This document shows positions 1 to 64,000 of a stretch of 64,000 bases of DNA, piece by piece. The translations under genes were made by a program, and so were the position numbers. Every line of letters starts with the position of its first letter. Position 1 is the stretch's first letter. The stretch covers positions 17,023 to 81,022 of the IMG/VR virus record IMGVR_UViG_3300028920_000061. The stretch is one strand, 5' to 3'. This DNA is from a virus. The notes below the pieces were generated by a model. That model saw nothing but the letters and a program-made list of their open reading frames with translations, searched no databases and was not told the DNA's origin.

Positions 1-17
1 ATGGAAGCGACATTGTA

Positions 18-332
18 ATGGGGATGATATCCTGGGTTGAGTGGCATAAGATTTGTGATAACGTATCCCAATGGACGTATCGTGTAGAGTCTTTATCTGA
101 AAAAATCATTTGGAACGAATTCAAGGCAAGATGCCAACTTCCAAATAACGCTGAGTTTCCAACCGATATCAGTACTACATGGAATAGTAAGCGTCATAAG
201 ATACCAATCGTATCTAATTATCCTGAAGAATGGACATGGAGAGAACTTTCTCAGATTGATCGCCACTGGGCCAAGCAAGCCTACCATTTAGCCAAATCCT
301 ACGGCTACGAATATGATAATTATTTGTTGTAG
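18..332 (+). CDS. Hypothetical protein, probably 5'-truncated by the window edge
   Basis: The frame is open back to the window start and ends YGYEYDNYLL*, directly before a promoter-like motif. Confidence 0.55.
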   Translation: MGMISWVEWHKICDNVSQWTYRVESLSEKIIWNEFKARCQLPNNAEFPTDISTTWNSKRHKIPIVSNYPEEWTWRELSQIDRHWAKQAYHLAKSYGYEYDNYLL

Positions 333-333
333 T

Positions 334-360
334 GTTATTTCATTTTTGATTCTGTAATAA
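334..360 (+). promoter_or_regulatory. Phage promoter-like motif GTTA-N15-TGTAATAA
   Basis: The same motif with the same spacing recurs at 5788, 6684, 17094, 18349 and 18813, always upstream of a + strand unit. Confidence 0.6.
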
Positions 361-403
361 TAATAGTAGAGATGTTTATCCGCTATTTTTTTATGAAGGA
401 GAA

Positions 404-2215
404 ATGATGTATGGATTTGTAGAAACGGATATTGCCGATATTTTGTTGGATCGTAACCTCATAGAGCCGTATGAAGAGTTTGCTACGACAAGCGGTGAGA
501 GGGTAGCTATGCTTGAAAAGGAAGATTTTCTTCTTGTAAAACAAATTTTGGTTCGCATGTGTGGAGAAGAAAAAGTTCAATTACTCAGTAGCGATGTCGT
601 TGGAATGTATATACTTCTTTATCCATATTGGATGCATGAGAATTTGTTTGACGCACTCACACCTGGCCCAGTAAAAGAATCTCCATTATATCTTGAGATA
701 CGAACTGAACCATCAACTTCACGATTTAACTGGGATAGTTTCATAATCTCTTTTAAAGAACTTTTGGATATAATTTTAACTGAAAATGAAGAATGTGACG
801 ATATTGATGAGGAAGAATCGACAGAAGAGGATCCAACGGAAGAAGAACAGGCCGTTCCGCCGAATTTCAATCCAGGCTACAGTTTTGCCAAAGATTTTTT
901 TAAATGTTATGATTTAGGATTCAGGGAAATAGAAATTGATAATATGCAATTTCTTATCCATTGGAATAGTAATATTCTGAACAAAACAGTGACGGAAATT
1001 GCTACACGGCTCAAGAAAAATGTAATTGTGCTTTCAGGATCGTGGTCTTCCAGAACTCAAGGTATTGAAAGGCATAAGGACGCGCTTAATCATGTTCTTA
1101 TCATACATACCAATCCGGATCATTTAAAATTTCTCTACCCGCCAATGGAAATGGAACATACGCTATTTGGGTATGAGTTGAGAAAGCTCGCTCAGATTCA
1201 TGGCAACAGTAGTGATATAAATCATGATCCAAACAATCCTCATCCTATCAGTCCTGTTTATTCTGATTTCGATTATGTATATCGAGATTATAAAACGGGT
1301 ATTGTCTGGGCGTTACAGAAGAATATGCAAATATTTTTCATGTTTGATTTGCTTGATGTTTCTGAAGACCTTCGATATATTGTACTTGAAGAATTGATTG
1401 ATCGATTTAATGGTGCACTTTCGTATGAAGAAATGGTAAAAAGAGATATTGAACATTTCAATATGAAATCTCAGTATATCAAGGAAGAGTTTCTGAGTAT
1501 GGCCATTAAAAATTCTAATAGCCTTATAGAAGAATTAAAAAATCAATATCTTTACGCAAAAGAACAATATGCTGAAGCTCTTGACAAGGCTATGGAGTTT
1601 GGAAAAGTAGCCCAGCGTCTTGAAGAAAATCTTGTCAGCCTTGATGAAGACAAGATTAAAAATAAAGAAGCTGAACGTTGTGAAAAAATGTTTGATGACG
1701 TTCTTAACATACCTAAGGTTGCCGCGATCAAATTAAAAGGAAGTGCCGTTCATGTTTACACGAAAAATATATATGTGAAGCATGATAAAGAAGGCACTTG
1801 GCATGATGTTGGTACGTTCAATATCGAAATAGGAATGTATGGGAATACTTATAACCCATCTAAAACTGTCAAGATATTTAACACCAAACATCAAATGCAT
1901 GCATTTAATTCACAAATGCAAGCCCCTCATGTATTCGATGATGGCCATTTATGTCATGGTAATTTAACTGCTGGTATGATTGATGCCTACAAAAGACGAG
2001 ATTTATACCAAATGATTTTGATGATTATCATGTTCCTTGAAAGTGCGAATCTTGACGATGCCGCTGGAGCCTATTTACCACGATGGCCTGAGGTTTCTGA
2101 AGAAATTGCCACACAACCTGAATCAGATGATAATGAAACAACGGTTGTGTTCCAAGAACAGACAGAAGAAGAAAAAGAATTTGATGAAATACTTGATATA
2201 CCAATTCACATATAG
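404..2215 (+). CDS. Coiled-coil protein with C-terminal prokaryotic E2 (Ubl-conjugating)-like domain
   Basis: AAGGAG RBS; central coiled coil; C-terminal APHVFDDGHLCHGN resembles the PH-x(6-7)-C-x-G E2 active-site signature; same operon as JAB, E1 and Ubl. Confidence 0.65.
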   Translation: MMYGFVETDIADILLDRNLIEPYEEFATTSGERVAMLEKEDFLLVKQILVRMCGEEKVQLLSSDVVGMYILLYPYWMHENLFDALTPGPVKESPLYLEIRTEPSTSRFNWDSFIISFKELLDIILTENEECDDIDEEESTEEDPTEEEQAVPPNFNPGYSFAKDFFKCYDLGFREIEIDNMQFLIHWNSNILNKTVTEIATRLKKNVIVLSGSWSSRTQGIERHKDALNHVLIIHTNPDHLKFLYPPMEMEHTLFGYELRKLAQIHGNSSDINHDPNNPHPISPVYSDFDYVYRDYKTGIVWALQKNMQIFFMFDLLDVSEDLRYIVLEELIDRFNGALSYEEMVKRDIEHFNMKSQYIKEEFLSMAIKNSNSLIEELKNQYLYAKEQYAEALDKAMEFGKVAQRLEENLVSLDEDKIKNKEAERCEKMFDDVLNIPKVAAIKLKGSAVHVYTKNIYVKHDKEGTWHDVGTFNIEIGMYGNTYNPSKTVKIFNTKHQMHAFNSQMQAPHVFDDGHLCHGNLTAGMIDAYKRRDLYQMILMIIMFLESANLDDAAGAYLPRWPEVSEEIATQPESDDNETTVVFQEQTEEEKEFDEILDIPIHI

Positions 2216-2223
2216 GAGGTATC

Positions 2224-3348
2224 GTGCAAATACGATTTTCTCGTGGTACTGGTGTCACTATTGACACTGTTCCGACTCAACTTCTTACATGGGCACAGCG
2301 ATGGTGGGTTGCGGATGATGGCGATTTCTGTCTTCGGTCAGCAATGCCTACAGAGCCTATCAGTAAAACTTTGACAGAAAATGGGTTCAACAATTTCTAT
2401 TATGATGATATCACTAATGTGGTAGCCATCGGTCAAAACATCACTGAAGAACATGTCAATACAGCAAGAGCGGTTGCTGAGGGCGGTGAAGCCGCGCCGG
2501 CTACCCCAAGACCCGTCGCTGCTTTAGAAACTGATATGGGTGAAGTTGAGCCCCTCCAAAGAGAAGAGGAGCCAGTAGAAGGCGTTGATTACGAAATTGA
2601 ACCGGAAGAAGAAGATGACCCCGATGGTGAGGATGAAGACGATCTCGAACGTCCATTCACTCCACATCTTGATCCGGTTGTTGACATCAATAACGATGAA
2701 ATTCTCAAACGCCTTCCACCAATGCTTCGTATGGAAGAAGCAAGCGCAATCAAACTGTATTGTGACAAGCTTCGTGAATACGAACGTGTCTGGAGTCAGG
2801 CGATCACAATGAAGAGAATAATTAACGAGATGATGACCAAAATCGATGAAAACGTCCTTCTGAAAACGGTACGTGACGATATCTCGTATCTTCAGGAAAA
2901 ATGCGATGATGTTGAATCAGTACGGTTTGGAACCGGTGTCAGAGAGTATAATCTGGTTATCACAACCAAAGAAATCATTACAGACGACCAGGAAAAGTAC
3001 GGTCGGCGCAGGCTTGGTGCAATGAGGATCACAATTGATTTGAGATACCTGTATGCTCAAACACCTCCTGGATCGAACTATACCAAAGCGATTGAAATAC
3101 AAAATCTCGACCGGCACCCAAGATTTGGTGGTACTTATTGGGATTGTGGCCATGTGCATCATGAAGATGAAGGTTCTACAATGAGCGCCTGCTTCGGTGG
3201 ATATTACCAACACATATTCGAAGCGTTCGTATCACGGAACCTTCCGATGCTGTTCGATACAATCATACGTTTTATCAAGCGTCCATACGAAATGGATGAA
3301 TGGGGTTGTAAGGTACGCCTCTTTCCGGAGGTAACCAGTGAATCCTGA
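2224..3348 (+). CDS. Second coiled-coil/E2-like protein (paralog of 404..2215 C-terminal half)
   Basis: AGGAGG RBS and GTG start; acidic linker, helical segment, then GHVHHEDEGSTMSACFGG; C-terminal region parallels the upstream protein (D-x-WG/AG-x-x-x-x-x-F/WPEV). Confidence 0.6.
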   Translation: MQIRFSRGTGVTIDTVPTQLLTWAQRWWVADDGDFCLRSAMPTEPISKTLTENGFNNFYYDDITNVVAIGQNITEEHVNTARAVAEGGEAAPATPRPVAALETDMGEVEPLQREEEPVEGVDYEIEPEEEDDPDGEDEDDLERPFTPHLDPVVDINNDEILKRLPPMLRMEEASAIKLYCDKLREYERVWSQAITMKRIINEMMTKIDENVLLKTVRDDISYLQEKCDDVESVRFGTGVREYNLVITTKEIITDDQEKYGRRRLGAMRITIDLRYLYAQTPPGSNYTKAIEIQNLDRHPRFGGTYWDCGHVHHEDEGSTMSACFGGYYQHIFEAFVSRNLPMLFDTIIRFIKRPYEMDEWGCKVRLFPEVTSES

Positions 3349-4315
3349 TTCAAGAAAATGCTCATGGTCGTTTCTTTCCGAAAGGACGGAAACGGCCCCT
3401 AATATTCAATTTACACCAAAGGCCTTGAAATGGATCAAGGCGATGGTTGAAGAACATAGTGAAGAAGTTGGCTTTCTTGGTATTGTTAGAGAGGTTGATT
3501 CTTCATATGTCATTGATGAAATATTCTATCCGAAACATTGCCTTGCTACTTCATCAACATGTGAAATAGCGCCCGAAGGTGAAGTAGAATTGGCGCAATA
3601 TCTGATTGATAATAACAGGGTAGAAGATGTTGCTCGAGTCAGATTTTGGGGTCATTCTCATCATACGATGGGAACAACGCCGTCTGGCCAGGATGACGAT
3701 CAGGCATTACAAAAAATGAATAATAACGGTGCGTATTTCGTTCGCGCCATATGCAACAAAAAAGGCGAAATGTCAGTTTCATTCTTTGATCATGAACGAC
3801 AACTCAAATTTGAGAATGTCAAATGGTCGATATGTGAAAACTACGACGAAATTCTCGCCAATGTTATTTGCGCCACAAATATGGAATCAAATAGTAAGGG
3901 GAAAGTTCAAGCCATACGTGCTGCTATCTCTGCACAAATTGATTACAAAGATGACGAATACAAAAAGATTACCGAAAAAGTGAAAGAGCTCAAAAAGAAA
4001 AATCTCCCGGCATCCGAAACAAGGGGGTTGGCTCGGCAACCATACCAGAGAGGGGTTATACATAGCCCCGGACATTATCCAAACGACATCCTTCCCGGGT
4101 TCCAGCAAGATATGTTCGATGATGATTGGCCCCCGTATGGTCCTGAATTCTATCGGAACAACGCTGGGCAGATGCCTTATCAACGCCGGCAAAGTAATTT
4201 TCCAAAAGTGAATGGTGCAAGAAAAAACAAAAGAAAAAAAAATCGAAACGGGGCTCTTTTGTCCGATAAGGAAATAGATTCGGTTGTTTCAGAGGCATGG
4301 GAGGGTGGATTATGA
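3338..4315 (+). CDS. JAB/MPN+ (JAMM) metallopeptidase
   Basis: EVGFLG...WGHSHHTMGTTPSGQD matches E-xn-HxH-x7-S-x2-D. Confidence 0.9.
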   Translation: MNPDSRKCSWSFLSERTETAPNIQFTPKALKWIKAMVEEHSEEVGFLGIVREVDSSYVIDEIFYPKHCLATSSTCEIAPEGEVELAQYLIDNNRVEDVARVRFWGHSHHTMGTTPSGQDDDQALQKMNNNGAYFVRAICNKKGEMSVSFFDHERQLKFENVKWSICENYDEILANVICATNMESNSKGKVQAIRAAISAQIDYKDDEYKKITEKVKELKKKNLPASETRGLARQPYQRGVIHSPGHYPNDILPGFQQDMFDDDWPPYGPEFYRNNAGQMPYQRRQSNFPKVNGARKNKRKKNRNGALLSDKEIDSVVSEAWEGGL

Positions 4316-5070
4316 TCGACTATCTCAGGCAGCTTGATCTGCTAGACCCGAAACAGATCGGCAATCGTTCTGTCAGCCTGATTGGGGCAGGAGCTACGGG
4401 TTCGCACATTGCATGGTATCTCGCTCAGCTCGGGTGGGGTGCTTCAAATCAAGGTCAAGGCATTCTCAAGGTATTTGATGACGACACAATTGAAGGTCAC
4501 AATCTGGCTAACCAGATATACTGGCCGGAGCATGTCGGCAAGCTGAAAGTCGAAGCTCTCAAAGATATGATAATCAAGAAGTTTGGGTTTGAAATAGAAA
4601 CCCATCCTGAAAAGGTTACTGACCAGAGAAACGACGTTGCAGCAAAATATGTATTTCTTCTTACGGACACCATGAGCAGCCGTGAAGAAATATTTGAGAA
4701 ATGTCTTCATTTCCAATTCGCAACAGACTTGGTGATTGAAACCCGGATGGGTTTGCGAGACGGTCGGGTCTACGCATTCAATCCGAACGATCCTAACCAT
4801 ATTGAGGAATGGAAAAAAACGCTCTATAAGGATGAGGAGGCGTCTGCGTCACTCTGTGGTGCAAGCGCATCCATTATATCCACTGTAACTTTCCTGTCAT
4901 CGCTTGCGGTCTGCCGGCTTGTGCAGCATTTCAATTGCAACTATGGGAGCGACACTCTCCGTGAGGAGGGTAAACCAATGAGGATGTGGAACGAAGTCCA
5001 CTTCTCCCTGTACCCCGAAGCAATGATGTTGCGCCAATTCGGTGAGGCTAAAGAGCCAATAATTTTCTGA
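4312..5070 (+). CDS. ThiF/MoeB/E1-family Ubl-activating enzyme
   Basis: YLRQLD, GAGATGS nucleotide-binding loop, DDDTIEGHNLANQ, GKLKVEAL, TDTMSSR, and SLCG candidate catalytic Cys. ATG at 4312 overlaps the JAB stop (ATGA). Confidence 0.93.
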   Translation: MIDYLRQLDLLDPKQIGNRSVSLIGAGATGSHIAWYLAQLGWGASNQGQGILKVFDDDTIEGHNLANQIYWPEHVGKLKVEALKDMIIKKFGFEIETHPEKVTDQRNDVAAKYVFLLTDTMSSREEIFEKCLHFQFATDLVIETRMGLRDGRVYAFNPNDPNHIEEWKKTLYKDEEASASLCGASASIISTVTFLSSLAVCRLVQHFNCNYGSDTLREEGKPMRMWNEVHFSLYPEAMMLRQFGEAKEPIIF

Positions 5071-5086
5071 CGGAAGGTTTTATCAG

Positions 5087-5554
5087 ATGGTTATCGTTCA
5101 GCTCGTTAAGGTCGGATCTGAGGTCCGTTCTTTCGACATTTCAGACAATCCCACTCTCGGCAACCTGCTTCGCATAGCTGATGAGTCTTTCACTCCCAAT
5201 ACCATTACTATCAATGCCCAGAACGTTGTCAGTGAAAACACCACCCTCCGTGATGGAGACCGTGTTTTTATTGGTAACAAGGTCAAGGGAAATACTCCCT
5301 ATATTGTTGAGTTTATCCGACTCGGGCAGGCTGAGGTCGTTCGCATATCCACTGAGGGTAGTGCAACCATTGGTGACTGCATCAATATGATGAGTGACAC
5401 CAATCGGAACTATTTTATTGGTGGTGATGGAAACGATGTTTTTCAATACCAAATAAGCGGCGTTACCAAACAGTCCAGTGATATTGTTCCTTTGCCATCC
5501 CAGGAGGGCGGAACAGTTCGTGTTATCTGCGCGACGAAGGTAAAAGGCAATTAA
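5087..5554 (+). CDS. Tandem di-ubiquitin-like (two beta-grasp domains) protein
   Basis: Two ~70-85 aa units, each ending KVKGN (LRDGDRVFIGNKVKGN; TVRVICATKVKGN*); follows E1 and JAB. Confidence 0.85.
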   Translation: MVIVQLVKVGSEVRSFDISDNPTLGNLLRIADESFTPNTITINAQNVVSENTTLRDGDRVFIGNKVKGNTPYIVEFIRLGQAEVVRISTEGSATIGDCINMMSDTNRNYFIGGDGNDVFQYQISGVTKQSSDIVPLPSQEGGTVRVICATKVKGN

Positions 5555-5577
5555 GTCGCCACTTTAATAAGCAGATT

Positions 5578-5605
5578 AACCGGCGATGAGAAATCATCGC
5601 CGGTT
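5578..5605 (+). terminator. Perfect 12-bp hairpin (GAAA loop) closing the Ubl operon
   Basis: AACCGGCGATGA-GAAA-TCATCGCCGGTT; the U-tract is weak. Confidence 0.6.
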
Positions 5606-5749
5606 CTATACTGCAGAAAGGAGTAGGCATGTTTCTAACTTTAACCCATCCTCGGAGGTATTGTGTTTCATCGAATTTTCCAAAGCGCAAAAGGGGAAAA
5701 CAACAACCCTACTAGATTGGTGAAACTTGCTACAATTATAAAATCATTT

Positions 5750-5783
5750 GTGGGCCGCGGCCCCGCAAGGGGTCGCCCATTTT
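5750..5783 (+). terminator. Intrinsic terminator
   Basis: GC-rich hairpin with GCAA loop followed by TTTT. Confidence 0.6.
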
Positions 5784-5785
5784 AG

Positions 5786-5814
5786 CCGTTAGTTAAATAA
5801 AAAATATGGTATAA
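5786..5814 (+). promoter_or_regulatory. Promoter motif CCGTTAG-N14-TGGTATAA
   Basis: Identical boxes and spacing at 18347 and 18811. Confidence 0.7.
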
Positions 5815-5846
5815 TAATAATAGAAAACTTTAACAAAGGAGAAGTT

Positions 5847-6668
5847 ATGAAACGCCTTTTTATTATTCTTATGCTTGCTGCTACTGCATTTTCTTATGAT
5901 TCAACATGGGCTCATGCCAAATTTGAATTATCCGCCGCAGTACCAGAATGGTTTTTTCGTCAACATGATACGCTGGTAACATGGAATTACCCTGTTCATG
6001 AGTTTGATTCAGTATGGTACGTCAAAAAACATGTTAACAGCATATCATCATGTTTTGTATCAGATACTTATACACAAATTACCATTAATATTTGTGATAG
6101 TATGGAATTTTCTCAGCGACTTTTTGATGAATCAATTAGTTATGATGAAGATGATTACGGTTTTCATTACAGATCAATGGTCAAGTTATACTTTTTAAGA
6201 ACCGATTTTCAAATGGATAAAGTTTGGTATTGGTTCAGAACAGTTCGTAAACCTCTCGAAAGTTCTCGAACAGATACTATCCCATGGTATAATTATGGAT
6301 GGAGTTGGGACAATAATATCTATGTTCAAGGATTGCGAATTGTTAATAACGACGACGATACGTTGTTATATAGAGTTCCAATAGGATGTAGAATTTGTGA
6401 CCACCTTCTTGTCAAAGGCTTTGTAATGAATATTGATAGCGTTGGCGATCTCGTTTTTGTATATAATCGGTATAATGATTTTCAAAAATTTGACGGCTGG
6501 GAAAATCGTCTTACCATTTTACCAAAAAGGGAAGATATAGTTTCCACCAGCATGCCACAGACGCTTGCACCGTATCGTTTTCAAAATATTTTTCATGAAT
6601 TTGACGCTTTAGGTAGATTAGTTAGAGAAAAGCGTCAATGGCAAATCGTTTTTAAAAAGGCGCATTGA
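5847..6668 (+). CDS. Secreted hypothetical protein (moron-like)
   Basis: Signal peptide MKRLFIILMLAATAFS; C-terminal FDALGRLV...basic tail; has its own promoter and terminator. Confidence 0.75.
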   Translation: MKRLFIILMLAATAFSYDSTWAHAKFELSAAVPEWFFRQHDTLVTWNYPVHEFDSVWYVKKHVNSISSCFVSDTYTQITINICDSMEFSQRLFDESISYDEDDYGFHYRSMVKLYFLRTDFQMDKVWYWFRTVRKPLESSRTDTIPWYNYGWSWDNNIYVQGLRIVNNDDDTLLYRVPIGCRICDHLLVKGFVMNIDSVGDLVFVYNRYNDFQKFDGWENRLTILPKREDIVSTSMPQTLAPYRFQNIFHEFDALGRLVREKRQWQIVFKKAH

Positions 6669-6732
6669 TATGCGCCTTTTTTAGTTATTTGTCAATAGAT
6701 TGTGGTATAGAAATTATGAAAGGAGATTAGCT

Positions 6733-7008
6733 ATGCCAACAGCGTATATTATTTGTGATAACGATTCGGCACTTCATGTTGTTATGGGTAATGACAAGGA
6801 TAAGGCCGCCGACGATCATTATGCTGAACAAGTCAAGAAGAAAATAGCTGACCACGAACGGGAGCAATGCAAGAAGCATTATGGCAATAGTGGTTGGGAA
6901 GAGGTATTCAAACGACATTTTTTTCATATTAACAGGGTTACTGCAGAGGAAGCGCCTAATGAACAAGACTCTCATCATCAACATAAGCATGAGAATACGA
7001 TTGGATGA
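6733..7008 (+). CDS. Hypothetical protein
   Basis: AAGGAG RBS before ATG 6733; preceded by a GTTA-N15-TGGTATAG motif. Confidence 0.65.
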   Translation: MPTAYIICDNDSALHVVMGNDKDKAADDHYAEQVKKKIADHEREQCKKHYGNSGWEEVFKRHFFHINRVTAEEAPNEQDSHHQHKHENTIG

Positions 7009-7123
7009 AGATGTGCAAATCCATGAAGTACTCCAAAACGCCGCCATCAGCTTTCAAGATACTACTGGGAAAGCAGATATCGACGAAGCACATATTTTAG
7101 ATTATTCAGAAGTAGAACACTAG
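6959..7123 (+). CDS. Small hypothetical protein
   Basis: GAGG RBS, ATG 6959, 54 aa. Confidence 0.5.
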   Translation: MNKTLIINISMRIRLDEDVQIHEVLQNAAISFQDTTGKADIDEAHILDYSEVEH

Positions 7124-7139
7124 AGTGTATTCAAACTAT

Positions 7140-7543
7140 GGGCCCGCACTTGGGTTTCGATGTGGGTACTGAATCATATGTAGCATGCCGAGGACGACGG
7201 TTGGCCTCGTTAATCATCCGTCAAAACAACAACTGCCAAAAACGACGGTTGTGCAATGGGCGCTGAGTTCGCAATCCAGTTCGCTGAGATTTGCAACCTG
7301 GCGACCGCACCAGCGCTGGTCTAAAGACCGGCAAACATCACTGATTGACGCCGATATGGCAGTGGTGTAAAACATCGGCTGGACGGAGAGAGGGTCGAAC
7401 TCTCTGTTGAGATAAGACTAGAGTTCCAGTATAGCTGCCGTGTTCAGTAGACGGAACTGACAATAGAAATGGACCGGATAAGCATGTAGAAGCGTGTGTG
7501 GATGTATTTACAGACATCGGTTCGATTCCGATCGGGTCCACCA
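7140..7543 (+). ncRNA. ssrA: tmRNA (transfer-messenger RNA)
   Basis: Acceptor stem GGGCCCG/CGGGTCC with G3:U wobble, A discriminator and CCA; GGTTTCGA near the 5' end; T-arm ATCGG-TTCGATT-CCGAT; GCATG...GAGG/CCTC PK1 region; resume context AACT-GCC; tag ORF 7235-7324. Confidence 0.95.
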
Positions 7544-7547
7544 ACTC

Positions 7548-7576
7548 AAAGGCTGTCTTCGGACAGCCTTTTTTTT
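7548..7576 (+). terminator. Intrinsic terminator of tmRNA
   Basis: AAAGGCTGTC-TTCG-GACAGCCTTT plus T-run. Confidence 0.9.
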
Positions 7577-7588
7577 GAAAGGAGTATT

Positions 7589-8008
7589 ATGCCACCATGC
7601 TCAACATGTAACGGCGCATGCTGTTACCTATTTATGTTACGATGGTCGAAAAGGGATCTTCTGTTAAGACTGTCCGGAAAAGGTATGTTTCGAAATCTTA
7701 AAGTTTCAACTTTTGAAATAATCAAACAGCTAACCTTTCTTCGCGATGCAACCAGTCAATTTGAAAAGAATCGGGATCCATCGGTAAGATTTTTCACCTG
7801 TCTCGCCTTCTCTAATAACAGATGTTCTATTTATAAATACAGAATGGCCTTTTGTGAACCATACGATTGCAAAGGAACCAAACAAATAGCTCATACTATG
7901 TCACTTGATGGAAAACCGCCGCTCCCAATAATGAATCAGGAGGTGGATATTGACAGACAAACAGATTATAGCCTGCAAGTTGCCCGGCGACCTGTTCTCA
8001 TCTCCTGA
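7589..8008 (+). CDS. YkgJ-like Cys-cluster (Zn/Fe-chelating) protein
   Basis: CSTCNGACC ... CLAFSNNRCSIYKYRMAFCEPYDC pattern; AAGGAG RBS before ATG 7589. Confidence 0.75.
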   Translation: MPPCSTCNGACCYLFMLRWSKRDLLLRLSGKGMFRNLKVSTFEIIKQLTFLRDATSQFEKNRDPSVRFFTCLAFSNNRCSIYKYRMAFCEPYDCKGTKQIAHTMSLDGKPPLPIMNQEVDIDRQTDYSLQVARRPVLIS

Positions 8009-8954
8009 AAACATGGAGAAGGAATTCACCGAGCTTGCCCAGCGTTGGCATCCGGACAAGATGGGCGGCAACAGCATTGTTATGGCTCATGTGAATTCTC
8101 TTCATGCGCAGGGGAGGGAGATGGTTGCATCCGGCAATTGGAAATCATCCAATAAACGATTTTTCACCCTCTCTAATGGCAGAACTGTTCGTATAAGCTT
8201 TCTGTCTGAAAATGATTTTGAACTCGGCAAATGGTACCTCTGCGAATCGGTTTGTGTCTATGCTTTCAATACTGGCTCTGCAATAAATTTCAAACTTCCG
8301 AAATTCAGATTTCGCAATACCAGTATGACAGATGAATTTACCGCATATTTGCCAAGAATTATCGACCAGTATGAAGTAAACAACGGGAAAAAGCTCATTG
8401 TCATTAATCGTGAGAAAGACCTTGTTCTTCTACGCGATTTGTTGGCATGGTTTGGAAATGCAGTACCGCCAAAGCATGTAGCGTGGATTCTCAGCTCCCT
8501 TTACAACCTTTGTGCTTTCTTCAAATATAATGGAATTGTTCACCATTCCATTAATCTGAATACATATTTTATTTCCCCAGCAAAACATAAAGGGGTCTTG
8601 CTTGGCGGGTGGTGGTATCACAAAGGGTTCGACCGTCGAATGAAAGTAGTACCAAAATCAACATACGACGTGATGACTCTAGACACGAAAAAGTCCAAAA
8701 AAGCCACGCCCATTACCGATCTCGAATGTGTAAAACTTATAGGTCGTCAGCTTCTTGGAAGTGCCAGTGGGAGCACGCTATATTCCAATCCTGATATACC
8801 GAAGCCAATGATACAATTCCTGAGAACCATCTCGTCTGAGAATGCCTACAAGGAATATGAGGCCTGGACGAATGTTCTACAAGAAAGTTTCGGCCCAAAA
8901 AAATTCATTGAGATGGATTGCAACGCGGACGAAATTTACAAGAAGCCATCCTAA
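7950..8954 (+). CDS. J-domain (HPD) fused to degenerate kinase-like domain
   Basis: LAQRWHPDK J-motif; C-terminal HVAWILSSL...GIVHHSIN...LLGGWWY, a kinase-fold pattern seen next to vWA and PurA-like genes. Confidence 0.75.
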   Translation: MTDKQIIACKLPGDLFSSPENMEKEFTELAQRWHPDKMGGNSIVMAHVNSLHAQGREMVASGNWKSSNKRFFTLSNGRTVRISFLSENDFELGKWYLCESVCVYAFNTGSAINFKLPKFRFRNTSMTDEFTAYLPRIIDQYEVNNGKKLIVINREKDLVLLRDLLAWFGNAVPPKHVAWILSSLYNLCAFFKYNGIVHHSINLNTYFISPAKHKGVLLGGWWYHKGFDRRMKVVPKSTYDVMTLDTKKSKKATPITDLECVKLIGRQLLGSASGSTLYSNPDIPKPMIQFLRTISSENAYKEYEAWTNVLQESFGPKKFIEMDCNADEIYKKPS

Positions 8955-8994
8955 CAGGTGGATAATCAATAACTTATAACAAAAGGAGTGTTTC

Positions 8995-9249
8995 ATGGGT
9001 GAAGCACCAAAGGGCTTCGAGCCCGAAACTGCCGTTGAAAAAACTGCGGACACCACCACAGAAGAAGCCCAGGCGGCCCCAGAATCCACTGGAGGGCAGC
9101 GGTCTGAAGAAGCTGCCGAAGAGGTTGCGTCGGAAGAGGCACCTGCAGAAGGCGGCTCAGAGGGCGCCGCAGAGCCTACAGCAGAAGATCCTGACGATGA
9201 ACCCTCTTCCGAGGTGCCTGAAGAGGACGAAAAAGCAGATTCCGAATAA
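8995..9249 (+). CDS. Highly acidic low-complexity protein
   Basis: AAGGAG RBS; E/A/P-rich 84 aa with almost no aromatic residues. Confidence 0.65.
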   Translation: MGEAPKGFEPETAVEKTADTTTEEAQAAPESTGGQRSEEAAEEVASEEAPAEGGSEGAAEPTAEDPDDEPSSEVPEEDEKADSE

Positions 9250-9338
9250 AAATCCAAGTAACTCCTTGATTCCAAGGCGGTTATTGTATCGGGAGACCCG
9301 AATGGGTCTCCCTTCACCATTTCAGAGAGGAATTCCAC

Positions 9339-10265
9339 ATGGGAAGTGGAAGAATGACAGCCGATGACTGGGGGGCATACTCGACCACCCATTTCGTAGA
9401 TCGTACAGTAGACAAGATCTACACCTCATCAACCATCGATTCCCGGTTCGATCCCAAGAAAATCACCATGAGAGAGTCGTGCGACTCTGATGACAATCCC
9501 GAATCAACAGCTGCTATCATCGCCCTGGATGTCACCGGTTCGATGTCTTATGTTCTGGAGGCAACTGCAAAGAACCTTGGCGTCCTGGTTCAGGAAGTCT
9601 ACGACCGGAAACCCATCACCGACCCCCACATGATGTTCATGGGAATCGGAGATGCGGAGATGAGAGACGAATATCCACTTCAGGTGACTCAGTTCGAAGC
9701 CGACATCCGGATTGCCGAACAACTCAAAAACATCTATTTCGAACGTCATGGCGGCGGCAACTCTTATGAGTCATATGCGCTGGCGTGGTATTTCGCGGCT
9801 CTGAGGACCAAAATTGACTGCTTCGAGAAGAGGGGCAAGAAAGGCACCCTGTTCACCATCGGTGATGAGGGTCCCACGCCATACCTGAAAGCAGACGACA
9901 TCGAGTACACTCTCGGGGAACGTCCTCAGAAGGACTTCACCGACAAAGAGCTGCTCGAAATGGTCTCACGGCAGTACGACGTGTTCCATCTCATCGTTGA
10001 AGAAGGCGACTTCGCCAGCCGGCACGGCGGGGAAGTGATCAAGAAGTGGACGGAGCTTCTTGGCCAGAGAGCTATCCCGATATCCGACTGTACCAAAGTT
10101 GCCGAAGTGATCGTGTCCGTTCTTCAAGCCAATGCGGGTGAAGACAAGGATAAAATCATTTCCAGTTGGGATGGCGACACATCAGTCGTTGTTTCAAAAG
10201 CAATCAACGGTCTCACTAAATCCGATGGGGTGGCCTCCTCATCGGATGGCGTTGTGGAACTATAG
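9339..10265 (+). CDS. von Willebrand factor A (vWA) domain protein
   Basis: MIDAS motif DVTGSM, GIGD, GGGNSYESY, FTIGDE. Confidence 0.9.
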   Translation: MGSGRMTADDWGAYSTTHFVDRTVDKIYTSSTIDSRFDPKKITMRESCDSDDNPESTAAIIALDVTGSMSYVLEATAKNLGVLVQEVYDRKPITDPHMMFMGIGDAEMRDEYPLQVTQFEADIRIAEQLKNIYFERHGGGNSYESYALAWYFAALRTKIDCFEKRGKKGTLFTIGDEGPTPYLKADDIEYTLGERPQKDFTDKELLEMVSRQYDVFHLIVEEGDFASRHGGEVIKKWTELLGQRAIPISDCTKVAEVIVSVLQANAGEDKDKIISSWDGDTSVVVSKAINGLTKSDGVASSSDGVVEL

Positions 10266-10282
10266 TTTCACTTCGCCCGACT

Positions 10283-10322
10283 GCGCCCAGGTTTCGTTAG
10301 GGTTTCCTGGGCGCTTTTTTTC
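10283..10322 (+). terminator. Intrinsic terminator
   Basis: GCGCCCAGG...CCTGGGCGC followed by T7. Confidence 0.75.
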
Positions 10323-10337
10323 TGGAGGATTTGTTAT

Positions 10338-10676
10338 ATGACTTACCCACATCCAGGAGTCGATGCCTGGGAAAGCTACAAAGAGGAAAATCCCATGGAA
10401 CTGAAAGTTCTTTTCTTCTGGGCCCCATGGTGCGCCCCATGCAAACTTATGAGTCCAGGATTTGATGATGCCTCAAAAGCAAATCCGAATATAAAATTCG
10501 AAAAAATAAATGTTGATCAGGATGACGCAACTCCAAACAGATATGGGGTATATGTTATCCCGTCAATATGTTTTTGCATCAATGGGCTTCTCTATCATAC
10601 TCATATCGGTATAATGACAGAATCTTCAATAAATGATGAAATTATGAAAATGAAAAAAGAAATCGAAAGTGGATAG
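10338..10676 (+). CDS. Thioredoxin
   Basis: FWAPWCAPCK, KINVD, YGVYVIP. Confidence 0.9.
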   Translation: MTYPHPGVDAWESYKEENPMELKVLFFWAPWCAPCKLMSPGFDDASKANPNIKFEKINVDQDDATPNRYGVYVIPSICFCINGLLYHTHIGIMTESSINDEIMKMKKEIESG

Positions 10677-10697
10677 ATTATTTGAAAGGAAGAATTT

Positions 10698-11873
10698 ATG
10701 AGAATCAAAGCAATAATTGGAAGTGGCATGGGTGATGAAGGTAAGGGTCGCATGACCGAATACTTTTCCGACAGCAAATCAATTGTTGTACGATTCAACG
10801 GAGGGGCACAAGCTGGTCATACTGTCGTACTTTCTGACTGGGCGCGTCATGTATTTCATCATTTTGGAAGTGGGAGCCTGCATGGTGCTCAAACATATCT
10901 GAGCAAATTTTTTATTGCCAATCCGATGTTCTTCTGTCGAGAGCGTAGAGAACTTCTGGCGAATTTTCAATGTAATCCTGATGTTTATATCAGTCCGTTT
11001 TGTTTTGTTACGACACCATGGGATATGATCATTAATGATCTAACAAATCAGAAAAACCAACATGGTACCTGTGGATTTGGCATTAACGAGACTGTTGAAC
11101 GATGTCAGAAGATGACATTAAATGTCAGTACGCTTCAGGCGGACTACTTTGACGACCTTCTCATGCACATCGTCAATGACTGGGTTCCGGTAAGAATTGA
11201 AGAGCTTGGGCTTGAGCCCGACGCAACATACCGCAAATGGCTTTCAAGCGAGAAGATGATAGACAATTTCAAAGATGATGTCAAATCATTTCTCAATTGG
11301 GTAACGATAGGAGACCCAAACTTTGACTTTGCCGAACAAGTCATTTTTGAAGGCGCTCAGGGACTCATGCTCGATCAGAATCATGAAAATTTCCCATATG
11401 TTACCAGGTCGAATACGGGAACCGGAAATGTCCGCGAACTGATTGAGGATTTTCATCTTCACGATGAACTGGAAGTGACATACGTTACCCGGTCATATGC
11501 GACCAGGCATGGGGCCGGACCTTTACTTCATGAGGATAAGACTCTCCAATATGGCGACCCAACAAACGTTCCAAACAGGTTTCAGGGAAGTCTACGATAT
11601 GGCCTTCTCGATATAAATCAAATTGTTCATGAAATCAATCAAGATATGGTAAATCTAAACGGCCTGGAGTACAATCCAAGTATTGCAGTCACCTGCCTGG
11701 ACCAAAATCCCGGATATTGTATCTGGGATGGTAAGGAAGAGCGCTTGTCACACAGTGAGCTATGCAAGCACGCTCTTGCGGACAATCTCCAGTTTAGCAA
11801 GGCGTATGGGTCCATTGGCCCCAGAACAACTGATCACATGAAAGTGTGGGAAAGGAAAGGGGTGCCAGTATAA
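10698..11873 (+). CDS. purA: Adenylosuccinate synthetase-like protein (divergent PurA family)
   Basis: GDEGKG, RFNGGAQAGHT, FEGAQGLMLD, FPYVTRS, TRHGAGP; canonical TTGR aspartate loop replaced by TNVPNRFQG. Confidence 0.85.
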   Translation: MRIKAIIGSGMGDEGKGRMTEYFSDSKSIVVRFNGGAQAGHTVVLSDWARHVFHHFGSGSLHGAQTYLSKFFIANPMFFCRERRELLANFQCNPDVYISPFCFVTTPWDMIINDLTNQKNQHGTCGFGINETVERCQKMTLNVSTLQADYFDDLLMHIVNDWVPVRIEELGLEPDATYRKWLSSEKMIDNFKDDVKSFLNWVTIGDPNFDFAEQVIFEGAQGLMLDQNHENFPYVTRSNTGTGNVRELIEDFHLHDELEVTYVTRSYATRHGAGPLLHEDKTLQYGDPTNVPNRFQGSLRYGLLDINQIVHEINQDMVNLNGLEYNPSIAVTCLDQNPGYCIWDGKEERLSHSELCKHALADNLQFSKAYGSIGPRTTDHMKVWERKGVPV

Positions 11874-12226
11874 TGGCTGAAGTAGCGCTGGTCAAAATCA
11901 CTTGTTGCGCCGAAGGTTACCATGTTCCATTCTGGATATCGGCAGCGCACAATTCGCATCTTCATGATACGCATGAATGGTTCTATTGTCCGAATGGTCA
12001 TCAACAGCATTACCCGCAGGAGACCGACGAAGAAAAATTCAAGCGACTCTACGAATTCGAAAAGAAAAATCGGGTTCAGGTAGAGCGTAGAGCAGAAAGA
12101 AATTACCAGAATTTTGAACAACAGATTCGATATACAGCGGCGCAGAAAGGGCTCGTTACAAAACTTCGCAAACAACTGAGGGAAAAGAATGAAAGAGATA
12201 ATCTACCCAAACGGGGAAACGCTTGA
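11873..12226 (+). CDS. Hypothetical protein with Cys/His motif and coiled coil
   Basis: FYCPNGHQQHY followed by a coiled coil; ATG overlaps the purA stop. Confidence 0.65.
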   Translation: MAEVALVKITCCAEGYHVPFWISAAHNSHLHDTHEWFYCPNGHQQHYPQETDEEKFKRLYEFEKKNRVQVERRAERNYQNFEQQIRYTAAQKGLVTKLRKQLREKNERDNLPKRGNA

Positions 12227-12452
12227 CTTTGAAACAAAAAAAGAGAAGCCAAGTCTTAAAGAACTGCAGAAAGCGGTTGGGGGGTACATTGAGTTGGTTC
12301 AGCTTCTTGATGGCAATATCATGATCATAAATGAAGAAGGGAAGCTCAACGATCTTGAGCCGAACCATGTTGCTACTGAAAAAGCGTTTCCTAAAGGTGG
12401 TGATATTATTGTCGGGAATGCTGTCGTACTTTCACCGGAGTTGATGATCTAA
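12189..12452 (+). CDS. DUF3846-like protein
   Basis: LKELQKAVGGYIE...INEEGKL..L.PN...IVGNAV. Confidence 0.75.
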   Translation: MKEIIYPNGETLDFETKKEKPSLKELQKAVGGYIELVQLLDGNIMIINEEGKLNDLEPNHVATEKAFPKGGDIIVGNAVVLSPELMI

Positions 12453-12676
12453 TGCCAGAAATTATTATAACCATAGCAGCCAAAGAGCTGGATCATGAGC
12501 AGCTTGATGAGGTTCGATATACAATTGAAAAGGTGGCTTCTTTGTTAGCAAATTCAAAGCCACCAAGCTTAAATGAAGTTATGGCGAATGCGTTAACAGG
12601 CACATTACCTGAGATGAGAACTCCAACCATGGTAATGAAAGCCACTTATGATTACATGCGGGGGAATCGTGGGTGA
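12452..12676 (+). CDS. Hypothetical protein
   Basis: Translationally coupled (TAATG). Confidence 0.55.
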   Translation: MPEIIITIAAKELDHEQLDEVRYTIEKVASLLANSKPPSLNEVMANALTGTLPEMRTPTMVMKATYDYMRGNRG

Positions 12677-12820
12677 ATACATGATACCAGCAGATGAGTT
12701 TATTGACGGGTTCGAAGACTTCCTTCGTAACTTTGAAGGTAATGTGTCAGCGGAATGTGTAGCCGAAGCGTGGAACAGGCTGGCTGAAAAATACGAATGG
12801 TCTGATAAGTTATTTGCCAA

Positions 12821-13027
12821 ATGAAAAGAAAAAGAATTGATATACCCAATGACGCGGTTCGGTCACTTGACTGGTTATGTGAAAAATGTGGCGAATCGCG
12901 TCCTGGGTGTATTTTAAGATTAATAGCAATGGGAGTTCGTGAAACAGAACTTTTTCTTCAAAGAAAGAAGTATCAAGAAGTTATCAATCGGTGGGGAGAA
13001 CCTACTCGAAAGATGGTCAAAAAATGA
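12821..13027 (+). CDS. Small basic protein, possibly ribbon-helix-helix
   Basis: MKRKRIDIPNDAVRSLDWL...SRPGCILRLI pattern; last gene before the cassette array. Confidence 0.5.
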   Translation: MKRKRIDIPNDAVRSLDWLCEKCGESRPGCILRLIAMGVRETELFLQRKKYQEVINRWGEPTRKMVKK

Positions 13028-13091
13028 AAGTTTGTAATACAAGGAGTTATGCAAAACTCTAGTCATGCTTTTTATTGATCGGAGGTTGCTT

Positions 13092-13322
13092 GTGTTTCAA
13101 ATAATGTTAGCATCATTCATAACAGGGTTTGTGTGTTTCTTGCTTGGTTGCTGGTATCAGCAACGCAACAGTAACACTAAGGTAGGCACTCCTTCCGCAT
13201 CGCACAACAGGCCAATTATGCAAGTTTGCCCTGTGTGCGGTAGTAGCGTTTCTTTACAACCATCTTTGGGTGCAAATATATACGGCTGTTGCAAGTGCGA
13301 GTGGTACGGCAAACCAGCATAA
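13092..13322 (+). CDS. Cassette 1: membrane anchor plus CxxC...CxxC zinc ribbon
   Basis: GGAGG then GTG 13092; hydrophobic N-terminus; the CPVCG...CCKC tail is encoded inside hairpin 1. Confidence 0.6.
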   Translation: MFQIMLASFITGFVCFLLGCWYQQRNSNTKVGTPSASHNRPIMQVCPVCGSSVSLQPSLGANIYGCCKCEWYGKPA

Positions 13323-13378
13323 GTTGGCCGAACCGTTGTCGGCAATATCTGTTGAACCATAATGTAAAGGAGTGCCTA

Positions 13379-13696
13379 ATGGCAAATTTTCGTAATCAAC
13401 TTACCGACCTTATCAACTGTCACTCGCTAGAGAACGGCAGTGATACTCCAGACTACATCTTGGCAGCATACTTGGATGGTTGCCGCAAAGAATTTGACGC
13501 TGCCGTTAACGCCCGTGCTCGGCACTCCTCAGAACAAGAGGTGTCAACAGAGAAAGCCGACAACAGCGACTATGCGGCGGCGCTTGAAGTGTGGGGCGAG
13601 TTTTTGAACACGTTCGTGATAACAGAAAGCGATAATAAGGTTTTTCCAGAGTGGTGTCGTAAGCGCCTCAATTCGGAGAAACCGAACTGCGCATAA
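13379..13696 (+). CDS. Cassette 2: hypothetical protein
   Basis: AAGGAG RBS; LINCHSLENGSDTPDYILAAYL is a recurrent small-phage-protein pattern. Confidence 0.75.
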   Translation: MANFRNQLTDLINCHSLENGSDTPDYILAAYLDGCRKEFDAAVNARARHSSEQEVSTEKADNSDYAAALEVWGEFLNTFVITESDNKVFPEWCRKRLNSEKPNCA

Positions 13697-13745
13697 TCGC
13701 AAACGTTGTACAAAATTTGTGCGCTTTTGAATTGGAGGTTGCGCC

Positions 13746-13949
13746 GTGAAATATTGTAAGGTTGAATTTATGTGCGATTGGTATCCGAACGATACGAGTA
13801 AATGCCCTCACCGTGTTTTAGATAAGTACCGTGATTGCATTTACGAAAATATTATTGCCGAAAACTATGCTATTTGTGGCAGCGAAGAGGCGCAACGGGA
13901 AGCTATGGAAGCGCACAAACTTCGTACAACAGGCCAAGTGTCGCAATAG
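13746..13949 (+). CDS. Cassette 3: Cys-rich hypothetical protein
   Basis: GGAGG RBS, GTG start. Confidence 0.65.
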   Translation: MKYCKVEFMCDWYPNDTSKCPHRVLDKYRDCIYENIIAENYAICGSEEAQREAMEAHKLRTTGQVSQ

Positions 13950-14020
13950 TCAAAGCACTACTGCGCACGTTGGCCGGAACGTTGCAGGCCATAGGGGCTG
14001 AACCATATTGGAGGTTGGTA

Positions 14021-14302
14021 GTGGTGCAAGTAAAGTGGTTGCAGATATACAAGTGTCGTGACTGTTGGCACCTTGAGCCGAGTTACGGAACTGGTGATAG
14101 GCGTTGCGGATTAACTGGGCGCAAGTGTGAATATGTCCCCGGCGTTGGGTGGTATGAGGATGTGCCGGAATGGTGTCCACTACCAACAGCAGAATCGGAG
14201 TCAGCCCCAACAGGCCAACAACAGTCCGCAGGAACGCCATTGTCGCAGGATTATGGAATAAATAAACGGTTGGAGCGCGAACAACAGCGTCCGTGCGGCT
14301 AA
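14021..14302 (+). CDS. Cassette 4: Cys-rich protein (CxxC...C...PEWCPL)
   Basis: GGAGG RBS; CRDCWH...RRCGLT...VPEWCPLP. Confidence 0.65.
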   Translation: MVQVKWLQIYKCRDCWHLEPSYGTGDRRCGLTGRKCEYVPGVGWYEDVPEWCPLPTAESESAPTGQQQSAGTPLSQDYGINKRLEREQQRPCG

Positions 14303-14348
14303 TCGTTGTAGGTCATAGCTGGTGAACCATATTGTAAAGGCGGTCAAC

Positions 14349-14639
14349 ATGGATTTTGAAAATAGAAAGAAGTTGCGCGAGAAGTACCGAGAAGAAACTG
14401 GATTTATGTGGAAGGTTCCACACCCAAAGTTTCTGCTTGCATCAGAGGGGTATGTCATGTGGCTTGAAGACCGCCTTGAAAAGGCGGAGTCACCAGCAAC
14501 GAACCCACAACAAACGCAGCCTGCCATTGCTCAACTCTGGGAACGGTATTCTGGTATTATGCCTGACGATACTCTGGAGAAACGTGCTTGTATTGCTAAT
14601 TTTGTCAGATATGTTGAGCAACAACAGGCGGGTGCGTAA
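14349..14639 (+). CDS. Cassette 5: hypothetical protein
   Basis: LREKYREETG...YVMWLEDRL; stop lies inside hairpin 5. Confidence 0.65.
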   Translation: MDFENRKKLREKYREETGFMWKVPHPKFLLASEGYVMWLEDRLEKAESPATNPQQTQPAIAQLWERYSGIMPDDTLEKRACIANFVRYVEQQQAGA

Positions 14640-14696
14640 TCAGTTGTGCGCAATCAACTGGCGAGTCTACATTGTAGGCCGCCGAAGGAGGTAAAG

Positions 14697-14900
14697 ATGA
14701 AAGGATTTATCGGTTTGATTATTGTGGTTCAAATTGTAGTGTACATCGGGATGGTGTCACTGGTCGGATGGGGCCTCTGGACTGGCGCAAGATATGTGTC
14801 AAAGCACGGCGTAAAATCAATTGTAGAGGAAATGTGGAACGGGTCGGCGGCAGAAAAAGAGGGTTCGCCAGTTGACAACACACAACAGCCGCAGCACTAA
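14697..14900 (+). CDS. Cassette 6: single-pass membrane protein
   Basis: AAGGAGG RBS; long hydrophobic helix followed by HGVKSIVEEMWNG. Confidence 0.7.
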   Translation: MKGFIGLIIVVQIVVYIGMVSLVGWGLWTGARYVSKHGVKSIVEEMWNGSAAEKEGSPVDNTQQPQH

Positions 14901-14977
14901 ATACTATCGTACTTCGTGCGAGTGCGGCGATACGTTGTGTGTTCGCTTCGCAAATTTTAACCTTTGGAGTATTGTAA

Positions 14978-15250
14978 ATGGAAATACATTGTTGCGGTTG
15001 CGTTGCTGAAGATATTTGTGAGGCTGTTCAGGGCGATAATAGATGTCTTGATTTCCATAAGGCTTTGGAAGCGGTTAAAACGTCACACAACAGCGCTAGT
15101 ACGCAATATTTTCCCGATGAAAAGGAGATGAAACATGCCGCGAGTCAGTGGATTGATTACCTAAGCACTATAGATTCAACATACTCTGACTTAGAGCAAA
15201 CTTTTATACAGGGAGTACGATGGGGTATCGGCCAACTGCCGGGCAAGTAG
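14978..15250 (+). CDS. Cassette 7: hypothetical protein
   Basis: GGAG RBS; Cys-rich N-terminus; more than half of the ORF lies within hairpin 7. Confidence 0.6.
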   Translation: MEIHCCGCVAEDICEAVQGDNRCLDFHKALEAVKTSHNSASTQYFPDEKEMKHAASQWIDYLSTIDSTYSDLEQTFIQGVRWGIGQLPGK

Positions 15251-15296
15251 TGCGAGACGTTTTGTGAATATGCCGATGTAAAATGCAAATGGAGGT

Positions 15297-15617
15297 GTGA
15301 TTAAACATGAAAGCTATAGTATTCGGATCAGAAGGTTGTGTGAAAGTCCAGTCAGCTTTTTAACAATTGGAGGCGGCATGCCACATTTCAGCGAAGAAGA
15401 AACGATTTCGATAATCAAACGTCTGATTGAGTTAGCAGAAATCAAGGAAGGGCGCCTCAAATCTAAGGAGTTGGCTACTTCACCCAACAACCGCTATGCG
15501 ACGGCGCTTGAGGTGTTGAATGAGTATGAAGAGGATGATTCATATTCTCCCAACGAACCGCCGTTTGAGATATGGCTCAAGTTGCGCCTAAATGCCGATG
15601 GCACTTCGCATAGCTAA
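15297..15617 (+). CDS. Cassette 8: hypothetical protein (start may be ATG 15378)
   Basis: GGAGG before both candidate starts; C-terminal tail homologous to cassette 2. Confidence 0.6.
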   Translation: MIKHESYSIRIRRLCESPVSFLTIGGGMPHFSEEETISIIKRLIELAEIKEGRLKSKELATSPNNRYATALEVLNEYEEDDSYSPNEPPFEIWLKLRLNADGTSHS

Positions 15618-15679
15618 ATCGTTATAGTCAATAAATTTGCCTTCTGATAGTATAGTCAGCTGGTAAGAAAGGAATTATT

Positions 15680-15832
15680 ATGCCATTGTATACAGTATCA
15701 GCAGATTGTCCAATCACGGAGTACGAAGCTGATGATGAAATGGGTGCTATCGAACAGTATTCTGAGAATTATCGTGTTAATTACAAGTTTTGTTCAGCAA
15801 CAAAGTGTGATGAACCCGCTGAAGAAGAATAA
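15680..15832 (+). CDS. Cassette 9: 50-aa acidic protein (not in ORF track)
   Basis: AAAGGA RBS; MPLYTVSADCPITEYEADDEMGAIEQ...AEEE*. Confidence 0.6.
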   Translation: MPLYTVSADCPITEYEADDEMGAIEQYSENYRVNYKFCSATKCDEPAEEE

Positions 15833-15937
15833 GGTGGGCAAATTTACAGCAACCAACAACCGTATGGTGTTCGTTTCACGAATGCGGGTATGCACTTCAC
15901 CATACTTTCCCGTTATAGGCTGTTTGAGGAGGCTTTT

Positions 15938-16204
15938 ATGGATATAGCAAATTTGACCCGATACACTATTGATTATGTTCCAGACTCTTGTGATGGTGAT
16001 TATGTTCAGCATAATGTAAGCAAGGATGGCGAGTATGTCAAATTTGAGGAAGCTATGGAAGCCTCCTCAAACAGCCTACAACAGCTAAAGGCTGAAATTT
16101 TAGCACTACGCAAAGATGGTGTAGTTGCAGACGATATGTATTGGATTGGTTGGAACATGGCCCTTGAACGTACTGCTGGTATGCTAAAACAATCAGCCGT
16201 TTAG
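15938..16204 (+). CDS. Cassette 10: hypothetical protein
   Basis: GAGGAGG RBS; LTRY...DGEYVKFEEA pattern. Confidence 0.7.
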   Translation: MDIANLTRYTIDYVPDSCDGDYVQHNVSKDGEYVKFEEAMEASSNSLQQLKAEILALRKDGVVADDMYWIGWNMALERTAGMLKQSAV

Positions 16205-16250
16205 CAAACATTGTCGGTAATCGGTTGTCAAATTATAGAAGGGCGGCAAA

Positions 16251-16562
16251 ATGAAGTTGAAAATGCACTCGTTTGATTTTGGTGAAAACACTCTGACATT
16301 TAGTATTCCCGCTGCTACTATGGAGTCCCATGCTTGGGGTAATGTCCCTGATGGTGTAGATGTAGACCTGTCCAAGGTGACTAATGACGTTGCCCTTGGG
16401 ACTAATGGAACAACCGACTCCGCTGGCGCTACCGACAACATCGCAAGGGACGAAATATTGCGCTGTATCACGTACATAGATAATTATTTATCGGCTGGCA
16501 ATATTGAATCGGCTCGCAAATGGTGCAACGAAGTACGCGCAATACTATCGCCCGTTGCGTAA
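16251..16562 (+). CDS. Cassette 11: hypothetical protein
   Basis: ORF ends within hairpin 11. Confidence 0.6.
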   Translation: MKLKMHSFDFGENTLTFSIPAATMESHAWGNVPDGVDVDLSKVTNDVALGTNGTTDSAGATDNIARDEILRCITYIDNYLSAGNIESARKWCNEVRAILSPVA

Positions 16563-16599
16563 CCGTTGCACGCCAGTTTTGATTTTGGAGATTTGTATT

Positions 16600-16782
16600 A
16601 TGTCAATATTGCCTAAACGTTGCAAATGTGGCAGATGGTCGTGGAGTATTCGGCGTAGAAGATTAAACACAGCCTACGTTGACGAGGAAAGAAATTATAT
16701 GTACTCGTGTCGCGAGTGCTATGAAGAGGCTTACGAATACTACGCCGAACGATGGGCGGATTATTATGCTAATTGCATGTAG
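16600..16782 (+). CDS. Cassette 12: small Cys-containing protein
   Basis: GGAG RBS; CKCG...RRRLNTAYVDEERNY..SCRECYE...YYAERWADYY. Confidence 0.7.
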   Translation: MSILPKRCKCGRWSWSIRRRRLNTAYVDEERNYMYSCRECYEEAYEYYAERWADYYANCM

Positions 16783-16823
16783 GAAGTGCAAAACCAGCAT
16801 GCAACAACAGCCGGAGGTAAAAA

Positions 16824-17066
16824 ATGCAAGAACAAAGAGAAAAAGCCCATTCGATATTACGCAAGGCATTCGATGAGGCTGGAATAGCAGATGGGTTTTA
16901 TTGTGGTGTTTTAATGGATGGAACTGATGTATCCGCGTACAGTGTCGGACGTGAGAATAAGGCAGAGTATTCTAACGTAGAGCGGTATCAACGCCTTCTC
17001 GGTGTTGTTGAATCGTGCAAATACTCATTATTGGTCAAAGCTCACGAAAAGCAGGAAAAATCATGA
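16824..17066 (+). CDS. Hypothetical protein
   Basis: GGAGG RBS. Confidence 0.6.
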   Translation: MQEQREKAHSILRKAFDEAGIADGFYCGVLMDGTDVSAYSVGRENKAEYSNVERYQRLLGVVESCKYSLLVKAHEKQEKS

Positions 17067-17175
17067 AAGGTTTTGTCACCCCACAACAATGATGTTATTT
17101 TTTTTCACTTTGTGGAATAGTAATAATATACAGATCTTTTGAAATATCATATATTCTACAACAAAGGAGGAATTC

Positions 17176-17937
17176 ATGGCAAAGGTCCATGAAATTGTTG
17201 CTGTCGAGAAAGACGTGAAGGGCACATTCAATAAGATGCTGGGTGAAACTCGCATGACATTCCTGAAGGGTGAGCATTTCGATGAGCACCTGAAAGAATA
17301 CCAGCCGCTCAATGCTGACGATCGTGAACAGCTCGATGCCGAACACAAGCCCATGGCTGACACTGTCCCCAGCAAGTTGTCATATTTCATGGGGCATATG
17401 AAGAGAATGTTCGACTTGGTGATACAGAAAGAAGTATCCAATCTGGACGCCAAAGCTGATGTCACTGTTCAAACAGACAGTGGTGATGAAGTTGTTTTGT
17501 ACGAACAGGCTCCGGTTGCGGCTATTGTTCAGCTTACCAATCTGATGGAAAGCGTTCGGATTCAGGTTCTTTTGAATATCCCCACGCTTGATCCGGCAAG
17601 ATCCTGGGCATCCGACGGAAATCGTCAGGACGTGTTTGTCACCCCCGAAGTCAGACGCGCCAGAACCAAGAAGGTGCAGGTCCCTATCGAATTGTCGCCG
17701 GCTACAGACAGACACCCGGCGCAGGTTCAGCTTGTCACGGAAGATGTGACTACCGGCCACTGGGTGCAGAAGTACTGGTCCGGTAAGATATCTTCGGCTG
17801 ACAAGTCAATGATTCTGAAACGAACCGACGCCCTCATAGCAGGCCTCAAAAGAGCCAAGTCGAGGGCTAATGAGAGTGAGGCGAAGAAGGTTGCCATAGG
17901 CGATCGCTGCGCCAAATGGATTTTGACAGGAGAATAA
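17176..17937 (+). CDS. Conserved helical hypothetical protein upstream of a structured RNA
   Basis: Strong AAGGAGG RBS and own promoter motif (17094). K-x-HEI-x-AVEK, Y-x-P...D-x-EQL, IPTLDP, RTKKV...AT-D-RHPAQV are motifs of a widespread uncharacterised family (recognised from memory, not searched). Confidence 0.85.
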   Translation: MAKVHEIVAVEKDVKGTFNKMLGETRMTFLKGEHFDEHLKEYQPLNADDREQLDAEHKPMADTVPSKLSYFMGHMKRMFDLVIQKEVSNLDAKADVTVQTDSGDEVVLYEQAPVAAIVQLTNLMESVRIQVLLNIPTLDPARSWASDGNRQDVFVTPEVRRARTKKVQVPIELSPATDRHPAQVQLVTEDVTTGHWVQKYWSGKISSADKSMILKRTDALIAGLKRAKSRANESEAKKVAIGDRCAKWILTGE

Positions 17938-17943
17938 TCAATT

Positions 17944-18322
17944 GGACGTATACTGAATTCGGGCTGGGGGACCAAATGAACCCGGCCCCGTCATATTCAG
18001 ATTCATGTTGATGGGAGTAGTTTTTACGAAACCGCTCATGTTATTGCGTCCTATGTTCAGGTTTATAACCTCAAAAACTTTTGATGCCGACACTAACACC
18101 TGTAACGAGAGTTCAAATCTCTCCCCGCCATCCAGAAATCAAAAATCATTTTTGGTTTCTCGATGGCGGGTAGTCCAGTGGTAAGACACAGGCATGATGT
18201 TTATGCTCGGTACGTCGATAGTCAAGAGGTGAAAAAAAATTCGTAATGAATACCAACACTTGAACTGTTGATTTATTCAATAAGTGGCGGGGTGGCAGGA
18301 TACGTCTGCCCCGCCTTTTTTT
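17944..18322 (+). ncRNA. Structured ncRNA with circularly permuted tRNA-like domain (YrlA/Y-RNA-like topology)
   Basis: T-arm GAGAG-TTCAAAT-CTCTC (18107-18123), acceptor-like helix CCCGCCATC/GATGGCGGG closed by a hairpin, TA, D-arm GTC-CAGTGGTAA-GAC, CCTGT/ACAGG closing helix; flanking long-range helices; no long ORF; ends in a terminator. Confidence 0.8.
18286..18322 (+). terminator. Intrinsic terminator
   Basis: GGCGGGG..GCAG / CTGCCCCGCC followed by T7. Confidence 0.8.
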
Positions 18323-18346
18323 ATTTTGGTTACAACATTTTTTTAG

Positions 18347-18422
18347 CCGTTAGACTAACGGAAAATCTGGTATAACTATAATAGGCAAGAGAATTCACTC
18401 TTGTCTATTTCCGTCGGAGGAA
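18347..18422 (+). repeat. Promoter-leader-RBS module, copy 1
   Basis: 18361-18422 matches 18825-18886 at 59/62 nt; includes TGGTATAA, a leader hairpin and GGAGG. Confidence 0.9.
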
Positions 18423-18425
18423 ATA

Positions 18426-18734
18426 ATGGTAGCCCTTATCACAAAAACAATAAAATACGAATGCCACATTTATGAAGAGTCTGATGACGCGGCTGAAGAA
18501 TTAGTTAAGATGGTTGATGAATGTCAACCTCATATTATTAAAATCCCCAAAGATATTGAAAAGTTTGCTAATGATTATAATATTTTTATTATATACAAAC
18601 TTCCCGGGGAAGGAAATCCAACTATAAAAGAATTTCTGTCAAAACCTGATGAATTTCGGCGATTTGAATGGCATGATACCATTCATGAGATGGGGCTTCG
18701 TAATCGCTTAAAAAATGGCGTTGGGGAATCGTAA
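18426..18734 (+). CDS. Hypothetical protein
   Basis: Driven by module copy 1. Confidence 0.7.
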   Translation: MVALITKTIKYECHIYEESDDAAEELVKMVDECQPHIIKIPKDIEKFANDYNIFIIYKLPGEGNPTIKEFLSKPDEFRRFEWHDTIHEMGLRNRLKNGVGES

Positions 18735-18810
18735 ATCCCCCGGTCCGAAAGGCCCGTTAACCGGCTGCCCTCCACAGATACTGACATATCTGTGAAGGGC
18801 TTTTTTTTAC

Positions 18811-18886
18811 CCGTTAGAATAGAAGAAAATATGGTATAACTATAATAGACAAGAGAATTCGCTCTTGTCTATTTCCGTCGGAGGAA
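18811..18886 (+). repeat. Promoter-leader-RBS module, copy 2
   Basis: Near-identical to copy 1. Confidence 0.9.
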
Positions 18887-18892
18887 TTCATT

Positions 18893-19057
18893 ATGTCACA
18901 ATATTTTTATAACCAATTCTATTTTAATGCGCAATTTCTTCCACATCTTCTAATAGATGATTATGTAGACGGTGGTAGCAGACGAAAGAGGAAAACCGAC
19001 CCAGTCGATATGGCTGACAAATTCATCGCGAGAATGGAGATTGACTGGAGGGAATGA
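18893..19057 (+). CDS. 54-aa hypothetical protein (not in ORF track)
   Basis: GGAGG RBS; MSQYFYNQFYF...EIDWRE*. Confidence 0.6.
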   Translation: MSQYFYNQFYFNAQFLPHLLIDDYVDGGSRRKRKTDPVDMADKFIARMEIDWRE

Positions 19058-19101
19058 TTTCTCTCCTTTTTATCCATCAGGTTGGCAAACCCTTTGCCCA
19101 T

Positions 19102-19133
19102 AAAAAACCCCTCCCGAGGGAAAACGGGAGGGG
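19102..19133 (-). terminator. Intrinsic terminator of the virion gene cluster
   Basis: A6 then CCCCTCCCG/CGGGAGGGG hairpin on + (hairpin plus T6 on -), downstream of the portal-like gene. Confidence 0.75.
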
Positions 19134-19188
19134 CCGGAGGTCGCACCTCAAGAAGAATAGAAAAGGTGCGTGGCCAGCAACAGGCTGG

Positions 19189-21261
19189 TTAAATCTGCGA
19201 ACTCACTTTCGACCCAGGCGGTCGCTGTTCAGGAAGAGCTGCAATATCAACTCCAGCTTCCGCCGGACCTGGCGGCTCTTCTCCATACGTGTCCCCCTGA
19301 GTTGTTGAAGGTATCTGCCCAGGTGTGTATTTCTGGACAGTCTCCATATCTGGTTTTGTATCTGCAAGAATAACATTCATCTCCTTCAGGTTCGAATAGA
19401 CCTCCTGATAGAGAGATGGCATGGAATTCTTCATGGCAAGCATTCTAATCTTGAATTCTTCAGGATTAATATCAGCAAGTCTTGCAAATCGCTGTGTAAT
19501 AATCATTATCAGGTTCGGAACTGAGATTTTGCCCGGATCCATACCTCTCTGCTGACTAAGTGCGGCAGTTTCCTGCGCAACCCCTTCAGCGTTCATCATT
19601 CTCTGCTCTTCAATCTGCTGCTCACGAGTAGCCTGATACTCTCGCTCGTTTTGTTCCATACGGCTACGATTGGCAAGCTCAGCATCAGCAGCATACATCG
19701 CATTTACAACTGTGGCACCACCAGCAGCCTCAGCCTCACCTTCAGCGGCTTTGACCTTCATTTCAATCATTCTCTTGAGTTCCTGCTCTTTGAGATTGTA
19801 TTCTTTCTCAGGATCAAGACCAAGCTCTTTTTGCATGGATGTACGGGAAATAAGCGATGTCGCCGGGTCATCCCCTGCGTTTCTCATCATCATTTCCTTC
19901 TTCTGAAGATCGTCAGCCATTTTGAAGTCTGACATTTTGATATCAATTGTCGGTATACTGAAATAGGCTGAAGTCTTATTCTTCACCCAGTCTATAAACT
20001 CGATCATATCATTACGATGATTGAGAAACGTGTTCTCAACAACACGCAGGGATACGTTACTTCCAGACCATGATGCTCCACCACGAATAATTTCAGGTAT
20101 CATCCCAACACCGGTAATGATATCATCTTCAACGAATTTCAACTCTTGAGAAATCAAAAGTAGTTTTGCATCGCCGCTGAAATTTTGCATTCCAAGAGGT
20201 AACGGTACGATTGACACGTAGTTCGGGTCTGCTCTCCACTTTCGTATCTCATCCTCGACTTTGGTTCTCCAGCTACCAAGGTTCATTATGGCATGAGGAC
20301 TGACATCGCCTTGAGACATTGGAAACAGAATTCGAAGAGGCACGATATGATCAAACGCAATCATCTCGTTGCCCTTCTTAAGAACCCTGACGTGGAATAT
20401 GTCTTTCAAAACAGGCATAACCGCGGGTATTCCCCAACCTCTCTGACCGGGTATGAGATATTGGGGCCCTGGGCGCTTGAGGTGATACACGTTGTCTGAA
20501 AGAAGCTTCAGCTGCTTACGCTTCTGAACCGCTTCAATAACTTCAAGCCTGAGAGTGCTGACAATATCCATATCCCCCTGACGAACCGCTGTAGCAATAG
20601 ATGGCGGTATAGTATAGTAATAGAAATGGTCGTCAGAAATGGGATTGTATTTAATGTCAATAAATGTGAGATCCCAGGAAATGATAGACATCTTGGACAT
20701 CTCTCGACTGTTCACATCACGGGCTTCCATTACCCCGTTGTATCCACAGTCTTTTTTGATGCACTTCGCGACAAACTTGAAATTCTTGAAAGAAGCGTTG
20801 AGACCTTCCGCCGTATGCTCTTCATTGCATTTTGGGCATTTCAGCATGCGTTTGAACGGATAGTGAATTGACATTATCGAATTGCCATAAGCGTAATAAT
20901 CCATTCCACACTGTTTGAGAACGCGAGTCATTTTCATATGATCTTCAAACAGTTTTTTCCACTTATCGACAGTCTTGTCATTTTCCAGATTAGCCGGCTT
21001 TTCCTCATCACCATATATGAGGTCGGTGATGGGATATTCAGACATCTTATTGACGCATTGTGATATCAGACCATCGCCAAGAACAAAAGAAGCAATAAAT
21101 GATATGAGACTCTTGATGGTCTTAGGAAGGAACGTGGATGTCATATCAAGAAACGGGCTATCGTACTTGATAGAACCACGATGAAACGTAACCGGCGTAG
21201 TGGTAGAAGTACTTGTACTGGTGGCCGCGGTAACCAGCCCCTGTCCTGACAAATCAGCCAT
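19189..21261 (-). CDS. Portal-like protein with zinc-finger insertion
   Basis: DYYAYGNS, VYHLK...RGWGIP, helical wing/crown pattern, SR...KELGLD; CPKC...CIKKDC insertion. Confidence 0.65.
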   Translation of the reverse strand: MADLSGQGLVTAATSTSTSTTTPVTFHRGSIKYDSPFLDMTSTFLPKTIKSLISFIASFVLGDGLISQCVNKMSEYPITDLIYGDEEKPANLENDKTVDKWKKLFEDHMKMTRVLKQCGMDYYAYGNSIMSIHYPFKRMLKCPKCNEEHTAEGLNASFKNFKFVAKCIKKDCGYNGVMEARDVNSREMSKMSIISWDLTFIDIKYNPISDDHFYYYTIPPSIATAVRQGDMDIVSTLRLEVIEAVQKRKQLKLLSDNVYHLKRPGPQYLIPGQRGWGIPAVMPVLKDIFHVRVLKKGNEMIAFDHIVPLRILFPMSQGDVSPHAIMNLGSWRTKVEDEIRKWRADPNYVSIVPLPLGMQNFSGDAKLLLISQELKFVEDDIITGVGMIPEIIRGGASWSGSNVSLRVVENTFLNHRNDMIEFIDWVKNKTSAYFSIPTIDIKMSDFKMADDLQKKEMMMRNAGDDPATSLISRTSMQKELGLDPEKEYNLKEQELKRMIEMKVKAAEGEAEAAGGATVVNAMYAADAELANRSRMEQNEREYQATREQQIEEQRMMNAEGVAQETAALSQQRGMDPGKISVPNLIMIITQRFARLADINPEEFKIRMLAMKNSMPSLYQEVYSNLKEMNVILADTKPDMETVQKYTPGQIPSTTQGDTYGEEPPGPAEAGVDIAALPEQRPPGSKVSSQI

Positions 21262-21273
21262 TATGTCTACTTT

Positions 21274-22020
21274 CTATTCAAAGTATGTTAAAGCCGCTGC
21301 TTCTGCATTTACAAGCCGCTTGGCTTGAATATCAACCATTTCTTCTTTTATCACAGTATCTTTTTCAGTTACAATCTCATTGTATCGCTTTAGTATCTTC
21401 AGCCAGTTCTTTTTCGTTTCTTCAGAAACAAGTTTGGACATTCTTTTTTTAATCAGAAGTAAAATTGATGGTGGCGGAATATACAGCCCATCATCAATCA
21501 AAGCTATGCTGGCATATTTGAGAACATCATCACCAAAAAAACCTTCACGGTCAGGTCTGATATGAATCATTGCCTTGAAAGTATTGATAACCATTCCAGG
21601 AGATGGTTTTCTCAACATCTCAAAATCGGCTATAGCCCCGGCAAATGACAGAGCTATTTGATTGAACTCGAACCAGTCATGAAATGCCCGGTCGCTCTGA
21701 CAGAGGTGCCTGATAGCCTGAATCTTGTCACGGTTCACATCCTCGAGAGCGACGCCGTATTTGATGAACAACATCTTCTCAATCGTTTCCCATTCCCATT
21801 CCCACCAGTCAGTACCAAGCGCTTTATTGAGAAAATCATAGACTTTGATTACTGACGCCTTCTCGTTATTGAGAACGGTATTAAGCTGTATCACATCTCT
21901 TTTTTTAGCCGTCAAGTGAGACTTTTGAAAATCAGAAATCTCCCGACGGACAGATTCGATGTCTTCAGGAGTTCCGCCCATGTAGGCGTTCATGAGACGC
22001 TGTGAGAGTTGTGATGGCAC
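21274..22020 (-). CDS. Hypothetical virion/head-associated protein
   Basis: Long ORF adjacent to portal-like gene; LGTDWWEWEWET motif. Confidence 0.7.
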   Translation of the reverse strand: MPSQLSQRLMNAYMGGTPEDIESVRREISDFQKSHLTAKKRDVIQLNTVLNNEKASVIKVYDFLNKALGTDWWEWEWETIEKMLFIKYGVALEDVNRDKIQAIRHLCQSDRAFHDWFEFNQIALSFAGAIADFEMLRKPSPGMVINTFKAMIHIRPDREGFFGDDVLKYASIALIDDGLYIPPPSILLLIKKRMSKLVSEETKKNWLKILKRYNEIVTEKDTVIKEEMVDIQAKRLVNAEAAALTYFE

Positions 22021-22074
22021 TTAATGATCCTTTTCACCTGCCACGCTTTTTTCCGGTGCTTTTGAATAAATGAT

Positions 22075-22683
22075 TCACGTTATTGCTCTCTTTAATAGAT
22101 AGGACCCATTAATAAACTCTATAATATCTTTTTGCAAAAGTGAAACAATTAATTTTTCTATGGAATGATGCCCTTTTATATGATCGCTTTCATTTTTATA
22201 TAACCAAAGATTTTCAATGTTATTATTTTCTTTATTCAAATCAATGTGATGCACTGTCTCATTTGAACTTAATTGTCTTCCAATTTTTTGTTCAATTAAA
22301 TATCGATGTATGTATATTCTTCTTCCTTTTGACGTTACCAGTTGTGGTCGCCATTTTTTAAATTTATTAGAACTTTTTTTTCGACCTTTCTTTTTTTTAC
22401 CCCTATTAAATTCAATACCACATTCAAAAGAACAAAATTTCTTTTTTTTCCATTTTTCAATTTGAAAAATCACCCTACACTGTGGGCATTTTCTCGATTC
22501 ATAAAATACGTGCCTAGGTTTTAACCCACATTTTATAGAACAAAATTTTTGCTTATTCCATTTTTGAGTAAAAAATGTTTTTTTACAACTTGGACAAACC
22601 CTTTGATCGTTTTTATACGATCCATATTTTGCTACAGATTCTTTTGTTGGCATAACATCATCCTCCTTGACAACATTATACAT
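22075..22683 (-). CDS. HNH homing endonuclease with two N-terminal Cys repeats
   Basis: CPxCxxxF...KFCSxxC twice; YIHRYL...GRQL...ETVHHIDLNKENNNIENL; markedly AT-rich compared with neighbours. Confidence 0.9.
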   Translation of the reverse strand: MYNVVKEDDVMPTKESVAKYGSYKNDQRVCPSCKKTFFTQKWNKQKFCSIKCGLKPRHVFYESRKCPQCRVIFQIEKWKKKKFCSFECGIEFNRGKKKKGRKKSSNKFKKWRPQLVTSKGRRIYIHRYLIEQKIGRQLSSNETVHHIDLNKENNNIENLWLYKNESDHIKGHHSIEKLIVSLLQKDIIEFINGSYLLKRAIT

Positions 22684-22712
22684 CCAAGGTAATGGTTAAG
22701 GCAAAGGAAAAT

Positions 22713-22967
22713 CTAATTTGTTCTATTACGACCTTGACCAGACCCTTTTCCTTCTCCGCCACCAGGACCGTCAGCTTCGCACTCTTCTTCATTCTTGTTG
22801 CGACGCATACCACCCGGCATTCCTTTGCCTTTACCGGCTCCGCTTTTGAGACCACGGCCCAGGCGAGCCATACGAGAAACGACTTCATCATCGCTTTCGG
22901 CAAGCTTGTTCATTTCATCCTCGAATGCTGCCTGCCGAACCTCTTCCAATAAGGCTTGCTTGTTCAT
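22713..22967 (-). CDS. Small Gly-rich protein
   Basis: GGAAGG RBS; AFEDEMNKLA helix and Gly/Lys-rich tail; coupled to the upstream gene. Confidence 0.7.
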   Translation of the reverse strand: MNKQALLEEVRQAAFEDEMNKLAESDDEVVSRMARLGRGLKSGAGKGKGMPGGMRRNKNEEECEADGPGGGEGKGSGQGRNRTN

Positions 22968-23263
22968 TTTTTTTCCTTCCCGAGCTTCTTCTTAGCCCAT
23001 TCATTAAATGTTTCGAGCGACCGCTCGATGACGGTTGTGACTTTCAGCACCTTCGGTAGGTATGCATGAATTACCCCTCCGCTCCAGATAACAGTGCCGA
23101 CACCGAACAGGATATTCAGAAGGTCGTCATCGATCTCAAAATCGGTTCCGGCCTGAGCGTTTGATATCCTGATGACGTACTTCACGATCATGGGGATCAT
23201 GACGATGAGTGCGCCGAGGCCACGTTTCTTGCCGGTGCTTTTGGTCAATGATTTGAAATTCAT
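22964..23263 (-). CDS. Holin-like membrane protein
   Basis: Two hydrophobic helices and basic termini; GGAGG RBS. Confidence 0.55.
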   Translation of the reverse strand: MNFKSLTKSTGKKRGLGALIVMIPMIVKYVIRISNAQAGTDFEIDDDLLNILFGVGTVIWSGGVIHAYLPKVLKVTTVIERSLETFNEWAKKKLGKEKK

Positions 23264-23928
23264 ATTACCTCCCCAAGGGCAGCCCTCTCAGCTGCACCTA
23301 ATGCTGAAACAGTACCCAAAGGGTCCTTACCGAAAGCGTCGGCGAACTTCTTCCCAAGTGACTTGGCGACCTTCTCCAGCGTCTCAGGCGTTCGTGAGGC
23401 CCTCGTAAGGTCATACTGGGTCTTATCACCCGCCAGCTTCACCGCGTCGTATTCCGGGTTTGTATAGCCACCAAACACAGCCATGTACGGGTCAGGGATG
23501 AGAGTATCATAATGATGTTCCAGATTTGCCAGCTTATCAAACTCCTGAACAGCGCTGAGGACCTCAAGAGGGGAAAGATCTGACGCCTGCTTTACGAGGG
23601 CTTCAACAACGCCAGTTCCTTCAACCTGCTTGCCACCAACATTTACTTTCACTTTATGGGTAAGACAGGCCTGTTTACGCATTTCCATAGAACGCCTGAA
23701 ATCGGGCGAAATTGGAGACCCCTCTTTCAAAGGGCGTGAATAGTTGGTTACCCAGTCTTCCGACAAGGCAACGCCGAGGTCGGCAGCACGTTTCTCGATA
23801 TTACACGCCGCGGTTACACGGTCGTTAGGGGAGAACCGATGCAGGTTCTTCTTGAAATAGACACAGGCCGTCTTGACCTGACGGTCTGTTTCGATTGGAT
23901 ACCTGTTTTTCAGTGCGTAATGCATCAT
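23260..23928 (-). CDS. Hypothetical head-associated protein
   Basis: YAL..RYPI.T..QVKTA..YF; several K-x-A motifs. Confidence 0.7.
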   Translation of the reverse strand: MMHYALKNRYPIETDRQVKTACVYFKKNLHRFSPNDRVTAACNIEKRAADLGVALSEDWVTNYSRPLKEGSPISPDFRRSMEMRKQACLTHKVKVNVGGKQVEGTGVVEALVKQASDLSPLEVLSAVQEFDKLANLEHHYDTLIPDPYMAVFGGYTNPEYDAVKLAGDKTQYDLTRASRTPETLEKVAKSLGKKFADAFGKDPLGTVSALGAAERAALGEVI

Positions 23929-23936
23929 AACTCCCT

Positions 23937-24959
23937 TTAATAGTCTGTTATTGTTGATATAGTCAAATAACGATCGTTATTATTTGAAGCTGGAATTGTC
24001 TGATTATTTCCTGAATTTTGATAAATATTCAATTTAACATAATCGCCGGCTGATAGATATACAAGAGCACTACCAATAGATTCTCTCTCTATAACACCCT
24101 CAGCATTGTTTGCAAAACCTCTATATGACCCCTTAAAACAATAATTGGAATCAATATTGTCATTGATACATATGTACGTTTTACAAAATTCTTGAACTGC
24201 CCAATTTGAAGAGTCTTGCAAAGAAATTTTCCATGATATCTGACGAAAACCATTTGTTCTTGCAGTATAATAATTCGGGGTCCCGTCGCTCCATTCTTCA
24301 GCAGTATCTTGAAGAACTGTTCCAAATGATAGATGAAAATCGTTGCCAGAAGTTATCGTTAGCTCGCTTCCGCCAACAACAATAACTTGCCCTCTAGATG
24401 CGCCACTTCTTGTTATTCCTGTAATTGATCCACTCGCCATTGTTATTGTGGCAATATGAACCAAATCATGATCTGCTTGTATTTGTGATATTGATGATTT
24501 TACTTCAAGAATGTTGCTATTAACTGGTGATGATGCGAATCCAAGTTCATCAAAAACTATTTGCTCATTTGCTGCCCCAATAAGCGGTGTAAACTTTCCA
24601 TATGAAAGTGTATTATCAACAGATGATAAACTATATCTTAGACACAAATAATTGTCAGCATCGTCAGTCAGATCGCCACTTAAATCCTTTTCAAGTGAGC
24701 TTTCAAGCGATATAATTCCACCATTTAGGGTAACGGCATATCCAGACGCAACAGTAACAACCAATCCGGAATTTGTAACTGTAAGTCCTGATAGAATTTT
24801 ACCTATACTTGATCCTGAATTGAGCGCTTTGGCAATCCTTTCAAAATTACTGAGCATTGCTGATTGAATAGACCACGCGGTCAGGTCACCGTCAGTTCCC
24901 TGACCGAGTATTTCATTAATCCTTTGCTTAATTCCAGTAACGATATTGACACGTCTCAT
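23937..24959 (-). CDS. Tail-fibre-like protein with C-terminal C1q/TNF-like head
   Basis: SGLTVT...VTVASGYAV N-terminal attachment motif; YTARTNG...LVYLSAGDYVKLNIYQNSG. Confidence 0.65.
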   Translation of the reverse strand: MRRVNIVTGIKQRINEILGQGTDGDLTAWSIQSAMLSNFERIAKALNSGSSIGKILSGLTVTNSGLVVTVASGYAVTLNGGIISLESSLEKDLSGDLTDDADNYLCLRYSLSSVDNTLSYGKFTPLIGAANEQIVFDELGFASSPVNSNILEVKSSISQIQADHDLVHIATITMASGSITGITRSGASRGQVIVVGGSELTITSGNDFHLSFGTVLQDTAEEWSDGTPNYYTARTNGFRQISWKISLQDSSNWAVQEFCKTYICINDNIDSNYCFKGSYRGFANNAEGVIERESIGSALVYLSAGDYVKLNIYQNSGNNQTIPASNNNDRYLTISTITDY

Positions 24960-25345
24960 TTTACCAACCCTTGAGGTGGCGTGATAATTGTCGATTTAGG
25001 AGCTGTTGCGCCAGCCATGTCGGCTGGTGCATTTTCAGGAACCTGAAACTGTTTCGGTTCGAACTTACTGGCAAACTCATCAATCTGTTCCGGGGTCATT
25101 TTTTCCCCAATAAGTTCAAAAAGCATTTTTGCTCCGCCAAGCTTCTGACCAAGCTCAGCATCGAGAGCTTCCATTTGTGCCTTTATGGACTGAATTTGTT
25201 TGACAATATCCATTCCCTCGGAATTAATTTTGATGAGCTTTTCAAGCTCTTTTTGAGTTCCATCAGGAGCGAGTTCTGGATTCTTTGAAAGAAAAGCTAC
25301 GGCCGCTGAGGCCTTCTGCTCACGAGAAGCGTTCGAAATGTCCAT
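24956..25345 (-). CDS. Coiled-coil hypothetical protein
   Basis: Coupled ORF. Confidence 0.7.
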   Translation of the reverse strand: MDISNASREQKASAAVAFLSKNPELAPDGTQKELEKLIKINSEGMDIVKQIQSIKAQMEALDAELGQKLGGAKMLFELIGEKMTPEQIDEFASKFEPKQFQVPENAPADMAGATAPKSTIITPPQGLVK

Positions 25346-26436
25346 TAAATATACCTTCCACTATAGTTATACAATTCAGTTCCAACAGTTTGCTGATACA
25401 AATTCTCAGCAACAGTAAAGTAATCACTCACCGTTGATGACAATGATGCCATCCCCTGGAATATGCCATGATACGCTCTGATTTTTAGAACATCAGTTCC
25501 AGCAACAGGAGCTGTACCACTCGTAAATCTTGAACTATTCCATTTTTCAAGAGCGATATTATACGCGCTTCCTGAAATAGTTTTTGATAGAACGATACCA
25601 TAACATGTCACGTCTGGAGTGTCGTCAAAAACGACTTTAAGAATGTCTCCAATCCCAACATTGTTGTATATCGTTAAATAATCAGCAACACTCGCGTCCC
25701 CGGTAATTGTGAACGTATAAGCGTTGCTTGATTGCATTTCAACTTCGTCAGTAGAAAACTCGTCGCCCTCTTTTGAGATCAAAAATGGATTGTTTGTTGT
25801 GATCGAAAAATAATCGAGAGGTACGACGAGTTTTGAATCTGACTTGAACCGTATGCCGGGAACACCGGCCCATTTAATTCTTCGGTACGCTGTCTGCGAA
25901 GCGGTAAGAGGTTGGTAATATTCTATATCAAAACGTGGAATTGTGATTCTAGCATTGGCTGAAAATCCAAAAAATTGAGATAACTCATACAAGTCACTGT
26001 CGTCATCATGCAGACTCGATAACAATTTATTATAGATTGGAAATGAGCTACCAAGAAGGTCAACACTCATGCTCTCCGGCTCTATCTGAAGAAAATACTT
26101 GTATTTCTGCAGACGCTCTTCTTCAACAAGGGTAGAAAAAGGAGTAATATCAGAATCAAAATAGTTGTATGCATCAGCCTTGAATGCTGGAATTGATACA
26201 CGGTCAGGCGTATGAATAATTCTTGAAGTGACAATGCCTGACTCTATTATATCGTAGGTTCCATTTGGTAGTGGGGAACTGACAAAATATCCTTGATCGT
26301 CAGATGATACAGAGTCAACAGTAACTGACCCGGAAGGGTCGTTTCTGGCTATTGAAATTGTAGTATTACGAATGACATTACCGGCACTGTCGGTAATAAA
26401 TCCTTGTATCGGGCTGGATCGAAGATTTGATATCAT
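25345..26436 (-). CDS. Virion protein with N-terminal carboxypeptidase-regulatory-like (prealbumin-fold) domain
   Basis: IQGFITDSAGNVI...SDDQGYF....LPNGTYDI. Confidence 0.65.
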   Translation of the reverse strand: MISNLRSSPIQGFITDSAGNVIRNTTISIARNDPSGSVTVDSVSSDDQGYFVSSPLPNGTYDIIESGIVTSRIIHTPDRVSIPAFKADAYNYFDSDITPFSTLVEEERLQKYKYFLQIEPESMSVDLLGSSFPIYNKLLSSLHDDDSDLYELSQFFGFSANARITIPRFDIEYYQPLTASQTAYRRIKWAGVPGIRFKSDSKLVVPLDYFSITTNNPFLISKEGDEFSTDEVEMQSSNAYTFTITGDASVADYLTIYNNVGIGDILKVVFDDTPDVTCYGIVLSKTISGSAYNIALEKWNSSRFTSGTAPVAGTDVLKIRAYHGIFQGMASLSSTVSDYFTVAENLYQQTVGTELYNYSGRYI

Positions 26437-26440
26437 AATA

Positions 26441-29400
26441 TCATCTGGAAAGGAGTGAAAAATAGCTCAAACCGAACCTGCGTATATATTCTACAATGTC
26501 GATCTTAGACCAGTCAAGGCCGTCATCCCAGTCTCCTGAAGGGGGCGTTATCGGATTCCACCATGGCATATTTGTATAATCATTTACTACACCGGTAACC
26601 CTACTATCAATATACTGCATGGTATCCGATCCGGTCCCAAAATTCCCATAGGAAACCGGGTAGGTTCTCGCCTTTAAAGGTCTTATTCGAATATATATTT
26701 TGCTGTTTTCATCCACATATCTATCAAAATCGCTATCGTCACCCCTTGATCCAAAATCCATGTGTCTTGTTTTAAAAAGCGTATCCACAGCTGAAGATGA
26801 AAACTGTGTTTCACAGCTCTTAAACTCAAAATCAGTTTTCTTATTCAATTTCGAATAGGGCTTATGAAGGGAAACGGGCCCTTCCCAGTCATATATATTT
26901 GCTGGTATGCCAGAGCCGTCAGTGATATTGTATGAGGCGCTTGGTGTTGTGAAATACACCTTTAAGCGTGTATTGTTCGGGTAGACGGTGTCCTGCTCCA
27001 CATAGGCAACATGATACATTCTTCCAGTTTCACTGTCATACATGACGAGGTTTGATTTTTCATCAACTTCAGCTGCCTCTTCGTCTGTTAATCCATAATC
27101 AATTGCTGAAGAGTCGTATTTTTCCAATATGACAAAATAAAGATTATTATGCACTAAAACTTTTGAAACTGCTGCATGAAGTCCTGAGACAAGGGTTTTA
27201 GCAGTGTATTTCTTATTGTCATACAGAGTCATTGAAAACGGTCGCCACATTGCCCTTGTTGAACCATTGACTGGGTAAGCAGTATCCCATACTTCAATTA
27301 TCACATCCGACAGAGATTCTTCAGTTGGTTTGTACCTGGTCCCATCCGTATAATCTTCATTGCTTGTTGCGGGTGGCCAGTATGCGGTATGACAAAACGC
27401 TGACACTTTTGAATAAATCCATCGTTTAATATCAGGAATCCCAGCATATTCATCCTGCTTTCGTCCTGTTGTACTTGACAACTCAGCAGTATCAAGCTCA
27501 AGCACATAAGATGGATACTCACGGTTGATATACGAACTGAATTTATTGTCTCCATATTTCCAGACGCGATTATCAACATTCCAAACCATTTTCATATCGG
27601 CTGGATTATGTGAAAAAAGCGAATCATCAATATCAATATCAAACGTACCAAATGTTGGATAAGTCTGTCTTGGTTTTGTCATTGATATGAAAATGGATGT
27701 CTCATCAACTCGATAATAACATAGATGCGCAGGATATATCAGACGATTAGCCGGTCGTGACACCATTTGTGTCAGATGACCGCCGGCGGATTCTGGGTCG
27801 CTTTCAATGGTGTCCTCAGTTGGTGAATCCATTCCTTTGAAATAATCTATTCGACAAAATGCGTCATCACCTTCAGGGGCATACCTGGCGTTGTAGGAAT
27901 CATAATGATTGTTGGAATCCAACGCCCATGATCCGGCGTTAATATAGGATGATTTTTTGAATATTTGAGTTTTCTTGAATTCAGACTGCCCTGCTACTCT
28001 GACCTGATATGAGCCGGCGCAAAATGGAAATTCCACTTCATACATTATTTCTTCACGGCCATCACTTAGCAATACCGGTTCGATATATGGGTCCCTTCTA
28101 ATGATTTTAACATACCCATGTATTCCAGGTATTCTCAGCATTGGTCTGAAAAGTTCATAATTGTCTATTTGGTGAATCCATTGAGGCATTGTTATGAGGG
28201 AGTCGCTTACAGTATCAGGACCGCCGGGTACATAATTAGTACAATAGAGTTTCGCATACACAGACGCTGAGCCCATTCCATTTTTTTTAGAATAATGACC
28301 GGCACCACAAATTCTAATCTTTTGGTCGGTGTAATAGCTTTCTATATCAGCAACTTCAGGACTGGCTGCTGAATTAGTATAAAAACTAAAACGTTTTACT
28401 CCTGTATCACCAACAAGTCCGCCAAGTAAATCATCAAGGGCATATTCTTCTCTTTTGAAATAGTCATTTAAAGAGGCTCCCTTGAAAGTATCATATGCCT
28501 CCGTGTCTTCACCTTCCATTTTCATTTCTGGGCCGTTCAAATGAAGAACATGAAGAATATCAGTATTATATTCTTCTCTATCAAGTTCACGGTCAAGTTC
28601 ACGAATATATGCTCTTGGCGCACGTATTTTAACACATGCTGTCCAAGCTTTTGGCCAACTAAAACTTATGTCACCCCCATCAGCTCCAACGATTTTGTAA
28701 TCTATCGCCTGTCCGTTCGCAAGGGGTCTCACTTTCATGTACGGCTCTGTTGTAACGATAGAGGAATACCGGCGATTTCGTTCTGTCTGTACATCTATAC
28801 CGCGTATGAAATTTGAACTATCATACATTTCCTGACCAATCACATAATTTCCACCGCCTTCATCGTATACGTTATTGCGAGAAATATGAAAGGCTATTTG
28901 TGACTGATCATCCTCTTCATATGATAAGCCTGGAGCATGAAAAAATGATTTTCCTTCTGGGGTAACAGGCCCCGAATGTGCCAATTTTTGTTTTTCAATA
29001 ACATTTTTCTGAGACAATTGAGGCAATAGGCGCGTAGTTAATAGTGCAATAGTTGCTTCCTGAAATTGGCCATCAACTTTATCGTCTCCATCGTAAACTT
29101 GATTATAGAAAAGTGGCAATCCGATATACGGATGGCACGTCCATGGTTCTTCCGATTTGAAATCATACGGATAGTGAATAAATTCTACTATTCCGCCATC
29201 GCAAAAACCCCAGTTGATGTCAGTTGGTACAACTTTATAATCAAGTAGTCTTGTAGTGTGTGCGATATCTGCATTAGCTACAAGGGCCTGTGCGGCACTC
29301 GTACAGTCCGCGTTGTATGTCCCCATTACCACAGAGAAACTGTAATCCTTCAGGGTTAATGGGCTGAATGATCGGTGTGCCCATATATAAAGGTCATAAC

Positions 29401-29905
29401 CGGGTTTTGAAGTATATGGTAAGCTTAAATATTCCTGATCGATTTTGTATCCGGTTTCATAAATTACAGGAGCAAAATAAAAAGAATGATACCTGCTGAT
29501 TGTCCCATCTGCGTCAGTAACCAGCTCAGATTGATTAATGAATTCGATAATATCAAAAGCAGCGTGCCTTTGTCCTACTTTGGAATACTGTTTGGTAGAA
29601 AGTTCATGCTCATATCCAAGCTTTTCATCTGCTATCAGAAGTATAATACCGTATACATCTGTAAGCTGCGTCACATTGGCGTATTCACTAATGAATATGT
29701 CATGGTTGCTGAAAAATGAGACGTATCCGACGTGCGGATTGAATGATGTATTGTTATTGAACTTGTGAAGAAAGTCGGCAAACCAGACATACCTCTCCGC
29801 AACAAACCCCTTGGCTGCCCCGGAGGCAAGAAAGCGTGACGACTCTGAAAAATCATTTATCAAAGCGTGGTGATACGATTCTTTATCTGGATTTATGCAT
29901 TTCAT
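26441..29905 (-). CDS. Large virion structural protein (1154 aa)
   Basis: Long Tyr/Asp-rich ORF in the structural operon. Confidence 0.75.
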   Translation of the reverse strand: MKCINPDKESYHHALINDFSESSRFLASGAAKGFVAERYVWFADFLHKFNNNTSFNPHVGYVSFFSNHDIFISEYANVTQLTDVYGIILLIADEKLGYEHELSTKQYSKVGQRHAAFDIIEFINQSELVTDADGTISRYHSFYFAPVIYETGYKIDQEYLSLPYTSKPGYDLYIWAHRSFSPLTLKDYSFSVVMGTYNADCTSAAQALVANADIAHTTRLLDYKVVPTDINWGFCDGGIVEFIHYPYDFKSEEPWTCHPYIGLPLFYNQVYDGDDKVDGQFQEATIALLTTRLLPQLSQKNVIEKQKLAHSGPVTPEGKSFFHAPGLSYEEDDQSQIAFHISRNNVYDEGGGNYVIGQEMYDSSNFIRGIDVQTERNRRYSSIVTTEPYMKVRPLANGQAIDYKIVGADGGDISFSWPKAWTACVKIRAPRAYIRELDRELDREEYNTDILHVLHLNGPEMKMEGEDTEAYDTFKGASLNDYFKREEYALDDLLGGLVGDTGVKRFSFYTNSAASPEVADIESYYTDQKIRICGAGHYSKKNGMGSASVYAKLYCTNYVPGGPDTVSDSLITMPQWIHQIDNYELFRPMLRIPGIHGYVKIIRRDPYIEPVLLSDGREEIMYEVEFPFCAGSYQVRVAGQSEFKKTQIFKKSSYINAGSWALDSNNHYDSYNARYAPEGDDAFCRIDYFKGMDSPTEDTIESDPESAGGHLTQMVSRPANRLIYPAHLCYYRVDETSIFISMTKPRQTYPTFGTFDIDIDDSLFSHNPADMKMVWNVDNRVWKYGDNKFSSYINREYPSYVLELDTAELSSTTGRKQDEYAGIPDIKRWIYSKVSAFCHTAYWPPATSNEDYTDGTRYKPTEESLSDVIIEVWDTAYPVNGSTRAMWRPFSMTLYDNKKYTAKTLVSGLHAAVSKVLVHNNLYFVILEKYDSSAIDYGLTDEEAAEVDEKSNLVMYDSETGRMYHVAYVEQDTVYPNNTRLKVYFTTPSASYNITDGSGIPANIYDWEGPVSLHKPYSKLNKKTDFEFKSCETQFSSSAVDTLFKTRHMDFGSRGDDSDFDRYVDENSKIYIRIRPLKARTYPVSYGNFGTGSDTMQYIDSRVTGVVNDYTNMPWWNPITPPSGDWDDGLDWSKIDIVEYIRRFGLSYFSLLSR

Positions 29906-32900
29906 AGGTTGAAAATTGGCCCTCCGCCAAATTTGACATTCTTAATCGGATTCTTTGCCCCGGAGATACAAAGGGTCACAGCCTCATTCAAAAGAAGCTG
30001 AAGCTTATTCTCCTGTTCATTAAAATAGAGTGAATACCTGTCATCATCAAGCATTCTACCAAGAATGAATGGGGATTCGCTGTTTATCTTTGTTGCAATA
30101 ATTGTCATTGATTCCGCATCATAATACGCAGTAAATTCTTCCACTACTTTTCTAACCTTATCGGTTTTCAAAAGAATAGAAGGTTCAGCCTTTAATTGAA
30201 TTGCGATTTTCTGTTCACGTATGAACTCTTCAAGCTCATCCTGATTGTATTGAAATCTTGCATACAAATCTTCATACACTGTATCATTTTTCAGACAAAT
30301 AAGACGCTTATTTTCTCGATCAAGGTCAATTCGTATTTGATCAACAGACCGCACATCAGATGATTCAAGATCAAAAATGTGAATAGCCAGCTCATAAGGG
30401 CCTATATCAATAAATCCACCCCTGAATTGCCTATCGCTTCCTTCTATATCAGTCGTCATTGAATACAAGGTAACGGCAGAATCGTTTCCAGTATTGGCAA
30501 CAATACTTGTAAGAAGTGGCTTGAGGTTTGATTGAGTCATAACTGTTGATGGAGCTGAAAAACTTTCAATTTCTGTGAACTCAGGATCTTCGTTTTCTTG
30601 AGGATTAACAACTCTCGAAGACGTTATACCTATATCAAAGTCACCAGATCCGATATTGTATGTTAAACCATTGTACATGTAATCATCAAGAGAGCCTGTG
30701 CATGTTTTAAATGTGAGAGTGCTTGACTCGTCACAAATGAATATCGAATTGTAATTTTTGTGACCTGTCAGTGTGGTTTTGGCCAAATACATCGTTGATA
30801 AAGAACCGTCATTAAAATATAAAACTATCGAATTCACGATTTCGATATTGGTATCAGAATTGACAAGTGTATCATTGTTTACCTGAACGATGCAATTGAT
30901 TAAAATGATTTTTGACGTAAGTGCAGAGTGCGATTCGTTCAGACTGTAATTTCCACTTGAGTCAACACTGTAAATTTTTATGTTTTCAAAAGTCAAACTG
31001 CCTTGTTTGCTGTCATCATCGAAAAGGCCATCTGAATTATACCGTATTGATGCCGGGCCCTCAGCCGCCTCGTTTGGATCAGTCATCACCTTAACGGTTC
31101 TATCTTCACGATTGTCAAATTCGAACATTCCTTCAAATGTCTTATTGGCTTCTACATATATGAGTATGTTATCAATTGTGTTTGTTGCCAGATATGCATT
31201 AAGAGTTGTTATAGTGTGAAACTGATAAATGGTTGAAACGCTGTCATAAAAATTATCTCTTAAATAAAGAGTTTGCGTTGGAAATTCGTCAGTTGCTATT
31301 CCAAATTGATTTGATATACTGACGGGGCCTATTTGCAGGGACCCTGTTCCTATTAACTGACTTTGTTCTATGGCACCCCTATCCCATTGCTCCTCTTCAC
31401 GATCTACACCGCGGCAGTCTTCAAAGAAATAATATGGTGAGGTTTCTCGGAGATCATAAGCTGAATTGATTGCGACAGAATCTACATCCAAGTCAGGGGT
31501 GTAATCTTCAGTTAATCGGTCAATGAATTTTATATATTGCTTGTTGATATTTCCATTATTAGTTCCGGCAGTCACGTCTCGGCTGATGTTGTACAACAAA
31601 AGGAATTTGCCGGTATTCTCAGGATGATCTTCTATGAAATCTCCAGCAACATTGTCTTGACATATGTTATTGTACATCTGCACAATAGTAGAAAGTCCAG
31701 AACTTTTAATTTGATAAATTCCATAATAGCAATTGACAATTGTGTTATTCATCACCCAAACATAATTGGTATAACCGCCTTCCATTGAGATGCCGCCTAT
31801 GCATCTGCTTAGAATATTATTGACGATTACATAGATTATACCATTGACCATTCCATCGTCGCAATCACAATGAATGGCTTTGGCGCCACATTCATGAATT
31901 ATGTTTGAATCAATTAAGAACCCTTTTGAATATTGTATGTATATACCGCCACCGTTTGCATTACTATTTTCAAGAATAATTCCAGAAATTTCAATATACC
32001 TTGCATTATTAACATTAATGGCATAGCCTAAATCGTTCAAAAGAACTTCGGATCCAGAGCTGGGGTTCCCTTTGTGCCTGTGAGGCACATTGCAGTGTTT
32101 TGTAATATCAATTGGTGAGAATATGCGTATGAAATAATCAACATCGCATGTGTACCCGGAAATCGTACATGCACTTGAAACAAGACCGACGCTGTCATCT
32201 GAAACAACAATATTGACCTGTACTTCAGCAGAAGTTAAATCACTTCCTACAATTGTTTCAATCCCACCGGAAAATGCACTTGGAAGATTACTGAATTTTC
32301 TCTTTATAATAGTAATCAGATGTTCACCAGAAACAGCATCATCACCATTTTCATCAGATATATACCAGTTTAAACTGTCAATTTTTTCTCCAAGATATCC
32401 AATAACAGTGGAGACGCCCGTTATAACCACATCACCTGATGCAATTTTATCGTTTGTTTGAGGGGTCCCAAACGTAATGATGGAACCGATTACGGTGGCC
32501 TTTGCGGCAGATGCTGTGTGATAATTCTGTGTAATATCTCCAACAGAAAAGAACACTTTTTTTGCTTGATACTCAAGGGCACCCATGTCCCAGAATCTGC
32601 CACGGGCATTTCCAACGGCGTCTGTATCAAAAGGATATGTGGTATCACCGTTAAGCTGTGTGCCAACCCCTCGAGGAGAGTCTTTTGTTAGATTATAATT
32701 TCTGTTTGGAACATCTTCAAATTCCGCTGTAGTTGAATCAAGATCCCCAGTTCCGCCACCGGTACTCGCATCTTCAGCCATACAGTATCTCGTATTGGGA
32801 ACGCCACCATAACATCCTGAAGGGCAATTCTGAACAATATTATTTGTCAAGTTGCACAATACTGTAGAGTATATCCCCACATCGCAATCGTCTATGGTGT

Positions 32901-35900
32901 TGCTGTAGATGTAATCAGTAAGTGATGCTAATATTCCTTTATTTAAAAAATCATAAATTATGTTATTTACGATTTTTGATTTCAAATCTGACGAAACACA
33001 TTCAATTCCATGTTTACCATTGAAAATGATATTGTTTATGATCTTACAATTTGATGCGTTTACATATATACAAGAAAGGGTGCTTGCCCCACTTACTGAT
33101 ATTAAAATTCCATCTATTTCTGTGTAATCGCATGATATGTCTACCATTGGTTGTAAAGTGGTAGAACTGTAAATCATTCTTGCATACGAATCGTATACAC
33201 CATCGTGTCTTTGGGTAGAATAGCATTCATCAGTTTCATATGGGGCATACAATCTTAGATAATTATCTTCATCAGTTGTGAATCCTGAAATGACTGCAGG
33301 TTCAATATTATTTGACCCTTTGTCCATAGCAATGCTTATTTGAAGCTTTGCTTTAACAAGGTCGGTCATTGGATTGGTAGCGTCTCCGTATGGAGAAAAT
33401 TGAGCAATACTTTCGGAATCAGTTGAATCATAAACTTTTTCAACATAATTGAATGTTCGCTTGATTGATATAACCAAAACGCCCGATGCCGCTTCCGGAA
33501 TTTCACCAACATCGTTCACAACGGTCCATGATGTATCTGAAATTTTATTTTTTAGATAAGCTGTTTTAGTGCTTGGCGCAATATCATATAGAAGAGTATC
33601 TCCAATAATAACACCGCTATCGGAAATATCCGTTGAAAATGTAGCCACATTTCCTGAAATGGTTACTGTCAACCCGGTTAAAGACAGTACTTTATTGTCT
33701 GTTGATGTACCACAAGAAAAAGTTTGAACCGTCGTAGTCAAATCTTGACAGTCAGCACCAATACTGTATTCCGGTATCAATTCCGAATCTATGTCCCGAG
33801 TGGGGTTGTTACTGTCAATCGCCCCCTGATTGAGTGCTTCAAAATCATTTCTAGCCAAATGGTAATCATCGGTACCGGCAAATGATAAAGTGACACTTGT
33901 AATTGTGCCTGTTGCATCTTCACTAATACAATTTGAAATTGAGCCTCCACCGGAGTAACCTGTTGCAGACCCTTGAGCAATATCGTTATTCAATGCGGCT
34001 GTCGCCTGGGTTGTATAGGCTGTCCCATTGTCAGAAACAATAGTATTATTATTGCTGTAACCATTCTTAATATCGAGCCCAACGGTGGTGGTATCGTAAA
34101 TAATATTTGCTTTTGCATATATCACATATGCATTCGTGTCCTGCGTTACTCCATCGGTGCTATCCTTGATGATACATCGCTTTACAGATGATCCGCCGGC
34201 AGACGAAAAAGCGACACCAGTACTGCTGGCTGCTTTGATTTGCAAACCATCAATATGTATGTATTGATTTGAAACTGCAATTGCAACTGCAGCTGAAGTT
34301 TCGATTCGATATCTCGTATCAAGCCATGCGCCTGAATGCCTTTGCCTTGTATTGCATTGGGTTAGAGTATCAAAAGGGGCTTCAATGGTCATGAAATATG
34401 TGGAGCTTGTCGTCCACCCCGAAACAGTGACTGTTGATGTATCTGCTGAAGCATCGTCCTGGTAGCACTCGATTTTGATATCAGCAGTATTCGTAACAAG
34501 ATCTTTGGACCCAAACTCAGCAGAGATATCGGTGCTCAAAGCTGTATGAAGGGCGTTCGAGACGCGTTTGATATCTGTAACAGTGTTAGAAAAATTTGCG
34601 ACAGTTCCACCGGTATTGTCTACAACCCTCCAGATACTCGCTGAGCCCTTTTCTGCCAGATAAACGTCCCCTCCAGGAGTTGTTACTTTATCACCTATGC
34701 CAATTCCGCTATCGAGAGATGCGCTGAATGTAGCAATACCGCCCACAACGTCAATGTTTACTGAGCCAGATTGAAGATCTGATGAATTATGACCGACTGA
34801 AAAATATGCAGCATTCTTTGTTGGTAACGAGTACTGATCAGCCCCAATGCTCCACCCATAAGGCTCATTATAGTATGTCTCGGGCCTTGTTTCACTGTCA
34901 ATATCAATATATGCCTGAAAGAAATGATCAACATTTGCGGCATAACCTGAACTCATCAAAATCTGTTGAGCAAAAGGTATATGAAAATCCCGAACATCTC
35001 TGAATGTAACCGTTTTTAAGGCGTCGTTATTCCGATCGAGCTTCAGCGAAAGTCCGGTAGAGTCAGAAGTCCAGTTTGATTCTGAGGTTATGTAATCTGA
35101 TGTTGGCTCATCACCCTCCAAATCAATTCCGTTTTGAAGCATCAAATTGTTAAGAAGTCGTATCTGATTAATTGCGCTGGAATCTACTGATCCTCTTGCA
35201 AGATATTTGATACCGTATCCGCAATTGTAAACAGTATTGTTGAAAATGGCAAATAGATAACCACCACTATCTGTGTTGTAATTATCAATCAATATTCCAG
35301 CATTCGTATTGTCATACACCACATTACTGAGAACAGCAATTTTTGAATCCTGTCCAGTTTCAGAAATAACTTGAATCCCTGCTTCTTTAACTATGTTGGC
35401 TTCAACTCTGGAAATTGCGTTCAGCAAATAGATATCATCATCGAGTTGCATTCCAATAATTTTGAAATATCCACCTGTTGAACTTGCTTGTATTCCACTC
35501 ACATACATCAAATCATTATCCCACACCCCTGCATGACGACGGTTCGAGTTTGATTTAGAGTCAGAACCTGTCGGGGTATAAATAGTAATACCTCTTGTTT
35601 CATCGCATGTGTATCCAGTAAAAGAAGCGTAAGAATCCGATGTCGCAGTTTTTTCAACACACACAAGTTCAATCTGAATATCGCTACTAACAAGATTGGT
35701 CGGTGCACCGCTTAATATGAAAGCTGCCAAACTATTAAATTGAGGAAGGATAGATGTAATAGCTGACGGGCCTGCGACATCTGCAGGTGCCAATCCGTTT
35801 GTTGCTGTAGTCCTCCATTGGGTGGAACTTATTTTTTCAGTGAGTATGCAGCTTCCAGACGCATGAGTCAGAACGTAGCCTGCCGATACCAGTGGGTTCA

Positions 35901-37227
35901 ATTGGTCGGTGCTGAATGTCACAACCCCATTTGATATGCTGATACTGGCGGCGGTATGAACACTGCCACCTAATGTGTTTCCAATTCCATACGGAACAAC
36001 CCGAACAAACTCAAGAGCACCCATTGTCGGGGTACTGTCGACCGGGTTTCCTTCGATATCTTCGCTAATCGCGAATAGCGAATACTTTGAAAGGTCGAGG
36101 GCCGCATCCATGACGCTCGTGTTGTTGGCGTTGGTAAGCCTGAAATCACCATTGGCGGCGTCGTAGAAATCAAGCGCGGCACTTGTTACGCAGTTGGTGC
36201 CTGTTGCCGTCGCATCATCACTGGCTGAATTGTAGAATGCGGCTGGAGGGGTTACAAAACCATTTGTGGCGTTACTTGCCGCCAAACAATTGGCACAATA
36301 TGTACTGGCTCCCGCGGCGGTAAATTCGTATCCAACTGGATACCCATGAACGGTGTTCTGAATCACTTTTGAAGATGCGTTTGCGCCAATACCTTTCCCC
36401 GCACTTCCATGTACAATATTTCTAGCTACTACCACATCATCAGACGATTCAGTGACAAGTATGCCATATCCTGTAAAATCTTTTAATTTGCAATCAGAAA
36501 CAACCCCTGTACCTTGCATGTCAATTCCGTTAGTGCAGGCACCATTCTTCTGCAGGTGGAGGCCTTCAACAAGCACATTGTCGTCTGAGCATTGAAGGAG
36601 CGTCGTGACAGCGTTCGACTCGATAACAAACCCGTCAGACGAATGGGTGTGACGTTGAGACTTGTTGCATTCTTTGGCAATGCTGGTTGGCGTGTATATC
36701 TTTATGAATGACGAATTGGATGTGGTCCAGCCGGTAACGTCAATAGTATTGCTTGTGTACGATGACTTTTCGTAACACGGGAAATATACTGTATAACCAT
36801 TTGATGCAATGTTGGCGCCTATTTCAGATTTTGTGTCACTCAAGGCGTCTATGAGATTGGAATAGACCTTATCTATTCTTTCGATATTACCTGAATGGTC
36901 GTATGGGACTTCACCATTATAAGTGCTAACTTCCCATTGCCGTGTGGATATCTTCCTTGTAAGATATACATACGGTCCAACAGATTTGTGAACGATATCC
37001 CCAATTCCAATATACGGATGTGTTTGAGGGCAGGAAAAAGTAAGTACACCGTTTTCTAACGAAAAGGTAGGTAAGCTGCCGTCGGTTTCTCGCGTAACAT
37101 ATGTACTGTTTAAAACCTGATCGCCAACCGACCTGGCAATAATTGTTCCTGATGGCTTATATCCATAGGTGGAGTATGCAGCGCCCTGAATTGGATTTGC
37201 AGGGCTGTATATGCGCCCGAAGAACAT
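29902..37227 (-). CDS. Giant (2441 aa) repeat protein with five tandem beta-helix modules; putative spike/appendage
   Basis: Five ~360-400 aa units, each with F-S-V-G, YL..K.S...W, SG(W/Y/F)T, RH.G, parallel beta-helix NN(T/I)I repeats and a (D/S/T)(I/M/R)GA(D/L/I)(E/Q) end. Confidence 0.85.
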   Translation of the reverse strand: MFFGRIYSPANPIQGAAYSTYGYKPSGTIIARSVGDQVLNSTYVTRETDGSLPTFSLENGVLTFSCPQTHPYIGIGDIVHKSVGPYVYLTRKISTRQWEVSTYNGEVPYDHSGNIERIDKVYSNLIDALSDTKSEIGANIASNGYTVYFPCYEKSSYTSNTIDVTGWTTSNSSFIKIYTPTSIAKECNKSQRHTHSSDGFVIESNAVTTLLQCSDDNVLVEGLHLQKNGACTNGIDMQGTGVVSDCKLKDFTGYGILVTESSDDVVVARNIVHGSAGKGIGANASSKVIQNTVHGYPVGYEFTAAGASTYCANCLAASNATNGFVTPPAAFYNSASDDATATGTNCVTSAALDFYDAANGDFRLTNANNTSVMDAALDLSKYSLFAISEDIEGNPVDSTPTMGALEFVRVVPYGIGNTLGGSVHTAASISISNGVVTFSTDQLNPLVSAGYVLTHASGSCILTEKISSTQWRTTATNGLAPADVAGPSAITSILPQFNSLAAFILSGAPTNLVSSDIQIELVCVEKTATSDSYASFTGYTCDETRGITIYTPTGSDSKSNSNRRHAGVWDNDLMYVSGIQASSTGGYFKIIGMQLDDDIYLLNAISRVEANIVKEAGIQVISETGQDSKIAVLSNVVYDNTNAGILIDNYNTDSGGYLFAIFNNTVYNCGYGIKYLARGSVDSSAINQIRLLNNLMLQNGIDLEGDEPTSDYITSESNWTSDSTGLSLKLDRNNDALKTVTFRDVRDFHIPFAQQILMSSGYAANVDHFFQAYIDIDSETRPETYYNEPYGWSIGADQYSLPTKNAAYFSVGHNSSDLQSGSVNIDVVGGIATFSASLDSGIGIGDKVTTPGGDVYLAEKGSASIWRVVDNTGGTVANFSNTVTDIKRVSNALHTALSTDISAEFGSKDLVTNTADIKIECYQDDASADTSTVTVSGWTTSSTYFMTIEAPFDTLTQCNTRQRHSGAWLDTRYRIETSAAVAIAVSNQYIHIDGLQIKAASSTGVAFSSAGGSSVKRCIIKDSTDGVTQDTNAYVIYAKANIIYDTTTVGLDIKNGYSNNNTIVSDNGTAYTTQATAALNNDIAQGSATGYSGGGSISNCISEDATGTITSVTLSFAGTDDYHLARNDFEALNQGAIDSNNPTRDIDSELIPEYSIGADCQDLTTTVQTFSCGTSTDNKVLSLTGLTVTISGNVATFSTDISDSGVIIGDTLLYDIAPSTKTAYLKNKISDTSWTVVNDVGEIPEAASGVLVISIKRTFNYVEKVYDSTDSESIAQFSPYGDATNPMTDLVKAKLQISIAMDKGSNNIEPAVISGFTTDEDNYLRLYAPYETDECYSTQRHDGVYDSYARMIYSSTTLQPMVDISCDYTEIDGILISVSGASTLSCIYVNASNCKIINNIIFNGKHGIECVSSDLKSKIVNNIIYDFLNKGILASLTDYIYSNTIDDCDVGIYSTVLCNLTNNIVQNCPSGCYGGVPNTRYCMAEDASTGGGTGDLDSTTAEFEDVPNRNYNLTKDSPRGVGTQLNGDTTYPFDTDAVGNARGRFWDMGALEYQAKKVFFSVGDITQNYHTASAAKATVIGSIITFGTPQTNDKIASGDVVITGVSTVIGYLGEKIDSLNWYISDENGDDAVSGEHLITIIKRKFSNLPSAFSGGIETIVGSDLTSAEVQVNIVVSDDSVGLVSSACTISGYTCDVDYFIRIFSPIDITKHCNVPHRHKGNPSSGSEVLLNDLGYAINVNNARYIEISGIILENSNANGGGIYIQYSKGFLIDSNIIHECGAKAIHCDCDDGMVNGIIYVIVNNILSRCIGGISMEGGYTNYVWVMNNTIVNCYYGIYQIKSSGLSTIVQMYNNICQDNVAGDFIEDHPENTGKFLLLYNISRDVTAGTNNGNINKQYIKFIDRLTEDYTPDLDVDSVAINSAYDLRETSPYYFFEDCRGVDREEEQWDRGAIEQSQLIGTGSLQIGPVSISNQFGIATDEFPTQTLYLRDNFYDSVSTIYQFHTITTLNAYLATNTIDNILIYVEANKTFEGMFEFDNREDRTVKVMTDPNEAAEGPASIRYNSDGLFDDDSKQGSLTFENIKIYSVDSSGNYSLNESHSALTSKIILINCIVQVNNDTLVNSDTNIEIVNSIVLYFNDGSLSTMYLAKTTLTGHKNYNSIFICDESSTLTFKTCTGSLDDYMYNGLTYNIGSGDFDIGITSSRVVNPQENEDPEFTEIESFSAPSTVMTQSNLKPLLTSIVANTGNDSAVTLYSMTTDIEGSDRQFRGGFIDIGPYELAIHIFDLESSDVRSVDQIRIDLDRENKRLICLKNDTVYEDLYARFQYNQDELEEFIREQKIAIQLKAEPSILLKTDKVRKVVEEFTAYYDAESMTIIATKINSESPFILGRMLDDDRYSLYFNEQENKLQLLLNEAVTLCISGAKNPIKNVKFGGGPIFNL

Positions 37228-37239
37228 TGACAGCCTTCC

Positions 37240-37782
37240 TTATATCGCTTCAATTGGGCCACGGTGAGTAACCTTTGTGGCATCAGTGGCTGCTGTAGTA
37301 CCAGTCGAACCTTCGTATATTTCAGCACGAAATTTGGCCACAGCCCATGTCGTGTCTTCATACCATGTGATATATGAGGGTGTTCCAAAACTGTATTTGA
37401 ACGGGAGTCTCATCAGTGTCTCTTCGAACGAATTGTTATCTACACCGAATTCAGTAAGATAGAAATCTCTCATATTAGCTGTTCCACCAGAATGTTCTGA
37501 TATTTTGGCGACATATTTATGCCTGTCCGTCAATGCTGAAGAAATACTTGAAACGGGTATGGACCAGAAACCAGATGCAGAATTGTATGTCATTGTGACA
37601 GACGAAACGGTAGCAACAGCGCTTCCAGCAGTAACATCGTAAAAATCAATATCAATTGTTATTGGGGAAACGGCAACTGTAAGCGCGGTCTGAGTTGTAT
37701 CATCAATAACATCTGCACCAATAACAACCAGGGAAGTGTCAGGGTTTGCTCCGGCAATTGAAATAGTCTGTGGGTATTTCAT
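37240..37782 (-). CDS. Virion protein
   Basis: AAGGA RBS; beta-rich. Confidence 0.7.
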   Translation of the reverse strand: MKYPQTISIAGANPDTSLVVIGADVIDDTTQTALTVAVSPITIDIDFYDVTAGSAVATVSSVTMTYNSASGFWSIPVSSISSALTDRHKYVAKISEHSGGTANMRDFYLTEFGVDNNSFEETLMRLPFKYSFGTPSYITWYEDTTWAVAKFRAEIYEGSTGTTAATDATKVTHRGPIEAI

Positions 37783-37792
37783 AATTTTTCCT

Positions 37793-39166
37793 TTATGTAT
37801 CCATGACGTGAATTCTTCCCGTCATAAACATGCTCCATTCACTTGTTGACAAACCATTGTATATAAAGGCTATTCCATCAGCTTTAGCAATCACACTGAC
37901 CGGCCCTTCAGGAGTATTATCAAAATCAAAAAATGTTCCAGAGGCATATTGACTGCTATTAATTGCTGTGGATTTTGGCGTGATAGTATATGCGCTATCA
38001 TAACGTCGTGAAATCACCTCATCCGCCGGCCATGTACCCTCTCCAGAAATATTAAAGGCAGAATCTAAACGATGCAAATATATTGTAGAACCAACTCTTA
38101 CTTTTATGAATAAATCAAAAGCCATTAATGCATCTGAAGCCGGTATAGAAATTCCAACATTTGCATATTCAAAAAACCATGCTGCGCTTAAAACTGGCGT
38201 TATTGCAGCAGAACCTGTTTTTTTCAAGGATGCGAAAACATCATGAGATGACATATCGTCAGAATCCCAACCTGTTAATGAGTATACAGGGGTTTGATGT
38301 TTTACTGAAACATATACCGTTCCAAGATTATTAGCCAATACTTGGGTCCAATTAGTTGTTGCTTCAGCAATAGATACGCTTCCACCGGAAGGTTGAAACC
38401 TGACTGATGGTCCTATAAAATTTCCAGCTTGCGCTTGAACATCACCCACTGTTGCTATAATATCACCAGAAGAAGATGTTATAGCACCGCCGGCATCTAT
38501 ATCACCGCTTGCATCAACTTCGTCAGTTGTGACAGTGTTGGCAATTATTTCATCACAATTTTCGATATCCTGACCGCTCATATCAAGAGATCCGCCCCAT
38601 CCAGAAAGTATGGTCAACCCTCGAAATGATGGGGAAGAATTGATTCCAACATTTTGTAAATTAGCAACATAGTCCCATTCTGCTTGCGTAATCGAAGAGG
38701 CAATGCCGGTCATATTTACAAGGTTTTCTGCCGTGCCATAACTTATTTCAGAAAGCTTTTCCCATGTTCTCCAGGGGTTCGCCGGCCACGCAGGGTTACA
38801 GTTATCATAGAATTTTATGAACTGGTCACATAATGGACCAAGAACAAACGCTCTTGCAGTGTCGCTCGATGTAAGAGTGGCGTCACCCGTCATTAAAGCC
38901 TGTTCTATGAAGGATGTTTTATACTTGAATTCATAACGAGCGCCGGCGGTTGCAACTGAAGTGCCACCAAAAACAAATGTCCGTGAACCCGATGGGTTGA
39001 AATATGAATTACCAAGATCCGTTATGAGAATATTCGTTCCAACATAAATACGTGACGTTGTAATAGAATAGATTAAATCTATACTGTTAGAGGACGCTGA
39101 ACTATTCAGAATCTTCTTAGCTGAAATAGAATGATCAAGAGTTTCGGTTGGAACAAAGCTTTCCAT
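37793..39166 (-). CDS. Tail fibre/spike-like protein
   Basis: SSPSFRGLTI and ASGDIDAGGAIT...GDII beta-helix-like repeats. Confidence 0.65.
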   Translation of the reverse strand: MESFVPTETLDHSISAKKILNSSASSNSIDLIYSITTSRIYVGTNILITDLGNSYFNPSGSRTFVFGGTSVATAGARYEFKYKTSFIEQALMTGDATLTSSDTARAFVLGPLCDQFIKFYDNCNPAWPANPWRTWEKLSEISYGTAENLVNMTGIASSITQAEWDYVANLQNVGINSSPSFRGLTILSGWGGSLDMSGQDIENCDEIIANTVTTDEVDASGDIDAGGAITSSSGDIIATVGDVQAQAGNFIGPSVRFQPSGGSVSIAEATTNWTQVLANNLGTVYVSVKHQTPVYSLTGWDSDDMSSHDVFASLKKTGSAAITPVLSAAWFFEYANVGISIPASDALMAFDLFIKVRVGSTIYLHRLDSAFNISGEGTWPADEVISRRYDSAYTITPKSTAINSSQYASGTFFDFDNTPEGPVSVIAKADGIAFIYNGLSTSEWSMFMTGRIHVMDT

Positions 39167-39167
39167 A

Positions 39168-39555
39168 TTATGACCCCGTAGGAAATGCGAATTTGAGCTG
39201 AGAAATAATCACGATTTGATTTGCCTGCCATTCCACTTCGTTGAATTCTATATCGCTTCCTGAATTAATTAAACCTACTGTTCCGGACACGATAATTGCG
39301 GGTGTTGAATCGTAAATATTGAATTTACTGACAGTTCCGGTAGAACTTACAATTCCACGTATTATTCTTGAATCAGAGGAATCCTGAAAATAAAATTCGT
39401 TCGGAAAGCTGCCATCTGCTTCAATATCATCAAATGCTACATTACAAAGAGCCGTGCCATTAGATGTGGTGAAATAGACACGCTTATCTCCAGCGACTAT
39501 CTCATCGTGGAGCACATCAAACATATCTGCAATAATGGCAAGAGTCAGATTCATA
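39168..39555 (-). CDS. Virion protein (likely start MNLTLAI)
   Basis: GAGG RBS before ATG; GTVSKFNIY...SGTVG...SDIEFN motif typical of small tail proteins. Confidence 0.6.
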
Positions 39556-39582
39556 TGTACCTCTATTATACAATATAATTGG

Positions 39583-42273
39583 TCACAGGACAATATACCC
39601 AGATGGGAAATATTGTCCAAATTTTGCCGATGAATCAGCAAAGACCAGCTCCACAATGTCAGTATCCACATTGATACCGGGCGACCGTCTAAAATTCATG
39701 TATTGGTTCCAGTGTGGAAACAGGCCGCCATTCAAAACTGACGCATTTCTACAAATAATTTGATATTGCTGCAATGTATCCCCGGCGTCATAAATAGTGT
39801 CCATGGGAGAATCCATATAAGCTCGATAAAGCCGGTCGCTTTCCATCATATACAGATACAGGAACTTATGCGTCGGCCAGCACATATGGGCAAACCCAAG
39901 AGTCAAGCTTTCATTAAGACATGTGCCAGTCGGAGGCTCGCTCAAATACGTTGTTTCAACATAATCGTTATACAATGGGTCTGTCGCTTCGTCAGGAGCG
40001 TACAGCGTTATTCTGACAACATTAGCAAACCCAAGCGGATGAGTTGCGGCGTTCGTCGCATGATACAGGCCATTATAGTTTATATCATTGCTTTCAGTAC
40101 CGTGAATTATTAATTCAGGATATTTCCCATAAAGACCGTAGACAGTGTCAATAATATGCTGGACCGGCTTGTAACCTTCGGGAATGTACACGTCAATATA
40201 CGGCGCCGAACTGCCTGAATTCGCATAAATATTTTTTATCGGGAATCGGTTGTTCAATCTCAAATACAGATGGTCACCATACGACAGCTCATCAAAATCT
40301 CCCGAAAGCTGAATCTTACCCGACGTTCTTGGGTTGATAACGTTTTCAATGGAAAACCCTTTACCCGAATCATTAATCATGGTGCAATGATTCTGAATAA
40401 ACGGATGAAGCTCTTCATCATCTTTAATTTCAAGAGTCACTATCGGATTTGAAACATCAATAATCTTGTACCCGTAGGATTCGAAGAGCCCGACAGTCTT
40501 ACACTTTTCAGGAGAGACCGGGAGCCCGTAGTAGACATTGAGCGCTTTTTGATATTCAGATATCGTACTCGAATCTCTCATAGAGGAGAGAAGCGTGTTG
40601 AGAGCAGCTTTTCCTGGGATATTTTTGTATTCGTACTGAGCCCACTGGTTGATACCAACCATGCCACCATGCTGGTCAAACAGGTAACGTTCAATGATAG
40701 GTGTTTTCTTGCTATACAGATAAGAATCAATTTCGACACTATCGTTAACAAATATATCTCTATTAAATTCAAGGACATACGAGTTTATGACAAAATCAGT
40801 CTCTTTATCAAATTGCGTTCCTGGTATCTCAATCCCGGTTGTCAGATATGGAATATCCAGAACCTCGTTGTTGATATCATAGGACTTCCCGGTCGTGAGA
40901 TATATCGAGAACGTCTCAACGCCAAGATAGTTCAGACTTCCTTCAACTTCAATCATATATTTGAACTTGGCACGACTTTCTGCCCAATAACCCTGACTAT
41001 CTGTACCAACAGTTCCGGTACTGTCAGACCATCCGGGGTACCACTTCCATACCTTCGCCGTGTCAGGATAATAGCGCCCTTCGCCGGTTTGAGCATTCAC
41101 ATAGCTGTCAAGATCCTCGAAATCCTCATTGGCGACTTCAGGACAGTCTGTTTTCAATGTCGATGGGTCGCTTGGGTCAACTGGGTCTGAAATGTCTGAC
41201 AAGGTAGCCCACGGTGTCCCCGTAGCAACCGCGGCAAGAACATCTGCTATCTGTGTCAAGCTCGTATTATCAAACGTAATATCAAGAGATGTTGCCGTCC
41301 ATGCAACCGCTGTCGGGCCGCCAGCAGATCCTGTAATCGTAATTTTGTATTGCGACACATCGGTTGTATCAACAGACTCAATTCTGAGAGCTCCCTGGGA
41401 ACTTGTCCCACTTATTATAGCCCAAGCCTCACGGTCATATGCTTCAGAAGAAGCATAGAAATCAGTAACAGGAAACCATTTTGTATCAAGAGAAGTGTCT
41501 TTTGGAGTGATTACAACATAGCATTCACTGACAATCTTGCCACCGCTCCGGTATCCAAGGTATCGAATCTGTTCATAATCATTGCCACGCACTTCAATCA
41601 AGTCATTATATATTGGACTAAGGTCAGAGTCATATGTTGGCTCTATGAGAACTGTCCCAATAGGATTGATAATTGATTTTGGGGACTTGAGTGTCGGGTC
41701 AAGAAATACTGGCCTTGAATATAATGGCCCTACCTGAAGGTCATAATAATCTTCAAATGGGCAAACGCCAGGCTCCTCAGGATTGACCGCAGCCAGGAAG
41801 CGCAGCCCTTTCTTAACAAGCGATCCGCCGGCTATGACAAGTCCAAACCAGAAATTTTCAGTCATGTCTCTGGAATCATCTTCAAGGAAATTCCAGAATG
41901 TGCTGAGATAGTCCCAGAATTGAACTCGTTCAAAATCATCTTCAGTACATGCTTCTGGAGCATCTATTGATTCATATTCGCTTCCAGGGAGTGTCGTGTA
42001 AAAATAGAAGAACCCTATTCCGTCACGAAGAGTATTGTAAATTCCATAGTTATAATTATTCGCAAGCCATGTTGATACCCCAGACCCAGAATTAACAAAT
42101 CCGAATATGGCATAAATGAAATCAATCTCATTGAAATCTGCGGCATCGAAGTAGTCCGGAAGCAAATCTGTCGGATCTGTTGAATCAAATGTACAGTCAG
42201 TTATAATAGTAGATGTCAAATCGGAACTTGGCCGATTTGTTTCTACATGCGTCCAGTTAACTGTACCTGCCAT
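39583..42273 (-). CDS. Baseplate wedge-associated protein
   Basis: FWDYLSTFWNF...FW and ALNVYYGLPV motifs; position in baseplate cluster. Confidence 0.55.
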   Translation of the reverse strand: MAGTVNWTHVETNRPSSDLTSTIITDCTFDSTDPTDLLPDYFDAADFNEIDFIYAIFGFVNSGSGVSTWLANNYNYGIYNTLRDGIGFFYFYTTLPGSEYESIDAPEACTEDDFERVQFWDYLSTFWNFLEDDSRDMTENFWFGLVIAGGSLVKKGLRFLAAVNPEEPGVCPFEDYYDLQVGPLYSRPVFLDPTLKSPKSIINPIGTVLIEPTYDSDLSPIYNDLIEVRGNDYEQIRYLGYRSGGKIVSECYVVITPKDTSLDTKWFPVTDFYASSEAYDREAWAIISGTSSQGALRIESVDTTDVSQYKITITGSAGGPTAVAWTATSLDITFDNTSLTQIADVLAAVATGTPWATLSDISDPVDPSDPSTLKTDCPEVANEDFEDLDSYVNAQTGEGRYYPDTAKVWKWYPGWSDSTGTVGTDSQGYWAESRAKFKYMIEVEGSLNYLGVETFSIYLTTGKSYDINNEVLDIPYLTTGIEIPGTQFDKETDFVINSYVLEFNRDIFVNDSVEIDSYLYSKKTPIIERYLFDQHGGMVGINQWAQYEYKNIPGKAALNTLLSSMRDSSTISEYQKALNVYYGLPVSPEKCKTVGLFESYGYKIIDVSNPIVTLEIKDDEELHPFIQNHCTMINDSGKGFSIENVINPRTSGKIQLSGDFDELSYGDHLYLRLNNRFPIKNIYANSGSSAPYIDVYIPEGYKPVQHIIDTVYGLYGKYPELIIHGTESNDINYNGLYHATNAATHPLGFANVVRITLYAPDEATDPLYNDYVETTYLSEPPTGTCLNESLTLGFAHMCWPTHKFLYLYMMESDRLYRAYMDSPMDTIYDAGDTLQQYQIICRNASVLNGGLFPHWNQYMNFRRSPGINVDTDIVELVFADSSAKFGQYFPSGYIVL

Positions 42274-42275
42274 AA

Positions 42276-44171
42276 TTACGCCCCCATTGGCGGACCACCG
42301 CCGCCACCAAGAGTATCATACAATTCACCAGCCTTGACGACAGAATCAATTAAATCGACTATAGATCCGGTTTCTGCAGTCGTAATAAAATCTCCAGGAG
42401 TTTTTATTGTTAAGCCTTCTCCTGACACATCCATGTTCCCATCAAAACTTGAAAAGAAAATATCTGCTGATTTGCAATATAACATTGCATTTTTAATATG
42501 AACATAAGATTTTTGAGAGACGCCCAATGAATCTACAGTAACAATTGTATTTGTATCTTCCGTGTTTTGCGTAAGAATAAAATCCTTAACTATAAGCTTT
42601 TTCATATTGGTAGATGTATCTATTTGTATAATTATGAATTCATCCGCTGGTGCATAGTCTTTCGTTTCTATGAACCAGGCTTTATCACGACCAATATCAG
42701 CAGCTTTAATGAAGGAATATCCGCCAATTTCTTCGTTTACATTAATAAAGAAATTATCAACCGGAGTAAATATGTTTTTCAAAAGAAATGTATCATATCC
42801 GGTTGGTGACACGCCGCATGAATCGCCTTCCGTATTATCAAAATAATTTCTCAATTGTCTGAACATGAACTGGTCGGATTCGCTACCGTCTCCTGAAAAC
42901 CCCTTTTCCCCATCTACATAATAAGAATACGCTTCAAACCTGAATGCGCCAATACCAGCCCTGGTATATCCTTTAATATCGAGCAGTATGCCATTAGCAA
43001 TCCAGAATACTGAACCGTTACCGGAATTAGTAATTTCATAGATGTAGTAATTAAAATCATTTTCAAGAAATGTGGTAGCCGTCAAGCTTGTCGGCATATC
43101 ATCAATGGAACTGTTACTGAAGGTACAATCAGTTTTTGTACCCGGTATCAAACCTGTCACAACGTTTGTTTCACAATGATCCCATGTCAGGGTTCCGCCA
43201 GAGTCGTTAATCGAAGCCGTTCCCTGCAGATTGATAACAGAATCGTATACCAAAGTGGTATCTGAATATTCATTGATTTCAAATGCGGCGTCCTCGAATG
43301 AGAAGTTGCATCCGTAAGCGGTAATGTTAGTCTTCTCAGTAGTGCTTGCTCCAGTCATATGCACTTCTTGATCACTGATAATCATTGACCCTCTTAGAAT
43401 AACACTATTCGGACCAGAAGTATTATCAGTTGATTTGGCTATGATTAAATCAGATGGTCCGGAGCCGGCTGTATCTTGAGGTATTACTACCATATCGCTT
43501 ACATTAAGCGTTACATCGGAAGACGCGATTCTGAATATTTCATGCCCCGAATTTGGGGTGGTAACTGTCCACAAACCATTTGTAGACTTGTCCCATGCTC
43601 TTAAAGTAATCTCTATGCTATCCCCAGGATCAACCAGAAACATGTATGCATTGACAGTGTCAATCGGTATGTCACCTTTAATATTGACAATATCCCCATC
43701 AACTGGGAAATATGTCGGAGCATCGGCCAGGTACAATTTAAGCTGTGCAAGATTCCACGGGCTTGCCTCTGTTCCAGCACCGGTCGCCACTTGGTTTACA
43801 TCAACGTAATAGTCGCTGGATGTTGAGGGATCGACATCAAATGCATTAAGAAGAGTGTCCTCTTGAGCATCAGATCGGACGACCTTGAGATCATATGTGC
43901 CATACAACAGTGCTAATGGCACACTCATGATAATTTGACCGTTCGTCCATGTATCATAAACCCCGGTTGTTACCCATGGGCCGCCATCTTTACGATAATA
44001 TAACACACCCGGATACAGGAAAAAATTCTCTCCAGATGCAGTGATATCAAGAGTAATTGGATTGTAAGCACCTGATATGATATTAGGTGCTCCAAGCTCT
44101 GTTAGCCAGATATGTGGGTCAACAAACCCGTCTTCCCACATATCGGATTCAAGGTAGCCGGATTGATACAT
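42276..44171 (-). CDS. Virion protein with Ig-like domain and two YYVD...G.G.E..P modules
   Basis: GENF...GTYDLKVV Ig/IPT-like; YYVDVNQVATGAGTEASPW and YYVDGEKGFSGDGSESDQF. Confidence 0.7.
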   Translation of the reverse strand: MYQSGYLESDMWEDGFVDPHIWLTELGAPNIISGAYNPITLDITASGENFFLYPGVLYYRKDGGPWVTTGVYDTWTNGQIIMSVPLALLYGTYDLKVVRSDAQEDTLLNAFDVDPSTSSDYYVDVNQVATGAGTEASPWNLAQLKLYLADAPTYFPVDGDIVNIKGDIPIDTVNAYMFLVDPGDSIEITLRAWDKSTNGLWTVTTPNSGHEIFRIASSDVTLNVSDMVVIPQDTAGSGPSDLIIAKSTDNTSGPNSVILRGSMIISDQEVHMTGASTTEKTNITAYGCNFSFEDAAFEINEYSDTTLVYDSVINLQGTASINDSGGTLTWDHCETNVVTGLIPGTKTDCTFSNSSIDDMPTSLTATTFLENDFNYYIYEITNSGNGSVFWIANGILLDIKGYTRAGIGAFRFEAYSYYVDGEKGFSGDGSESDQFMFRQLRNYFDNTEGDSCGVSPTGYDTFLLKNIFTPVDNFFINVNEEIGGYSFIKAADIGRDKAWFIETKDYAPADEFIIIQIDTSTNMKKLIVKDFILTQNTEDTNTIVTVDSLGVSQKSYVHIKNAMLYCKSADIFFSSFDGNMDVSGEGLTIKTPGDFITTAETGSIVDLIDSVVKAGELYDTLGGGGGPPMGA

Positions 44172-44172
44172 A

Positions 44173-45039
44173 TCAGTACGTTTCTATTTTAATGTAATCC
44201 GTCATGCCGACAGCAGTATCGAGAGTTGTTGTTACAGTCTCGTCCGTGCCAGTAGCCGCGTCTCCAACGTCAATTAATTGAGGTTTACCATTGGCGTGGC
44301 GATTAGTAACATTTCTCTTGAACAACAGGTCTTTCATCTGAACAAGAGTTACGTTATCTGATTCAGAATCCGCAAGCCCCTCTTGAGAATCGTACAGACG
44401 ATTGTATGAAGCAGCCCCGGCAGTCTTACCAGCCATCGCGGTCAGCATGGACACAATGTCAGTGTCACCGTCACCCAAATCTATTGGCGCACCAACCCGA
44501 CCATAAACATTATTTATGGCCGTATCAATATCTGAATTGTTATCTCCAAGAGTTGCCCCACTTCCAAGGTCGGAAGGTGTTCCAATTCTGGCATAGTTAT
44601 AATTTAAAATGGAGTTAATATCAACAACATTTTGAGAAATTGTTGCCCCGCCACCAATATCAGATGGTATTCCAATATGTCCATATAAATAATTTATAAG
44701 TGGATCGTAAGATCCGTCTCTCATTTGAAATGATTTTAATTCAGTCATTCCAACTGATGAAATTTCATAATAGACATATATATTATAACATTTTGCCTTT
44801 TCGAAACCGGCCGCAGCAGTCAATTGTATTTTTTCCGAATAAAATCCGATAGTGCCGGCGTCATCAAGCTTTGTCATTGTTCCTGTGAGAATTGGCGTTG
44901 CCGTCTCTTCTTCATAAATACGATAAGACGGATTAGAATCAGCGTCAACAGCCTGACCACCACCAGCAAATGTTGTTGGTGATTTTGCACATATTGCGAA
45001 TGTCAGATATTGATTTATTACACATTCTCCCAGGTACAT
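44173..45039 (-). CDS. Virion protein with three G.P.DLG.G repeats
   Basis: IGIPSDIGGG, IGTPSDLGSG, VGAPIDLGDG. Confidence 0.7.
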   Translation of the reverse strand: MYLGECVINQYLTFAICAKSPTTFAGGGQAVDADSNPSYRIYEEETATPILTGTMTKLDDAGTIGFYSEKIQLTAAAGFEKAKCYNIYVYYEISSVGMTELKSFQMRDGSYDPLINYLYGHIGIPSDIGGGATISQNVVDINSILNYNYARIGTPSDLGSGATLGDNNSDIDTAINNVYGRVGAPIDLGDGDTDIVSMLTAMAGKTAGAASYNRLYDSQEGLADSESDNVTLVQMKDLLFKRNVTNRHANGKPQLIDVGDAATGTDETVTTTLDTAVGMTDYIKIETY

Positions 45040-45040
45040 A

Positions 45041-45193
45041 TTATTCCCCTTTATCTATTTCATTATTTAATTGCTTCATTTGAGCAATCTCATCTTCTAA
45101 TTCTTTAATTCTTTTGCCACGTAATATTATTTCTTGACGCAAAATGCTTAATTCTTCATTTATAGATATAATGATATCGTTAACGGATTTCAC
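45041..45193 (-). CDS. 50-aa coiled-coil protein (not in ORF track)
   Basis: GGAGG then GTG; heptad pattern. Confidence 0.5.
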   Translation of the reverse strand: MKSVNDIIISINEELSILRQEIILRGKRIKELEDEIAQMKQLNNEIDKGE

Positions 45194-45194
45194 T

Positions 45195-45695
45195 CTAATG
45201 CCTCCAATTAATTCCAATACTTTTTAAAAGATCAATATCCCTATCAAATGTAAACTGATTATCAAATACGGAATCATCAATAAAGTTAACTTTTTTAATA
45301 CGAAGAATTTTTCTGAACCCCCACAAATTATTGAATAAATTTCTTTCTTTAATTTGTTGAAGCATTTTCTTAAAAAATTTAATATTTTCACCATTATAAC
45401 AAAGCATTTCATCACCAACGCCGCTCGAATGTCTGGCAAAATATGGTCGATTATTTTCAGAATCAAATAATGGCCAAGATTTCAAAACAATATCACGATC
45501 GATATAAAAAGTATTCGAAAAATTTGACATGATATCAAAAATAATTTCATGCCTATCTTTTATTTCATTTTCACAATTGCCACGATATATACGTTCGTAT
45601 TCAGCGCCATTAGTATGAGCAATGGCCTCAGTCCCATTCAACCTTTCTACCGTTTGCTCCGACAGATTCCCATGGATGATCTGAACCACTTTCAT
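45195..45695 (-). CDS. Glycosyltransferase-like (DxD) protein, paralog B
   Basis: MKVVQI..G, YIDRDIV, RPYF...L.YN; AT-rich. Confidence 0.55.
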   Translation of the reverse strand: MKVVQIIHGNLSEQTVERLNGTEAIAHTNGAEYERIYRGNCENEIKDRHEIIFDIMSNFSNTFYIDRDIVLKSWPLFDSENNRPYFARHSSGVGDEMLCYNGENIKFFKKMLQQIKERNLFNNLWGFRKILRIKKVNFIDDSVFDNQFTFDRDIDLLKSIGINWRH

Positions 45696-46179
45696 ATTTC
45701 CTCCATATTTCAGTACTTGTATAACAATGATGATTATATAAATTTTTTGGTATTACGTTAACTTTCTTTTTTCGTATTATCTTCATCGGCCACCCATGCA
45801 CATATGGAAGATTTCTATCATTTCTTTCATCAATAATTTTTTGAAAAAATTTTGTATTATTATTCACATAAAATAGACAATGGTTTATCTTTCCCTTTAT
45901 TCCATGCCCAAAGTATGGTCTACCATTTCCAGTTTCAAAATCTGGAATTTTTTTAAATTCAATATCGCAATCGGCATACAACATTTCCGGCTCTTGCGTG
46001 GCATATTCTATTCTGACAGTATCTGTAACAATTATTGGACTAAAAAAACCTTTCATGTCCTTTATAATAATTCTTTCATAATTAGGTAAAAACATTTCAC
46101 GAACCATATCCATAGATCGTTCATATTTTTTATACAAGTCAGTATTAGTTTCTCCGCACCAAATCTGAATCAATTTCAT
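45628..46179 (-). CDS. Glycosyltransferase-like (DxD) protein, paralog A
   Basis: MKLIQIWCG, TDTVRIEY...LYADCDIE resembles the SD..R....G.Y.D.D pattern of DxD sugar-binding (GT32-like) proteins. Confidence 0.6.
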   Translation of the reverse strand: MKLIQIWCGETNTDLYKKYERSMDMVREMFLPNYERIIIKDMKGFFSPIIVTDTVRIEYATQEPEMLYADCDIEFKKIPDFETGNGRPYFGHGIKGKINHCLFYVNNNTKFFQKIIDERNDRNLPYVHGWPMKIIRKKKVNVIPKNLYNHHCYTSTEIWRKYESGSDHPWESVGANGRKVEWD

Positions 46180-46180
46180 G

Positions 46181-46927
46181 TTATGCAGCTTGGCAAGGTA
46201 TTTTATATGATGTACCACTTGAATCTTTAATAGTGAGATATCCGTCAGGTGTCGGCGCTCCGGCCTGTCTTGCGTTACCTAATTGTAAAGATTTGCCAGA
46301 TGCTATTTCTAAATTAACAGATGTATATAACTGATATTCACTATTATTGTACCCAAGGCAAACATATGCATTTTCAGAATCATCAAAAGAACTATATGTT
46401 GACATACGAAGAAGGCCTTGAGGAATTCCGCCGCCATCTTGAGTTTGAACGCATTGTATTCTTGCCGATTTAGTTAAACCTCCGGGCTCAGAATCGCCAG
46501 AACCTTCTGTTATAAAATCCATACCAACAGCTTTATTAACATACCCCCATGCCGTATCACTATGACATAACGTAAGAAGAATCTTAAGATCGTCATCACC
46601 ATCTTCTACACCAATGAATAATTGTGGAGGGCTGCTTAATGATGTTGCTGGATCTCCAATTACTATACTGTCATGTATTTTTAAGTAATCTTCATCTTCC
46701 ATCCACGACATCTGGCCAATTGATGAATTCGCAGAAAATATTAGTAGAACATCATCATCTGTTCCACCTCCGATTGTCATACTATTACTTTTACATACTA
46801 TTGCACCAGATGCATCAACAGTAATACTTTCCACTGGTGCCGAAACATCTGATGCTATAATTCTATGTAAAGCAGAATGATCTGGTGATGATAAAGGATC
46901 TGTTGCGGTTGGTTGGGATATCGCCAT
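46181..46927 (-). CDS. Short fibre-like virion protein
   Basis: DPLSSPDHSALH N-terminus; TPDGYLTIKDSSGTSYKIPC C-terminus. Confidence 0.65.
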   Translation of the reverse strand: MAISQPTATDPLSSPDHSALHRIIASDVSAPVESITVDASGAIVCKSNSMTIGGGTDDDVLLIFSANSSIGQMSWMEDEDYLKIHDSIVIGDPATSLSSPPQLFIGVEDGDDDLKILLTLCHSDTAWGYVNKAVGMDFITEGSGDSEPGGLTKSARIQCVQTQDGGGIPQGLLRMSTYSSFDDSENAYVCLGYNNSEYQLYTSVNLEIASGKSLQLGNARQAGAPTPDGYLTIKDSSGTSYKIPCQAA

Positions 46928-46936
46928 AGTGTTACC

Positions 46937-49930
46937 TCATATTTTTAAAACTGTTAGATTGTCAATACGAAAAAACTCAATATTCTTCACTTCCAGTTCA
47001 TCTGTAAAGGTACCCGTTTCTACATCAAGGTCATCGTCATATTTCGAATACGAGAACGTGATAGGTTGTACAACTGATGTGGCGTAATTATTATTGTACA
47101 AATAATTAATCATCTCCCTGACGTTGAGAACAGGCCCACTATTCTGGTCAAAATAACTTCTAATTTCATCAATCATCTGTTCTTCATTGATATCACCGCG
47201 GTATGACATGGAGAACGATATATTAACCGGCTGTTTATGCTTGACCAGTATATCACCAAATATTTTCCCATAGTCAGTCCCATCAAAAAAATCCTGAATA
47301 CTACTGATAACCGGATACGACCGATATTCAACAGTAATAGTGTTGATTGATGTGTCTTCCAGAACTATTCGTATGGTTTCATCTGAAGATAGATAATTTT
47401 CATCATCAGTACGGATGATTGAATATTCTGTAGGGGATATCGCTTCAACTTGTTCTGTCGTTCCACTTGCAGAAACGGAAACAATCTCAAGAACAGGCAT
47501 TGTACAATCATTTGCCGTGCTCATTTCGAAATATGAATCAGATGTATTTTTTTCAAGGACTGTTGTTACAGAGTCAGGCTCTTCAGAGTTCTGATATGTC
47601 ATTACATACACATCAGCCTTATTGTTGGCGTGATATTGCTGAGAAGCCAGATTTTCGAGCTTGATGTAATCAACTTTAATTATTGAATGAATATCATCTG
47701 CAAGGCTGCCACCATACTTTATTGATGGACGTGACGTTCCAGAAGTCGTAAGCATAATGAAAATGACTTTTCCATATCTGCTATTTACCACATATCGGTC
47801 AGAATTCTCAATCGTATGAGTAAGAAGACTTGTCGTTGTTAAGTCCTTCGTTCCGTCAGCATTTGATATTCCATCAAGGATAGACCACCCACCACTTGTC
47901 AACTCTGAAGAGGTAGTAGAGGCCACAGAATTGTTTTCCTTATCCCATATGTATGCCTCATATCCGTCGGTGAGAATGTTGTTGACGGCACCTTCTCCGA
48001 AGGCTCTCAGAAAAACAGTGAGAGGGTCTTCCATATCTTTCACGTTAATTGCGAAGAGAAGATTTGCTCGATGCTCGTCAATATCAAAAGCGTTGAGGTC
48101 GGCAACAATCCAGGCGTCATTTGGGTCCTCAGATTCCGTCTCAAGGGACACCTTCATCATTGTGCCATAATGCGTTGTTTCTGGATCCATTAATTCCTGA
48201 CGGAAAATATTAAGAACCTGCGAGGGCAAATTGAAATGCATGAAATTCTCAACATTGTCAACATCTGCGCCAGCATCAGGGTTGGGATCAACCTTTTTCA
48301 AATACAATGTGATTCGTAAGTCGTCATATACAACGAACTCGAATTCGTATTCTTTCTCAGGTTCAATTCTGAATGATTTTTCAGCCATTGCACCCATATC
48401 TGTAATAGATATATGGTCTGAAAAATCAGTGTCCGAAGCAAACACCTGAGCTTGTCCGTATCTCTCTGAATGGGCGAGATATACCACGGCGTTGTAATTT
48501 ACCGGGCTCGTGAGGGTGGCGTATTCGCTCGTTATACGAACGCCAAAACCAAGACCTGTAAAAGCATCAACAAGACCACCATTCGTTTCAGGATTCACCC
48601 CACCAAACATAATCTGAAGGTTACTGTTCAAAACTGCTGAGTCTGAATCATCAACAGCGGGACACGTAAAAGACCCTGTCAACTTCACACCAATACGCTT
48701 CAAAATATCCTTTGAAACTGAAACGACCTCTTCACATCCACCCGCAAGGGTGATTTCATTGTTATTGAAGTTCATTGATTCTATTGGAGATACACCATCA
48801 GCAAACTCTCCGAACTCACCATTCGGCCTCATATGGCATCCATAAATCCACTCGTCACTCGGAACGAGGACATCTGAAAAGCCAATATCCTCATCGTAAA
48901 TGTCGAACAGGTCGAGTGTGGAACGCTGCATGAAACCAGAGTAATCATTGAAAAATAAGCCTGAATACATGGCATCGGTGGCCTCTTGAGAAAGAGGGTA
49001 GCCATGGTAGGCTGGGTCATCTTGAGTGCTGTCGCTGGGCTCTATCGTGAGTGGGTATTCGAAATCTGAAGGGATTGGTATTCCCGCTCTGTAATCAGAG
49101 GCTGCGCTCCATGCTTCCGGAGGGAAAGATCCGAAAAAAGCGGCATGTTTGACTGAATTATTTGCCTGCGTTTTACCCAGATATGAAGCCACTTTTGTTT
49201 CGCTCGACAAGTCTTCACCTGAAACCAAATCTCTGGTCATATACTTGCTGCCTGGATTTGCGACAAACATCGAAATGATTGAAGGGAAGAATTCGGGTAG
49301 TCGAGCATACATGCTGCGAAGATTCATCAAGCTGCCATCATTAACGCCGTACCTCAGGCGTTTATAATACTGCTCATTAGTCTCGCGATTCGTTCCATTA
49401 ATGATTTTGCTTATATTCGTTGCAGTTTTGTACTGAAAATCAATACCTGTAACAGAAACGATTTTTCCTATTTCAAGATTGTATGAACTACCTTCCGAAT
49501 CGGCAATAATAGGAATATCAACGTAGTAAATACCATATGAGTCGCTGGATTTTTTGAATGAACTGGCGCTGACATATCCAGGCTGAACCGCGGAGAATGT
49601 CAAACTGTTGTATGCTACAGCCCTGAAATCTTCAGATACTTCAAATCTGAATTTGTAATCGAACCATATTCGAACTGACCCTGACGCCTTGCTTCCAACA
49701 GTTCGAGGCATGAAATATTTACCGCCAAACGCATCAAGTTGCTCCTCAGTCATTTGAGCCCATTGAGTAATATCATTTGATATGCGCTCATTCACTAAAG
49801 CATTATTGAAATCAGCTATGACAAGCCCAGTTGGTTTCACAGCAAGGTCATCTACAACCGTTCCCTGCTGACCGCTTGATGCCGAATACTCCGCGAACTT
49901 TCTTCTTATGAAAGCATAGAAATTAAACAT
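46937..49930 (-). CDS. Baseplate J-like (wedge) protein
   Basis: KASGSVRI.F, YYVDIPIIA..EGSSYN, NGTNRETNEQY..R baseplate-J motifs. Confidence 0.85.
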   Translation of the reverse strand: MFNFYAFIRRKFAEYSASSGQQGTVVDDLAVKPTGLVIADFNNALVNERISNDITQWAQMTEEQLDAFGGKYFMPRTVGSKASGSVRIWFDYKFRFEVSEDFRAVAYNSLTFSAVQPGYVSASSFKKSSDSYGIYYVDIPIIADSEGSSYNLEIGKIVSVTGIDFQYKTATNISKIINGTNRETNEQYYKRLRYGVNDGSLMNLRSMYARLPEFFPSIISMFVANPGSKYMTRDLVSGEDLSSETKVASYLGKTQANNSVKHAAFFGSFPPEAWSAASDYRAGIPIPSDFEYPLTIEPSDSTQDDPAYHGYPLSQEATDAMYSGLFFNDYSGFMQRSTLDLFDIYDEDIGFSDVLVPSDEWIYGCHMRPNGEFGEFADGVSPIESMNFNNNEITLAGGCEEVVSVSKDILKRIGVKLTGSFTCPAVDDSDSAVLNSNLQIMFGGVNPETNGGLVDAFTGLGFGVRITSEYATLTSPVNYNAVVYLAHSERYGQAQVFASDTDFSDHISITDMGAMAEKSFRIEPEKEYEFEFVVYDDLRITLYLKKVDPNPDAGADVDNVENFMHFNLPSQVLNIFRQELMDPETTHYGTMMKVSLETESEDPNDAWIVADLNAFDIDEHRANLLFAINVKDMEDPLTVFLRAFGEGAVNNILTDGYEAYIWDKENNSVASTTSSELTSGGWSILDGISNADGTKDLTTTSLLTHTIENSDRYVVNSRYGKVIFIMLTTSGTSRPSIKYGGSLADDIHSIIKVDYIKLENLASQQYHANNKADVYVMTYQNSEEPDSVTTVLEKNTSDSYFEMSTANDCTMPVLEIVSVSASGTTEQVEAISPTEYSIIRTDDENYLSSDETIRIVLEDTSINTITVEYRSYPVISSIQDFFDGTDYGKIFGDILVKHKQPVNISFSMSYRGDINEEQMIDEIRSYFDQNSGPVLNVREMINYLYNNNYATSVVQPITFSYSKYDDDLDVETGTFTDELEVKNIEFFRIDNLTVLKI

Positions 49931-49932
49931 GC

Positions 49933-50385
49933 TCAAGGCCTTCTGATGACAGGTAAATTGGTGACTATTACGTCATATGTTTCAGTTTCGACAGGCTCAA
50001 CCTGTATCTGTGCGAATATTATACCATTCTCAATATACATATTCAATAGCTGTGCTGCATCAAGACGTTCAGTATCAGGCAATCCCACCGGCTCATCCTG
50101 TTTGATTTATTCAACCGTTCTCTCTATGCAGACGGATATCGCCGATATGATTCCGTTAGGGTCATTGAGTACTTGAGGGCGAACGAGAAGTATATCTGCG
50201 CTACCTCCATAATTGTCGATAAATGTCGATTCGTCATCACCTAGAAGATACACTTTTGCCTGTGTAAGAAAGGTGATTTCAAAATGGTTGAGAAGCGCCC
50301 GGTTACCCGTCACCTGCCGAGGGTTGCTTGTGAGCGATATCTCAAACCCGCTTCTTAAATCGGTAATAAAGTCTATGTCTGCCAT
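49933..50385 (-). pseudogene. gp25-like baseplate wedge gene interrupted by in-frame TAA at 50107-50109
   Basis: VTGNRAL...FLTQ...YGG; after TAA the same frame continues IKQDEPVGLPDTERLDAA...PVIRRP* to abut the baseplate J start. Confidence 0.75.
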
Positions 50386-50400
50386 AATAGTAAAATAATG

Positions 50401-52413
50401 TTAGTTTTGAGCAACTGTACCTTTCAAATCAGTATCGTCGATATTAATCCTGTAACTATGGATGGTTTTGACAGCCTCAACCCGGTTCAATTCCTTCTCT
50501 TCCATGAACTGATTAGCCCTTGTGCTGAACTGTATCGGCTTCCTCATAGATTCTGCAGCAGCCTGCGCTTTGATTACTGACCCTTCAAACAAGTCTGGAT
50601 ACGCAACCTGACATGATTCAAGCTGCAGTCCATCGAGGACATCCTGGCCGTTCTTTGCGGCCAGTCCAACAACTAGCTTCAATGCGTCGAATGCGGCCGG
50701 CCCGACAAGAAACAGATTCATCAGGTCGGGATATTGACTCATGGCGCGTTCAAATTCTTCAATATAAGGACTGGTGGGTGGCGTGTATGATGTCAGGACG
50801 GATACTACATCAGAGTTGTGGCGATAAAGTTCCCGGAATGTTTTCGTGGTTTCTTTCAGCCTGTTATTGGTTGCCACAACCGCATTCTGGTTCGCAAGAA
50901 GACCAGTCGTCGCGATTGTTGATATGAGCCCCGCAACAGACGCAAGCATACGGGGATATGGGGAGGCGGCAGCTTCAGTTGGGTTTACTGCCCATACATT
51001 TGTCGTGCCATCCCAGTCAGGTATCTGCTCAAGGCGACCAATGAACAAGTCCAGCTTTTTACTTGCTTGATTCAGCTCTTCATCGGCATTGATAAGGTCT
51101 ATCAGGCTTTGTGTTATAGTCGCCGCAAGAGAAGCGTCTGCTGATATGAGCAGTCCGTTCCCGGCGCCGAGCTTGGTTGACATATATGTTGAACTGACAA
51201 AATCAGTGGAAGAGCTGTATTTCAATAACGCTTCTTCAAACATGTCCCGAACACGTTCCATGGAGGCTAAAGAAAAGCGCAACGGTGCGAGTACAGCAGA
51301 ACCAGCTCCATTACCGGCTTTTCCAATAAGTTCAATTATTTTCTCAATAAGTACGTTAATAAGCTCTTGTGATGAATGCAAGGAATAGCAATAACCCTGA
51401 CACTTTTTGTACTGTATGAATGCGTTGGTAAGGTTCGATTGAAAATCGTACAGCGCCGCCCCAACGTGTTGCCAATCAAGAGTAAATTGGTCTGATTTGC
51501 TGTTGATAATTCCAGAATATGTAGATGAGTTCGTAACTGCCTGTGCCTTGGCTCTTGTGCGTATAGTGGCTATGTCCCTTTTCTTTTTTGAATCAAGGGC
51601 TTTCAGTTTGGTCGAATACAGGGACGTATCTATTTCCTGCATGGACCCGCTAAGATATTCTTCTGTCAATTTCTTCTTATCTATTTTATATTGAGCATTA
51701 ACCCTGGATATCTGTTCTCGAGATTCTTTTTCAGCAGTAAGTTCGATATTCTCGTTAAGTTTTGCCTGATTTAAAAATACTGGGTCGGAATTTGTTATTT
51801 GTATTGCTGATGCCAGGTTGTCACGAAGATTGCGATATTTGTTTTCATCGAATTGGGCAGTCAAAAAACTATTTTCATCCACTTCCAGCTTCCGTATTAA
51901 AGCCTCACAACTTTCAATTGCAGACACTATATACGGTAATGAGTCATACATCTTAGCCGCATACCTGCCTCCGCCAATGTCATATGCCCATTTCGTTATC
52001 AATGTGAGGGCGGTGTTGAGATTTACTTTAGCCTGTTCAAGATAATACCTCTCACGTTCAGCGGCTTTGATGGCACGATTGAGTGGAAGTTTTATCAAAG
52101 CAAACATAGCCTCAGGGCCGGACATCAATATAGTAAGCAACGGCGCTAGAACCATTTCGATAGCTGCTGATGCCGCGGCTGATGTCTGGGCCACAACCTG
52201 TTGAGCTATTGATGTTGCCATAGTTGATGCCATTGAGATGACTTCAGATGCAATCAAGTCACCAACAGCACCTATCCCATACAGGATTTTATTCTTGAGA
52301 GAAAGAACGCGAAGAACAGCACGACGTATATCGGCAATAGTCTCGAGAAGCTGCGCCCAGACCTTGTAGACTTCAGCATATGCTGAACATATCGTTTTAG
52401 GAGGTGCTGCCAT
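50401..52413 (-). CDS. Helical virion-associated hypothetical protein
   Basis: 670-aa Ala/Leu-rich ORF coupled to the sigma gene. Confidence 0.75.
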   Translation of the reverse strand: MAAPPKTICSAYAEVYKVWAQLLETIADIRRAVLRVLSLKNKILYGIGAVGDLIASEVISMASTMATSIAQQVVAQTSAAASAAIEMVLAPLLTILMSGPEAMFALIKLPLNRAIKAAERERYYLEQAKVNLNTALTLITKWAYDIGGGRYAAKMYDSLPYIVSAIESCEALIRKLEVDENSFLTAQFDENKYRNLRDNLASAIQITNSDPVFLNQAKLNENIELTAEKESREQISRVNAQYKIDKKKLTEEYLSGSMQEIDTSLYSTKLKALDSKKKRDIATIRTRAKAQAVTNSSTYSGIINSKSDQFTLDWQHVGAALYDFQSNLTNAFIQYKKCQGYCYSLHSSQELINVLIEKIIELIGKAGNGAGSAVLAPLRFSLASMERVRDMFEEALLKYSSSTDFVSSTYMSTKLGAGNGLLISADASLAATITQSLIDLINADEELNQASKKLDLFIGRLEQIPDWDGTTNVWAVNPTEAAASPYPRMLASVAGLISTIATTGLLANQNAVVATNNRLKETTKTFRELYRHNSDVVSVLTSYTPPTSPYIEEFERAMSQYPDLMNLFLVGPAAFDALKLVVGLAAKNGQDVLDGLQLESCQVAYPDLFEGSVIKAQAAAESMRKPIQFSTRANQFMEEKELNRVEAVKTIHSYRINIDDTDLKGTVAQN

Positions 52414-53105
52414 TATCGGTACATCTTCACTTTCTCTGCCATTGCACGTTTCGCACGATGGATGGCCATTTCATTGGTCCCAAGCTTTTGCGCAATTTGT
52501 TTATTATTTAATTTAGGTTTACCGCCAAGACCAAGTGAATACTCAAGAATTGTTTTATCCCTGCCATGGAGTTCGTGATACAAGTAGTCAACAAGAAGCC
52601 TGTCACGGCTTTCCATCTGCTTGGCATTGCCGAAAAAATCAAACTCAGCTTTTGATGCTGTTACCTCACCACCAAGCTCGGAATTCATTCGTGATACTTC
52701 ATTGCGGCTCCATCCGAGCTCATCAGCCATTTCATCAACATTAGGCTCGTATCCGAATTTATCCTGCAGGTTATCCCGGACAGTCATAAATGTCGAACGC
52801 TTGATATTCCTGTACTCAGGAACGTGGCCGGAAGTAAGGCTTTCCGTGGCAACACGCTGGACTTTCTGCATCTGATTCCAGATATGGGTTGTAGGCTGCG
52901 TTCCCCTGTTCGGGTCATAGCTCTTAAAAGCTTTGATAAGTTGAGTAGTCGCTTTTGTTCTCAACGATGCGGGGGATATTCCGACAGAACGATACTTGTT
53001 CACCACGCTGTTAACAACAGGCTGATATTCAACCACCAGCTCGGTGAATAGCTTGGGGTCTCTGGTCTTCTGCCATTCGAGTATTTTTTCAGTCTTATCC
53101 GCCAC
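52413..53105 (-). CDS. Phage sigma70-family factor (regions 2-4)
   Basis: LIKAFKSYDPNRG...TTH (region 2), GYEPNVDEMADELGW (region 3), LNNKQIAQKLG HTH (region 4); GGAG plus GTG at 53105. Confidence 0.9.
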   Translation of the reverse strand: MADKTEKILEWQKTRDPKLFTELVVEYQPVVNSVVNKYRSVGISPASLRTKATTQLIKAFKSYDPNRGTQPTTHIWNQMQKVQRVATESLTSGHVPEYRNIKRSTFMTVRDNLQDKFGYEPNVDEMADELGWSRNEVSRMNSELGGEVTASKAEFDFFGNAKQMESRDRLLVDYLYHELHGRDKTILEYSLGLGGKPKLNNKQIAQKLGTNEMAIHRAKRAMAEKVKMYR

Positions 53106-55743
53106 TGAACACGACTCCTGAAGCTGTTTTGAGAACAGCCAGCTTGTATGCCTCAACCGCTTCCCGGCGTTCTCGTATGAATGCGGTAATTGGTGAATGT
53201 TCCCTGATACTGCTGAATCCACCGGATTCTATTTCAAGATCCTCTTGCGCCTCCGTTACCCCAAAATACTGACTTTTGATGACATTGTCGAGAAAATCAT
53301 TTTCTCGATTCACATACTCTGGAGGCGATGTTCCCGGAATGAGTGATGAAAGCCCGAGAATTCCATGATAGAAAGCATCTGCGGAACAGATGTTGCGATC
53401 TATGTAATTCATGCATGCCGAGTAATCAGAGAGAAGGTCGGGGCGATTGCGTTTCAGTTCCTGGAAAGCTTCGTGCATTGAATTGTAAGCAAACCATTTC
53501 CTGCCGACGTGACCAAGCATGAAGTGGTGGGAACGATGCTGGAACACCTGTTCGTAGAACCGGAAAATGCGATTCGGTTCATATGACCGGTCAACATAAA
53601 TGTTTTCATCTTTACCTTCACTCAAATCTTTTGCGCTTGTCGAAAGGAAATCTTTCACAAACAGGGCATCATCCGGTATTTTAACTTTCTCATTCAAATC
53701 GAACTTCTCTCCATCATCATCCTCTTCGACAATGGATACACCAGTTGGTACAAAGAATGGGTCTTTAGGAGTTTGCTGATCTTTCTTGAATTCAAGCTTT
53801 TCTATGTCAACTTCAGCATCATTAATGTCTGTCACAGGCATATACAAAGGCATACCATTAGCATCAAGGTCTGTCGGCTCATCTTCAAATCTCACATTAT
53901 TCATAATGACTGTTGTAGAAGCGTCGGCGCCCTGTCCGGTAATGTAGATATTATGACTAACTTGCTGCACCATGCCAATCATTGTTTTTGAAACATTCGT
54001 ATTCATCTCTTCTTCAGCACTGATGACAGCGCCAGGGAATCCTGCCATTACATAAGGATTGAACACCATATCAACAGTCAACACACGCCCCTGGTACTTC
54101 AAATTGACATATTTAATCATTGCATGGCGCTTATACGCGGTAGCCACATCATCACCAAATTTTGTCTTTGTTTGATAAGAGGCCTGTAATGCAGCATATT
54201 GCTTCTTCGCAACTTCAAGCTCTTTCTTTTTTTCCTGCATAACAGGGTTGTTTGGATCATTATTGAATTGTGCATCAAGACCAGATCCTGGATCAAGCTC
54301 TTTGGTAAGCCTGTCAATATCAGCCTGTGCGTCTGTAACCTTCTGTTGTTTTTCCTTACTGAGAGGAAACATGGACGTTGCTTTTGCGGCATCAGAAGCT
54401 GCAAGATTGTACTCAACCGTCCCATGATATACACTTACACCTTTGTATCTCTCTTCAAGAGTAAGGGGTAAACCTTTCGTTTTCTTTGGTTTATCCTTTG
54501 ATGCTCCAAATAAATCGTTCGGAACTTGAAACTTTAAATTCCCCCAATCAACCCCAGCTTTTGCAACAAGAGAATGAATAACACTGAAATATCCTCGAGT
54601 AATATCACTGTCATCATCACGCCGCCAGTTGAGACGGTCATACATTGGAGGAAAAAATAAGTTGCAATTTGGTGGTGCTGTAAACTCGAGTGGTGGGAGA
54701 AGCATTGTTTCATTCAATGTGTATAGGGCCCCGTATTCAGCCTTGTTCGCTACAAGAAACTTTCGTACACCTTCATCCATAATGAATTCAAGACCGGGAT
54801 TGTTTGCTTCCTGTAACGATATGAGAGTTGGTGTATTGCATGAATATACCCTACATGAAAACATACCGGCGGCATTCATCATGGCTGCTTCCAGACTTGT
54901 GAATCTGGAATTACCCATAATAGCGGTCCCCACCTCTATTCCAAAATTGTTTTTCTTCCAGAAATTGAATCCGGCATAGTTACGAGGAACGAGGAACCGC
55001 TTGTCAGCACGAACCCTCTTATTGAGGAATGAGTTTACTCGTGTTCCTCCCACGGCCTCCATCCAGATGCCTCGAATGAACGCATCGAGGAATAGTCCAC
55101 CGTTTGCTTTTTTAGTTCCGTTTGCACCTTCCACTTCAGTTGTAGTAAAATTCATTGCAGAGAATTTTTTTGTCTTATTGATCTTTGCCCCACCAAAGGC
55201 TGTCCCGGCTATCTTCTCCATGGCAAAAGCAAGATCGGTGAGCCCCTCAGTATTGTAAATTCTTGTTGTCACTCCTTGGTCAACAACAGTATCTTCACCA
55301 ACTTCTTTTGAGGTAACCAACTTTTTTCTTGCAATTGTCTGTTTGATGCCATGTACACTGTACTGGACCATCGTATCGCCAGGAAGCTCATTTGATGGCA
55401 AATATGCCATTGCGGCCGGCGACTTCCTGATATCCATCCTGAAATCGCGACAAGTAATCCCGATAGCCCTTCCGCCCTGCGAGTCTTCCCCTGTCACATA
55501 ACCGCTAAAAAAACCATCGGCAAGCATACGCCATGCCTTCGCGGCGGTATGCCATTCACGAAACCATATCTGTACAGCTGTTTTAGGTTTGAGGTCGAGG
55601 AGTTCTTTATTGACGTGGACGTTGATATTGAACTCGACGCCGTTTGGAGTGCATACAACGTTAGCGCTCTTGAAAGGTAATTCTATCCCTTCAAGATGCA
55701 TCTTGAATTCGTAATTGTATGCTCTGCCGGCTACCTTGTTCAT
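53095..55743 (-). CDS. Baseplate hub/tail-associated protein
   Basis: LEGIELP, PPNCNLFFP, FNPYVMAGFPGAVI...IGMVQQVSHNI (gp27/VgrG-like end); position after tape measure. Confidence 0.65.
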   Translation of the reverse strand: MNKVAGRAYNYEFKMHLEGIELPFKSANVVCTPNGVEFNINVHVNKELLDLKPKTAVQIWFREWHTAAKAWRMLADGFFSGYVTGEDSQGGRAIGITCRDFRMDIRKSPAAMAYLPSNELPGDTMVQYSVHGIKQTIARKKLVTSKEVGEDTVVDQGVTTRIYNTEGLTDLAFAMEKIAGTAFGGAKINKTKKFSAMNFTTTEVEGANGTKKANGGLFLDAFIRGIWMEAVGGTRVNSFLNKRVRADKRFLVPRNYAGFNFWKKNNFGIEVGTAIMGNSRFTSLEAAMMNAAGMFSCRVYSCNTPTLISLQEANNPGLEFIMDEGVRKFLVANKAEYGALYTLNETMLLPPLEFTAPPNCNLFFPPMYDRLNWRRDDDSDITRGYFSVIHSLVAKAGVDWGNLKFQVPNDLFGASKDKPKKTKGLPLTLEERYKGVSVYHGTVEYNLAASDAAKATSMFPLSKEKQQKVTDAQADIDRLTKELDPGSGLDAQFNNDPNNPVMQEKKKELEVAKKQYAALQASYQTKTKFGDDVATAYKRHAMIKYVNLKYQGRVLTVDMVFNPYVMAGFPGAVISAEEEMNTNVSKTMIGMVQQVSHNIYITGQGADASTTVIMNNVRFEDEPTDLDANGMPLYMPVTDINDAEVDIEKLEFKKDQQTPKDPFFVPTGVSIVEEDDDGEKFDLNEKVKIPDDALFVKDFLSTSAKDLSEGKDENIYVDRSYEPNRIFRFYEQVFQHRSHHFMLGHVGRKWFAYNSMHEAFQELKRNRPDLLSDYSACMNYIDRNICSADAFYHGILGLSSLIPGTSPPEYVNRENDFLDNVIKSQYFGVTEAQEDLEIESGGFSSIREHSPITAFIRERREAVEAYKLAVLKTASGVVFSGG

Positions 55744-56600
55744 GCGCCTCTGATTTGCTGATCTTGAACAGCCCTGGTATTCATTGCGATGGATTGGTTC
55801 TGGTTTGCCTCAGAAGTTTGTTCAGCTTTCTGAATCTCCGCAGCTGACAACAATGAGGGGTATTGGTCCACAACACGATGAGCATTGTTCATCTGATTGT
55901 ACCCAGAGGCCTCGACAACCTTAGTTCCGAGAACTACAGCATTGTCCCTCAAATATCCTTCATGAGTGATAATAACAGTAAATGAGAATGTCTTTGAGTG
56001 GGGAGTATCTCCACTCAAAACAGTTTTTATGTTCATGAGATACCCGCCAACAATTTTGTTGTCGTAAACTATTTTCATCTTGTAACCATTTTCGACACAC
56101 TGCTTGCCGGCAAGATATCGGTCATACATCTCCATAAACTCTTGATAGTACGGGTATTCCCATGTATCAAGAAAGATGCCCCTGAATGTGTAGACACTCG
56201 GACTGTCGCCGAAGAAGAACAAGTTCCAGCTATCACCGAAGTTCTGATGCAATTTGACAATGGGATCCTTTGACTCCATCACTTCGAGCAGTGAAAAGTT
56301 ATTGAATATTCCATAGTACAGACCGCGGCTGTTGTTATTCAAAACAGGGACTTGCCCTGGAACCGCTATAGCCCTGCTTGTTGTATTGTTAAGCTTCGGC
56401 TGGATAGCCTTGACAGGCGTGAGGCTGTTATCATCCAGATAATTTACAAGAGACCTGTTGAGAGCCGTTGTAATGGCCGGAGCTGAAGTATACAGAACAA
56501 TCGTAGCTACCGAATTGTCACGTTCCCGGAATCCAACCGTATACGGCCTGACGTTGTTATCTTGTCGATTTTGAATAAGGAATGGATTTGACAAACTCAT
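55740..56600 (-). CDS. Tail tube-initiator-like protein
   Basis: QNFGD...FFFGDSP.VYTFRG...YDNKIVGGYL...FSFTVII; immediately after tape measure. Confidence 0.55.
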   Translation of the reverse strand: MSLSNPFLIQNRQDNNVRPYTVGFRERDNSVATIVLYTSAPAITTALNRSLVNYLDDNSLTPVKAIQPKLNNTTSRAIAVPGQVPVLNNNSRGLYYGIFNNFSLLEVMESKDPIVKLHQNFGDSWNLFFFGDSPSVYTFRGIFLDTWEYPYYQEFMEMYDRYLAGKQCVENGYKMKIVYDNKIVGGYLMNIKTVLSGDTPHSKTFSFTVIITHEGYLRDNAVVLGTKVVEASGYNQMNNAHRVVDQYPSLLSAAEIQKAEQTSEANQNQSIAMNTRAVQDQQIRGA

Positions 56601-59600
56601 AATACCCACCTGTTGTTCCAGTAATTGAGAATCGGCGATGAGACGGAGGCGGTGTTGCCGGACTTGCCCTGGCCCATCATTTGAAGCATCATTTCTGTAC
56701 CAAGCTCTGCACGCTTTGCCGCAACAGCTTCGCGATCATCTCTTAATCGCTGAAGCTCTTGTTGTTTTTCTTCATTATTTGCAAATTTAACCTCTTTACC
56801 AAATTCATCAACACCAGTTGTAATAGCCTTTCTTCTCTTCTCCAGGGTTTCAAGCTCAGCAGCAAGAGACGCATGTACAGTACCTATGGTTGGTTTTTGC
56901 TCCTTAGCCGCACCTATAGTATATGAGAGAAATTTTTGCTGCTTTTGAGCAAGGGTTGTCTTTTGCCCAGGGGTAAGAACCTGCTCTCGCATTATGTCCG
57001 ATTCTTGATCAAAAAATTTAGCGTACTTATCTATAAACCCACCCATCTTTTCAGCTTTTTCTAACGCACCAAGGTATTCTTGAGGTGTGAACACCTCTGA
57101 CAGTGCTATACCACGAGCTTTTGCTATCCTCTTTGCGATATCAGAAGCTATGTAACCACGATTGGCAAGATCGAGGGCAGACGCTTTATCAGATGCCGCT
57201 ATGACATCTTGAAAATCTTTATCCTGATAATACTTTCTGTAAGCTTTAGATTCTTCAGGTGACGGGTCTTCACCACTATCCAATTTTGCTTTTGCTGATT
57301 TGTAAAGAGCGAGATTTTTTCTAAGTTCTGCACCTTCTTTTCTATTTATTCGATTTTTATACATTTTAGTCCAAAATTCATCTCTACCACCAGCGGACCC
57401 CCAACGATATATGTTTGAAAGCATGCCCAATCTATCTGAATATGGCCCTGGAGTCAAATATCTCTCTATAGCCTTCTGCCTCATACCTTCAACATCAAAC
57501 CGCAGAGGCTCCATTGTTTGTACTCCTGCGAGCCCCTGAGAACGTATTCTCTTCTCTGCAAGAGCTACAGCTCTTGACCTATCGAAAATTGATAAGCCTT
57601 CAGGAAGCGCTTGTCCAGAAATCATTCCTTCATATTCAGTGACGGCTTCGGTAAGGGTCGTTTTACTATCCCTTGTCCTCAAATAGCGGTTTGCATTAAT
57701 TAATTCGGTCTGAAATACAGGACTATTCAGAACATCTTTTCGTATGTTCTTCTCAAACTGCATAGCTTGATTTTGATCCTGCTTAACCCTTCCAGATATC
57801 GCGTCTATTGCCGATACTACACCGGCACGGGTATGAAGCTTTGACAGGTCTTCCGTTTGTAAAGCCTGTTGCAAACCAACATATTTCTTCAAATCTCCAG
57901 CAATATCAGTAGACTGAGCAAGAGAGTGGAGGCGTGATAATGTAAATTGTATAACCCGCGGGTCCTGGTTCATTATCCTATTTAAGTTCAACCCAGTATC
58001 AATACGCCCGACGGGATTAATAGTTGAAAAATCCCTAAACCCATTGGTTATTAAGCTGAGTTGTCTGAGACTTTCAGTAGGATTTGTCAGCGGATTTGCA
58101 CCAGTCAAAGACATCGCTAATTGTTCGGTGTTACCATAATTTATCGGCCTCCTCCATATTCCACGCCTGTCACCACCAAGGGCGCGATACCCAAGATTAA
58201 CAAGACCCCTGGGGGCGCCGGCCACATAACTCCACCAGTCACTCACGCCGGCACCAGCGGCCGTTATTGCTTCCATAGTGAAGTCGGTAGCACCATAGAC
58301 TCCACGTCGAACACCTCTTCCAGCCGCTCCCAATGCACGAATTATTGGACCGCTCTGCCACGGGGGTTCCATCATATCTGCAGAGGAAAATCTCTGTGCT
58401 GATGCAACCGCTTCAAGGTTCATTAATCCACTTGGGCCAATAAGAGACTCGTAGGCAAGCCTTCTCGAAACTGGATCATTGGTGAACATTTTTGCCCATA
58501 CAGCAGCTTGGTTTAACCCACCTCCACCACGACCCCTGCGCCACTCATTGAATGCTACTTTAGCGGCTCTAGCACGGTCCTGGTCAGACATTTGATTCAG
58601 TAAGTCTTCTTTGAACATATCAAACCGGACACGGTTAGCCCCCATAGCATACCCAGCCTGATTAGCACCACTAACTATTTGATATCCACTAACATTACCA
58701 CTGAGCAAATTTCGAAGGCGCCCCTGATTAACTGTCAAGTCTGGGTTTGCAGCATAAGCAGCCATTCTTGTTCCGATACCTGACTGAAGAACATTCATCT
58801 GGAATGAGGCTATTCCGGCCCCAGCCTGCCCAACACCACCAGCCCTTTCAACAGCCCTGGCACCTGCTGATGATGCATTTGCTATTGCAGCCGCGTTCAC
58901 TGCCCCCATTTGAAACATCGAAGCACCTGTAGCCGCCGTCCATGGTGTCCCCTGAACAGCCTGTGCTCCTGCGGCTCCTATTTGAAGCATGTTCTGCATA
59001 CCAATGCCAGTTGCAGTTCCTCCAGCTTTAGCCATGCGTATTGCTGACCTTACTTGAGGAAGTGTCTTAAACCCAATCTGATTCACTTCCTTGATGATGG
59101 ACATTCCACCTTCGATAGTTGTCTGAAGGGCTTTGACTATTTCCTCTGTTGAGTCAATCAGGTCTTTGAGATTTCTGGTATATCGCGATACGCTTCCAGA
59201 TTGGTTAAGCATTCCTTCAGAAAGACCAATCTTATGAATACGCATCATCTGTTCTTTAGAAAAGAATTTACCCTTATCATCAAGCATCATGCCGGCCGCC
59301 ATAGCTCCTCCAGCTGTTGCCTGGTTATAGGTCAATCCACTCATCCCAAGCCTGTCACGATTCTGCTGCAAATCCATCGCAATGGAATGCATGTATTTCT
59401 GTCGTGTCAAATTCTGATCAACGCGACCTGCTATCATATTCGTTATCGGAGCTGTTAAAGCCATAGCCGGCAGGAACACACTTGACCCTGCGAAGCCGGC
59501 TGCGGCCAGGGGGGCCGCCACAGCCGACCAGGCTGCAGAGCTCAATGCCCCGGTAGTTATAGCCCCGGCATACGCTGTCCGGTTGAGTGACGCCTGCCTG

Positions 59601-59845
59601 TTGTAATACGATGGATCCAGGCCACCCTGAACGCCATATGAGTATCTAGGGTCCGTCAGGACCTGACGTTGCATTTGTTGAGGAAGGTTATACTGGGTTG
59701 GCTGTTGTTGCTGGTATTGCGCCACCATCTGGTAACGCATCATTGCCTGATAATCAATTTGATTATTGAACGGCGCAAAAGGGCCCATCGGTTGTCCGGC
59801 AAAATTTGCCGGGCCCTGTCCATATGGAGGAGGAGTAGGTGGCAT
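56597..59845 (-). CDS. Tape measure protein
   Basis: 1082 aa, Ala/Gly/Met-rich helical; downstream of a frameshifting chaperone and upstream of hub genes. Confidence 0.8.
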   Translation of the reverse strand: MPPTPPPYGQGPANFAGQPMGPFAPFNNQIDYQAMMRYQMVAQYQQQQPTQYNLPQQMQRQVLTDPRYSYGVQGGLDPSYYNRQASLNRTAYAGAITTGALSSAAWSAVAAPLAAAGFAGSSVFLPAMALTAPITNMIAGRVDQNLTRQKYMHSIAMDLQQNRDRLGMSGLTYNQATAGGAMAAGMMLDDKGKFFSKEQMMRIHKIGLSEGMLNQSGSVSRYTRNLKDLIDSTEEIVKALQTTIEGGMSIIKEVNQIGFKTLPQVRSAIRMAKAGGTATGIGMQNMLQIGAAGAQAVQGTPWTAATGASMFQMGAVNAAAIANASSAGARAVERAGGVGQAGAGIASFQMNVLQSGIGTRMAAYAANPDLTVNQGRLRNLLSGNVSGYQIVSGANQAGYAMGANRVRFDMFKEDLLNQMSDQDRARAAKVAFNEWRRGRGGGGLNQAAVWAKMFTNDPVSRRLAYESLIGPSGLMNLEAVASAQRFSSADMMEPPWQSGPIIRALGAAGRGVRRGVYGATDFTMEAITAAGAGVSDWWSYVAGAPRGLVNLGYRALGGDRRGIWRRPINYGNTEQLAMSLTGANPLTNPTESLRQLSLITNGFRDFSTINPVGRIDTGLNLNRIMNQDPRVIQFTLSRLHSLAQSTDIAGDLKKYVGLQQALQTEDLSKLHTRAGVVSAIDAISGRVKQDQNQAMQFEKNIRKDVLNSPVFQTELINANRYLRTRDSKTTLTEAVTEYEGMISGQALPEGLSIFDRSRAVALAEKRIRSQGLAGVQTMEPLRFDVEGMRQKAIERYLTPGPYSDRLGMLSNIYRWGSAGGRDEFWTKMYKNRINRKEGAELRKNLALYKSAKAKLDSGEDPSPEESKAYRKYYQDKDFQDVIAASDKASALDLANRGYIASDIAKRIAKARGIALSEVFTPQEYLGALEKAEKMGGFIDKYAKFFDQESDIMREQVLTPGQKTTLAQKQQKFLSYTIGAAKEQKPTIGTVHASLAAELETLEKRRKAITTGVDEFGKEVKFANNEEKQQELQRLRDDREAVAAKRAELGTEMMLQMMGQGKSGNTASVSSPILNYWNNRWVL

Positions 59846-59951
59846 GTCAATAATATATATGGTTGAATGTGAAAAAGGTGAAACCTCAAAGGCTTCACCT
59901 TATCATTATACATTAAACGCGGCAGAAAGAATAGTAGCTACTGCAAAAAAA

Positions 59952-60218
59952 TTATGCTTCGTCTTGAGTTGCAACTTCCCAATCGGTTGCGAGCATATCT
60001 GTCTGTGAAGCAAGCCATGGAATGCGGCATTTTGGAGCATTGGGATTTTCAGTCTGAAGTCCGGTCGTGTCGATAAAAATATACGGGCCGGTCATTTTCG
60101 AATTTTCATCAGGCAATTGGAGCTCAATGAAAATGCCTTTCCCATTCCATCCTTTTCGACGAAGCTTGTTTCCATTTTTGAGTTCTGACAGTGCGTAGCC
60201 AAAATCTGATTCTCCCAT
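59952..60218 (-). CDS. tad2: DUF2829 / Tad2-family anti-Thoeris sponge protein
   Basis: FGYAL..LK.G....RKGWNGKG.F...PWLASQTDMLA.DW hallmark. Confidence 0.85.
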   Translation of the reverse strand: MGESDFGYALSELKNGNKLRRKGWNGKGIFIELQLPDENSKMTGPYIFIDTTGLQTENPNAPKCRIPWLASQTDMLATDWEVATQDEA

Positions 60219-60231
60219 AATACATCCTTTG

Positions 60232-60534
60232 TTAAAGTGGTTTCACACGCATATCAAAGCTTCTCATCTTGTTGAAAATCTTCTCAGCTTTTTTGTAATA
60301 TTTCACATCATCAAACTTATCCTCAGGAAACACCATGAAACGATATTGTTTCATCAAGTCCCCAGCCTTTTCCGGGTCAGCCAATGCAAAGAGAGGTTGC
60401 ATGTACTCTTTCGATCTTTGCCGCTGGAAAACAGCGATAGCAATCGCCTCATTTACTGATCCGTACTGGAATCGTTTTCCTTCATAGGTGAAGCTGGCTC
60501 TTGCGTATCCCGTGACTGACCCGAGGATTTTGGG
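60232..60534 (-). CDS. -1 frameshift extension (gpGT-like) of tail assembly chaperone
   Basis: Slippery C-CCA-AAA at 60534-60528; the -1 frame is open for 98 codons (ILGSVTGYARASF...MRVKPL*). Confidence 0.8.
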   Translation of the reverse strand, partial: PKILGSVTGYARASFTYEGKRFQYGSVNEAIAIAVFQRQRSKEYMQPLFALADPEKAGDLMKQYRFMVFPEDKFDDVKYYKKAEKIFNKMRSFDMRVKPL

Positions 60535-61328
60535 ATTAACTGTTTGGCAGTCATAATCTGATACATGGCTTGATCGAACATGATTTTCTCGTTCGATATG
60601 AAATCAATCACAGGGGTTGGTAACCGGCGAACTCTGACCGCACGGTGCTTCAAAGACCTTTTCAAGCTCTCACTCAATTTTGCCGACTTCTCGATGTCAC
60701 CTTCGTATTCGAGATCCTTCACTTTTATGACGGCACGTTTAATAGCCATGAGTTGATGAATGGGCTCATCACAATAATCCTTCCCATCCATACCTTTAAA
60801 GCCAATGGCTATCATCAGCGCAGACCTGAAGGTTTGTACGTGCTGGGCAGGAAGGTCAACCTGGCCGTCTTTATCTTCCTTGTCTTTCACCATATCGTAA
60901 ATGATTTCGTCGATAACACTCATGTCTTCAGCTGAAGTGGTGGTGATTGTGAATGTGTGCCCTGGCATATTTGGTATTGTGACGACTTTTTCAGCATACC
61001 CTTTGAAAATCACCTGTTCGGCAAGCTCGAGGTCTTCATCGCTGATTTTCTGGAGTTGTTCGAATTCGTCAAAATCAGGACCATTACCCATTCCTGAAAG
61101 TGCGGCATTTGCCTTATTGACCATTTCATCTGTTTTTGATTCAACTGCATTCTTAATCATTTCAGCGGCCGGCTTCCGCCTTCCCTGAACCATATCCTCA
61201 TGCTGCTGGGATACTGTCTTGAAGTCCTGTTTCTGTTGTGTGGGGGACTCTTGAGGCTCCTGAGCCCGCCCTGGAGATTGTTGCCTCTGGCTGGTCTCCT
61301 TAACGGTGCCCATCACTGATTTCTGCAT
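60453..61328 (-). CDS. Tail assembly chaperone (gpG-like)
   Basis: AGGAGG RBS before ATG 61328; slippery site near the 3' end; upstream of tape measure. Confidence 0.75.
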   Translation of the reverse strand: MQKSVMGTVKETSQRQQSPGRAQEPQESPTQQKQDFKTVSQQHEDMVQGRRKPAAEMIKNAVESKTDEMVNKANAALSGMGNGPDFDEFEQLQKISDEDLELAEQVIFKGYAEKVVTIPNMPGHTFTITTTSAEDMSVIDEIIYDMVKDKEDKDGQVDLPAQHVQTFRSALMIAIGFKGMDGKDYCDEPIHQLMAIKRAVIKVKDLEYEGDIEKSAKLSESLKRSLKHRAVRVRRLPTPVIDFISNEKIMFDQAMYQIMTAKQLIPKSSGQSRDTQEPASPMKENDSSTDQ

Positions 61329-61715
61329 TAAAACCCTCCTTTGAAAATCGTCAAAAAGTAATATAATTGATATATATGAAAAATGCAAGATTAAATCATA
61401 TATTTTTTCTTTATTGGCCAATTCTTGTAACTTGAATTGCAATTTAGTTTACATAATGTTTGAACTTTTCGCGTAATGAATTGAAAAGGTACAAATTACG
61501 AAAAAAAACGAAAAAAAAAATCGAAGTGGCCGCACACTTCAGCCACGCCCGCCCCCTCCCTAAAACGCACATGTTCACGTAATGAGAAAAAAAAGCGTTT
61601 CGACTTGAACGACCAAAGGCAAGTACAACTGTAATTTGTTATATATACATGTGGGTTTATATATATAAAGTTAGTAAAATCAATGGTTTATATATAGTAT
61701 ATCCCTTATATTAAA

Positions 61716-61732
61716 AGCAAAAATCGTGCCAA
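61716..61732 (-). promoter_or_regulatory. Sigma54-type -24/-12 consensus
   Basis: TTGGCACGATTTTTGCT matches TGGCAC-N5-TTGC and points toward the virion operon. Confidence 0.5.
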
Positions 61733-61788
61733 TCTAGAAGATATTGTAAATTGGGAAGTTACAACGTTTTTATAAAATAATACTTTAA

Positions 61789-62027
61789 TTTACTTCATGT
61801 AATTTCATCAGGCAATTTCTTGATAAAATCGGAATAATTTTACTTGGTTGATGGTTTTACTTTACTTCATACAGAACTAAGTAAAATTTTAGCAATTTTA
61901 TTTAAGCGCTAAATATAGGGGGTCTAAAACTTTACTTGGTTCTGTATTTTGTAAAACAAAAACTTTACTTGAGTGTAAAAATTCCCACTCTATCAAGTAA
62001 TTGCCTGATGAAATTACATGAAGTAAA
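61789..62027. repeat. 37-bp inverted repeat enclosing TTTACTT iterons (possible origin/packaging region)
   Basis: 61789-61825 and 61991-62027 are 36/37 complementary; multiple TTTACTT/AAGTAAA copies; AT-rich non-coding region at the strand switch. Confidence 0.8.
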
Positions 62028-62169
62028 CTTTTTTTTAGACGCTGGGAAGCATCACTTAAGTCTCCTGACTTAAAGTGTTACTTTAAGTGTCGTTAAAATT
62101 ATATAAGAAAAAATCTTGTTTTCTCATATATTTTCATATATATTTTAAATAAGACAGGAGGTGTATATT

Positions 62170-62349
62170 ATGTGTGATAAAATAGGTAAACACTGGGATG
62201 ATTTCGTCGAGTACGCCAGGAAAGAGGGAATCGAATTCAGGCACTTGGAGGATTATGAGCCGTTCTGGAAATGCTGGATGACGGCTGTTCATTCAGTTGG
62301 TGCGGTTCATAAAGATGAGCAAAATTCGGTTACTGAAGAGGTGGTATGA
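62170..62349 (+). CDS. Small hypothetical protein
   Basis: AGGAGG RBS. Confidence 0.6.
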   Translation: MCDKIGKHWDDFVEYARKEGIEFRHLEDYEPFWKCWMTAVHSVGAVHKDEQNSVTEEVV

Positions 62350-62556
62350 ATGGAAGAGGCTTCAACCGCAGAAAATATCGTAACGGTGAATTTCAAGATA
62401 CCGGCAGAAATGCGAGATGAATTCAAGATGGCTGCTAAAAATAATGGCATGACCATGCAGACAGTAATATTCTTCCTGGTCCGAGATTATATTGACAATT
62501 CCGATCATCTGAAATTCAAACTGGTTGATGCAAGGGGTAACAATGGAAGAAAATGA
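62350..62556 (+). CDS. Ribbon-helix-helix (Arc/CopG-like) DNA-binding protein
   Basis: VTVNFKIPAEMRDEFK..A..NGMTM..VI..LVRDYI. Confidence 0.75.
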   Translation: MEEASTAENIVTVNFKIPAEMRDEFKMAAKNNGMTMQTVIFFLVRDYIDNSDHLKFKLVDARGNNGRK

Positions 62557-62923
62557 TTTGAGAGGGCTTGTGGCATATGATTTTGAAATGCCAAAAGGTG
62601 GGGAAATCACCTATGCAGATATGCAGTTCAAATCATTTCAGGTGAGGGAAGTGTATATCAATGGAAGGCAAACAGGTGAATACCATGTGAAACCGGTTGG
62701 CAAAAGTCATGTGTCAGCAGTTATGTTTCTCAAAGCCAGAATGCACAGATGTTCTATTGGTTTGATTGATCCATCAGGCCTTCTTAATCTTGAGTATCCG
62801 ATTTACATAGTATGTAAAAACGATCCTATGGTAATGGAGGCTATTCCGCAAATCTTTGAACAAATTGATGAGGAAATGAATGAAACGACCGTATCTCAGC
62901 ATCGTAATGGCGTCCCGGAATGA
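62543..62923 (+). CDS. Hypothetical protein
   Basis: AGGGG RBS before ATG 62543. Confidence 0.6.
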   Translation: MEENDLRGLVAYDFEMPKGGEITYADMQFKSFQVREVYINGRQTGEYHVKPVGKSHVSAVMFLKARMHRCSIGLIDPSGLLNLEYPIYIVCKNDPMVMEAIPQIFEQIDEEMNETTVSQHRNGVPE

Positions 62924-63821
62924 CAACCATGGTGGAGACCTCAATGAGCGAACGCAGGCATGCATCAATAGCCTAAGACAGCAATCACGCGAACTTAAAA
63001 TGCCTATCGAAGTCGTGATGGTGGACTGGAATCCACCAGACGACAAACCCCCGCTTCATGAAATAATTGATTATGATGGTCTACTTTTCCATTCTATTAT
63101 AGTACCTCCGGAAATTCATCAGCGATACAAGCTGTCTGGAAAGCTCCCCCTTTATCAGATGATAGCAAAAAATGTTGGTGTCCGCCGGGCACATGGGTAT
63201 TTCATCCTGTGCACCAACGTAGACATTTTCTTCAGCAATGAGCTCATGAAAGAAATTTCTATGAAGAAGCTGAAGAAGAACCTGCTCTATCGAGCATACC
63301 GATACGATACACAGAGGGGCGTGAGGTCTCTTGATGGTATCGAGAATAAGCTGATACGAATCAACCTGTCCCGGAATGATGAACTTTGCACTAACGCATG
63401 CGGGGACTTCCAAATGATGCATCGGGATAATTGGCATGACCTCCGCGGTTACTACGAAGGCGACCTGTTCTCCATACATCTCGACTCACTGTTCGAATAT
63501 CATGCATACTATAATGGATATATGGAAAGTATTTTTGACCCACCAATGGTCACGTACCATGTGGAACATGATGGCGGGTGGGTTCCAGGTGTTGAAAAAA
63601 TCAGTAGTTACAACAGAATGAATGATAATGAAATTAAAAAACTTTCATATAAAGATTTTCTTGAGATTGTCGCAGTCATGGCTCGGAAAGAGCCACCGAT
63701 TCATTACAATAAAGAATCGTGGGGACTAATTGACGATGAGTTACAGGAGTTAATTAATGGGAAAAATTATCGAGTTTCAGAAGCTGAAAGAAATCTGCGA
63801 AGACAAGTTGTTCGAACATAA
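62880..63821 (+). CDS. GT-A fold glycosyltransferase-like protein
   Basis: LSIVMASRND, EVVMVDWN, AKNVGVRRAHG.FILCTNVD, GDFQMM...W..LRGY.E, YHVEH. Confidence 0.8.
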   Translation: MKRPYLSIVMASRNDNHGGDLNERTQACINSLRQQSRELKMPIEVVMVDWNPPDDKPPLHEIIDYDGLLFHSIIVPPEIHQRYKLSGKLPLYQMIAKNVGVRRAHGYFILCTNVDIFFSNELMKEISMKKLKKNLLYRAYRYDTQRGVRSLDGIENKLIRINLSRNDELCTNACGDFQMMHRDNWHDLRGYYEGDLFSIHLDSLFEYHAYYNGYMESIFDPPMVTYHVEHDGGWVPGVEKISSYNRMNDNEIKKLSYKDFLEIVAVMARKEPPIHYNKESWGLIDDELQELINGKNYRVSEAERNLRRQVVRT

Positions 63822-64000
63822 GGGCAGGGGGTACTATTTTGTTAGATGTAAAAGAGGTATTCCATTTTGTAATGAAAGAGTGTGCCCGATATGGAATGGT
63901 CTTGATGAAGTTCCACTCATGTCACTGGGTGATATCAATAGGAGTTTAAATGGCAAAAAAAATATTCCCATACATGAAGAAAAAGAAAAGCGGGACGTTC

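Follow-up and report, generated by a model that had tools for sequence, protein, structure and literature searches.

Integrons are the textbook device by which bacteria capture and reorder genes, and they are defined by the IntI recombinase and by the geometry of its attC sites. IntI recombines the folded bottom strand of attC, and an IntI-specific insertion is the defining trait of the enzyme. The viral DNA analyzed here, a 64,000-nucleotide stretch of IMG/VR record IMGVR_UViG_3300028920_000061 (the window), raises the question of whether a phage can carry cassettes that follow the integron principle with other sites and another enzyme. We found that the window holds, between 13.0 and 16.6 kb, about 11 small-gene cassettes, each closed by an imperfect hairpin. 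We think it likely that this region is the cassette array of a phage-carried integron-like system, a variant of the integron principle.

The sites read, in order, ACAAC (R''), 1 nt, the L arm, a loop, the L' arm, a purine bulge, a spacer of 4 to 6 nt, and GTTGT (R'). The hairpins lie where the original prediction had placed them, and the numbering H1 to H11 agrees. The features are as follows.

13046..13050, plus strand: upstream boundary of the array, GTTAT, candidate attI-like first crossover site, with the X1 contig joint and pairing with the cassette 1 flank
13065..16562, plus strand: 11 small cassette ORFs of 50 to 105 aa, each with its own Shine-Dalgarno sequence
13204..13339, plus strand: H1, hairpin of cassette 1 (ACAAC-A-GGCCAA...), with a bulged G, spacer GAACC, and GTTGT
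13334..13378, plus strand: conserved cassette leader, from GTTG to the start codon, with similar copies at 13980-14020 and 14304-14348
13560..13709, plus strand: H2, hairpin of cassette 2, without a bulge; circle junction pairs 9/9
13926..13985, plus strand: H3, short hairpin of cassette 3; R' is GTTGC
14218..14309, plus strand: H4, hairpin of cassette 4, with a bulged G
14507..14647, plus strand: H5, hairpin of cassette 5, with a GGG bulge and three A.C mismatches
14882..14938, plus strand: H6, short hairpin of cassette 6, with a GAG bulge
15077..15263, plus strand: H7, atypical long-range AAAAC...GTTTT stem that has no spacer; left out of counts
15487..15625, plus strand: H8, hairpin of cassette 8, without a bulge and with a sequence related to that of H2; R' is GTTAT
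15856..15916, plus strand: H9, short intergenic hairpin without a bulge; R' is GTTAT
16078..16214, plus strand: H10, hairpin of cassette 10, with a bulged G; R' is ATTGT
16435..16569, plus strand: H11, hairpin of cassette 11; R' is GTTGC; circle junction pairs 9/9
16804..17008, plus strand: H12, long-range stem CAACAACA...TGTTGTTG of uncertain status that encloses the last small gene; left out of counts

We removed H7 and H12 as atypical ahead of all counts, which left 10 well-defined sites; in H12 the plus strand is the more stable one, the opposite of the main set. AAC is present at R'' in all 10 sites and GTT at R' in 9, H10 having ATT. R' reads GTT-R-Y-N-N, and its position 5 is T or C without exception (10/10). 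ACAAC occurs in all three codon phases and is therefore a nucleotide-level motif. When we scanned the 81-kb record for this architecture, 10 matches were found in the orientation of the array, 9 of them within 13205-16568, versus 2 in the opposite orientation and 0, 0, 2, 2, and 1 in five shuffled controls. No hairpin lies upstream of the boundary at 13046..13050, which pairs with the ACAAC flank of cassette 1 at 7 of 9 positions and forms A.C at the other 2. The products of the cassette ORFs gave weak family matches or none, and a search of 5.8 billion proteins found no relative of the 93-aa protein encoded at 14021-14302.

We examined the unpaired bases of the sites. An extra G is found on the 3' arm, 10 to 11 nt from GTT, in H1, H3, H4, H5, H6, H10, and H11, with variants in H5 (GGG), H6 (GAG), and H11 (a G.G mismatch); H2, H8, and H9 have no bulge. 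Of 33 sites outside the window, 25 carry a bulge, and 24 of these bulges lie 9 to 12 nt from GTT; 12 of them consist of G or GGG and 9 of A. Because this distance is kept while G or GGG accounts for only 12 sites and A for 9, we concluded that the position of the bulge is conserved and the identity of its base is not. The unpaired G that the original prediction described near the terminal GTT was confirmed in the window. In the window sites, the unpaired bases are without exception on the top strand's 3' arm, where the crossover also lies. The spacer is one-sided as well (0 to 1 nt versus 4 to 6 nt), with its long side on the 3' arm. In contrast, in 11 bona fide attC sites from an integron of Vibrio that is phage-borne, the extra bases are on the top strand's 5' arm, which is the 3' arm of the recombined bottom strand, and the spacer is symmetric. 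This comparison confirms that the bulge geometry is noncanonical, as had been claimed.

The arms were also predicted to carry mostly A.C mismatches on the plus strand, which become G.T wobbles on the minus strand. In a strand-neutral alignment of the 10 window sites, we found 24 transition mismatches of the A.C type and none of the G.T type on the plus strand, as predicted. The L arms contribute 12 A.C-type, 0 G.T-type, and 6 other mismatches, and the 5-bp R core contributes 5 A.C, 0 G.T, and 0 other; the pair adjoining the core is A.C in 7 of 10 sites and of another type in 3. The base composition (A,.283; C,.194; G,.261; T,.262) gives a slight expected lean toward G.T on the plus strand. The same asymmetry was seen in 18 sites from seven metagenome contigs (27 A.C, 1 G.T, 5 other) and in 15 sites from viral contigs L014 and L021 (20 A.C, 3 G.T, 7 other), so that the 33 outside sites, from nine contigs, pool to 47 A.C versus 4 G.T. 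A mutation pressure that turns G into A and T into C preferentially on the plus strand could mimic this asymmetry.

When the arms alone were folded with DNA parameters, the minus strand was more stable in 10 of 10 window sites (mean, −1.9 kcal/mol; Wilcoxon P = 0.002), in 18 of 18 metagenome-contig sites, and in 13 of 15 recombinase-linked sites; RNA parameters gave a larger advantage in the window (mean, −4.5 kcal/mol). The claim that the bottom strand folds better is supported by these folds. It is borne out more weakly by the reconstituted circle junctions, for which the minus strand was favored in 7 of 9 (P = 0.055) as opposed to 10 of 10 arms-only folds. Whole sites folded in their array context favor the minus strand weakly (7/12). 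Adding the 33 outside sites removed neither the strand bias nor the conservation of the bulge position. In the control attC sites of the Vibrio phage integron, the folding energy did not favor the bottom strand (bottom minus top, +1.5 kcal/mol). The folding advantage for which an analogy with attC had been drawn is therefore not a property of canonical attC controls.

If a cassette leaves the array as a circle, its two ends meet. In the circle-junction test, we compared the 9-mer at ACAAC of each cassette with the 5' start of the same cassette. We found that each 5' start is complementary to its own ACAAC flank (P of about 1e-3 to 1e-4). The window junctions formed 76 of 99 pairs versus 66.1 ± 3.1 for the null (P = 0.0018). 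For the flank positions alone, 28 of 44 paired versus 18.2 ± 3.0 (P = 0.0013), and without H7 and H8, 27 of 36 versus 16.0 ± 2.8 (P = 0.00014). When the tail of the cassette's own hairpin was used instead, pairing stayed at the null level (17/44). Eleven cassettes from other contigs gave 77 of 99 pairs (null, 62.6 ± 3.5), and 14 recombinase-linked cassettes gave 103 of 126 (null, 79.5 ± 4.3), a value reached by 0 of 20,000 permutations. As a positive control, the canonical integron of MK672802 gave 132 of 135 pairs, and its array context was at the null level.

We also found breaks in the population at the proposed crossover point. Contigs from two sequencing runs, X1 and X2, break at GTT. One X1 contig joins 13045 to 13335 with GTT common to both sides, at a depth of 21 versus 17 for the form bearing cassette 1; the sides of such joints are short (22 to 46 nt), and intervening letters between them are possible. 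Another X1 contig begins at 13703, in H2. An X2 contig departs from the window past 16213, in H10, and at 14304, in H4, a loose end of X2 coincides with homology edges of metagenome contigs. Homology edges at H1 fall at 13331-13334 (L006 to L013). In the probable source run, the contigs are fragmented within the array, with depths of 42 for the flanks, 17 for cassette 1, and about 4 for cassette 2. Seven of the 27 listed breakpoints are at most 3 nt away from an R' GTT versus about 0.6 expected (Poisson); without the two at 13046, the count is 5 versus about 0.55. Alignments of the leader element to eight metagenome contigs begin 1 to 4 nt before GTT in 13 of 15 cases. Because the circle junctions are complementary, the contigs break at GTT, and homology edges lie near GTT, we concluded that these units are recombination cassettes.

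Some homology or contig edges fall instead at R'' within genes (15085/16078, 13209, and 13560). The leaders of 35 to 55 nt and the linker elements of about 50 nt around ACAAC are 75 to 97% conserved between contigs with differing genes. Given these edges and these conserved elements, homologous recombination may therefore contribute. The whole H2 module (13560-13709) is homologous to one site of locus L008. Leader and hairpin modules of identical type occur in the window, in a PolA/DUF2800-type phage, and in further contigs.

Which enzyme could act on these sites? In the 81-kb record, estimated to be 45% complete, we found no recombinase of the tyrosine, serine, or Y1-HUH type, nor any protein related to the L008 recombinase. 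Pfam and PHROGs scans of the 56 record proteins likewise returned no recombinase; they did return a Gp3-like RDF domain, an RNase T/PD-(D/E)XK nuclease, an SNF2 helicase, and an HNH endonuclease. Three window proteins of unassigned family had no match among PDB sequences. In two viral contigs, L014 and L021, like arrays begin about 200 nt after a short Xer-like tyrosine recombinase gene of the same orientation. Just past the recombinase stop codon, an attI-like GTTG pairs with the flank of the first cassette at 9 of 9 positions in L014 and, by eye, at 8 of 9 in L021. The R''-L'' sequence of H10 also occurs in L021 (11884-12009). Among 80 viral loci with relatives of the L008 recombinase, same-strand arrays (at least 5 strict matches) were confined to L014 and L021, the 1st and 8th of those relatives by E value. 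Three near-identical AT-rich loci (L016 to L018) also reached 5 matches, on the opposite strand and at sites different in look. L008 itself has an array and such a recombinase 4 kb upstream, which could be an ordinary lysogeny integrase; a single-protein scan of viral contigs for this recombinase found none.

The linked recombinases have a PF00589 catalytic domain (E values of 1e-26 to 3e-34) with invariant catalytic columns R, K, H-x-x-R, H, and Y. The SAM-like N-terminal domain PF13495 passes its cutoff of 27 in L014 (34.2), is below it in L008 (19.3), and is not reported in L021. Compared with PDB sequences, a linked recombinase matched the XerA-like protein 4a8e at 2e-37 and IntI4 at 2e-25. 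The enzymes of L008, L014, and L021 score 125 to 157 bits versus the NCBIfam integron-integrase cutoff of 265, and they are short of about 40 residues found in IntIA of MK672802. The best-scoring model is the XerA-like NCBIfam NF040815 ("site-specific tyrosine recombinase/integron integrase"), and the phage proteins (130 to 194 bits) are below its cutoff of 220; together with archaeal integrons (PMC9668308), it is among the closest known systems. A Flavobacteriaceae homologue, L097, scores 234.9 bits, above this cutoff, and its gene is followed by four CAAC...GTTG cassettes, three junctions of which pair 9/9 by eye. L097 was the only convincing array among 80 prokaryotic loci with recombinase relatives; we rejected the array of L116, since its 5 matches come mostly from a single small hairpin that is present four times. 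The arrays that directly follow Xer-class enzymes without the IntI insertion argue, at the level of sequence, for the distinct recombinase subfamily that had been proposed.

The array shares much with integrons: mostly single-gene cassettes in one orientation, sites conserved in structure and not in sequence, an inverted AAC...GTT core with a second inverted repeat and unpaired bases, post-GTT bases that belong to the next cassette, and, in L014 and L021, a recombinase gene adjoining the first site. It differs in that the spacer and bulge are on the crossover arm, the mirror image of the Vibrio attC controls, in its one-sided spacer, in a conserved A.C pair (T.G on the minus strand) beside the core, and in a wobble-based strand bias that is absent from canonical controls. 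The 5' half of the window sites also lies 60 to 150 nt inside the ORF, and the linked recombinase is oriented as the cassettes are. Could the array nevertheless be an ordinary integrase-less integron cluster (CALIN) that came from a bacterial integron and is served by a canonical bacterial IntI? CALINs are known from virulent phages, with 17 reported and 5 of 6 phage attC sites recombined by IntI1 (Qi et al. 2023, PMC9892861). They resemble the array in having attC-type sites with no integrase nearby, and the window sites share with attC the AAC...GTT core, L arms, length range, and cassette-end complementarity. However, the phage CALINs described there are canonical by IntegronFinder or HattCI and may have as few as two sites, in contrast to the roughly 11 noncanonical sites here. 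The window sites do not fit the 7-bp consensus RYYYAAC/GTTRRRY given there, the pyrimidine at R' position 5 (10/10) being at odds with GTTRRRY. Their unpaired bases are on the opposite arm, and the array-linked recombinases lack the IntI insertion and stay below the integron-integrase cutoff. We therefore consider a CALIN quite unlikely.

The conserved leader and linker elements and the edges at R'' as well as R' would also suit boundary elements for recombinase-independent homologous shuffling of modules, with the leader and linker as short homologies. Such a role is known for the PeSLs of T4-type phages, which flank small accessory genes in variable regions of these large phages, mark shuffling breakpoints, and form mini-circles (PMC2839356, PMC4122927). 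In PeSLs, the stem-loop is a compact terminator with a conserved sequence and is fused to a promoter of the sigma-70 type; the window sites show neither. We rejected promoter and terminator readings here: T-runs are absent, and sigma-70 matches occur at only 2 of 11 junctions, with a −10 box that overlaps the ribosome-binding site. The conserved leader is found at only 3 of 11 junctions, the rest having about 5 to 9 nt in common, and shuffling of this kind leaves unexplained the hairpins of constant geometry and variable sequence, the wobble bias, the circle complementarity, and the recombinase linkage. This explanation is unlikely. Less probable still is that the hairpins are RNA elements, either antisense structures on the minus strand or mRNA hairpins that control the stability or translation of the small genes. 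The larger minus-strand advantage with RNA parameters fits this idea, as do promoter-like matches (26 versus 10.0 ± 3.8 in shuffles), 17 of 26 on the minus strand. Among the sequencing runs listed as containing this DNA, none was of RNA. However, the mRNA (plus) strand is the one that the mismatches disfavor, and RNA elements predict neither cassette-end complementarity, GTT breakpoints, nor recombinase linkage.

For the integron-like reading, structure, strand bias, cassette-end complementarity, population breakpoints, and linkage in relatives are direct observations; from here on we propose a single-stranded substrate, a cleavage point, and an enzyme that would serve this phage. Each cassette would consist of a leader with a ribosome-binding site, a small ORF, and a structured site at its end, made up of R'' (ACAAC) inside the ORF, imperfect L''/L' arms, the purine bulge, the one-sided spacer of 4 to 6 nt, and R' (GTTG[T]). 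Exchange would occur inside GTTG, and therefore the bases past GTTG in the array would belong to the next cassette. Excision of the cassette as a circle would rebuild an R stem of 8 to 9 bp. We regard the bottom (template) strand, folded in single-stranded form, as the most likely substrate; there, every transition mismatch would become a G.T wobble and the R stem would gain a conserved T.G pair. Judged from the sequences of its relatives, the most likely enzyme is a short tyrosine recombinase of the Xer class that lacks the IntI insertion. Exchange of one strand pair on a folded ssDNA hairpin by an Xer-class enzyme is known from CTX phage integration (PMC3442271); that system has one phage attachment site, used by host XerCD, and no cassette arrays with a dedicated phage enzyme.

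We tentatively give nearly even weight to a more specific version, a phage integron analogue that has relatives in Bacteroidota chromosomes and combines a short Xer-like recombinase without the IntI insertion, oriented as its array is, with folded bottom-strand sites that mirror attC and a 5' half-site located in the linker that joins the N- and C-terminal parts of the small proteins. With the half-site in this linker, exchange at GTTG would shuffle whole genes between unrelated phages, and exchange at ACAAC would shuffle C-terminal modules.

We searched for the array elsewhere. There was no DNA match to it among GenBank phages, no relative of the flanking proteins in single-protein scans of viral and metagenome contigs, and no match to the leader pattern in viral contigs. 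Rfam gave no family for the region, its two weak matches being due to chance. The neighboring DUF7873 protein has its closest relatives in ENA contigs (66% and 61% identity). The nearest named phages, the Rhizobium RHph_TM30 group (about 40% protein identity), a fecal phage, and RHEph12, have no comparable array. A literature search for an earlier description of such a phage system turned up nothing beyond Qi et al. 2023 and the papers on PeSLs, which does not prove absence.

Together, these data point to an integron-like gene-shuffling system that is so far undescribed. If this is true, the cassette principle is wider than IntI, having evolved or diversified beyond it. It would also give phages a mechanism for quick turnover, between unrelated phages, of small accessory genes, which probably act in host takeover or antidefense. 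Finally, it would allow the role of unpaired bases and wobble pairs in setting strand choice in single-strand recombination to be studied in a natural experiment.

The hairpin array belongs to a large tailed phage whose IMG/VR record is 81 kb long, with completeness put at 45%; the window is bases 17023 to 81022 of it. The phage encodes a baseplate wedge protein, a primase-helicase, an SNF2 helicase, a nuclease, and an adenylosuccinate-synthetase-like gene (PurZ PHROG), and among named phages the RHph_TM30 group of Rhizobium phages comes closest, sharing ~40% protein identity. The following features of the window are referred to here or lie around the array.

10698-11873: 391-aa adenylosuccinate-synthetase-like protein, matching the PHROG annotated PurZ (8e-54)
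11800-17400: 26 sigma-70-like promoter matches versus 10.0±3.8 in shuffles, 17 of the 26 on the - strand, antisense to the small genes
13065-17066, + strand: 13 to 14 small genes, a Shine-Dalgarno sequence before each, family matches absent or weak; one small protein searched against 5.8 billion proteins had no relative (ORFan)
17066-17175: downstream of the last small gene, an ACAAC-6 nt-GTTAT mini-palindrome, an 8-T run, an AT-rich spacer, and then a DUF7873 gene; the palindrome and T run may be a terminator or the array end
22075-22683, - strand: gene for a 202-aa HNH_3 endonuclease
29902-37227, - strand: 2441-aa ORF within the structural block

We found that 10 gene ends have one layout with differing sequences: 5'-ACAAC (R''), 1 nt, the L'' arm, a loop, the L' arm, a spacer, and GTTGT-3' (R'). 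The loop is 4 to 100 nt and the spacer 4 to 6 nt in these 10 sites, and the single nucleotide after ACAAC is A in 8 sites and C in 2. Among the recombination hairpins of cassettes 1 to 12 (H1 to H12), H7 and H12 are atypical and were omitted from every site count. ACAAC lies within the ORF in each of the three codon phases, which marks it as a motif of the nucleotide sequence rather than of the peptide; the ORF's stop codon is located in the L' arm, the spacer, or the loop. Between 13204 and 16439, ACAAC usually sits in a Ser/Pro/Thr/Gln-rich stretch joining the N- and C-terminal parts of small proteins. Scanning the 81 kb for the architecture gave 10 matches, 9 of them inside 13205-16568, versus 2 in the mirror orientation and 0 to 2 in shuffles. 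After a 5- to 6-bp L box, the 3' arm has a bulge in H1, H3, H4, and H10 (G), H5 (GGG), and H6 (GAG), with a G.G mismatch instead in H11, always 10 to 11 nt from GTT; H2, H8, and H9 have no bulge.

We tallied mismatches within helices after a strand-neutral alignment of the arms and read them on the + strand, where A.C corresponds to a G.T wobble on the - strand. Base composition predicts a slight excess of G.T over A.C on the + strand. The L arms of the 10 sites contained 12 A.C-type mismatches, no G.T-type mismatches, and 6 others. All five departures from the 5-bp core were A.C-type (GTTGC twice, GTTAT twice, and ATTGT), and the core-adjacent pair was A.C in 7 of 10 sites. Arms-only folds with DNA parameters favored the - strand in 10/10 sites (mean, -1.9 kcal/mol), and with RNA parameters the mean - strand advantage was -4.5 kcal/mol. 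The R stem on the - strand has 6 pairs, one of them T.G. The original prediction's observation that mismatches in the outer arms are mostly A.C was therefore right and had understated the effect. Whole-site folds in array context were noisier, with the - strand preferred in 7/12. Whole-site folds of both strands of the reconstituted circle junctions, as the original prediction had proposed, also favored the - strand in direction (7/9), yet with a P value of 0.055. Judged from the match to the PurZ PHROG, adenine may be replaced by 2-aminoadenine in this phage, which, if true, would alter hairpin stabilities.

We compared these sites with 11 attC sites of Vibrio phage MK672802, which has a canonical integron. 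There, the extra bases are on the top-strand 5' arm (the bottom-strand 3' arm) and the spacer is two-sided. In contrast, the spacer and bulge of the window sites are on the top-strand 3' arm, the arm holding the crossover, and the layout is thus the mirror of canonical attC, whichever strand folds. The attC controls had a bottom-minus-top difference of +1.5 kcal/mol, and the bottom strand was more stable in 2/11. Because the layout is mirrored and the attC controls have no bottom-strand energy advantage, strand choice in the window sites may lie in wobble pairs and unpaired bases.

In integrons, where the crossover occurs in R', whatever follows GTT is already part of the next cassette and is complementary to the R'' flank of that cassette. 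For each cassette, we paired the 9-mer that ends in its AAC with the cassette's last base followed by its first 8 bases. In the window, 76/99 positions paired, versus 66.1±3.1 by random assignment (P = 0.0018), and 28/44 at the informative flank positions 6 to 9, versus 18.2±3.0 (P = 0.0013); after dropping H7 and H8, the flank count was 27/36 versus 16.0±2.8 (P = 0.00014). Pairing was 9/9 for cassettes 2 and 11. The same flanks paired with the tail of their own hairpin at the null level (17/44). Junction mismatches were 11 A.C, 0 G.T, and 3 others. In the bona fide integron of MK672802, our positive control, 132/135 positions and 57/60 flank positions paired, with array context at the null level.

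We monitored cassette changes in contigs, not reads, from two marine-sediment runs, X1 (the likely source) and X2 (from a separate study), the latter containing 12% of sampled words of the window. The X1 assembly is broken up inside the array. Its depth is 42 to 43 in the flanks, 31 over 14719-15971, 17 over cassette 1, and ~4 over cassette 2 (13365-13702). The assembled record therefore shows a minority allele of the array, given the depth of ~4 for cassette 2 and ~42 for the flanks. One X1 contig (depth, 21) links 13045 to 13335, the two sides sharing GTT, although the joint sides are short and intervening letters undetectable; it is an allele with cassette 1 missing or substituted, from GTTAT at 13046 to the H1 GTT. 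A second X1 contig begins at 13703, and the similarity of X2 contigs ends at 13334, 14304, and 16213. Among the 27 breakpoints listed, 7 are no more than 3 nt away from an R' GTT, with ~0.6 expected; leaving out the two at 13046, the count is 5 versus ~0.55 expected.

Eight JGI metagenome contigs (L006 to L013) match the leader found after GTTG in H1, H3, and H4. Of 15 leader alignments to the window, 13 start 1 to 4 nt before GTT, and the genes on either side differ. These contigs contain 18 sites of the same architecture, with 27 A.C, 1 G.T, and 5 other mismatches; the core-adjacent A.C is kept in 17/18, and 18/18 favor the - strand (mean, -2.9 kcal/mol). Eleven of their cassettes gave 77/99 junction pairs versus 62.6±3.5 (P = 0.0002), a set that includes one non-consecutive pair, one base off, which can only weaken the signal. 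Of the 18 sites, 14 have a bulge 9 to 11 nt from GTT; seven of these bulges are G or GGG and five are A. The unpaired G of the original prediction stood as a G-type extra base in H1, H3, H4, H6, and H10 and a G.G mismatch in H11; in the larger set the bulge keeps its position but not its identity.

The window's record, 45% complete, had no match to PF00589, PF00239, or PF01797 and no relative of the enzyme found on metagenome contig L008. That contig (11.6 kb, 52% GC) has another backbone, with a DUF2800 nuclease, an Enc34-type single-stranded-DNA-binding protein, and PolA. The contig carries an array of at least 6 same-type sites, preceded at a distance of 4 kb by a same-strand gene for a 323-aa tyrosine recombinase. 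This enzyme is Xer-class, scoring 142.6 bits with NCBIfam XerA_Arch (cutoff, 220), 138.6 with XerC (cutoff, 335), and 130 with the integron integrase family, split over two stretches (cutoff, 265); in the PDB it matched XerA-like 4a8e at 2e-37 and IntI4 at 2e-25. From an alignment of its homologues we retrieved 80 viral loci, in which a strict site scan gave 40 matches in 1.13 Mb. Among these loci, same-strand arrays with at least 5 matches were found solely in L014 (the closest relative, 39% identity) and L021 (35%). Three near-identical AT-rich contigs (L016 to L018) had 5 matches on the opposite strand, at sites that look different, and the remaining 75 loci had at most 2. At ~1860-9220, L016 to L018 (GC, 0.29) encode a recombinase relative at 34% identity and, on the opposite strand, carry several (T)AAC...GTTA hairpins with spacers of 6 to 7 nt; this divergent layout is closer in look to the classical integron.

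In L021, a 268-aa recombinase gene is followed by seven sites from ~220 nt past the stop codon; in L014, a 280-aa recombinase gene is followed by three sites, with five more 7 kb on. GTTG occurs a few bases after the recombinase stop in L021 and ~45 bases after it in L014 and continues as GGAAATAAA in both. It pairs with the first-cassette flank at 9/9 positions in L014 and, by eye, at 8/9 in L021 (the scripted value of 2 had a coordinate off by one). The 14 cassettes of these loci gave 103/126 junction pairs versus 79.5±4.3, with 0/20000 permutations as high. Their mismatches were 20 A.C, 3 G.T, and 7 others, and 13/15 sites favored the - strand, so the bias held in the larger set. Because window H10 and L021 cassette 4 have their R''-L'' sequence in common, the window cassettes belong to the same pool as those of L021. 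One L021 cassette (12007-12783) weakly resembles C-5 cytosine DNA methylase, at a score below the cutoff (E = 9e-4). In Qi et al. 2023 (PMC9892861), too, methyltransferases are reported as the commonest cargo of phage CALINs (attC clusters without an integrase).

The enzymes of L008, L014, and L021 retain the catalytic residues and lack ~40 residues that IntIA has between its K-G-x-K and H-x-L-R-H motifs. This insertion is likewise missing from a homologue in a Flavobacteriaceae genome (L097) that scores above the XerA_Arch cutoff (234.9 bits). At 7575-13630, four CAAC...GTTG sites come after the gene for this chromosomal XerA-like recombinase, and their three junctions pair 9/9 by eye. The four L097 cassettes are larger (254 to 499 aa), and one of their proteins has a beta-lactamase-fold match far under the cutoff (90.6 versus 415 bits).

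Edges fall at ACAAC as well, at 13560 in L008, at 13209 in X2, and in a depth-2 in-frame hybrid joining 15085 to 16078. Homologous exchange at the conserved leader and linker elements may add to the mosaicism. Cassettes 2 and 8 (13530-13720 and 15460-15640) are alike solely from CAAC onward, where the C-terminal 47 residues are 32% identical and ~45 nt nearly identical. This suggests 5' half-site exchange of C-terminal modules, beyond whole genes alone. The mismatch pattern contradicts an RNA role of the hairpins on the + (mRNA) strand. An antisense RNA element on the - strand may exist, but it accounts for none of the cassette evidence. A reading as promoter/stem-loop (PeSL) cassettes of T4-type phages failed on promoter, terminator, and sequence conservation.

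The observation is real and replicated. The replicated strand bias, mirrored geometry, and linked Xer-like enzymes support the original proposal of single-stranded-DNA sites for a distinct recombinase subfamily, with the substrate strand predicted. Canonical integrons and CALINs in phages are described by Qi et al. 2023 (PMC9892861). Our literature searches, with the supplementary attC lists of that study outside their scope, turned up that study and the papers on PeSL cassettes and found no phage array combining an Xer-like recombinase with such site geometry. The best description of the element is a phage-borne integron analogue, with a putative enzyme, substrate strand, and cleavage point for this phage.
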